NCBI RefSeq assembly: GCF_046119375.1
Contig: NW_027362763.1
Coordinates: forward strand, 845,370,001 to 845,434,000
Reading direction: 5' to 3'
DNA length: 64,000 nt
Origin: Phyllobates terribilis
Taxonomy: Eukaryota
The position numbers and the translations under genes were made by a program. The notes beneath the pieces were generated by a model. That model was not told the DNA's origin. It made no database searches and saw nothing but the letters and a program-made list of their open reading frames with translations. Positions 1 through 64,000 of the stretch are shown one piece after another (position 1 is the stretch's first letter; every line of letters starts with the position of its first letter).

Positions 1-213
1 CCATGTGTTAGTTGTGTCTTCTGAGCAGTTTGTCAGCTTTTGGACACCTTTGAAGGTGTTTTCTATGTGTTTCTATGTGTTTTTGTTTGCCTGCCATTGG
101 TTTTAACGGTGTTCGAAGGTGTTCGACGAACATTTCGACGAACAGTTCGGCGAACACACGGGTGTTCGACGAACCGAACCGAACTCGAACACTACGGGGG
201 TGGCTCAACACTA
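1..213. mobile_element. Right end of a hAT-family DNA transposon (same family as 37702-48710), cut by window edge
   Basis: 1-213 is near-identical to about 48498-48710, with subterminal TTCGACGAAC/GTTCG repeats and terminus GTGGCTCAACACTA. Confidence 0.85.
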
Positions 214-1970
214 ATGATGACCTAATGTTATCAAATTCTGTGTCGTACCTCTAGGTTCAAAATGTTCACTATACCCCTTGATAAAATCTTTGAGGGGTGT
301 AGTTTCCAAATTAGGGTTTCCAATATTTAGGCACATCAGGGGCTCTCCAAATGTGACATGGCATCCGCTCCAGATTCCAGCCAATTTTGCGTTCAAAAAG
401 TCACGGCTTTCCTTCACTCCTGAACCCTGCGCCCAAACACTGTATTTTCCCCACATATGGTGTATTGGCGTACTCAGGAGACATTGCACAAAAGTTTTTG
501 GGGTCCATTTTCTCCTTTTACCCTTATGAAAATAAAAAAATTGGGGCTAAAACATCATTTTTGTGGAAAAAGTTTGATTTTTTATTTTCACGGCTCCATG
601 TTATAAACTTCTGTAAAGGACTTGGGGATTCAGGATGCTCACCACACATCTAGATAAGTTCCCTGAGGGGTCTAGTTTCCAAAATGCTATCACTTGTGGG
701 GGTTTTCCACTGTTTAGGCATCTCAGGGGCTCTCCAAATGCAACATGGCGTCCGATAATTATTCAAGCAAATTTTACAATCAAAAAGTCAAATGGCGCTC
801 CTTCCCTTCCGAACCCTGCCGTGCACCCAAACAGTGGTTTTCCCCCACATATGAGGTATCTTATTACTCAGGAGAAATAGCACAACAAACTGCATGGTTC
901 AATTTCTCCTGATACCCTTATGAAAATGCAAAATTGGGGGCTGAAAAACATTTTTGTGGGAAAAATGTGAAAATTTTATTTTTACGGCTCAATGTTATAA
1001 ACTTCTGTGAAGCACCTGGGGGTTAAAGGTGCTCACCACACATCTAGTTAAGTTCCCTGAGGGGTCTAGTTTCCAAAATGGTGTCACTTGTGGGGGGGTT
1101 TCCACTGTTTAGGCACATCAAGGGCTCTCCAAACGCAACATAGCGTCCGCTAATTATTCAAGCAAATTTTACAATCAAAAAGTCAAATGACGCTCCTTCC
1201 CTTCCAAACCCTGCCGTGCGCCCAAACAGTGTTTTTTCCCCACATATTGGGTATCTGCGTGCTCAGGGGAAATTGCACAACAAATTTTGTGGTCCATTTT
1301 TTTCCTGTTACCCCTGCAAAGATAAAAAAAATTGGGTTTAAAATAACATTTTTGTGAAAAAAGTTAATTGTTAATTTTTTTCTTCCACATTCCAAAAATT
1401 CCTGTGAAGCACCTGAAGGGTTAATAAAGTTCTTTAATGTGGTTTTGAGCATCTTGAGGGGTGCACTTTTTAAAATATTGTCACTTTTGGGTGTTTTCTG
1501 TCATAAAGACCCCTCAAAGTGACTTCAAATGTGATGTGGTCCCTAAAAAAATGGTTTTATCAATTTTGTTGAAAAAATGAGAAATCTCTGGTCAACTTTT
1601 AACCCTTATAGCTCCCTAATAAAAAAAAATTTTGGTTCCAAAATTGTGCTGATATAAAGTAGACATGTGGGAAATGTTATTTATTAACTCTTTTGTGTGA
1701 CATATCTCTCTGATTTAAGAGCATAAAAATTCAAATTTTGAAAATTGCAAAATTTTCGCCAAATTTCCATTTTTTTCACAAATAAATGCAAGAGATATCG
1801 AAGAAATTTTACCACAATCATGAAGTACAATATGTCATGAAAAAACCTTCTCAGGATCAGGGGGATCCGTTGAAGCGTTCCAGAGTAATTACTTCATAAA
1901 GTGACAGTGGTCAGAATTGTAAAAATTGGCCTGGTCATTAACGTGCAAACCACCTTGGGTTGTAAAGGGG
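214..1970. mobile_element. Non-autonomous T2/Kolobok-type element with about three internal 370-390 bp repeats; left end outside window
   Basis: Repeated block GGGGTCTAGTTTCCAAAATG...GGGCTCTCCAAA near 295, 668 and 1062; ends AAAGGGG followed by TTAA (1971-1974). Confidence 0.65.
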
Positions 1971-2939
1971 TTAATAATAACGGAAGAATATTAGTATTGC
2001 AGTGTATTTATATGCAAGCATAGCTTCACCCAAGTTTCAACAAAGATGACCCTACATACAGCCCCATACATATGTCATACAGCCCCATACGTTCATAAAT
2101 TACCACTATACAATTTTATTTAAAAAGTTAACTAAAGTTTAATTGGGAAAATAAAAAGAAATACAATATATGAATACATGTGGCATACATGCTATATACA
2201 TTAAAGAAGCACTTCCATCAAAGTTTTTATCCTCTTAACCCATTCATGTATAGGTACGTCCAAGGTCATGTCCCTGCCTTTGATGCAGGCTCCAGCGCAT
2301 CTTTCCCTTCACATCTTAGCTGATCTGCTCAGCTGATCTGAGATCCACCCATGGCTGTTAACCAGTTAAATTCCTCTGTCAATCACTGTCAGTGGCAATT
2401 AACACGCACCGACCGGAAGTGCATCACAAGTCCCGCCCATCGGTGCCCCTGTCACATGATCGTGGGGCGCAGATGGGTTGTCATGACAGCTGGGGATCTG
2501 TAGAAGACCCCCGTGCCTGTCGTTGTGAATTTCCTATAAACGCCGGCCTGCTCTTTGCATGATATGTGCACATCATTGCACTATATGATTCATTGTGGGA
2601 AACGCATGGAACTCTTTGGCCCACTGATCTTCTCTCTGGATACAGGTAGACTGTATTGCCTTGTATCGACACTACAGTATATATCTTAAGTTATGCTCTT
2701 AGAGACTGTAAATTTGGCAAAATTTGACATAATTTGAATGATTAGCAATATATTAGCAGTGGCCCTGTCTGCCTTTATTTGAGCAAAACATGTTACAGGA
2801 CAATGAATGATACTAACTGAACTGTGGCCGGCCATTGTCTGAAATATGTATCTGGGCAATGCATGAAATGGATGGGTGCTGTATAGGCTTTCAAGCAATT
2901 TTTGCACTATGTACATTAGTCTGTATGGTAATATTGCAG

Positions 2940-3116
2940 CAGGGGCGGACATACTATTTGCGCAACCTTGGCAGCTGCACAGAGGCCTAAGAGGTAAAGG
3001 GACCCACTTCTGCCTCCAAAGCGGAGAGAATTGTACATTATAGTGAGCTATTGGACAGTAAAGGGCTCATATACTGTAACTGCACAGGGGCCCTTTTCTG
3101 TCTGTGTCCGCTCATG
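2940..3116. mobile_element. hAT-type MITE (177 bp)
   Basis: Imperfect TIRs CAGGGGCGGACA / TGTCCGCTCATG; 8-bp TSD TATTGCAG (2932-2939) vs TATTACAG (3117-3124). Confidence 0.7.
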
Positions 3117-3151
3117 TATTACAGTGTGTACTTATATCAACATAGTCTTAA

Positions 3152-4533
3152 GCCCCCGTCACACTAAGCGAGATCGCTAGCGAGATCGCTGCTGAGTCAC
3201 AAGTTTTGTGACGCAACAGCGACCTCAGTAGCGATCTCGCTACGTTTGACACTTAGCTGCGACCAGGCCCCTGCTGTGAGATCTCTGGTCGTGTCGGAAT
3301 GGTCTGGACATAGTTACATAGTTACATAGTTTATAAGGCCGAGAAAAGACAAGCGTCCATCCAGTTCAGCCTATTTCTTGTGCACTGCAGCTATTCCGCA
3401 GCGTTTATCCAGGGGAAGGCAAAAAAAAACCATGCGGTATAGGCCAATTTACATCATTGAGGAAAAATTCACTTCCCGACTCCAATCTGGCAGTCAGATT
3501 AAATCCCTGGATTAATTAACTATCACTAAGCATAAGATGTAATTTTATTGTTCTCAAGAAAGGCGTCCAGGCCTCTCTTGAACTCATTAAGTGAGTTGGA
3601 CATCACCACTTCCTCTCCCAGAGAGTTCCATAGTCTCACGGCTCTGACCGTAAAGAATCCCCTTCTATGCTGGTGCAGGAACCTCCTTTCCTCCAGACGC
3701 ATAGTGTGCCCCCTCGTCTTTGTCACCATCCTTGGTATAAACAGGTCATGGGAGAGATCTCTGTACTGCCCCCTGATGTATTTATACATGTTTATGAGGT
3801 CTCCCCTAAGCCTTCTCTTTTCCAACGTAAATAGGCCTAATTTTGACAACCTCTCTGGATATTCTAGTCCCTCCATTCCCTTTATTACCTTAGTCGCCCT
3901 CCTTTGTACCCTTTCTAGCTCCAATATGTATTTCCTGAGCACCGGAGCCCAGAACTGTGCACAATATTCTAAGTGCGGCCTTACCAGCGCTTTATACAGA
4001 GGAAGAACAATGTTCTCATCATATGCCCCTATTCTTCTTCTGATGCATGCCATGACTCTATTTGCCTTCGCAGCTGCTGCCTGACAATGGGCACTCCAAT
4101 TTAATTTGCTGTTAACCAAGACGCCCAGGTCCTTCTCCATGTCAGATTTCCCCAATGGTTTCCCATTTAATATGTATGGGTGACTGCTGTTTTTCTTTCC
4201 CATGTGCATGACCTTACATTTATCGGCATTGAACCCCATTTGCCATTTTTTGGCCCAACTCCCCAATTTATCTTTGATCGTTGAAGCCCCGCTGGGTAGC
4301 ATGTATCGGTGTGTTTGACACCTTACCAACGACCTTGTTAACGACTCAGACACAGAAACACATAGGCGTGCATCGTTATACAGATCGTTACGGGTCGCCG
4401 CATCGCTGCTGCGTCGTTGGGAAGATCTGACTGTTTGACATCTCACCAGCGACCACATAGCGACGCAGCAACGATCCCTGACAGGTCGTATCGTTGTCGG
4501 GATCGCTGTAGCGTCGCTTAGTGTGACGGGGCC
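3152..4533. mobile_element. Palindromic T2/Kolobok MITE interrupted by a CR1 fragment
   Basis: TTAA at 3148-3151 and 4534-4537; TIR GCCCCCGTCACACTAAGCGA / TCGCTTAGTGTGACGGGGCC; internal palindromic CGATCG/CAGCGA repeats. Confidence 0.85.
3309..4285 (-). mobile_element. 5'-truncated CR1-clade LINE (end of RT ORF2, 3' UTR and tandem tail)
   Basis: Translation DKLGSWAKKWQMGFNADKCKVMH...LYKALVRPHLEYCAQFWAP...LEKRRLRGDLI is typical of the CR1 ORF2 C-terminus; (CATAGTTA)n at 3309-3330 is the reverse of an 8-bp tandem tail. Confidence 0.9.
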
Positions 4534-7500
4534 TTAAACCAAAGCAAAGGCATTGTCTGCAAATTTCGAGATATGCTTGATGAACTTTTATAAACTACGA
4601 TTATTGTACAGATCACATAGGAGCATATGCCCATTCTGTGGAAAGGTCTGAGAGGCAAGAATGACAAATTTGAAGGAGGTGATTATGGGAAAGCTTCTAA
4701 AGCTAAAATAATACCCTAACATATTGTGATCCCATCATGCCTCCCATTCCTGTAAACATTTATAGTATTTTACTTATTATGTTATATGCAATTTATTCTT
4801 ATACAATGAATGATAGTGTTTTTAAACCTTCCCACCCATTGCCAATGGAAAAAAGCTGACATATTTATTATTTTACTGGACTTGCCAAAAACCATGTTAC
4901 TGAGCTATCAATCATTACTTTCCTTCCACTCTAGGCAGTTTGGCACCATAGAAGACAGCTACTCTATGCCACAACTTCGTTAAGCAGAGTGCTGATTGAC
5001 AGGCACTTAGTTTGATTGCTTTCCTTTTGCTAAGCCACAGTTTGATAGTTCAGCTTCCTGACTCATCACACATTTCTGATTTTACTGAATATCCTTCCCA
5101 TCTCCTTTGGCACCTTTCTGTTTTAGCGGCATTTTGTAAATGCTTGTAAAATAACACAGAATATCCACTTAAAAACATAGCTTGAAAACGCAAACGTATC
5201 CACTTTCTTACCTCTAAATCTAAATCCAGTGGGGAAAATAAGTATTTGATACGCAGACGATCTTGACGAAGTTTTTATCGTAGATACACTACAACTGTGA
5301 GAGACAGAATCTAAAAAGAAAAAAAAACAGAAAATCACATTGTATGATTTTTCAATAATTGCACCTATATGTTCACATACAATTCCAATATGTTTGGACA
5401 AACAAATTCATATAGTCTATAACAGATGCAGTTCCTTAAAATAACTCAACACATGGCATATAGGACAGCAGTAGAAAACTTGTCATAGCTTACCTATTTA
5501 TAAATTTGGTGAATATTGTAATTAGCACACTTATTAAGCACGGTGTGTGCACAATGGAAAATGATATTGATTCCCATTCTTAAAGGGAATCTGTCACCAG
5601 ATTTTTGCTAACTAATCTGGGAATAGCAGAATATAGGGGTAGACACCCCAATTCTAGTGATGTGTTACTTTCTGGGCTGCTTACTGTAGTTTTTATAAGA
5701 TCACTGCTTCATCAGCAGGAGATTTTCACTAGAGGACCAGTAAACCTGTTGCCAGGTACAGTAGCCCAACCACGCTCCCCACCACTAATTGGCAACTTTC
5801 TGCTTGTCCACAAAACAGCTGCATGTCAGTGGTGTGGTCAGGGTTATACAGAGCTCAGCATTCAGAGAACTGCTAGATCTGCGGCAGATAAAACAATTTC
5901 AAAACTGGAGCACCCAGTATAGTAAGTGACACATTTCTATAAATAGGGTTTCTCCTCCGACCTCATGCTTCTCTCAGATCAGCAACACCAAAAAAAGGAA
6001 CTTCTTAATAAGGGCTAAAAATATCTTTATTTATAAATCATAAAGATTATTTAATCAGTATAAAAAAGAATATCGCAAGATGGGGGGTACGGATGAAGAA
6101 AAGGTGGGTACACCTGGTAAAATAAATATTTGACACACTGTAAATACTACAAGTAGAAGACCCCCTATAATTAAAATGCGGGCATAGTGTCAATATATCA
6201 TAATTTAGCACATACAGATCACATAAAATGCGCGTTGGGTGTGGTGGATTCCTGGTGTGGAGCACTACAGGTAACGTTACCACTATTCCCCTTATCATTG
6301 TTTGTTTAATCCCTTTATGGTTTGGGATCTTATATGCCGGTCTGGCGTCACTTTTCATTAAATAAGTGACTGTTATCTATTTTATGTGATCTGTATGTGC
6401 TAAATTATGATATATTGATATTATGTCCGTATTTTGAATATAGGGGTATTCTCTTTGTAATATTTACAGTGTAATAGAAGTCAAAAAGCCTTATTGTCAT
6501 CTGCTGGTTGACCTCAATCAAACGGAACCAAGATGCCTTAGGAATGTTGAAGGGGGAACAGATTTGAATGTGAGACCCGGTCAGGTGACGTCCAGTGAGG
6601 AGTTTTTAGGTATAACGGTCGAGCGCGTCAAACGTGAGATGATTTTTGGAGCCAAGCTGCAGAGAGAAGGAGACGTGAGCTGGATGCGCTGAGGAAACCA
6701 TCCTGACAGGTCGGAGGCAGAGACCTATGAGGCAGCACAAGAGGACGCCGGTGATCAAATGCCGGATTCACCGCAGAGGTCCCCCGAGTACCGCGGCCGC
6801 TGAGGAGAGCCGGGATCTGCTTGTGGTACTGAGTGACTTGACAATACCCGATATTGCCCCGTTATCCAATGCGCCAGAGACCGCCTCCAATGGCCGAGCA
6901 AAAAGGAGATAAGAGAGAACTGCATCAGAGGAGTCACGCCAGCAGAAACAGAGGAGCAGCATCGCTGAACAGGACCGTCACTTCAAATGATCATCCACGA
7001 TACCAGGTGTAGTGGGGTTTAGGATGTCAGGTTGGGAGGGGGACGGGCGAAGTGGAAAAAGCCAAACTAGATTTAATTGACTTTGTTAGAAAAAGACTTG
7101 CTGCCTAGCGGGAATAACTGGTGACCCCCGCTAGGGCCATTCACAGAGTTAAAGAACTGCTGTGGTGACTCCCACATTATTTTGGGAGATTGTTCATTGT
7201 TATTGTAAATTACCTGTTCATTCTTGTTACTAACCCCTTGTTTAAAACCTGGTTATATATACAGTATATATAAATTGTAGTGTTGAGCGAGCACTAAAAT
7301 GCTCGGGTGCTTAAAGCTCGGGCCGAGCTCGCCGTGATACTCGGGTGCTCGACCTGAGCAACGAGCCCAATGTTAGTCTATGGGAGACCTGAGCATTTTT
7401 GCGGCGACACCCCCGGCAGTCTGTAGAAAGCCTAAAAAGTGCCCAAAACGATAGTGACAGTGCTCAAAAGACATGGGGACAGCATGGGCATCGCCCCAGG

Positions 7501-7993
7501 AAGCATTTCTGACCCCTGGGTCACTGCTGTCAACAACGTGGTCAGAGGTATTAAGCAACTGAAACGGTTTTCCTCTGAAATATGTTAAGGAACTTCCTTT
7601 CCAGGGTAAAGACTTGTGTATAAGGTAAAATAAATAACCAAAAACAAAAATACACCTCCATACCTTGGGCTATGTTCACAAGTAGCATTTTTTATGCATT
7701 TTTGCACTTTTGTATTGTTTTCAACCGTGACAAATGCATTCACCGGGAAATGTCATTTTAACATTTTACAATCTTATCTGGCCATGTGCTGTGTGACACA
7801 TGCATACAGTGCTGAAAAGACATGGGAACAACATGGGGAAGACCCCTGGAAGCATCTCTGACACCCAGGTCACTGTCTAAAAGTGTGCTCATCAGAAGTG
7901 ATCCTTTCCGCATCAGAAGATGCAGACTTACAAGTATCCCCGTGCAAGTCCTTGTCCCAGGGCAGTGTTCAATTGTACCTCCCCCATTCCTTG

Positions 7994-9138
7994 TGTAACG
8001 GGTCTGGGAGGCGGAACCTCTGAGCTACTATACAAGGGGGCGGTCCTTGTAAGGGAGCGGGTGGCGACCAGGCAGGCAGTCACAGCAGGTGACCGGGACA
8101 GTCTCTGGAAGAACGGGCAGGAGATCACGGCAAGTGACTGGGGCAGTCTCTGGATGAACGGGCAGATGGTCACGGCAAGTGACCGGGGCAGTTTCTGGAT
8201 GAACGGGCAGATGGTCACGGCAAGTGACCGGGGCAGTCTCTGGGTAAAGGGTTGGTACGACCTGTGGCGGCTGATGGTAGATGTGAGCTCCCAGGTGAGC
8301 AGGCGAGAGTCTCTGGATAAACGGGTGGTCACAGCATGTGACGGCGGAGCCTCCAGGAAGACCAACAGACAGGCGGCAGATGAGCGCTCCCAGGTGAGCA
8401 GGCAGAAGTCTCTGGACAGGCGGGTGGTCACAGCACGTGACGGCAGAGCCTCCAGGTAGGCTAGCAGACAGGCAGCAGATGAGCGCTCCCAGGTGAGCGG
8501 GCAGGAGTCACTGGACAGGCAGGTGGTCACAGCACGTGACGGCGGAGCCTCCAGGTAGGCTAGCAGGCAGGTAGCAGATGTGCGCTCCCAGGTGAGCGGG
8601 CAAGCTGGTCCATAGACAGACTGACAGGAGTTGGAAGGCAGACCGTCGGACCTCAGGCAAGCAGGCAGGTAGCTGATGTGCGCTCCCAGGTGAGCGGGCA
8701 AGCTGGTCCTTAGACAGACTGACAGGAGTTGTAAGACAGACCGTCGGACCTCAGGCTAGCAGGCAGGTAGCAGAATATCAGGCAGGAATAAGACAGCAAG
8801 CTGGCAGGAATCTGGCAGGTATCTGGCAGGTAACTGGCAACGGGACCTGAGGGCTGAAGCAGAGTAGTGAACAGTGCAACAACATTGCTCGGGCACCTCC
8901 ATTTTGGAGGAGGTGCCTTATATATGGTGAAGTCCTCCGGCCATTGGCCGGGGACTCCTTAGGACGGCGCGCGCGGCCCCTTTAAGAGGGAGGGAGAGCG
9001 CGCGTGCGCGCCCTAAGCACAGTGGCCGGGAAGGAGCGCGCGCTGCCAGCAGAGCGGGAGGAGGACGCCGGGCACGGAGCAGAGAGGTGAGGGGAACAGC
9101 GTCCCTGCCTAGCAGAGGGCAGGGACGCCGGCGCTACA
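7994..9138 (-). repeat. 3' LTR of Gypsy #1 (contains about 45-bp and about 100-bp internal tandem repeats)
   Basis: Direct repeat of 13353-14497 with about 6 substitutions seen by eye; adjacent GTACCCCCCCCT is the reverse of the polypurine tract. Confidence 0.95.
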
Positions 9139-12100
9139 GTACCCCCCCCTTTAGGCCCCCCCTTTTTTAGGCCAGACAGAAATTTAGCAAGGATGAGAGG
9201 GGCATGGATGTTCTCCCGGGGCTCCCACGTTCTCTCCTCAGGACCAAACCCCTTCCAATCTACTAGAAAAAATGTCTTTCCTCTTACCCTTTTGGTGGCA
9301 AGAATGTTCTCTACCTCAAACTCGTCCTCAGCAGAAACCGGAGCAGGAGGCGTACCTGTAGACTTGGAAAAAGAGTTAAGTATCACAGGTTTGAGGAGAG
9401 ATACATGGAAGGAGTTAGGGATCCGTAAGTTGGCCGGGAGTTTCAATTTATAGGCCACCGGGTTGATCTGACTGATGACCTCCAGAGGACCGATGAACCG
9501 AGGCCCTAACTTGTAAGAAGGTATCTTGAGTCGGACATATTTAGATGAGAGCCAGACTTTATCTCCAGGACGAAATTGTGGAGGATCCAGGCGTTTTTTG
9601 TCAGCGTGTCTTTTCATCTGTTCGGACGACTGAAGGAGTGCGGATCGGGTACTCTCCCAAATGGAGGAAAATTTGCTAACGAGAGATTCCGCAGCCGGGT
9701 TGTCCACAGAGGTGGAGACAGGAAAAGGAATCCGAGGATGCTGACCGAAGACTACAAAAAACGGGGATTTGGAGGAGGATTTGCTCTCATGATTGTTATA
9801 AGAGAACTCGGCCCATGGTAGGAGATCCACCCAGTCTGAATGATGGGCATTAACGAAGTGCCGGAGGTAACTGGTCAGGTTCTGATTGATCCGCTCCACT
9901 TGACCATTGGACTGTGGGTGGTAAGCGGAAGAGAAGTCCAGGGTGACGTCTAGCAGTTTACAAGTGGCTCTCCAGAAGCGTGAGGTGAACTGTACCCCAC
10001 GATCCGACACGATGTGGAGGGGCAGGCCATGAAGACGAAAGATGTGACGAATAAAGTCTTTAGCTAGCTCGGGTGCAGACGGGAGGCCTGGCAGGGGAAC
10101 GAAATGAGCCATCTTGGAGAAGCGATCAGCGACCACCCAAATGACCGTACAACCGGCAGAGACTGGGAGGTCAGTTATAAAGTCCATTGCTATATGCTGC
10201 CAGGGGGCAGCAGGTACAGAAAGCGGAAGGAGGCGACCGGCTGGCAGATGTCTCGGAACCTTGTTGCGGGCGCAGGACACACAGGCAGAAACAAAGTCTA
10301 TTACGTCCTTGTGCAGGGTAGGCCACCAGTAGTGCCGGGTAATAAGCTGGAGGGTCTTTTTCTGACCGGCATGGCCAGCCAGTTTAGACGAGTGACCCCA
10401 GTGAAGGATCTTCTTCCGATCAGGTACTGATACGAACGTCTTTCCGGGAGGGAGACGATTTAGACTCACGGGAGCCACCTGCATTACTCTGGCGGGATCG
10501 ATGATGTGTTTCGGATCTTCCTCGAGATCAGACACCAGAAAGGATCGAGACAAGGCGTCCGCCTTGACGTTTTTGTCAGCCGGGCGAAAATGAAGAACAA
10601 AATCAAAGCGAGCAAAAAACAAGGACCACCGGGCTTGGCGCGGGTTAAGTCTCTGGGCATGCTGGAGGTAAGCCAAGTTCTTGTGGTCAGTGTAAATTAT
10701 TACCGGGTGAAGAGCCCCCTCGAGCAGGTAACGCCACTCCTCCAATGCCAGTTTGATGGCCAATAACTCTCGGTCTCCTATGGAATAATTGCGCTCTGAG
10801 GAGGAGAAGAGTTTAGAGAAGAAGCCGCAAGTTACCATCCTCCCGGAAGATGATTTTTGAGTAAGTACCGCTCCGGCTCCAGAGGAGGAGGCGTCAACTT
10901 CCAGGAAGAACTGCTTGTTGCCGTCCGGGCGATGCAGCACCGGGGCGGAAGAGAAGGCCTGTTTTAAGGAAAGAAAGGCCTCCTCTGCTTCGGGTGGCCA
11001 CTCTTTGGGATTAGTACCCTTACGGGTGAGCGCGGAAATTGGGGCAGTCCGGGAAGAGAAGTGTGGTATGAAGAGGCGGTAGTAGTTGGCGAAGCCCAGG
11101 AACCGCTGAATGGCCTTCAACCCCTCCGGTCGAGGCCATTTCTCGATGGCAGACAGTTTCTCTGGATCCATTCGTAGGCCGGTCTGAGAAATAATGTAGC
11201 CCAAAAACGGAAGCGAGGTCTGCTCAAAGAGGCACTTCTCGTATTTAGCGAAGAGGTGATTCTGCCTGAGCCTGAGCAGGACCTGACGAACGTCCCTCCG
11301 GTGAGTCTGGAGATCCGGAGAGAAGACCAAGATGTCGTCCAGGTACACCACTACGCAGGAGTAGAGAAGGTCCCGGAAGATGTCATTGACCAACTCTTGA
11401 AAGACGGCAGGAGCGTTACAGAGACCAAAGGGCATTACCAGATATTCATAGTTGCCGTCCCGGGTGTTGAATGCTGTCTTCCATTCATCCCCCTGACGGA
11501 TACGAACCAGGTTGTACGCCCCACGGAGGTCCAGTTTGGTGAAGATTCTAGCCCCCCTCAGATGATCAAATAACTCCGGAATGAGCGGAAGGGGGTACTT
11601 ATTCTTCACCGTGATCTGGTTAAGGCCTCTATAGTCTATACAGGGACGAAGAGAGCCGTCCTTCTTTTTGACGAAAAAGAAGCCTGCTCCCGCCGGGGAG
11701 GTAGATTTCCAGATGAATCCCCTGGCCAGATTCTCCTCAATATATTCGGACATCGACCGGGTCTCAGCAGCGGATAATGGATAAATACGCCCACGGGGAG
11801 GAGTAGTACCGGGTAACAGGTCGATAGGGCAGTCGTATGGTCTATGAGGGGGTAGTGTCTCTGCCTCCTTTTTATTAAAGACATCAGCATAAGACCAATA
11901 AGGAATCGGAAGTCCAGGTAGATTAGCTGGGGTAGGAGAAGGACGGACGGGATGGACGGGAACCAGACAGGTCTTATGGCAGTCCTGTCCCCAGCGAAGG
12001 ACCTCTCCGGTCTGCCAGTCAAGCACGGGTGCATGTCTCTGGAGCCAAGGTAGACCTAGCAAGAGGGCGTGAGAGAGTCCAGGCAGAACATGAAAGGAGA

Positions 12101-12407
12101 TACTCTCAGAATGCAGCATTCCCACATGCAGAGTAATGGATTCGGTGATGAGTTGGATGGGGCGTGGTAAGAGACCCCCATCCACGGCAGCAACAGACAA
12201 GGGTACAGCCAGAGGTTTGGTGGGGATGCGGTATTTCTCTACCAGGGACTGTGAAATAAGATTCCCGGCTGCTCCAGAGTCAAGTTGGGCTAGTTCGAAA
12301 TAACGGTTCTCCCCGCAGACGATTGAGACTGACAGCAGCAGAGATGGAGAGGATTTATTCTTGTCTAGGTCGACCTCTCTGAGCGAACCTAGACACAGGC
12401 GTTTCCC
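8982..12407 (-). CDS. Gypsy #1 Pol (protease, RT, RNase H, integrase, chromodomain), expressed by -1 frameshift from gag
   Basis: Frame is open from the slippery site: QLDSGA protease, YLDD RT, RNase H, H-H-C-C and DDE integrase, C-terminal FEVENILATKRVRGKTFFLVDWKGFGPEERTWEP chromodomain. The stop lies inside the 3' LTR. Confidence 0.93.
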   Translation of the reverse strand, partial: GKRLCLGSLREVDLDKNKSSPSLLLSVSIVCGENRYFELAQLDSGAAGNLISQSLVEKYRIPTKPLAVPLSVAAVDGGLLPRPIQLITESITLHVGMLHSESISFHVLPGLSHALLLGLPWLQRHAPVLDWQTGEVLRWGQDCHKTCLVPVHPVRPSPTPANLPGLPIPYWSYADVFNKKEAETLPPHRPYDCPIDLLPGTTPPRGRIYPLSAAETRSMSEYIEENLARGFIWKSTSPAGAGFFFVKKKDGSLRPCIDYRGLNQITVKNKYPLPLIPELFDHLRGARIFTKLDLRGAYNLVRIRQGDEWKTAFNTRDGNYEYLVMPFGLCNAPAVFQELVNDIFRDLLYSCVVVYLDDILVFSPDLQTHRRDVRQVLLRLRQNHLFAKYEKCLFEQTSLPFLGYIISQTGLRMDPEKLSAIEKWPRPEGLKAIQRFLGFANYYRLFIPHFSSRTAPISALTRKGTNPKEWPPEAEEAFLSLKQAFSSAPVLHRPDGNKQFFLEVDASSSGAGAVLTQKSSSGRMVTCGFFSKLFSSSERNYSIGDRELLAIKLALEEWRYLLEGALHPVIIYTDHKNLAYLQHAQRLNPRQARWSLFFARFDFVLHFRPADKNVKADALSRSFLVSDLEEDPKHIIDPARVMQVAPVSLNRLPPGKTFVSVPDRKKILHWGHSSKLAGHAGQKKTLQLITRHYWWPTLHKDVIDFVSACVSCARNKVPRHLPAGRLLPLSVPAAPWQHIAMDFITDLPVSAGCTVIWVVADRFSKMAHFVPLPGLPSAPELAKDFIRHIFRLHGLPLHIVSDRGVQFTSRFWRATCKLLDVTLDFSSAYHPQSNGQVERINQNLTSYLRHFVNAHHSDWVDLLPWAEFSYNNHESKSSSKSPFFVVFGQHPRIPFPVSTSVDNPAAESLVSKFSSIWESTRSALLQSSEQMKRHADKKRLDPPQFRPGDKVWLSSKYVRLKIPSYKLGPRFIGPLEVISQINPVAYKLKLPANLRIPNSFHVSLLKPVILNSFSKSTGTPPAPVSAEDEFEVENILATKRVRGKTFFLVDWKGFGPEERTWEPRENIHAPLILAKFLSGLKKGGPKGGGTVAPASLPSARQGRCSPHLSAPCPASSSRSAGSARSFPATVLRARTRALPPS
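12347..12407 (-). promoter_or_regulatory. -1 ribosomal frameshift signal: G GGA AAC slippery site plus predicted H-type pseudoknot
   Basis: Slippery heptamer at 12401-12407; stem 1 12387-12395 with 12362-12370 (9 bp); stem 2 12374-12379 with 12347-12352; pol is in the -1 frame relative to gag. Confidence 0.8.
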
Positions 12408-13339
12408 GACCTCTCCGGGCAGGCACGGATCCGGTGCTCCTTACTGCCACAGTAGAAGCAGCTCCCCTCGGCATGGCGTAAGTCCTGACGGGTTTTGACC
12501 ATCTTGGTCTGGTCGACCTGCGTAGGCACAGGAGAGTGTACCTGGGGAGAGACGGAGGGAGTGACGGGTTTCTGAAAAGTAGGAGCTAGACGTGGAAACC
12601 TCCTCTCACGGGTGACCTCTTTGGCACGCTCCTGGAACCGTAGGTCAATCCGGGTGGCAAGAGTTATTAGGTCATCGAGAGTGGTAGGAATGTCCCGACT
12701 GGCAAGTTCATCTTTAATACGGCCGGACAGACCCTCCCAGAAGACGGATACCAGAGCGTCGTTATCCCAGGCCAGCTCCGAGGCAAGGGTACGGAACCGT
12801 ATGGCATATTGGCCCACGGTGAGACTTCCCTGACGGAGGCGTAGCAGAGATGATGCGGATGAGGTCTTCCGTCCGGGTTCGTCAAAGACTTTCTGGAAAG
12901 CCGTGAGAAAGGCAGGCAAGTCGGACACCAGGGGGTCTCCTCTCTCCCATAGAGGATTTAGCCAGGCCAGGGCCTCCCCGGTGAGATGGGACATGATGAA
13001 GGCAATTTTGGCCCGGTCGGAGTTAAACTGGTGGGACAATAGTTCAAAGTGCAGGGTGCACTGATTTATGAAGCCCCGAGCCTGGGCGGAGTCGCCTCCG
13101 AAGCGAGGAGGTGCAGAAATCCGGGGTCCGGGGTAGGATACCGTGGTATTAGTGGGCAGCGGAGCTGCCGGATTGCGAGTCATGGCACTGGCGGAGGTTG
13201 CTGGCGGAGCAGTCAGAGTGTCCAGGCGAGAATTGACATTCCGCAGGTGACCCAGGATGGACTCCTGTTGGGACCTCTGACGGGACAGTTCATGACACAG
13301 GTCCGAGAGCGAGGGAGCTTGGGTGCCACCGGGTTCCAT
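12389..13339 (-). CDS. Gypsy #1 Gag (PEG10/RTL1-like capsid with CCHC zinc knuckle)
   Basis: 316-aa ORF: PPRFGGDSAQARGFINQC...EGLSGRIKDELA, with CFYCGSKEHRIRAC knuckle. Confidence 0.93.
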   Translation of the reverse strand: MEPGGTQAPSLSDLCHELSRQRSQQESILGHLRNVNSRLDTLTAPPATSASAMTRNPAAPLPTNTTVSYPGPRISAPPRFGGDSAQARGFINQCTLHFELLSHQFNSDRAKIAFIMSHLTGEALAWLNPLWERGDPLVSDLPAFLTAFQKVFDEPGRKTSSASSLLRLRQGSLTVGQYAIRFRTLASELAWDNDALVSVFWEGLSGRIKDELASRDIPTTLDDLITLATRIDLRFQERAKEVTRERRFPRLAPTFQKPVTPSVSPQVHSPVPTQVDQTKMVKTRQDLRHAEGSCFYCGSKEHRIRACPERSGNACV

Positions 13340-13340
13340 G

Positions 13341-13350
13341 GCCCGAGCAA
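13341..13350 (-). promoter_or_regulatory. Non-tRNA primer-binding site complementary to the predicted transcript 5' end (self-priming)
   Basis: Minus strand TTGCTCGGGC lies 2 nt from the 5' LTR and is the exact complement of 14244-14253 (minus GCCCGAGCAA), 30 nt downstream of TATATAA (14277-14283). Confidence 0.72.
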
Positions 13351-13352
13351 AC

Positions 13353-14497
13353 TGTAACGGGTCTGGGAGGCGGAACCTCTGAGCTACTATACAAGGGGGC
13401 GGTCCTTGTAAGGGAGCAGGTGGCGACCAGGCAGGCAGTCACAGCAGGTGACCGGGACAGTCTCTGGAAGAACGGGCAGGAGATCACGGCAAGTGACTGG
13501 GGCAGTCTCTGGATGAACGGGCAGATGGTCACGGCAAGTGACCGGGGCAGTCTCTGGATGAACGGGCAGATGGTCACGGCAAGTGACCGGGGCAGTCTCT
13601 GGGTAAAGGGTTGGTACGACCTGTGGCGGCTGATGGTAGACGTGAGCTCCCAGGTGAGCAGGCGAGAGTCTCTGGATAAACGGGTGGTCACAGCATGTGA
13701 CGGCGGAGCCTCCAGGAAGACCAACAGACAGGCGGCAGATGAGCGCTCCCAGGTGAGCGGGCAGAAGTCTCTGGACAGGCGGGTGGTCACAGCACGTGAC
13801 GGCAGAGCCTCCAGGTAGGCTAGCAGACAGGCAGCAGATGAGCGCTCCCAGGTGAGCGGGCAGGAGTCACTGGACAGGCAGGTGGTCACAGCACGTGACG
13901 GCGGAGCCTCCAGGTAGGCTAGCAGGCAGGTAGCAGATGTGCGCTCCCAGGTGAGCGGGCAAGCTGGTCCATAGACAGACTGACAGGAGTTGGAAGGCAG
14001 ACCGTCGGACCTCAGGCAAGCAGGCAGGTAGCTGATGTGCGCTCCCAGGTGAGCGGGCAAGCTGGTCCTTAGACAGACTGACAGGAGTTGTAAGACAGAC
14101 CGTCGGACCTCAGGCTAGCAGGCAGGTAGCAGAATATCAGGCAGGAATAAGACAGCAAGCTGGCAGGAATCTGGCAGGTATCTGGCAGGTAACTGGCAAC
14201 GGGACCTGAGGGCTGAAGCAGAGTAGTGAACAGTGCAACAACATTGCTCGGGCACCTCCATTTTGGAGGAGGTGCCTTATATATGGTGAAGTCCTCCGGC
14301 CATTGGCCGGGGACTCCTTAGGACGGCGCGCGCGGCCCCTTTAAGAGGGAGGGAGAGCGCGCGCGCACGCCCTAAGCACAGTGGCCGGGAAGGAGCGCGC
14401 GCTGCCAGCAGAGCGGGAGGAGGACGCCGGGCACGGAGCAGAGAGGTGAGGGGAACAGCGTCCCTGCCTAGCAGAGGGCAGGGACGCCGGCGCTACA
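13353..14497 (-). repeat. 5' LTR of Gypsy #1
   Basis: 1145-bp direct repeat of 7994-9138 with TATA box at 14277-14283 on the minus strand. Confidence 0.95.
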
Positions 14498-14502
14498 CCT
14501 TG

Positions 14503-15500
14503 CAATGCAAGCGCAAGTATGCAGCCTGCCACCCACCCACGCCCAGGCTGCAATACCATACTGCTAGCTTGCTTGCACTTGAAATTGGGCCTTTTAGTTT
14601 GGAGGAGGCCGAAGCTGGCCACTACCTCATGGCTACTTCGGCAGCGAGGTATCCATACTCTGTCCCCAGCTGCCCGGCGGCTGGGTGTCCATACTCGGTC
14701 CCAAGCTGCCCCGCGGCCGGGTGTCCATAAACGGTCCCCAGCCACAACCGTTTCTCCTTGGAACATCACCCCACACACTTTTCTTAGCCCGGCCTGCTTT
14801 AGGGCAGCATTGTACGAGCCCACCAGAGAACCAGACTCCTCCGGTGGGCCCTGGCTTCTCCATCAGGGGAGTTGAGAGTGCCAAGGTGAGGAGCATGATG
14901 ATGATGATAAAAGTTAGCATCTGCTTTGTTTTCTTGGAATGCAAGCGTAAGTGTGCAACCAAACACCCACCCACCCCCAGGCTACAATACCATACTGCTA
15001 GCTTGCACTTGAAATGGGGCCTTTTAGTTTGGAGGAGGCCGAAGCTGGCCACTACCTCGTGGCTGCTTCGGCAGCGAGGTATCCATACTCATTCCTCAGC
15101 CGCCCGGCAGCCGGGTGTCCACTCTCAGTCCCCAGCCGCCAGGGGGCAGCCGGGTGTCCATACTCGGTCCCCAGCCGCCCCATGGCCGGGTGTCCTCACA
15201 CGCTCCCCAGCCACCTGGGGGCGGCCGGGTGTCCATAAACGGTCCCCAGCCGCCCCCATTTCTCCTTGGAACATCCCCCCAACACACTTTTCTTAGCCCG
15301 GCCTGCTTTAGGGCAGCATTGGATGAGCCCACCAGAGAACCAGGCTCCTCTGGAGGGCCCTGGCTTCTCCATCAGGGGAGTTGAGAGTGCCAAGGTGAGG
15401 AGCATGATGATGATGATAGAAGTTAGCGTCTGCTTTGTTTTCTTGGAATGCAAGCACATGTATGTAGTAGCAGCTAGGCCTGAGGTGGTCAGCGTTTTGG
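14503..15500 (+). pseudogene. Duplicated, antisense-oriented fragments of the element's own hAT transposase, with a YSVPS-coding minisatellite
   Basis: Plus-strand translation CKRKYAACHP...SLLALEIGPFSLEEAE...LMA...YPYSVPS aligns with the minus-strand transposase RKRKFAANAP...SRLLGLEMLPFRLVETE...LMA...RYSVPS; two about 430-bp units. Confidence 0.8.
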
Positions 15501-16040
15501 CGCATATCCTACCTCCTCCGAGGATTGCTGGATGTTTTCCTGCTACTATCCCAGTTCTATGACTCCCGTTAAAACAAAGCTTCAGGTGATGAATGATGGA
15601 TGAGGTGGTGGCAAAGGAGAAAGAGCAGGAGGAACAGGGACCATTCACATCAATATCAGGCCAGTCAATCACACATGTCTTGTAGGATATGTTTCTGTAC
15701 CAAAAGGAGCGGTTCGGCTACACAGTTAAAGGGCATGCAGTGAGTGCAATGCCTACCAAAAATTTCGAGGCACTCCAATGCCCCTTGGAAGTGACATGGA
15801 GGTCAGAGGGCCTTAACTAAACTGTTTTTTCCATTTATAGCAACTGGGTCTCCTGCGCACTGTTGGCCTAAGCAGTGAATTGAATGCTTTCCAAAAATTA
15901 TGAGGAACTGCAATACCCCTTGAAACAGACGTGGATTACAGCATACTAAAAACCTTCTACCCATTATTGGGGAGTGGGTCTCTCTTAGTGTTCACCTATG
16001 CATTGAAAAGCAAAAGCTGACTAAAATTAGGAGGAAATGC

Positions 16041-16625
16041 AATGCCCGTTGGAAGAATGGTGGAGGTCGCAGTGGAATAAAAAGACAATATCAATGCCCC
16101 TTGGAAAAGTGGTGGAGGTCGCAGTAGCTTAACAAGATGGTTTTAATGCCCCTTGGAAAAGAGGTGGAGGTCGCAGTAGCTTAACAAGATGGTTTTAATG
16201 CCCCTTTGAGAAGTGGTGGAGGTCGCAGTAGCTTAAAAAGACGGTTTTAATGCCCCTTGGAGAAGTGGTGGAGGTCGCAGTAGCTTAACAAGACGGTTTT
16301 AATGCCCATTGGTAGAGATGTGGAGGTCTCAGTGGAATAAAAAGACAATATCAATGCCCCTTGAAAATGTGGTGGAGGTCGCAGTAGCTTAACAAGATGG
16401 TTTTAATGCCCCTGGGAAAAGTGGTGGAGGTCGCAGTAGCTTAACAAGATGGTTTTAATGCCCCTTGAAAGAATGGTGGAGGTCGCAGTAGCTTAACAAG
16501 ACGGTTTTAATGCCCCTTGGAAGAGCGGTGGAGGTCACAGTAGCTTAACAAGATGGTTTTAATGCACCTTGGAAGAGACGTGGAGGTTGCAGTAGCTTAA
16601 CAAGATGGTTTAAATGCCCCATGGA
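16041..16625. repeat. 52-bp tandem array, about 11 units, inside hAT #1
   Basis: AATGCCCC starts at 16041, 16093, 16145 ... 16613 (exact 52-bp period). Confidence 0.92.
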
Positions 16626-17046
16626 AGAGCCATGCAGTACAGCATCTTAAAAACATTATTCCCATTATTGGGGAGTGGGTCTCCCATAATCTTTGCCTAT
16701 GCCTTCCAAGCAAAAGCTGCTAAAAATTAGGAGGGAGGAACTTGCAATGCTGGCAAACAAGAGCCATGCAGTTCAGCATCTTAAAAACATTATTCCCATT
16801 ATTGGGGAGTGGGTCTCCCATAGTCTTTTCCTATGCCTTCCAAGCAAAAGCTGCCAAAAATTAGGATGGAGGAACTTGCAATGCTGGCAACATGGACCAA
16901 GGTCACCCTGGTGGTATAGTGGTGGTGGAGGCTGAGGATAAGGAGAAGAGCAAAAAAAAACCCGAAATGAGGAAGCGTATACCCATGTGTGGGTATAAAG
17001 CGGTGCATGGGAATACACCTCCTGAAATAACACAGTGGATTTAACT

Positions 17047-20000
17047 TTATGTTACTCTGCTGTCATTTGGTGGTGATGAGAAGTCTGGCCCAATCCAGCC
17101 CTTGATCATTTTGATAAGGGTCAGCTTGTCAGCATTGTCAGTTGACAGGCGAGTGCGCTTATCTGTTATAATTCCCCCAGTGGCACTAAAAACACGCTCC
17201 GATAACACGCTAGCGGCAGGGCAGGCCAGGACCTCCAAGGCGTACAGAGCGAGTTCATTCCAAGTGTCCAGCTTGGATACCCAATAATTAAAAGGCACAG
17301 AGGAATCACGGAGGACGCTGGTACGGTCGGCAAGGTACTCCCTCACCATCTTTTTAAACTTTCCACTCCTTTTGAGAGTACCCCGCGCCTCAGGGCCTGT
17401 AAGCTGGACCGGTCTCAGAAAACTGTCCCAGAACGTTGATAGTGTTCCCCTGCCTCTGCTGGATTGGAGTTGCGTCTCTCTCGCCTGTACGCCTTGGTTG
17501 GGCAACGAACTGTGACCTCTGCCGCTAGCGTGTTCAGATGGGAATTTTTTTAAGAGTTCTGCAGCAAGGGCCTTCTGGTACTGCCCCATTTTTGTAGACC
17601 TCTCCACCTCAGGAACAAGAGAGTGAAAGTTCTCCTTGTAGCGGGGGTCTAAAAGTGTCACCAACCAGTAATGACTGTCACCCAACATTTTTACAACGCG
17701 AGGGTCACGGTTAAGGCAGCGTAACATAAAGTCAGCCATTCGTGCCAGACTGGTAACGGTCAGGACTTCCGTGTCCTCACCAAGATGACGACTGACCATG
17801 CTCTCCTCCTCCTCCTCCTCCTCCCCCCTGTCCTCAGGCCACCCACGCTGAACCGACGGTATGACAGTTGTACAGGTACTACCGTCTACAGCACATGATA
17901 CCAGCTCCTGTTCTTCCTCCTCCTGCTCCTCCACGTTGGGATGAGATGAGGCTGGGCTGTGTGTAATCGCCTGCTATGGCTTCTTGATCCATCTCATCAT
18001 ACTCTGGCTGCAATGCCTCCTCTTTAATTCTCTGCAGAGAACGTTGCAAAAGACAGACAAGTGGGATGCTGACGCTAATGATGGCATCATCGCCACTCAC
18101 CATCTTGGTGGACTCCTCAAAGTTTGTCAGGATGGTACATATGTCAGATATCCAGGTCCACTCCTGAGGTCTTATGTGTGGAGTCTGACCTGAATATCGA
18201 CGGCCTTGTTGCAGCTGGTACTCCACAACTGCTCTCTTCTACTCACAAATCCTTTGCAACATGTGGAGGGTAGAGTAACAACGTGTGGGGACATCACACA
18301 CCAGTCGGTGTGCCGGAAGCTGCAAACGCTGCTGCAACACAGCAAGGGCGGCGGAAGCTGTAGCCGACTTGCGAAAATGAGCGGCGTACTTTGACGAGCA
18401 GATCTGGCAACTCGGGGTATGATTTAAGAAACCGCTGAACCACGAGGTTATGCACATGAGCCCGGCATGGTACGTGTGTGATCTTGCCTCGCCTCAAAGC
18501 CACCACCAGGTTACGGCCATTGTCACACACGACCTAGCCTGGATGTAGGTTCAGCGGTCTCAGCCACAGATCTGCCTGCTCTTTCACAGCTGTCCACAAC
18601 TCACAAGCAGTGTGAGATTTATCACCTAAGCTTATGAGTTTCAGCACAGCCTGTTGCCGCTTGGCTGAGGCAGTACTGCAGTGCTTCCAGCTTGTAACTG
18701 ATGTGGTGATATCTGACATGGAGGATGAACATGAGGAGGAGGAGGAGGATGATGCGCAGGAGCTGTACACTGTGGGGGCAACTCTGACTGACATAGGGCC
18801 CGCAATCCTCGGTGTGGGGAGGATGTGTTCCGTCCCAAGGTCCGACAGGGTCTCGGCTTCCACTATGTTTACCCAGTGTGCCGTCAGGGAGATGTACCGT
18901 CCCTGGCCACAAGCACTTGTCCACGTGTCCATTGTCAGGTGGACTCTCCCAACAACTGCGTTGTTGAGGGCATGGCAGATGTTTTGGGACACGTGCTTGT
19001 GTAGTGCGGGGATGGCACACCGGGCAAAATAGTGTCAGCTGGGGACTGAGTACCGAGGGACAGCCAGCGCCATAAGGTTGCGGAAGGATTCCGTCTCTAC
19101 CAGCCTAAAAGGCAGCATTTCCAACCCAAGCAGTCGTGAAATGTGCGAATTTAGGACTGTGGCCTGTGGGGCGTTGGCTGCGAATTTGCGCTTTCGTTCA
19201 AAGCTCTGGGATATGGACAATTGAACGCTGCGGTGGGACGTGGACGTTGATGCTGCTTCTTGAGAAACTACCATAACAAGTGAAGACTGAGAGGAGGGGG
19301 CATCTTTGCATGCAGTATGGACAGGGGATTGCCTTGCACGCACAACAGGGGGTTCTATTACATTCACAACAGTGGAAGAAGCAGTGGTGACACCCGCTGA
19401 CACTGGCCGTGGACCCTGGGGTTCGCCCCACAAAGTCGGGTGCTTTGCTGCCATGTGCCTGATCATGCTGTTGGTGGTCAGGCTGGTAGTTTTGTCACCC
19501 CTGCTGATGCTGGCATGGCAGTTGGTACAAATGGCCTTTTTGGGGTTATCAGCAGAGTCTTTAAAAAAATTCCAGACTCTGGAAGACCTACAGGTTGTAC
19601 TGGCAACGTCCCTCATGTTGGTGTTACGGGGAACTTTTGCCCGCCTTCTGTGTGCGGCCACCACACTGCTTCTTCCTGCCTGTTGGGGTTCTCTGCCTCC
19701 CTTCCCCTGTGTGCTGCTGGCCTCACTCTGCGTATCCTCCTGCCACGTTAGGTCAGTTACTAGATCATCCACCACCTCCTCCTCTTCCACTTGCGCACCA
19801 CGATCCTCCTCCTCACTACGTGGCAATTGTGTCTCGTCATTGTCCACCTCTTGTGACAAATTGCCAGCTTCGACTTCCTGTGGCCGTGGCTGTTCAAATA
19901 TTTGGGCATCGCTACATGGGATCTCCTCTTCCACCACTTCAAGCGGAGCAGGCGAGGGGCACAAATATGGAAATGGACCAGTGAACAGCTCTTCAGAGTG

Positions 20001-20381
20001 TCCAAGTGTGGGATCAACTGCTGTCTGACGACACTCGGCATGGTGGGAGGAAGGAACGTCAGGGTGAGGAGGAGTATGCAGTCGAGACTCACGGCTACTA
20101 AAACTTGACCGTGTGGAAGACAGACCGGAGGTGGTGGTGCCCAGGTAACTGGAAGTATTATCTGCTATCCAATTAATAACCTGTTCACACTGATCAGTTC
20201 GCAATACTTGTGTTGTAGTGTGCTTCCCTAGTAATTCGGTCAAGAAGTGGGAGCGAGAAGATGTGGCTGTTTGTGGTGGCACATTTTCACCTTGGCCACG
20301 GCCCCGTCCTCTACACGCATCATCACCAGAACATCCAGTTCCACGTCCCTTGCCACGCGCATTGCCACGCACCTTGCCCAT
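17047..20381 (-). pseudogene. hAT transposase pseudogene (BED finger, DDE core, hATC dimerisation domain)
   Basis: BED VWNFF...CTNC...RHMAAKH; TMDTWTS; CDNG; CxxH; SERVFS. Broken by about 3 in-frame stops (19035, 18534, 18239) and 2 frameshifts. Confidence 0.92.
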
Positions 20382-20579
20382 TGTAAATTAAGTAAAATAG
20401 CTTACACTCGCACTATCAATGGAAAAAGGTTAATAAAAAGGAGATTAGAAGCGTGGAAGAGGAAAACCACAGTTCTATTTCTCTGGCCTACACCAGAATC
20501 TTTTAAACAGATATATTTGTGACTGAACAGACAGGGAGACACTATTTATTTATTTTTTACATAAAACAGGCCAACAGCT

Positions 20580-22800
20580 GGATAATACAGAGATTTGAAC
20601 CGTGGAACTGCAAAACCACAGTTCTAATTTACTGGCGTATACCAGACTTTTTTTAATAGATATATTTGGGGCTGAACAGTCAGCGACACACTCAAACTGT
20701 TTTTTTTATGTAAAAAAGGCCCAAAAGTGGATAATACAGAGATTTGAACCTTGGAACTGCAAAACCACAGTTATAGTTATGTGGCGTACACCAGAATCTT
20801 TCAAACAGATATATTTGTGTCTGAACAATCCGGGAGACACTATTACAGTTTTTTTTTATGGCAAAAAATGCCAAAAACAGGATAATACAGAGATTTGACC
20901 CGTGGAACTGCAAAACCACAGTTCTATTTTTCTGGCCTACACCAGACTATTTTAAACAGATATATTGGTGTCTGACCAGTCAGGGAGACACTATTACATT
21001 TTTTTTTACGGCAAAAAATGCCAAAAACAGGATGATACAGAGATTTGACCCGTGGAACTGCAAAACCACAGTTATAGTTATGTGGCGTACACCAGACTCT
21101 TATAAACAGATATATTGGTGTCTGACCAGTCAGGGAGACACTATTACAGTTTTTTTTAAGGCAAAAAATGCCAAAAACAGGATAATACAGAGATTTGACC
21201 CGTGGAACTGCAAAACCACAGTTATATTTTTCTGGCCTACACCAGACTCTTTTAAACAGATATATTGGTGTCTGATCAGTCAGGGAGACACTATTACAGT
21301 TTTTTTTACTGCAAAAAATGCCAAAAACAGGATAATACAGAGATTTGACTCGTGGAACTGCAAAACCACAGTTATAGTTATGTGGCATACACCAGACTCA
21401 TTTAAACAGATATATTGGTGTCTGACCAGTCAGGGAGACACTATTACTGTTTTTTTTAACGGTAAAAAATGCCAAAAACAGGATAATACAGAGATTTGAC
21501 CCGTGGAACTGCAAAACCACAGTTATATTTTTCTGGCCTACACCAGACTCTTTTAAACAGATATATTGGTGTCTGACCAGTCAGGGAGACACTATTCCAG
21601 TTTTTTTTAAGGCAAAAAATGGCAAAAACAGGATAATGCAGAGATTTGACCCGTGGAACTGCAAAACCACAGTTATATTTTTCTGGCCTACACCAGACTC
21701 TTTTAAACAGATATATTGGTGTCTGACCAGTCAGCGAGACACTATTCCAGTTTTTTTTAAGGCAAAAAATGGCAAAAACAGGATAATGCAGAGATTTGAC
21801 CCGTGGAACTGAAAAACCACAGTTATATTTTTCTGGCCTACGCCAGACTCTTTTAAACAGATATATTGGTGTCTGACCAGTCAGCAAGACACTATTACAG
21901 TTTTTTTTTACGGCAAAAAATGCCAAAAACAGGATAATACAGAGATTTGACCCGTTAAACTGCAAAACCACAGTTATATTTTTTTCTGGCCTACACCAGA
22001 CTCTTTTAAACAGATATATTGGTGTCTGACCAGTCAGGGAGACACTATTACAGTTTTTTTTACGGCAAAAATGCCCAAAACAGGACAATACAGAGATTTG
22101 ACCTGTGGAACAGCAAAACCACAATTATAGTTATGTGGCATACACCAGACTCTTTTAAACAGATATATTGGTGTCTGACCAGTCAGGGAGACACTATTAC
22201 AGTTTTTTTTAAGGCAAAAAATGGCAAAAACAGGATAATGCGGAGATTTGAACCATGGAACTGCAAAACCACAGTTATATTTTTCTGGCCTACACCAGAC
22301 TCTTTTAAACAGATATATTGGTGTCTGACCAGTCAGGTAGACACTATTACGTTTTTTTTTTACGGCAAAAAATGGCAAAAACCGGATAATGCAGAGATTT
22401 GACCCGTGGAACTGCAAAACCACAGTTATACTTATGTGACGTACACCAGACTCTTTTAAACAGATATATTGGTGTCTGATCAGTCAGGGAGACACTATTA
22501 CAGTTTCTTTTTACGGCAAAAAATGCCAAACACTGGATAATACAGAGATTTGACCCGTGGAACTGCAAAACCACAGTTATAGTTATGTGGCATACACCAG
22601 ACTCTTTTAAACAGATATATTGGTGTCTGACTAGTCAGGGAGACACTATTACAGTTTTTTTTACGGCAAAAAATGCCAAAAACAGGATAATACAGACATG
22701 TGACCTGTGGAACTGCAAAACCACAGTTATATTTTTCTGGCCTACACCAGACTCTTTTAAACAGATATATTGTTGTCTGAACAGTCACAGACACACTCAA
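20580..22800. repeat. About 150-bp tandem array, about 15 units, in the 5' leader of hAT #1
   Basis: GGATAATACAGAGATTTGACCCGTGGAACTGCAAAACC starts at 20580, 20729, 20880, 21030 ... 22685; two alternating unit variants. Confidence 0.95.
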
Positions 22801-23174
22801 TTTTTTTTTTTTGGGGGGGAAATACCAAAAGGTTAATAAGACGTGTATTTGAACAGTCTGACTGAGGAAAAAAAAAAATACAGGATTTAGATGAAAAAAA
22901 AAAAATTTTTTCCTGGCCCCTGAGACCGGGGTGATAAGTCTAGCAATTTGACCAACTGGAGCACACAGGACTGTAATGCAGTGTTTGCTGGTATAACCAC
23001 TGTGTCTCCTATACAGCCTGCCTGCCTACCTGATATCTGGGATGGATATTAGTCCTGAGAAGGACTGTTTGTTTGATTTGGCCGGCTTTAGAGACCCTAC
23101 ACTAACTATTTCGGAGTATAAATCTCTCCCTAGCTCAGCAGCACTGACCCTACACTGGCTGATACGGAGCGACT

Positions 23175-23310
23175 GTGTCCAAGATGGCGGCGCCCGGTTT
23201 TAAATACTCGAGGTGACGCTGTGCGGCCAGCCAATCACTGTAATGCCCACAACCAACATGGCTGCGGCATTACAGTGACTGGCTGGCAATCCCTGCATGT
23301 TCATTGGCTC
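23175..23310 (-). promoter_or_regulatory. Predicted inward-facing promoter of hAT #1
   Basis: CCAAT boxes (23231-23235, 23303-23307), TATTTAAA (23199-23206, minus strand), YY1/initiator-like GCCGCCATCTT (about 23181-23191). Confidence 0.5.
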
Positions 23311-25486
23311 TGTAAAGAGCGCCAAACGTGCAGGGCGGAGACCCGAGCTCCGGCCCGAGTAACCCGGAAATGCTCGGTGCTCGCCGAACATCCCAAGTAG
23401 TGAGATGCTCGGGCGAGTACCGAGCAGTGTCGAGCATGCTCGCTCAACACTAATAAATTATTTTTACACATCTCTGACTGCCCTCACTTCGTGTTTCTGT
23501 GTGTTGCATTTCTGACACCTGCATTACAACAGTGTGCCAAATATTTATTTTACCAGGTGTACCCACCTTTTCTTCATCCGTACCCCCCATCTTGTGATAT
23601 TTTTTGTTATACTGATTGAATAATTTTTATGATTTATAAATAAAGATATTTTTTTAAGCTCGTATTACCCTTATTAGGAAGTTCCTTTTTTATGTGCCGT
23701 TGTCTGTTTGTGCTTCTTTTCTGGCTATTTTGATTATGGATTGAGGATTGTTTTGGCGTCATTCTCTCAGATCAGGTAGCAAAAACCTGGTGACAGATTG
23801 CCTTTAAAGGCAGGTAATCTTTAAGAAGATCTGTCAGCAGGTTCCCTAACAATTTTATTTCAATTGAAGCACTACAGTATGTAGAGAAAAGACAAATGTC
23901 TCCGCCGGGCATCTGCTAAGTGTTGCAATGCTAGGCTGCACAGAATTGAGCACATGCTAGACTAACCATCCCAATTAAAGACAAGAAACAAGAGATAATG
24001 TAGCACATTTTTTACCTAATACACAAAGCCGTTTGGAAGCTGCTCACTAGTTTACATATAAAGTAAAATAAAAAAGATGTTGATGGCTGGCCTCTACAGA
24101 AATGCTGGAGTTTCCTGAAGCATCTTCTACTTCAAAAAATAAAGGGGTTCACCGGCGTGTAAACGACGGTGTGCATGTAACGTGGGGGGTGGCAGCCATG
24201 TCTCACATCATCCGCACCACGCTACAGGAAAATGGGTGTGTGTGCTGCTGTTATCTTGGCGATATGCTTCTGCAGACTGCATGCTGCCTCTTGACTTGGC
24301 AGGTCAGGACCAGATAGATGAGGGAGACCAGAGTCCAAAAATAATGTTTTCTTTACTGAACAACTTGATGAAAAATATATACCTCAGATAGCAGGCACAA
24401 CACTTAAAGAATGCTTCTTCTGCACAATACAGAGGCAGGAAGTTTACGTTTACACTTGTTACATAACTCCAGCAAACCATTATAAGACATCCATATTCCT
24501 CTGTGAGGACCACAAGGATCGAGGTGTGTCTCTACAGCAAGCACAGCTGGTTTCAACTCCCAGTTGATTTGTGTGGACCTCACTGGCTGAGGTACTTCGG
24601 TACGACTCCTCACTAGTACTCTCTAAGTGCATCCGGTGAGGCCACATACGCCTTGCTGTGCCACTGTATCTCTAGAACTCATATCCCAGCCTGACCATCT
24701 TCTCCTCTATGACCCTCAGGTCTGGTTACACTCTAAATTCTTATCTTCTAAGAAAAACGTTTGCTTAAGACCCGCTTGCCTGTGATAAGGAATGCTTACA
24801 TGAGCTTAGTCCTTGCTTTAGGCCCCCTTGCTTGTAATAAATAATCTTGCTGCCACTTAGTCCGTATTTGCTTCAGGACATACTATCCGACATGGCCTCC
24901 CTTTTTGGCACACAAACACCCATTTACATGCAGATCTGCAAGCTACAAGACTATAGGTCATTTCTTCTCAAACACTGGTCCCTATCAGCCTAACAGGAAA
25001 CTGCATTCCTTGTGCCCATGTACCTGTAATTTCTCCCATTCAGGGCCAGTTCAAATAGTTAACCCTGTCTGCAGGTAACCCATTTTTACAGAAAACAAAC
25101 TAGATAAAACTATATTTATAACATGGCAATGCATTCGATCTTCAAGGTGGGCATGGGCAGCTTCTCCATTCCTTTACAGGTACACATATTCTTAAGCTGA
25201 GCGTTTTATCAATTATATTCAGTATTTGCAAACTGAGCAAAAAAAAAGACAACTTGGTTTGGCCAACTAGGGAGATGTTTCGGGTGGCCTGCTGTGATCA
25301 TTCCATGAACCCATTAACTGAATCCCTATCAGGCACTTGAAGTATTTCCATGAAAACCATACAATATCCTTATATTCTGAATTGCTGATTTCCCACAGCA
25401 CATCACAATTGGCATATTATGCGTTTATATTTTATGTCTGTATACCCCCTTAATACATTTGCTATTTGTTGTTTATGTTCTTTTAG

Positions 25487-25624
25487 AGCGACTATTCAAG
25501 TGACACAGAAAGTGAAGATAACTTCTTAATGATGCCACCAAGAGACCATCTTGGCCTCAGCGTATTTTCCATGCTGTGCTGCTTCTGGCCCTTGGGGATT
25601 GCTGCCTTTTACTTGTCACATGAG
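25487..25624 (+). CDS. SYNDIG1: Internal coding exon of synapse differentiation-inducing gene 1 (CD225/dispanin family)
   Basis: TTTTAG acceptor and GTAAGT donor flank 138 nt (phase 0/0) encoding [46 protein letters not shown], which matches my recall of mammalian SYNDIG1 rather than the paralogue SYNDIG1L. Confidence 0.92.
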
Positions 25625-26321
25625 GTAAGTTTGTGCCCGATGACAATCATTACCTGTCAAATACTCTAAATAATGAATCTCTGCATTGTATACATCTCCC
25701 AGAAATTCTTCTTTCTTGCTCGGCAAATTAGCGCTATGTCTTCTTTTTTTTTACAGCAGGGCAGATTTCTCAAGGATAAATTATTCATGCATAAACCATT
25801 ATGCCTATGATTATAACTAGCCAATATGTTGGCAGCATGAGAATTTATGCCTTGTTTTTTCTTGAGCACTTAGTAATAGGCTTGTTAATCATTTACATTT
25901 TATGCATTTGTAGTTCTTGGAGATATCACTTAAATTGTTTATGTCTTTTGAATAGCTATAGAATAATTGCATTGAATAGTGTGGTAATTGCTGATATGTT
26001 TAGTCTTTAAGGCGATTGTTTTTGTAAGATGGAAAGCAATTATCTCTCAATAGCAATATATACTTTTTTTTTTTTCAAGGAGCCATTAAATGATAAGAAA
26101 TGATAGTCAATATATGGACAAGTTCACATCTGTTCTATTCGTCATACTTGATGTGCAGAAATTAAAGGAATAAAATAAAATGTTTCCCAAGTGACGGGAT
26201 ATGTGAAAAAAGAAAAAAACTCAGCTGGCACCCACCTAGATCAGAGACAGGTGGTGTCACTGTTCCACCAGTAGGTGGACCCCTGCATTCTTTGATTGGC
26301 TGTAAGGATCAGGAGACTTAA

Positions 26322-26715
26322 AGGGAATCTGTCAACGGGTTTTTGCTATGTATACTGAAGACAGCATGAGATACGGGTTAAAACACAGATTTCAGTGATG
26401 CCTCTCTTTTCAAGCTCTTTGCTTACAATGATTGTTTTAGCACCAGTAGCTTATCATTGCTTTGAGCCCTGGTCTGACATGCCCCCTCCTGTGATAGGCA
26501 ACTCACTGTTTATAGACATTGTATATGGAGAGCCTGGTGTGGGCGGGGTTTTCTCTCTGAGCTCTGCTTCATGGTAAATCTAAAAACTCTGATTGTGTGA
26601 GAACGGCTGCACCCAGTAACCTAAGTGATACATCATTGGATTCAGCTTTTCTTTGCCTACATCAGATGTAGACTTCTCTCAGATGAGGTATCAAAAACCT
26701 ATTGACAGATTCCCT
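26322..26715. mobile_element. T2/Kolobok MITE
   Basis: TTAA + AGGGAATCTGTCAA ... TTGACAGATTCCCT + TTAA. Confidence 0.85.
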
Positions 26716-27013
26716 TTAAGCAGCGTGTCAATGGAAAAACGATTGCATGGGCTGGAGGTTTAAATCCGGTAAATCGTCGTACCGTAGTTTTAAACCAAGG
26801 ACAAAATCTATGGGTGTTTTTTCCTTTTAAAGCTCTATTTACTCTACTATATCACGTATAAATAATGATGTCTCCATTCACCAGTGATGGAATTGTATGT
26901 TGTTGTTAACCTATACAGAGTGTAATAAGTCTTTAGAAGAAATTATTTTCTATAGTAATAATCCAGCAACATCCTCAATTTTCTAACAGGGAGGAACATC
27001 TCATTTAGACATA

Positions 27014-28642
27014 CAGTACAGACCAAAAGTTTGGACACACCTTCTCATTTAAAGATTTTTCAGCAATTTCATGACTATGAAAATTGTACAATCACACTGA
27101 AGGCATCAAAACTATGAATTAACACATGTGGAATTATATACTTAACAAAAAAGTGTGAAACAACTGAAAATATGTCTTATATTCTAGGTTCTTCAAAGTA
27201 GCCACCTTCTGCTTTGATGACTGCTTTGCACACTCTTGGCATTCTCTTGATGAGCTTCGAGAGGTAGTCACCGGAAATGGTCTTCCAACAATCTTGAAGG
27301 AGTTCCCAGAGATGCTTAGCACTTGTTGGCCCTTTTGCCTTCACTCTGCGGTCCAGCTCACCCCAAACCATCTCGATTGGGTTCAGGTCTGGTGACTCTA
27401 GAGGCCAGGTCATCTGGCATAGCACCCCATCACTCTCCTTCTTGGTCAAATAGCCCTTACACAGCCTGGAGGTGTGTTTGGGGTCATTGTCCTGTTGAAA
27501 AATAAATGATGGTCCAACTAAACGCAAACCGGATGGAATAGCATGCCGCTGCAAGATGCTGTGGTAGCCATGCGGGTTCAGTATGCCTTCAATTTTGAAT
27601 AAATCCCCAACAGTGTCACCAGCAAAGCACCCTCACACCATCACACCTCCTCCTCCATGCTTCATGGTGGGAACCAGGCATGTAGAGTCCATCAGTTCAC
27701 CTTTTCTGCGTCGCACAATGACACGGTGGTTGGAACCAAAGATCTCAAATTTGGACTCATCAGATGAAAGCACAGATTTCCACTGGTCTAATGTCCATTC
27801 CTTGTGTTCTTTAGCCCAAACAAGTCTCTTCTGCTTGTTGCCTGTCCTAAGCAGTGGTTTCCTAGCAGCTATTTTACCATGAAGGCCTTCTGCACAAAGT
27901 CTCCTGTTAACAGTTGTTGTAGAGATTTGTCTGCTGCTAGAACTCTGTGTGGCATTGACCTGGTCTCTAATCTGAGCTGCTGTTAACCTGCGATTTCAGA
28001 GGCTGGTGACTCGGATAAACTTATCCTCAGAGGCAGAGGTGACTTTTGGTCTTCCTTTCCTGGGGCGGTCCTCATGTGAGCCAGTTTCTTTGTAGCGCTT
28101 GATGGTTTTTCCAACTGCACTTGGGGACACTTTCAAAGTTTTCCCAATTTTTCGCACTGACTGATCTTCATTTCTTAAAGTAATGATGGTCACTCATTTT
28201 TCTTTACTTAGCTGCTTTTTTCTTGCCATAATACAAATTATAACAGTCTATTCAGTAGGACTATCAGCTGTGCATCCACCAGACTTATGCACAACACAAC
28301 TGATGGTCCCAACCCCATTTATAAGGCAAGAAATCCCACTTATTAAACCTGACAGGGCACACCTGTGAAGTGAAAACCATTTCCGGTGACTACCTCTTGA
28401 AGCTCATCAAGAGAATGCCAAGAGTGTGCAAAGCAGTCATCAAAGCAAAAGGTGGCTACTTTGAAGAACGTAGAATATAAGGCATATTTTCAGTTGTTTC
28501 ACACTTTTTGTTAAGTATATAATTCCACATGTGTAAATTCATAGTTTTGATGCCTTCAGTGTGAATGTACAATTGTCATAGTCATGAAAATACAGACAAA
28601 TCTCTAAATGAGAAGGTGTGTCCAAACTTTTGGTCTGTACTG
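27014..28642 (-). mobile_element. Tc1-like transposon, full length, disrupted DD34E transposase
   Basis: TA flanks; long ITRs CAGTACAGACCAAAAGTTTGGACACACC; transposase pieces 28229 to 27177 (FQQDNDPKH, SPDLNPIE). Confidence 0.95.
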
Positions 28643-29369
28643 TACATCTTTTATATATGAGCCCTTACTTCTGAGTACAAAGCATTCTTGTTAAACAATG
28701 GCTCTTCTGCAGCTTATAGAACCTAGACTAGTCAAAGGCCACAAGAACGTAAATCAAATTCCTAAAGGCACTGTGGCTTTAGAAAAGTAATTAGTCAAAG
28801 CTAAAATTGTGGTATCTTTGATCTAATGCATCATAATGCCTTTCCATTTTACTGTGTCCCTGATCTGTCTTTGGAAATTATATACAACCTGGCAACATCT
28901 TAAAGTTCTCAGTTTTTTATGCCAGGGTTTACACTATTCCAGAGCCTGGAAAACTGAGCACAGATGTTGGGCACGAAGTGTAATATGTATGAATATTATA
29001 ATTTACGACTGTTACCTAAGAAGGTTAATGACACTAAATAAATATAAGATAAGACATTGTTATTCTATAACTGAACAGGTTTCTAAATGCTAAATTGTAA
29101 TAAAATCCATTGCTGTACATTGGCAACTTCCTCAATACTATTGATCACTACGCTTCCTTATTTAAGCTTTTGCTTTATAGCTTTGTTTGAAATTCATTGT
29201 CCGACATTTATTAGAATCTTTGAATATTTATCTCATGTTAGATCAAAGAACAGTAGTGACTTCCACATCATTCCTATATTCAGGGAGTGAAGAACATTTT
29301 TTATATCATTACCTTACTAATATTTAACTGTTTTTTTACTTATTGTAAAACTAGTGGGTAAGGCCCCAT

Positions 29370-29985
29370 TGCGACACGGGCTGACCTTACCTAGGAGGGG
29401 TGTAACTAAGTGACTACCGGGTGTTTGCTAGAGCCTCTGATGGTGAGGATAGCCTTGTCCACCATTAGTCACCAGGTACCACTCCAAGGCAGTCCCCGGG
29501 TCTGCAACAGCTTACCAGAGGGTCAGAGGCATGGGTAAGCGGTACAGGACAGCAAAGACAAAAATGTGGTCAGACCGTCCGAAGTAGGGGCAGGCAGCAC
29601 AGGTTCAAGATATGAAACCAAGGGTAGGAGTGGAGAGGTCAGAAAGGTTGGGTACATGAGCTGGGTCAGTAACGGGAGGAAACAAACACACTAGCACAAA
29701 CTAGACACTAGCAGTGCAAACTCACAATGAACCAACGTTCGGGCCAGGAGTGATAGGAGGAGCTGCCAGATATAGAGCCTGCTGACACGGGATAAGCCAG
29801 GGAACCTAATCTCTGCAGGACACAGCAGAGTTAAATTCCTGCAGAGACCAGTCACGCCCCCTAAAAGCAAAATGGAAACCACCCCAAGATGCTGCAGTGC
29901 TGCAAGAAGCAAAAGTCAGTGAGCCATTTGATGACCACAGTGAGTAGGGCAGCACTGAGAAGGAATACAGGTTCCTGCCGTGACA
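29370..29985. mobile_element. Probable decayed solo LTR
   Basis: Starts TGCGACACGG, ends CCGTGACA; LTR-like composition; TSD not convincing. Confidence 0.4.
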
Positions 29986-31312
29986 CTTATAGATGTATTC
30001 TAAAGTTGTCTCTTGAGCAACTCAGAGATATGCAGTCTCCTTACTTCCTGGTTTCTGACACTGGTTTCTGACACTGGGTACTCCTTCTTCAGTGACAGTT
30101 CTCGAGAGAAGCAGAGCTGTAGTATTAGTAGACCTATAAAGCAAGGTCTTTTGTAATTCATTCAGCTATCAGTGGTTTGTTCTGGAGTCTACGCTGCTAT
30201 TACAGTATTTGTCTATAGAGGTAACAGCCTATTTGGACAAGCACATGGCTCAGGAAAGTGAGAGCTGTGATTAGGATACATGCTCTTAAAACAGTCAATG
30301 CTGCCTGCTGGTGGTTTTGCAAGATTTTTAACAGCAAGCTGAGAGGACGAGAGGGAGATGAGAAGCTGACTGCTGCATGGAAATAAATGGTTTGGTTAGT
30401 GCTTCCTTGGATGTTAGGAGTGAACCCCTTTCCTGGAATGTAACATCTGTGCACTCTCAGTCAGGGTCTGAGCAGACAATAGTTTCTAAGCTTCATTGAT
30501 CCCAGATGTACACTATAAAAGATAAAAGCTCTCATTTCAGTATAGAAAAAGCAAGTCAGTTGGAAACTTGCTTATTTTCATGCTGTCTAACTAAGGCAAT
30601 TTAATTACTTGAAAATACACCTTAAATGCACATAATATGTCAGCATGCATGAATAAAAGACTACTTCAATGCCCTGCATATGGGTAAGGGAATCAGAAGA
30701 ACTATACTATATTACATTTCTAATTGGAGGTATTTGCTAATATTATTATTATTATTATTACACCTACTACATATTGGGATAGGATCTTGGAGATGGGAAG
30801 AGCCCTTTAATAAGTACAATTTCAACTCTTAGTAATGGTCAAATGATGTTTCGCTGAACTTCAGTGACTTTTTGTCTATCTAATTTTCCTAATTGTCCAA
30901 TGGGACTACATGCATTTTTTTTATTATTTTTAATATGTATATATGTATGCATTGTTATGATTTTTAGCAATATTTTTCTGGCGTTTTTTATGCAACAAAA
31001 ATGTAGAGGTAAATATCCAGTAGTAGAAAAACCACATATCCCCCTTTCTACTAAATAGCTTTTCATAGAGAATCCCATATCTCTTTAACAATCTACAAGT
31101 TTTGAGGGGTTACTGACTCTCCCTAGGGAGATTAATTGTATATCACGTTTTATTAGCAATGTTCCATGGGAAAATAAAACTTGCAAATTGCAAAAAGAAA
31201 AGGGCTTTATCCCTGAGAGAAAAAAGGCTTTTTTTTATAGTGGAATATACTAGAGGTAGCTATCTTATAATTCAATGTCCGACTCTTTAACCACTTCGAG
31301 ACATTTGACGTA

Positions 31313-32888
31313 CAATACAGACCAAAAGTTTGGACACACCTTCTCATTTAAAGATTTTTCTGCATTTTCATGACTTTGAAAATTGTACATTCACACTGAA
31401 GGCATCAAAACTATGAATTAACACATGTGGAATTATATACTTAACAAAAAAGTGTGAAACAACTGAAAATATGTCTTATATTCTAGGTTCTCTTGATGAG
31501 CTTCAAGAGGTAGTCACGGGAAATGGTTTTCACTTCACGGGTGTGCCCTGTCAGGTTTAATAAGTGGGATTTCTTGCCTTATAAATGGGGTTGGGACCAT
31601 CAGTTGTGTTGTGCAGAAGTCAGGTGGATACACAGCTGATAGTCCTACTGAATAGACTGTTAGAATTTGTATTATGGCAAGAAAAAAGCAGCTAAGTAAA
31701 GAAAAACGAGTAGCCATCATTACTTTAAGAAATGAAGGTCAGTCAGTCCGGAAAATTGGGCAAACTTTGAATGTGTCCCCAAGTGCAGTTGCAAAAACCA
31801 TCAAGCACTACAAAGAAACTGGCTCACATGAGGACCGCCCCAGGAAAGAAAGACCAAGAGTCACCTCTGCTTCTGAGGATAAGTTTATCCGAGTCACAGG
31901 CCTCAGAAATCGCAGGTTAACAGTAGCTCAGATTAGAGACCAGGTCAATGCCACACAGAGTTCTAGCAGCAGACATATCTCTACAACAACTGTTAAGAGG
32001 AGACTTTGTGCAGCAGGCCTTCATGGTAAAATAGCTGCTAGGAAACCACTGCTAAGGACAGGCAACAAGCAGAAGAGACTTGTTTGGGCTAAAGAACACA
32101 AGGAATGGACATTAGACCAGTGGATATCTGTGCTTTGGTCTGATGAGTCCAAATTTGAGATCTTTGGTTCCAACCACCGTGTATTTGTTCGACGCAGAAA
32201 AGGTGAACAGATGGACTCTACATGCCTTGCTCCCACCATGAAGCATGGAGGAGGAGTGTGATGGTGTGGGGGTGCTTTGCTGGTGACACTGTTGGGGATT
32301 TATTCAAAATTGAAGGCATACTGAACCAGCATGGCTACCACAGCATCTTGCAGCGGCATGCTATTCCTTCCGGTTTGCGTTTAGTTGGACCATCATTTAT
32401 TTTTCAACAAGACAATGATGCCAAACACACCTCAAGGCTGTGTAAGGGCTATTTGACCAAGAAGGAGAGTGGTTGGGTGCTACGCCAGATGACCTGGCCC
32501 CCACTGTCACCAGACCTGAACCCAATCAAGATGGTTTGGGGTGAGCTGGACCGCAGAGTGAAGGCAAAAGGGCCAACAAGTGCTAAGCATCTCTGGAAAC
32601 TCCTTCAAGATTGTTGGAAGACCATTTCCGGTGACTACCTCTTGAAGCTCATAAAGAGAATGCCAAGAGTGTGCAAAGCAGTCATCAAAGCAAAAGGTGG
32701 CTACTTTGAAGAACCTAGAATATAAGACATATTTTCAGTTGTTTCACACTTTTTTGTTAAGTATATAATTCCACATGTGTTAATTCATAGTTTTGATGCC
32801 TTCAGTGTGAATGTACAATTTTCAAAGTCATGAAAATACAGAAAAATCTTTAAATGAGAAGGAGTGTCCAAACTTTTGGTCTGTACTG
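31313..32888 (+). mobile_element. Tc1-like transposon (same family as 27014-28642), frameshifted transposase
   Basis: TA flanks and the same ITRs (left ITR has an internal deletion); ORFs 31674-32261 (MARKKQLSKEK...WSDESK) and 32222-32725. Confidence 0.95.
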
Positions 32889-33026
32889 TATATCACACCC
32901 CACGTGACTGTATAGAACCTAGTCAGTAGTGGTGCCCACTGGAAGAACAAGGGACAAGAAGAAGGAAGAGAAGCCAGGGTTGTGGCAGTGGGACAAATAT
33001 TGTGAGGGCTAAGGACAGGTGAGTAT

Positions 33027-33230
33027 TAGAGATGAGTGGGTCTGTTAAAATTCGAATTCACCAGCTTTGGTGAATGTTTCCAATTAGTATGATTTGCTGT
33101 GAATAAATTTGCGTGAATTTCAATACCGGAAATCTTGTCGTTTTTTTGAAAATACATGTGGGGGGTGAGACGAGAGAGAGAACCCTGCTGACCATACGGG
33201 ATTACACTCTACAGGAGAGAAAGAGGGGAA
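33027..33230. mobile_element. Decayed hAT-MITE left end
   Basis: TAGAGATGAG terminus like hAT #2 left TIR, followed by TTCGAATT-type subterminal motifs; no partner end found. Confidence 0.35.
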
Positions 33231-33248
33231 GGAAGGAGGGATCGCTAG

Positions 33249-33856
33249 TGTAACGGGACGGATGGTGGAACCACTGTGCCGTGGTGCAAGGAGAGATTGG
33301 AGGGGCGTAACTAGATGCCTTGCCGAATCCAACCTTAGATCTACGGCGGCTTAACGACTCCGTGACCAAGGAGGGACAAGGAAGGTGAACCAGGTGCTAC
33401 TCCGGTACTGACCTCGAATGGTTGGCAGCTGACCCCCAGAGACAGGAGGCAGGCACAGACTGACGTGGCCGATGGACAGGCAGGCGGATACGGCTGATAG
33501 ACAGATAGGCGGACATTGTGGATAGGCAGGCAGGCCAGCACGGCTGATAGACAGGCAGGCACGGCTGATAGGCAGGTGGGCTGGTACAAGTACTGGGACC
33601 TGAAAACTAAACAGAGAGTTACATGCAAAAAACTATTTTGTACAATCACCTTCGTATTGGAGGAGGTACCTTAAATTGGCCGGGCATACTTTAGGATGGC
33701 ACGCGCGCGGTCCCTTTAAGAGGAGGTAAGCGCGCACCCTAAGCACAGTGCCCAGGGATCTGCACGCAAGAGAGAGGACACCGCAGCTCGCGGTGGTAAG
33801 GGGATCGGCGTCTCAGCCAGGAAATAGTGGCAGGAGGCAGAGATGCCAGCGCTACA
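33249..33856 (-). mobile_element. Solo LTR related to Gypsy #1 LTRs
   Basis: TGTAACGGG...GCGCTACA termini as in 7994-9138; flanks GCTAG / ACTAG (5-bp TSD, one mismatch); shared GGAGGAGGT-TATA region. Confidence 0.8.
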
Positions 33857-35659
33857 ACTAGACTCATGAAAACAACAAACCAATAATTACAATCTATAAA
33901 GACATGTAGTATAAAATGTCTAAGTCACTGTAATGAAATGCATAGATTTAATGCCCTTTATTGAATAAAAGAAGATACCGGAGATCATGAAGGCTTAGTA
34001 AAAGGTTATGATTAAATCAGATTAATGAATTATATTGTGTCTGTAGCCATTTCAGATGAGTGTATTATGATAAAGGACATATCAATGTTTGACAGAGCGG
34101 AGCTGCATTTTATCTTGACATTTGTCTGGCTCAGAATGCAATGCATTAAAAGGAAAAAATCATTAATGCTCTAAAAACTCAATACAAGCAAAAACCCATG
34201 AGTGACAAAGAGAAGAAGATGCACATGTCCTGGACGTGTATGGCATGGGGATACATGTGCAGCACTGAATTAGAAACATTGAAATGCACTCTGAATACTT
34301 CCTCCTTATTATAATAATCTCTTTCTTATTATAATAATCTCTTTCTTTGCGCTGATAAAGAATTTTTAATTTGATTATGACAATAGAGATTTACATATTG
34401 GGGCACTGCTGCTATATGAAAGAACCAAGTGGTTTTCTAATGATATTGAAGCGTACACAGCTCTTCCACCATTCTGACATAATAACAGGTCAGCAACAAG
34501 TCTTGCTAATTAAATTGTCTTTGTTTCGTGTCTGCAGTTGCAATGCAATTTAAAGACTAAAAAACTAAATTATATGGTCTGATGGTGCAATTATATTCCA
34601 AAGTTACCAATGTTGTAAAGTCAAAAAGTGACATTTGAGTGCTGCCAAAATGACCAGGAATGCCAAACCTGTATATAGCACCTATTTCTTCTCTCTCCTA
34701 GTTTACTCTCTTCCCTAGTTCAGTAGAAGGGGGTGATGAAAGTAAGTGTAACTAACTGCAGGATCAAACCACACCGGGTTTTTTGATTGCATTATGTAAC
34801 TAGTTTAGAAGTGCCCCAATACCTTGTTAGGCCAGTTTTTTTGGTTTATTATGTAACCGTAGATGACACACTTCGATCTGTATTGAAGCTAAATACATAA
34901 TTAAGGTTATTTGCAACGTTGCTTGATATGTATTTATTTATTTTAAATAAAATCTAGAAAAAAATCTAGATAGCCTTCAAGATATGAAACAATATTAGAG
35001 AAAAATGTATCCATGCATTTAAAATTCTCCTCACATATCTTTGATAAATGTGCATTTTATCCATATTTACACTATAGAATGGTATAGCGCATGGATCAGT
35101 CCGGTGTAACCCATTTATGGTCTATCCTCATAGGATTAAATATTTATCAAAATTTAACATGCAAAATTTGGGACATTTAAGCCACACACCAAGACTGCCA
35201 GGGAACACCCCCAAAGTACTCAGGAACGCCTCAACATGAACACTTTTAGATATGGTTTTATTAAGCTTTACCCCTTTGAAGGTCTGGTACGGTGGTCTGC
35301 CCTGGTAAATTCAGGACTACTGGAAAATATGGTGAACATGGTGATATGCGACACTTCCAAGTTGTGTGATCAGTTACATTCAGTAAGGAATAGTGTTAGA
35401 TGATATACAGTACATGTGCAATGCTCTAAATTGTGAAACAGAAGACATGCCATGGATAATTAATGCATACTTGCCAATAATCCTCATTTAGTTGAGTCTG
35501 TACTGCAAACTGGTTCTCAAAGAGTGAGGAACTTAATAAAACTATGGACAAAAAGGCTGTTTTGGGGTATTCCTGGCCATGGCCCGATGGTCCTTGTAGT
35601 AAGACTTGAAGTTCTTACATTTTGGATTGCGAATGTTGATAAACATGCTAAAGGTTTTT

Positions 35660-35797
35660 CTCTGGTTTCCTCCCACACTCTAAAGACATAGTGATAGGGA
35701 ATTTAGATTGTGAGTCCCAATGGGGACAGTGCCGATAATGTCTGTAAAGCGGTGTGGAATTAATGGCGCTATATAAGTGAGTAAAATAAATAATTAA
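35660..35797 (+). mobile_element. 3' half of a tRNA-derived (V-SINE-like) SINE
   Basis: GGTTTCCTCCCACACTCTAAAGACAT...TAGATTGTGAGTCCCAATGGGGACAG...GCGCTATATAA with an A-rich tail, typical of amphibian SINE2 (from recall). Confidence 0.7.
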
Positions 35798-48204: not shown

Positions 48205-50785
48205 GAGAGACAATTTAAATTAAAAAGCTTAGAGCTGCCTCCACCACAGGGGGGCTCGCTCGACCCACCAGCGGACAGGCACCAGTATTGGGAGAGGGGG
48301 GCTGGCCGTCAGGGTTCACCGCGGCTCTGGCACAAACCCGGCGACACGGAGGTGGCACGGGCAGGAGCGGACTGAACTTGTCGGCTTCTCACTTTTTGGA
48401 TTTTAGAAGGGCATGACATGCCTATATCTGTGTCTCCCCCTCCTTTTACTCCTCCACCTCGTTTCTTTTCGCATGACTATATGTACTTGTCACTTTTCCA
48501 TGTGTTAGTTGTGTCTTCTGAGCAGTTTGTCAGCTTTTGGACACCTTTGAAGGTGTTTTCTATGTGTTTCTATGTGTTTTTGTTTGCCTGCCATTGGTTT
48601 TAACGGTGTTCGAAGGTGTTCGACGAACAGTTCGACGAACAGTTCGGCGAACACACGGGTGTTCGACGAACCGAACCGAACTCGAACACTACGGGGGTGG
48701 CTCAACCCTACTTATAATAAGAAAACATTAAAACTCTTTCAGTCACTGCTGTTGCTGGCATAAAATGTTTGTAGTAGTATAAAAATCCTAAATGATTCAA
48801 AATTTTACTGTTTTATAAAAAAAAATGCTCAAAGTATAAATTAGGATTTAACACTATTATAGGACTCATTTAAGTAAATTAAAAGCAAAGTTGTATCTGT
48901 AGCTTCCAAAGGATGCAATGAATGTATGGAGATTTAGCTATCTTAAATGGAGCTTTCTAGGTGCACTGGTATCATAGCACTCCCCAATATTTCTAATAAA
49001 AGATGGTGGCCTGAGTTGCTGCTCATTTATTTTGTATGAGATTGCCTCTGCAGTGCAATGCAACGTGGAACAATATTTAAGCAGAGTTGTGTGCCATCTA
49101 TAAAAATGGCACTTGTAACATTTGATTGTATTGTGGTCTGGGTACTTGGCTTAAACCAAAAAAAATAAGTTGTGAAGAAGAATGTTGTATCTACTTTCCA
49201 GTTGCATTACAAAAGCTTAGTGACACTTATGGTTATTTACACGGCAAGATTATCATAGACGATTGTTCCTAGGAATACTTGCTCCACAATAATCATGTAG
49301 TCTAAACAGTCTGCCGATCACCAGATGGACGAGGCAAAATGCTAGGTCTTCAGATGAAATAATCTTTTGCGTTGCACAAAAGATCATCATTCTCGGCAGC
49401 ACATAATACTGTGTAAACAGGACTTGTGCAGTTGACGCGCCCTGGGCCTATGTGATGCAGCGTTGCGCACGCAGGGACTACCCGGAGCCGGATCTGATAG
49501 GGGTAGTAGTCTCGTGGCGGTGACCCGGTCCGTGCCCAGGGAGTCAGACTAAGTGGCGGTATATTAGCAGTAGATGTAGAACGACTACGCCACCCGTTGA
49601 ATGCAGCTATGGAGCTGCCGCTGCAGGGCAAACCGCTGAGGCCGGTGGGAGGATGGTGCAGCGTGGATGGTATAACCCCCAACGGGAGGGGTATGGCCTC
49701 AGGGCAGCCGACGTGGATGATGGGGGTAGCAGGAATCACTCAGAGACGATACGGTGTAGTTCAGGGTCTTTACTGGTGACAAAGATAGACCCTCCCGGAG
49801 TACTGGCTAGCGGTCGGGGCCTGGTCAGTCCTTGAGCAGATGGGATCCCCCTTGGCCAGGCGGAGTTGTAGGCCTCCCCAACTAATTGTACTCTTCTGGC
49901 TACCTTGCTAGAGGCGGGTAAAGGTAGCCCACGTCCCTGAGTGTACCGCGTGGTGCTCACCCGTATGGCCGGTGACTCGGGGCCTTCTAGTAGCTTCCGC
50001 TCCACGACGGCGGTGCTGGTCCCACACGTGTGACCGAGCCTTCGGGTTTCTGGGCCAGAGGACCTGAAATCCCCTGCCGGTCAGTTTCTGCTGCTGGGTA
50101 GGAGTTAGTCCCCACAGCCTCGGACTCCGGGTCCGGTAAGAAATCTTCAATCAGGACGAGCTCTACAGCTTCCAGCCCTGATCTCCTCTTAGCACGACTC
50201 CCACAGAGCTCCTGATCTTTCTTTCCTATCACTGCTTCTCTTCTTCTCTCTACTCTTCTTCTCTAACCCTGCCTCAGCCCCAGGTTTATATAGGGGAAGT
50301 CCTTCCCCTCCCAGGACTGGGCAGGAGGTGTGGCATGCATAGGATTCCTGACCAAGAGACCTCCCACCTGCTCTCAGACATAACACTGCTGTTACTGTGG
50401 AAACCAGACCCCTGGGGTGCCACATTCCCCCCTAGTGAAATTTAGTACTCCGGGACTAAACATATTTTAGAAAAACATAACCAATACAAACAGAAACGGT
50501 ACAATAGAAAAAAAACATATTAGAATGGTCACGGCGTGTCCGCAACCGGGTGCAGTTTTTGAAGAAAAGCAAGGTGTCCATTTCACCAAAACAGGGAGAC
50601 GTAACCAGGTAGGGGTCTGTCCTGCCCCGAGTCCTTAACAGTCTTTAGTCCATTCCTAAGTTACGCTCCAACCAATTGTACAAGGATTCCCGGTAAATCC
50701 ACCAAGGACTCCTAAAAATAACTAGAAACACATAATTATTTACAAGTAACAGACAGGTGACCACAAATAAAACAATTTAAACACT

Positions 50786-53700
50786 TCAAATTCTCCAACG
50801 TGCGGGTAACTGGCCTTTAGTGGCCCTAGTGGACCTACGGAGCTGACTGTCTGGCCCTGAACTACAGGGTGTAGGAGCTGTCAAGGGTAAACTGGGCAGC
50901 TGTCTACAGGCCCTTTGGCTCACTAGGGGTATGGCAGGCTCACTATAAGCAGAGGGTTGATCCTCCTGATCTGCTTGTGTGGAGTCTTCTGCCTCCTGGA
51001 CCGGCTGTTCTTCCAGCTCTACCGGTTGCTCCGTGAGTACTTGGGATGCTGGTTGGAGGAACGTGAGGACGGGTACCACAACTGCACCATTGACTTGAGT
51101 CCAGGACCGAGGGAAGTCTCCGAGCACAGTACTAACCACATCTTCCCTTTCCTCTACGGGTCGAGGGTCTTCTTGTTCCTCTTCAGGATTCCGTAAGCTG
51201 TTCGGGACACTTCTTCAGGTGATCCCGGGATACAATGGTTGTGGTTTCCCCTCTGTCTTTACTGATGGTACAGACCTTCGGGTTGTCGTGGCTTGAGGGC
51301 AGTATGATGTACGGGTCCTTCTCCCACTGGTCGTCCAACTTGTGGAGCCGTCTTTTCCTCTTCAAGACCTGCTCTCCGGGTACCAAGGGAACAGCGGGAG
51401 CATACTGGTTGTAAGTTTTCTCTTGTCTTTCCCTAGCTAGACAGAGACTTCGCTCCACGCTCTCCTGTACTTTCCGGTACTGCTGCTGCCTCTCTGTGTC
51501 CCAGTCTGCTTCCGGTGAAGTGTCCTCGGGTGTCAGGACTCCCATCTCCAGGTCAACAGGTAGCTTACCGGGTCTTGCCCTCATTAGGTAAGCCGGGGTA
51601 CAGTTGGTGGAACCTACAGGGATGTAGTTGTATAGGTCCACCAGGTCGGGCAGCTTCTCAGGCCACAGACTGCGTTCTTCCAGGGGCAATGTTTTTAGAA
51701 GATCTATCACCACCTGGTTCATTTTCTCACAAAGTCCATTAGTTTGCGGATGATAGGGTGTCGTCCTGATCTTCCGGCAGCCATACAGAGTACAGAACTC
51801 TTGGAAGACCTCCGCTTCAAAGGCAGGTCCCTGGTCCGTCAGCACCTGCTCTGGGTAGCCGTGTGGACGGCAGAAGTGCTGCTGGAAGGCTCTAGCTGCT
51901 GTTTGAGCCGTTAAGTCCTTGACGGGGACGACAACCAAGAACCGGGAGTAGTGATCCACGATGGTTAATGCGTAGACGTAGCCACTTCTGCTTGGGGTCA
52001 GTTTTACATGATCCAAGGCTACCAGTTCCAACGGCTGCCGGGTGACGATGGACTGAAGGGGGGTCTTCTGGCTGGCACGGTCCTTCCTTCTTAGGTTGTA
52101 TGGGCCACAGTCTCTGCACCACCTCTCGATGGTTCCTCTCATGCCTACCTAATGGAACCGCCCGCGCAGCAGGAACTCCAGCTTCTTCCATCCGAAGTGC
52201 CCAGCCCCGTCGTGGTATGCCTCCATCACCATAGCTGCGTCCCTTCTTGGCACCACTACTTGCCAGATCAGTTCATGCGTCCGGGAGTTAACCATTCTGC
52301 GGCACAACTTCCCCTTGTAAAGGAACAGTCGACTCTTCTCTGCCCACAGTTGCTTGGCCTCCTCCGGAGCGTCTGGGTCAAGGCGAGCTTCTGGCTGAGT
52401 CAGCATCTCCTTCACCAGCCGGACGGCAGGGTCACTGTCTTGCGTTTCCGCCCAGTTGTAGTGAGGTAAGGGGTTGAACGTAGCGGCTTGCTTACCCCTT
52501 ACACGGTGGGAATACTGGATAGTCCCATGACGGTGGAACGCAGGGAGTTCGACCTCTTTCAAATCTTCTGAATCCTCACCCTCGTCCGGTAGGTTTGGCA
52601 TCCTGGACAGGGCGTCCGCGTTGGTATTGGAGCGTCCTGCCCGGTATTTGATTGTAAACTCATAGTTGGACAAGCGGGCCATCCATCTCTGCTCTAGGGC
52701 ACCGAGTCTTGCAGTGTCCAGGTGTGTCAACGGGTTGTTATCCGTGTACACGGTGAACCGGGAAGAAGCGAGGTAGTGCTTAAAGCGTTCGGTGACTGCC
52801 CACACCACTGCCAGGAACTCTAGCTTAAATGAGCTGTAATTCTCAGGATTTCTTTCGGTGGGTCGCAGTTTTCGGCTGGCGTAAGCAATTACCCGTTCTT
52901 TCCCCTGCTGGATCTGGGATAGTACGGCTCCTAGCCCGATGTTACTGGCGTCGGTGTAGAGGATAAAGGGTTGGCTATAATCAGGGTACGCCAGGATTTC
53001 ATCCCCCGTGAGGGCCATCTTCAGCTGGCGGAAGGACTCTTCTTCCAACTTCTCCCATCTGAAGGGCGGCTTCTGGTTCTTGGCCTTCCTGGACTGGCCT
53101 ATCAGGAGGTCCTGCATAGGAGCTGCCTTTTTGGTGAAACCGGGTATGAACCTTCGGTAGTAGCCTATCAACCCGAGGAACTGCCTCACTTCCTTTACAC
53201 TGGAGGGGCTTGGCCATTCCTTAATTGCGGTGATCTTATCAGGGTCGGGAGCCACTCCGTCAGCAGTCACCACGTGTCCCAGGTACTGCACCTTTGGCTT
53301 CAGGAGGTGACACTTGGAGGGTTTCACCTTTAGGCCGTAACTTGCCAGAGCTTCAAACACTTCCGCCAGGTGCTTCGGGTGGTCCTCGTAGGTTTTGGAG
53401 TAGACGATGACATCGTCCAGGTATAACAGGACCGTCTCAAAGTTCCGGTGTCCCAGACAGCACTCCATCAATCGCTGGAAGGTTCCTGGTGCATTGCAGA
53501 GTCCAAACGGCATGCAGGTAAACTCACTAAGTCCCATCGGGGTGGTGAATGCGGTCTTTTCCCTATCCGCCTCTGCTACAGGAACCTGCCAGTACCTGCT
53601 AGTGAGATCCAAGGTGGAGAAGAAGTTAGCAGATTTTAAAGCAGCCAAAGACTCCTCTATTCTTGGTAAGGGGAACACATCTTTGTGTGTGATACGGTTT

Positions 53701-55043
53701 ATTTTCCGGTAATCTACACACATTCTCATGGTGTTGTCTTTCTTTTTGACCAAGACTAGTGGAGCTGCCCAGGGGCTACAGCTTTCCCTGATTACCCCAG
53801 CCTCCTTCATGTCTCTAAGCATTCCCTTGGCGTGTTGGTAGTGTGCAAGGGGTACGGGTCGATACCTCTCTTTTATGGGAGGATGGTCTCCCGTGGGGAT
53901 GTGATGTTCTACCCCCTTGACTCGCCCGAAGTCTAACGGGTGTTTACTAAACACTCTCTCGTACTCTTGAACCACCCGGTAGACTCCCTGTTTCTGGTGG
54001 GAGGGAGTGGAGTCAGTACCCAAATGTAGTTGCTGACACCAATCCTCCATTTGTTGTTTAGAGCCGTTACCTTCCTCCGGAGAAGATGGAGGCAAGGGTT
54101 CTACGGACTGTATAGAATTCTGATTGATGGTATACAATTTGGCTAGCGTGGCATACCGGGGCAGGTACACTTCCCTCTTCCCGATATTTATTATGCGAAC
54201 GGGCACCCTCCCATGGCGTACATTGACCACCCCCCGTGCTGTCAAAATGGTGGGCCTACTGTCTGAGTAAACTGGTTCTACCATTGCCTGGTAATCTCTA
54301 CCTCTCAGACCAATAGCCGCCCGGCACCAAATCATCATTTCACTTTTTGGGGGCATGGCAATAGGGAAAGGGTCACACATTCTCACGCTACCAATCTTAC
54401 CGCCGGAGAGTTCCACCTGTTGCCGTCGCATCAGTGCCCGGATCTCTTTTTGGAGCACTCGCTGCTGGCCGGAGCTGGCGTTCTTGGCAACCTGCTGTAA
54501 AATAAAAATCACCTCTGCAAGACAATTTTCAATTACATTAGTTCCTAGAGTTATCTTAGGGTGACTCTCGCGCTTATCAATGTCCACAATGATCAGTCCC
54601 TGGGCTGCCAGCTCGACTCTACCGATTTTAATGGTCACCTCTTTAAATCCGATCTGTGGCACGGGCTGACCATTGCTGGCGATGATACTCAAGTCGTCGT
54701 CAGGGTAGCGGGTTATATCCGAGTCATTCCAGTACTGCTTGAAGAGCACGTACGGGATGGTGGTGACCTGTGACCCAGTGTCCAGTAGGGCACTCATAGG
54801 AATGCCATCCAGTACCACAGGCAAGACTGGACGTCCTCCCACATATTTGTCACGCCAGTTTGATGGGCCTGATGATCTTTTTCCTAGGGGTTGGCCCTCT
54901 ACCCTAGGTTGTGCCAGTTTAAAGGACAGTACCTTGCCATATGTCCGGGTTGATTGCAGCGGCGGCAGATAGGTTGTCCGTCCTCGTTGTATCGGTCGCT
55001 GGGTCTTCCTCTGGCCGGTGGGGTCCTCCTTGGTCGGCGCCAC
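50786..55043 (-). pseudogene. Gypsy #2 Pol (protease, RT, RNase H, integrase), disrupted
   Basis: LLDTGSQ, YLDD, RNase H and integrase DDE motifs; in-frame TAG at 52149-52151 (likely TGG>TAG) and a 1-bp frameshift near 51185. Confidence 0.92.
54865..54923 (-). promoter_or_regulatory. -1 frameshift signal: T TTA AAC slippery site plus predicted pseudoknot
   Basis: Heptamer at 54917-54923, 8-nt spacer, stem 1 54902-54908 with 54883-54889, stem 2 54893-54897 with 54865-54869; pol is -1 relative to gag. Confidence 0.75.
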
Positions 55044-55879
55044 GGGATGTCCTCCGGTCCGGATGCCAGCTGGATCTTCCCTGGAGTAGAAACCTGTAAA
55101 GACTGCACAGTTCGGGTTAGCGCAGCAACGCTTTTAGCTAGCTCTTGGACCTGATGGTGCAGGTCGGGAGCCGGGTCATTGTTCAAAGCCTGCGCATCAG
55201 CTCCCACAGGCCCTGCCGACAAGGGCGCCGCCTCTTGGTGGTAAGTGGTAGTGGGGCGTCTGAGGGTCACAACGCCACCTGGTGCCGGTTCTCGGAGCAC
55301 CCGGATGGCTCTGTCCTTGAACTGTGCAAATCCCAGATGAGGGTCCTGTAAGGCCATTGCCCGCAACTGGGTTCGGTGGGCATTGCAATATAAACCCTCT
55401 ATAAATTGTTCAGTCAACAGCCGGTCCTCGTCTCCCACGCCGTCAGGGTCGGTCTGCTTAATGGCTCTCAGGGCCTCTTGTAGGTTTAGTGCATAGTCCC
55501 TTATACTCTCTTGTGCTCGCTGCTTGCACCCGTAGAATCTAAGCTTGATCTCGGCTGAGGTGCGGGTATCAAAGGTATCCTTCAGCCGGGTTAGTATCCC
55601 TGCGACAGTCCTTCCCCCAGGTGGCCAGGACTTTACCTCCCTTTGGGCTGCCCCAGTTAATTGGGCCACCAGGATGCTCACTTTTTGCTCTTCTGTGAGG
55701 GGGTACACCTTGAAGAGGCTATCCAGCTTTTCTCTAAAGTCATGCAGAGTATGTGACTCCCCTGAGTACTGGGGTAGCCAGGCCGCTCCCGGGATATAGG
55801 GCATGGTGAAAGGCATGACTGCAGCAGCGGTGGCGCTGGCGGGGGTTGAGGCAGTGAAGCTCTCCTCCGTATCCGACAT
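54899..55879 (-). CDS. Gypsy #2 Gag (PNMA-like capsid, CCHC knuckle)
   Basis: 326-aa ORF ending ICRRCNQPGHMARYCP. Confidence 0.9.
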   Translation of the reverse strand: MSDTEESFTASTPASATAAAVMPFTMPYIPGAAWLPQYSGESHTLHDFREKLDSLFKVYPLTEEQKVSILVAQLTGAAQREVKSWPPGGRTVAGILTRLKDTFDTRTSAEIKLRFYGCKQRAQESIRDYALNLQEALRAIKQTDPDGVGDEDRLLTEQFIEGLYCNAHRTQLRAMALQDPHLGFAQFKDRAIRVLREPAPGGVVTLRRPTTTYHQEAAPLSAGPVGADAQALNNDPAPDLHHQVQELAKSVAALTRTVQSLQVSTPGKIQLASGPEDIPWRRPRRTPPARGRPSDRYNEDGQPICRRCNQPGHMARYCPLNWHNLG

Positions 55880-56297
55880 CTTCCTCCCCCCTAGTGGACC
55901 GTGGCCTACCTTGCGATGATCCTCTTCCGTAGGCCGCGGCTCCGCAGTGGATCGTCAGGGTTGAGGACCTTCCGTCGCGCTCCTGTGACGTCGGCGTCTG
56001 CTGGGCTCCTTCCAGGACCTTACGCAACGTCCGGACGTGAGGCGGGGCTTCAGTTCTCGTGCGCTTTCGGAGTCCACGCCCCTCTTCTTCCCGCGCGGCG
56101 TCTTCAAGATGGCGTCCAACGGCGGGAAAACTCCACGGATGGCGGGAAGAAGGCAGAAGATGGTGCCGGATGGCGGGAAAACTTCGCGGATGGCGGGAAG
56201 AAGGTAGAAGATGGCGCCGGATGGCGGGAATCTTCACCACTGGTAAGTTTGAACAGTCTTTTTCAGGCACGCAGTACCCGGTGGTTGCAGGCACGAG

Positions 56298-56315
56298 ATC
56301 CTGCCGACTACGCCA
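56298..56315 (-). promoter_or_regulatory. Primer-binding site for tRNA-Ser
   Basis: Plus strand ATCCTGCCGACTACGCCA equals the 3' 18 nt of vertebrate tRNA-Ser(AGA/TGA) including CCA (from recall); 5 nt from the 5' LTR. Confidence 0.85.
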
Positions 56316-57486
56316 AAAGTTGACGTGCCCTGGGCCTATGTGATGCAGCGTTGCGCACGCAGGGACTACCCGGAGCCGGATCTGATAGGGGTAGTAGTCT
56401 CGTGGCGGTGACCCGGTCCGTGCCCAGGGAGTCAGACTAAGTGGCGGTATATTAGCAGTAGATGTAGAACGACTACGCCACCCGTTGAATGCAGCTATGG
56501 AGCTGCCGCTGCAGGGCAAACCGCTGAGGCCGGTGGGAGGATGGTGCAGCGTGGATGGTATAACCCCCAACGGGAGGGGTATGGCCTCAGGGCAGCCGAC
56601 GTGGATGATGGGGGTAGCAGGAATCACTCAGAGACGATACGGTGTAGTTCAGGGTCTTTACTGGTGACAAAGATAGACCCTCCCGGAGTACTGGCTAGCG
56701 GTCGGGGCCTGGTCAGTCCTTGAGCAGATGGGATCCCCCTTGGCCAGGCGGAGTTGTAGGCCTCCCCAACTAATTGTACTCTTCTGGCTACCTTGCTAGA
56801 GGCGGGTAAAGGTAGCCCACGTCCCTGAGTGTACCGCGTGGTGCTCACCCGTATGGCCGGTGACTCGGGGCCTTCTAGTAGCTTCCGCTCCACGACGGCG
56901 GTGCTGGTCCCACACGTGTGACCGAGCCTTCGGGTTTCTGGGCCAGAGGACCTGAAATCCCCTGCCGGTCGGTTTCTGCTGCTGGGTAGGAGTTAGTCCC
57001 CACAGCCTCGGACTCCGGGTTCGGTAAGAAATCTTCAATCAGGGCGAGCTCTACAGCTTCCAGCCCTGATCTCCTCTTAGCACGACTCCCACAGAGCTCC
57101 TGATCTTTCTTTCCTATCACTGCTTCTCTTCTTCTCTCTACTCTTCTTCTCTAACCCTGCCTCAGCCCCAGGTTTATATAGGGGAAGTCCTTCCCCTCCC
57201 AGGACTTGGCAGGAGGTGTGGCATGCATAGGATTCCTGACCAAGAGACCTCCCACCTGCTCTCAGACATAACACTGCTGTTACTGTGGAAACCAGACCCC
57301 TGGGGTGCCACACAGTCAAGACCAAAGGCACCCTACCTGCACTGAATAATCTATTACAGATCGATCAGTGTGCATCATTATGCACAGTCTGCCTGTCTAA
57401 GCAAGCTATTAAATGACCGCCGCTTGGTAAATATTTACCAATCGACGGTTGTATAATACTGTAAGTTGGGTGGTGTAAACCCACAT

Positions 57487-58432
57487 TTAGGCTGCGTGCC
57501 CACTATGCGTTTTTAAAGTGTTTTTGCCTCAGAATTTCCGCAGCGAAAACGCTTAAAAAAAAAAATTGATAATACATGCCCCATGATACCCAATGATAAT
57601 CCGCATGCGCTGTGCACATATTGCGGAAATTTCCGCTGCGGATTATAATTGTGGAAAAATCCGTAGCATGTCCATTATTTCTGCAGATACGCTGTGTAAT
57701 CGCCGCCATTGACTTGCATTGAATCACTTAATATCCGCATGACTACATGTACACATGCGGATATTAAGTGATTCAATGTGCGGATGGTACCCGGGTCTGG
57801 AGAAGAGGAGACTCTCCTCCAGACCCAGGTACCATAGTACCTGTAGTTAAAAAAGAATTAAAATAAAAAAAACATTATACTTACCTTCTGATGGCCCCGG
57901 TCTCCTCAGTGATGCGTCCTGGCTCCCCGGCGTTTCGCGAAGGTGTAAAAGGACCTTCCATGACGTCATTTAGTCATGTGACAGGTCACGCGACCGCTGA
58001 AGTCAGCGGGCGCGTGACCTGTCACATGCCTAAATGACATCATAGAAGGTAACTTTACACCACCGCGAGCCGTACAAGAGACCGGACGCACCGTACAGGA
58101 GACCGGGGGCCATCAGAAGGTAAGTATAATGTTTTATTTTATTTTTTACCATTTTTATTCTTTTTTTAACTATTAACTTGGTCACACTTTATAAATCCAT
58201 GCCGGTTGCATGGATTTATATAGTGTGACCAAGTTGTCAAGCAATTTTTCAAGTGATGCTAAAATCGCTTGGAAAGCGCTTTATAACCCGCATGCAGAAA
58301 TGCATGTGAAGAACGCTTGACAAACGCTTCTACCTGACAGGAAAAACGCATGTAAAATCCGCATGCGTTTTTCCTGCCAGGGAGATGCAGAAAAAATCAG
58401 CAGCATTTCTGCATCGTGGGCACTTAGCCTAA
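57487..58432. mobile_element. Foldback T2-type MITE with long internal hairpin
   Basis: Termini TTAGGCTGCGTGCCCAC / GTGGGCACTTAGCCTAA; inverted arms about 57835-58150 centred on ATGTGACAGGTCACGCG...CGCGTGACCTGTCACAT. Confidence 0.75.
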
Positions 58433-58507
58433 GAGATCTGAATGTGATAATATTGTGAACAGAGTGCAGCACTATAATTCAGGCTGTTACTCTGCATCAG
58501 TACAAGA

Positions 58508-58508
58508 T

Positions 58509-58539
<31 letters not shown>

Positions 58540-58575
58540 GTATGCATATATATATATTCAGTGTGTGTATATATA
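58508..58575. repeat. Imperfect (TA)n/(TG)n microsatellite
   Basis: Direct reading of the sequence. Confidence 0.85.
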
Positions 58576-58810
58576 CAGTACAGACCAAAAGTTTGGACAC
58601 ACCTTCTCATTTAAAGATTTTTCTGTATTTTCATGACTATGAAAATTGTACATTCACACTGAAGGCATCAAAACTATGAATTAACACATGTGGAATTATA
58701 TACTTAACAAAAAAGTGTGAAACAACTGAAAATATGTCTTATATTCTAGGTTCTTCAAAGTAGCTACCCTTGGCTTTGATGACTGCTTTGCACACTCTTT
58801 GCATTCTCTT
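58576..58810. mobile_element. Tc1 ITR remnant (family of 27014-28642)
   Basis: TA + CAGTACAGACCAAAAGTTTGGACACACC..., truncated at about 58810. Confidence 0.9.
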
Positions 58811-60206
58811 TATTTTACATTTAACATTTTACAACTTTATCTGGCCATGTGGTGTGTGACACATCATCAGACACATGCATACAGTGCTGAAAAGACATGG
58901 GAACAGCATGGGAAAAACCTCTGGAAGCATCTCTGACTCCCAGGTCACTGCCTAAAAGTGTGCCCATCATAAGTGATCCTTGGTGCATGCCTTTTAGGCT
59001 CGTGGAGGCGGAAGCTTTTCATAACCTCATGCCGGCAGCGGCTGGGTGTCCATACTCAGTCCCCAGCCGCCACTATTTCTCCTGGTATCGTCTCCGCCTT
59101 CCACAAGCACGGGTCCCACAACATTACCCGTGCCCTCCCCAGTGCACTTACTGGGAAGGACCGCCTAACCATAAACACGTGGACAAGTGAATGTAGCCAG
59201 GGACGGTACGGAGCCAGTCCACAGCTTTTTTTGCTGAGAGTTGTATTTCACCACAGCCATATTCTTTAGCTCAGTGAAAGGACTGGCATAGTGGGAATCC
59301 GCATCTACTCTAGGTGTCATTTCTCCCAAGAAGTCCTCTAATGCAGCTTGTTGCAGAAGCATTGCCAGCCCGTCCAACATCAAGCACCACTTGTCGGTGG
59401 TGCTTTGTCACACAAACATCTTTCTTTGCGCATTTAATATCATGACTACAGAGTTGGGCAATGGCCTGATCTGCAATGCGGTTTGAGAAATAACATGCAT
59501 AACCACATCCGATCCACATTAAAAAAGCAGACATAGAGTGTCCGGGAACCTTCCCCCACACTTTTCTTAGCCAGGGCTGCTTCTCGGCAGGGTTGGACGG
59601 GCCCACCAGAAAACCGGAGACTCCTCCGGTAGGCCCTGGCTTCTCCTTCAGGACAGTTCATAGTGATGAGGTAAGGCCATGATGATGATAGAGGCCACCA
59701 TCTGCTTAGTTTTCTGTTACTTGGAATGCAAGCGTAAGTATGCATCCAGCCACCCACCCACGCACTTACCTACAGGCCGCAATACTAAACTGCCAGATTT
59801 CTGGGCAGCTGCTTGCACTTGAAATGTGGCCTTTTAGGCTCGTGGAAGCGGAAGCTTTTCACAACCTCATGCCTCGTGTCCATACTCGGTCCCCAGGGGC
59901 CACTATTTCTCCCGGTGTTGTCTCCGCCTTCTACAAGCACGGGTCCCTGAACATTACTGCTGGCACTTTTCTGTGGGAATCTGCTTGCCTCCTATCAGCC
60001 TGGAATATTTCCAGTAAACTATGGTACGACGCCATTGTATTAGCACTGCCTCTAGTACCAGTAGCGAAGCCATCCCCAATTTCCTTCTCAGGAATTTTAT
60101 TTGGTAGACTGAGTGGCTGCCCAAGTACATTAGTTTCTCACAAAGGAGCTGAAAATAGAGTGGCAGTAGGTGCAATTTTCTCCAGCCTGTTAAATATCAG
60201 CGGGTG

Positions 60207-60336
60207 AACAGCAGCACATTGGATCAGTGGTTAGCACTGAAGCCTTGCAGCGCTGGGATCATGGGTTCAAATCCCAGCAAGGACAACATCTGCAAGGATT
60301 TTGTATGTTCTCCACGTGTTTGCGTGGGTTTCCACC
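60207..60336 (+). mobile_element. 5' half of a tRNA-derived V-SINE-like element
   Basis: A-box-like TGGATCAGTGG, B-box GGTTCAAATCC, then TGTATGTTCTCCACGTGTTTGCGTGGGTTTCC core. Confidence 0.75.
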
Positions 60337-61702
60337 TCAGTAAAAAAGTAGCCATAGAGTGTCCGAGAACCTTCCCACATACTTTTCTTAGCCAGGACTG
60401 CTTCTCGGCAGGGTTAGACGGTCCCCCCAGAGAATCCTCTGGTATGCCCTAGCTTCTACATCAGGAGAGTTCATGATAGCGCTAACTTTGCAGCTGCTAT
60501 GGGGCTCTTGAGCGGGGGAGAAAGGTGAGCCCTCAGAATCAAATCCTCTGGTGGGCCTAATGTTTTTCAATCTGAAACAGCTTCTCATTGGGAGGTATAT
60601 TTCATCACAGCCATATTCTTTAGCTCGGTGAAAGGACTGGCATAGAGGGAAACCGTATCTACTCCGGCTGTCATTTCTCAGTCACCAGGTTCCACCCATT
60701 GTCACACACGACCATGCCTGGCTGTATGCTCAGCGGTAAGAGCCACAGATCAGGCTGCTTTGTTACAGCTTTCATCAACTCTGCAGCGCTGGGTGGTTTG
60801 TCACCTAAGCATTAAGCATGTTATCTTAAGGACAGCCTGTTGCTGCTTGGCCAAGGCAGTGCTGCAGTGCTTTCAGCTTGTGACTGATGTGGTCATTTCG
60901 GAGATGGAGGAGGAGGTGCAGGAGCTGAACAATGTGATTACATTGAGGTTACATTGGCGACTCTGTTTTTTATACTAAAGAAAGATCCTACTTTTTGTTT
61001 GTTTTTTTACGTTATTTTTTAAGACAAATGCATTCACCGGGAAATGTCATTTTAACATTTTACAACCTTATCTGGCAATGTGGTGTGTGACACATCATCA
61101 GACACATCCTATTTCATTTATGATGGAGGGACTCTGAAAGTCACAAAGCGTATTTTTATAGGGCCATCAGGCGGCCCTTACTATTCTTAAAAGGCCAGCA
61201 GTCGGTCCTCGCTATTGTTAGAGAGCCATCAGTCGGCTATGCTTTGTTGTTCCATTATTAACAAGTGGGTCTCCTATACTGTTATTGCATATGCAGTGAC
61301 TGCAAGGGCTGCCAAAAATTCGGACACAACCCAATACCCCTCTGAAGAGACATAGAGGAAGGTCTCAGTTAAAAAAATGTTCCCATTAGAAAGGACCGGG
61401 TCTCTTATACTTGTAATGCCCATGCACTAAGTGTATGGGCTGACAAACATTTACCCCTGGGGGGTACACATGAACATACTGTAGAAAAAATAAATTTTAC
61501 GGGCATCATAAACACCCTTTAAAAAAATTATGTGGGTGTTGCATCACGGGCCACAGTCACCCTGGTGATGTGGTTGAGGATGAGGATGAGGAGAAGGAGG
61601 AGGACAAGAGCAAATAGCCAAAATCAGGAAGCGTATACCCATGTGTGGGTGTGAAGAAGTGCATGGGAATATACCTCCCAAAAAAAGACACTGGATTTGA
61701 GT

Positions 61703-63156
61703 TTATGTTATGCTGCTATCATTCGGTGGTGTTGAGAAGTCTGGTCCAATCCAGCCCTTGTTCATTTTTATAAGAGTCAGCCTATCAGCATTTTCAGTTG
61801 ACAGGCGGATGCGCTTATCAGTTATAATTCCACCAGCGGCACTAAAAACCCACTCTGATAAAACGCTAGTGGCAGGGCAGGCCAGTACCTCCAAGGCGCA
61901 GAGAGCCAGTTCATTCCACGTATCCAGCTTGGATACCCAATAATTATAAGTCACAGAGGACTCACGGAGACGTTGGTACGGTCGACAAGGTACTCTCTCA
62001 GCATCTTCCCATACTTTGCACTCCTTGTGAGAGTACCCCACGCCTCAGGGACTGTGTGATGGGAGGGGCTGAGAAAATTCTCCCAGAACTTTGACAGTGT
62101 TCCCCTGCCTTTGCTGGATTGAAGTTGTGTCTCTCTCGCCTGTACTCCTTGGTTGTCCAACGAACTGTGACCTCTGCCGCCAGCGTTTACAGATGGGAAT
62201 TTTTTTAATAGTTCCGCAACAAGGGCCTTCTGGTACAGCCCCATAGTTGTAGACCTGTCCGCCTCAGGAATAAGAGATATAAAGTTCTCCTTGTAGCGTG
62301 GGTCTAGAGGTGTCACCAACCAGTAATGACTGTCACCCAAAATTTTGAGAACGCGAGGGTCATGGGAAAGGCAGCATAACATAAACTCAGCCATGCGTGC
62401 CAGACTGCTAGCAGACAAGATTTCCGTGTCCTCACCAAGAGGATGATTGACCTCGCTCTCCTCCTCTTTCTCCTCCTCCTCCTCTCTCTCTTCTGGCCAT
62501 CCACGCTGAACAGACTGTATGAGCGTTGTGCAGGTTGTACCGTCTATAGTGCATGAAACTAGCTCCTGTTCTTCCTCCTCCTCCTCCTCTACTTCATTGT
62601 CACCCAATCCACTTTGGGATGAGATGAGGCTGGGCTGTGTTTATTCACCCTGTATGGTTCCTTGCTCCATCTCATCGTGCTCCGCCTGCAATGCATCCTT
62701 TTTGATTGTGAGCAGAGAGCGTTTCAGAAGACAGAGAAGCTGGATGGTGACGCTAATTACGGCATCATCGCCGCTCACCATCTTGGTGGAGTCCTAAAAG
62801 TGTTGGAGGATGGTACATATGTCTGACATCCATGTCCACTCGTGAGGTCTTATGTGTGGAGTCTATACTGAATACCGAAGGCCTTGTTGATGTTGGTATT
62901 CAACAACTACCCTCTTCTGCTCACAAATCCTTCATAACATCTGCAGTGTAGAGATGCAACGCGTGGGGACATCACATACCAGTCTGTGAGCCGGAAGCTG
63001 CAAACGCTGCTGAAACACGGCAAGGGCGGCGGAAGTTGTAGGTGACTTTCTAGAATGGGAACACAGGCGGCGTACTTTAACAAGCAGATCCGGCAGCTCC
63101 GGGTAGGATTTGAGAAACCGCTGAACCACGAGGTTAAGCACATGGGCCAGGCATGG
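61703..63156 (-). pseudogene. C-terminal half of hAT transposase pseudogene
   Basis: Fragments LNLVVQRFLKSYPELPDLL, LDPRYKENF, YWVSKLDTWNELAL...SVLSEWVFS...IKMNKGWI, with frameshifts and stops. Confidence 0.9.
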
Positions 63157-64000
63157 TGTAGCATCGACGTCTCTGCCTCCTGCCGGGCAGAGGTGCCGTT
63201 CCCCTCACCGCCGCGGTCCGGTCCGGCGTCTTCCTGTTCCAGTTCTGCGCTGCGGCGCGCACCATGCACAGCTTCCCAGGCACTGTGCTTAGTGCGCGCG
63301 CGCTCCCTCCCTCTTAAAGGGGCTGCGCGCGCCGTCCTAAAGAGTCCCTGGCCAATGGCCGGAGGACTTCTCCTATTTAAGGCACCTCCTCCAAAATGGA
63401 CTTACCTGTTCAAGGTTGTTATTTTGTGTGCTAACTCTCTCCTCAGCCCTCAGGTCCTGCCTGTCAGTCCAGCCCGCAAGTCTGTCTAACAGTCCAGCCT
63501 GCCAGTCTGTCAGTAACCTGCCGTGCCCGCCAGCCTGCCTACCTGGAACACCTGCCTGTTGCCTGTCGTGCCAGCCTACCTGGAGCACCTGCCAGTTTCC
63601 TGTCGTGCCCACCAGCCAGCCTACTTGGAGCACCTGCCAGTTACCTGCCGTGCCTGCCAGCTTGCCTACCCAGAGCACCTGTCTGGCTATCAGCCGTGCC
63701 TGCCAGCTTGCCTACCCGGAGCACCTGTCTGGCTATCAGCCGTACCTGCCTGCTTATCTACCCGGATCACCCGCCAGCCTTCCTGCCGTGCTCATCCGCT
63801 GTACCGGTCTGTTTCTGTCATCCGACCCGTGGGAGTCACCTGCTCTCACACAAGGTCGGTCCCAGAGTGGAACCTGGTTCACCTGCCCGGTCCCTCCCTG
63901 GTTCACGGAGTCGACTAAGCCACCATGTGTCCTGGGTCGGTCCGAGTAGGCACTTAGTTATGCCCCTCTGGTCCCTCCTTGCACCAAAGCACAGAGATTC
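63157..64000 (+). mobile_element. LTR of the Gypsy #1 group inserted into the hAT #3 transposase; continues past the window edge
   Basis: Starts TGTAGC (reverse of GCTACA); shares CTTAAAGGGGCTGCGCGCGCCGTCCTAA and TATTTAAGGCACCTCCTCCAAAATGG with Gypsy #1 LTRs in the opposite orientation. Confidence 0.85.

Follow-up and report, generated by a model that had tools for sequence, protein, structure and literature searches.

Two hAT transposons of Phyllobates terribilis, one on each strand of the window (the whole stretch of 64,000 nucleotides analysed here), carry a tandem array of about 2 kb between a promoter-like module and the transposase ATG, and the leader that houses the array is strongly depleted of ATG on the sense strand only. 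On balance, and with modest confidence, we read this as pointing to arrays kept in a scanned, AUG-free 5′ leader that would be transcribed from the upstream promoter-like module. The ATG-free leader is a new observation; transposon-borne tandem repeats themselves are already known. An earlier sequence-only reading of this DNA had described the shared order of promoter, array and ATG, and that layout is borne out in both elements. It had also offered the arrangement as an undescribed module, which needs narrowing: tandem repeats in transposons have been reported (PMC12628747, PMC4079207), and both elements hold arrays in their 3′ trailers too, so the 5′ location is not exclusive.

The first element, hAT#1, occupies 7278-23452 on the minus strand and is a dead copy. 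Its terminal inverted repeats (TIRs) are identical over 15 nt (TAGTGTTGAGCGAGC, at 7278-7292 on the plus strand and 23438-23452 on the minus strand), and its 8-bp target site duplication (TSD) matches at 7 of 8 positions (ATAAATTG/ATAAATTA, 7270-7277 and 23453-23460). The length of 16.2 kb is due to an LTR retrotransposon nested in the trailer (7994-14200, limits approximate), with LTR copies at about 7994-8840 and about 13353-14200 and chromodomain-pol matches at 9201-10838. The transposase (17047-20381) survives in pieces, interrupted by in-frame stops and one frameshift: 20381-19035 with the BED finger, 18992-18534, and 17934-17047 with the hAT dimerisation domain. Reading along the minus strand towards its start codon (context ACAATGG) are a unique pre-array leader of 388 nt (22809-23196), an array of 15.6 units of 150 bp (20452-22808, from TRF and unit comparison) and a short post-array leader (20382-20451). 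The trailer arrays (15912-16890) begin about 157 bp past the stop codon and comprise 11.3 copies of a 52-bp unit (16041-16629) with 134-bp units on the flanks.

The second element, hAT#2, lies on the plus strand at 37702-48710 (11.0 kb), with the TIRs TAGAGATGAGCG at its 5′ end and TAGGGTTGAGCC at its 3′ end, read inward, and a perfect 8-bp TSD, CTTATAAT, at 37694-37701 and 48711-48718. Its array of 16.6 units of 110 bp (38619-40444, from TRF and unit comparison) precedes a transposase frame of 1226 codons (40561-44241) with one in-frame stop at codon 961 (43441-43443). The trailer (44283-44566) holds about 1.5 diverged 110-bp units just past the stop codon (44283-44451, 75-81% alike), and its segment 44444-44566 is an 89% duplicate of coding sequence at 43508-43630. 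The 3′ half of hAT#2 also contains remnants of other elements and an 18S fragment.

Both elements have the features of hAT transposons, namely an 8-bp TSD, short TIRs starting YAG and a transposase with BED finger, RNase-H-like core and dimerisation domain; the BED zinc finger (PF02892) and the hAT dimerisation domain (PF05699) were found in each. The transposase core aligns with anuran ZBED4/6-like proteins bearing PF27039, and judged by sequence both transposases belong to the broad anuran group annotated in this way. The claim that the two represent different hAT families with no evident similarity between their units stands, as none is detectable; their transposases are nonetheless 27-45% identical. 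In a word-based protein search with the N-terminal ORF of hAT#1 and the ORF of hAT#2, the nearest matches were fragments from Phyllobates terribilis at 86-91% identity, Ranitomeya was also among the closest named fragments, and no transcript-like contig of the same family was found. Two distant hAT loci from a metagenome scan (27-39% identity) were left out of the analysis.

The position of the array recurs outside the window. At least two further diverged families, on independent contigs, place an array before the ATG, in agreement with the location claimed from the window. One (L001, from ENA; about 40% identity to the window transposases) has two 307-bp units with 97% identity, the last of which stops about 80 nt short of the ATG. 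In the other (L003, from ENA; about 34% identity) the two units measure 132 bp, are 99% alike and leave a gap of about 30 nt to the ATG, whose likely true position is 276. Both contigs terminate within the array. The hosts are presumed to be frogs from the nearest named relatives only. The contigs of three more relatives (L002, L004 and L008) are short public ones, those of L002 and L008 being from Logan, and end 91-105 nt before the ATG. Across seven elements the start codon has A at -3 in all seven and is followed by a basic N-terminus in all seven. A likeness between the 5′ end of L002 and hAT#2 at 38245-38280 scored 35 against a shuffle maximum of 37 and was dropped as splicing evidence.

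The observation that carries the argument is the absence of ATG from the leaders. In hAT#2, a run of 2463 nt without a sense ATG (38098-40560) extends from the dyad of the promoter-like module to the base before the transposase ATG. It is the longest plus-strand ATG-free run in the window (the runner-up is 559 nt) and opens about 10 nt before the TATA motif. The unique pre-array segment of 503 nt has no ATG against 8.0 expected, a count of zero that none of 3000 dinucleotide shuffles reproduced. The array itself has no sense ATG and 47 antisense ATGs. GAT and GTA are also missing from the hAT#2 unit, and the runs free of these trinucleotides end at the array edges. In hAT#1, the pre-array leader has no sense ATG against 3.4 expected (P=0.012), and the last upstream sense ATG, at 23259, lies within the dyad. 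The hAT#1 array contains eight sense ATGs, three of which are a TACG to TATG change in one unit variant and five of which are singletons; such private changes, CpG decay included, fit the decay of a dead copy.

The relatives show the same pattern. The L001 leader has no ATG against 5.5 expected, and L001, L002, L003, L004 and L008 all lack ATG upstream of the start codon within their contigs. When each unit is counted once, the non-redundant leaders of the seven elements amount to 2,226 nt with no ATG against about 30 expected (29.1, from shuffles of short segments; Poisson P ~2e-13). ATG is the sole absent trinucleotide in this sequence, the next most depleted standing at a ratio of 0.46.

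Several comparisons show that the depletion is specific. Antisense ATG counts in the leaders are normal. Upstream of the TATA motif, 414 nt of hAT#2 contain 10 ATGs, and the TIR-to-TATA segments taken as controls are at expectation (10 vs 7.7 and 6 vs 3.9 ATGs), as are six 3′ trailers. An outgroup hAT (L009) has ATGs as near as 75 nt before its start codon. The window also supplies a positive control. Retroelement leaders are exonic, so the leader of the Ty3/gypsy gag ORF (54899-57221, minus strand; ATG at 55879) can serve as one, and a 1344-nt ATG-free run (55878-57221, minus strand) ends at the gag start codon. The hAT leaders thus display what is looked for in a scanned 5′ UTR, an absence of ATG confined to the sense strand and bounded by a promoter-like module at one end and a start codon at the other.

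The promoter-like module of hAT#1 (23180-23310, minus strand) comprises CCAAT (23303-23307), a dyad with 22-nt arms (23226-23247 and 23266-23287, 95% complementary, 18-nt spacer), a TATA-like TATTTAAAA (23199-23207) and a YY1-like GCCGCCATCTTGG (23180-23192). In hAT#2 the module (38064-38145, plus strand) consists of a dyad with 13-nt arms (38064-38076 and 38094-38106) whose 17-nt spacer contains ATTGG, followed by TATAAGA (38109-38115), GCCATTTT at 38120-38127 and GCCACCATTTT at 38135-38145. The order is common to both elements: a dyad with CCAAT or ATTGG, then a TATA-like box, then a GCCAT-type (YY1-like) motif. In contigs from public runs, the bin that covers the hAT#1 dyad (23179-23326) has about ten times the read depth of its neighbours, and loose contig ends at this dyad lead into other elements with the same dyad followed by a different TATA box. 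On account of this depth and these loose ends, the hAT#1 dyad module seems to be common to many elements. An ATG-free zone that runs from the promoter-like module to the start codon would place the start site upstream of the array. The claim that the array is transcribed from an upstream promoter thereby gains indirect support from both elements, in each of which the ATG-free zone starts at the dyad/TATA module.

The same upstream start is shared by a second reading, in which splicing joins a short first exon to an acceptor 25-33 nt before the ATG, so that the array leaves the transcript as part of a 5′ UTR intron; there it might serve as an enhancer, a nucleosome array or a source of small RNA. 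This was the arrangement favoured by the sequence-only reading, and we now consider it possible and rather unlikely. It would spare ribosomes kilobases of scanning, and candidate sites are present. In hAT#1 the AG at 20414-20413 has a pyrimidine tract and looks like an acceptor, and in hAT#2 a CAG ends at 40535; the hAT#1 donor AGG|GTCAGT at 23148/23147 reads GTGAGT (place 23146) in most other-copy contigs from two runs, and hAT#2 has two CAG|GTCTGT candidates at about 38312 and about 38424. However, the 3′ splice sites that had looked plausible occur at chance frequency: the 3-kb hAT#1 leader contains 7 acceptor-like motifs in sense, the AG at 20414-20413 included, against 11 in antisense, and the hAT#2 CAG does not pass a simple filter for pyrimidine tracts. 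At 23030/23029, where this hAT#1 copy has its best donor, CAG|GTAGGC, most other copies have GC, and comparison of the pre-ATG sequences of the seven elements gave no conserved acceptor. ATG is missing both from the unique sequence that would be intronic and from the units of four families, which is not demanded of introns, and the zero count extends over pre-array, unit and post-array sequence alike. Since sense ATG depletion is expected of a scanned leader and not of an intron, a long scanned 5′ leader appears more likely than a spliced-out intron. There are also considerations against the scanned leader. The GTGAGT donor at 23147 in many other hAT#1 copies would make the array intronic, and scanning of 2.4-2.8 kb would be inefficient, more so in expanded copies and through the hAT#1 unit, which folds (z -4.0).

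A third reading treats the array as a monomer-type promoter or regulatory array resembling that of mouse L1, with units that carry promoter activity or factor binding, a unit number that tunes expression, and transcription that would begin inside the array or at its end. Precedent comes from the monomers of mouse L1 (PMC9022269, PMC6454616). The hAT#1 unit has CCAAT followed by a TATA-like TTTAAAAG, and GCCATTTT is present in some units. In hAT#2 there is a CCAAT in the post-array stretch before the ATG. An ATG-free array is predicted on these terms too. Motifs this short are, however, to be expected in A/T-rich DNA, and the units do not resemble the promoter module of their own element. ATG is missing from the unique pre-array leader as well, which argues for an upstream start site. 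The subterminal transposase-site motifs CGAGC (hAT#1) and GTTCG (hAT#2) were sought in the arrays of their own elements and are absent, and unit lengths of 110, 132, 150 and 307 bp fit no single nucleosome rule. We regard a monomer-type array as distinctly improbable.

TRF reports 15.6 copies of a 150-bp period at 20441-22787 (also scored as a 301-bp dimer; 90% matches) and 16.6 copies of a 110-bp period at 38619-40444 (94% matches). The hAT#1 units are 88-99% alike, except for the two nearest the ATG (79-84%). Seven of the hAT#2 units have the same sequence, and the succession of variants points to recent multi-unit duplications. The units are A/T-rich (GC 0.36-0.37, and 0.36 for the hAT#2 array, against 0.47 for the window). 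BLAST of one unit against the window found copies only inside the two elements, among them the 1.5 diverged units of the hAT#2 trailer. The units of hAT#1 and hAT#2 have no detectable similarity to each other or to those of L001 and L003; the segment of the leader that was amplified is a different, unrelated one in each family. Comparison of the array flanks with the units gave no significant similarity, and the flanks give no sign of an origin in situ. Rfam had no hit in the arrays, and a phage collection gave no match. The folding of unit RNA is inconsistent (z-scores of -0.6, -4.0 and -2.8, the value of -4.0 belonging to the hAT#1 unit, which folds better than its shuffles), so an unstructured leader is not a property common to the arrays.

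Independent satellite insertion was one of the outcomes that the sequence-only reading had named as fatal to its proposal, and the arrays prove to be element-borne, since neither TSD nor TIR was found at the borders examined and the units are confined to the elements. That a satellite or an assembly artefact came to lie before the ORF by chance has next to no probability: nothing more specific speaks for it than that assembly of arrays is difficult and can get the unit number wrong, while the layout recurs in four families and contigs of four public runs, probably DNA, cover the whole stretch including array and borders. These contigs show no GT-AG junction, which in DNA has no bearing on splicing. 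Other copies of hAT#1 have fewer units, as contig joints in the public-run data pass over 911 and 1970 nt of the array. The data show in part that arrays travel with the element and that copies then gain or lose units.

We propose that the arrays are VNTR-type, element-borne expansions of the non-coding 5′ leader in a clade of BED-zinc-finger anuran hATs. The dyad/CCAAT/TATA/YY1-like module, which lies about 250-430 bp inward of the 5′ end, would be the site of transcription initiation. To judge from the ATG depletion, the transcript would then cover the unique pre-array segment as well as the array before it reaches the transposase AUG, and none of this leader would be removed from the mRNA: ribosomes would scan it as a long 5′ UTR, rich in A/T and free of AUG. 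Units would be gained and lost, probably by replication slippage, unequal sister exchange or template switching during gap repair. The sole visible filter would be that productive lineages hold the leader clear of upstream AUGs. Leader and trailer would be the only internal non-coding spaces of these elements, both A/T-rich with homopolymer runs, and both may expand. The shared position of the arrays would then reflect non-coding space and an AUG filter, so that a dedicated array function is not required. A caution applies to the array part of the signal: a unit that lacks ATG still lacks it after amplification, so the arrays may be ATG-free by descent, with no continuing selection.

Tandem repeats inside transposons are known to expand and to seed satellite DNA, as in the Tetris foldback element of Drosophila virilis (PMC4079207). 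Transposon-internal repeats of the Xenopus MITE miDNA4 and of Helentrons have been reviewed (PMC12628747), and the repeats in the UTRs of LTR retrotransposons are a further case (PMC7004042). The hAT arrays resemble all of these in being internal, travelling with the element and varying in unit number, with a homogenised centre and diverged edges. They differ in three respects: (i) the carriers are autonomous-type hAT elements; (ii) the array is placed downstream of a promoter-like module and ahead of the start codon, and has no sense ATGs; (iii) unrelated units recur in several diverged hAT families. The review does not name hAT in the context of transposon-borne tandem repeats (PMC12628747), and papers on poison-frog genomes give hAT abundance with arrays in hAT elements unmentioned.

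By analogy, the closest functional counterpart would be the mouse L1 5′ UTR, which consists of variable-number monomers of about 200 bp and in which YY1 motifs take part in initiation (PMC9022269, PMC6454616, PMC11602158). In both cases a tandem array lies between the 5′ end and the first ORF of a mobile element. L1 is a LINE, whereas hAT elements are DNA transposons, and L1 monomers are themselves the promoter, whereas the hATs have a unique promoter-like module upstream to which the units bear no likeness. Maize Activator (Ac), the founding hAT element, has a long untranslated leader before its first AUG. The Ac leader is several hundred nucleotides long and is not known to be tandemly repeated; the likeness to the frog elements, as we infer it, would lie in the unusual length of the leader before the first AUG of the transposase mRNA.

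A stronger claim would be that in this frog hAT clade the kilobase-long, AUG-free array leaders retained in mRNA form a selected dosage-control module in which unit number sets transposase output. We consider this quite unlikely. If true, the array would be a heritable, fast-mutating translational rheostat, or an RNA platform for factors of the host or the element.

If the leader is scanned and AUG-free, the ATG-free run offers a simple test, from sequence only, of how far the 5′ UTR of a transposon extends. A scanned leader would also raise the question of how transposase is translated behind kilobases of repeats, and repeat number may tune its dose; a spliced leader would call for another explanation of the ATG depletion. 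Poison-frog genomes hold several gigabases of young transposons, to which array-bearing hATs add bulk while scattering the seeds of satellites.

The 110-bp and 150-bp arrays ahead of the two hAT transposases have counterparts downstream of the coding sequences. The trailer of hAT#1, the minus-strand transposon at 7278-23452 whose leader carries the 150-bp unit, holds an array of 11.3 copies of a 52-bp unit set between 134-bp units (15912-16890), and its transposase therefore has arrays on either side. The 150-bp unit itself contains an internal hairpin, and its dimer folds far better than shuffled sequence (z = -4.0; 21500-21799, minus strand); the 110-bp unit of hAT#2 folds not much better than its shuffles (z = -0.6).

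In hAT#2 (37702-48710, plus strand), the stop codon is followed immediately by a segment (44283-44566) in which the 110-bp leader unit recurs as 1.5 diverged copies, alongside a 123-bp duplicate, 89% identical, of the element's own coding sequence at 43508-43630. Together these suggest an old internal rearrangement. The element also contains a weak Tc1-like HTH (45006-45605), part of a reverse transcriptase (46209-46571) and, on the minus strand, a decayed piece of 18S rRNA sequence (47905-48263; Rfam RF01960, 52.8 bits).

Further hAT remnants lie towards the edges of the window. At the left edge, 60-213 is another 3' end of the hAT#2 type (compare 48560-48710 in hAT#2), with GTTCGACGAACA subterminal repeats identical to those of hAT#2 and a TIR differing from it at two positions; just beyond lies a tandem repeat of 2.7 copies of a 394-bp unit (314-1362). 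A third hAT transposase fragment (61858-63180, minus strand) is nearer the hAT#1 lineage, shows 62% identity to an Anomaloglossus protein and is truncated by LTR-like 45-bp repeats at 63461-63771.

A minus-strand Ty3/gypsy element encodes gag (54899-55879), pol (52149-55043) and integrase (51183-52142). Directly ahead of the gag ATG is a run of 1344 nt free of sense-strand ATG, taken as a sign of a scanned 5' leader (55878-57221; gag and run together span 54899-57221, minus strand), and such runs may mark the leaders of transposable elements in general. Another long ATG-free run (931 nt) occupies 49403-50333 on the minus strand, but no ORF evidently begins where it ends.

Upstream of the hAT#1 array, the bin containing the dyad and its CCAAT, TATA and YY1-like motifs (23179-23326) has about 10 times the depth of adjoining bins in contigs from public sequencing runs, which are probably DNA. 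Loose contig ends here join the dyad to different TATA-box variants, and this putative promoter module thus appears to be common to many elements in these frogs.
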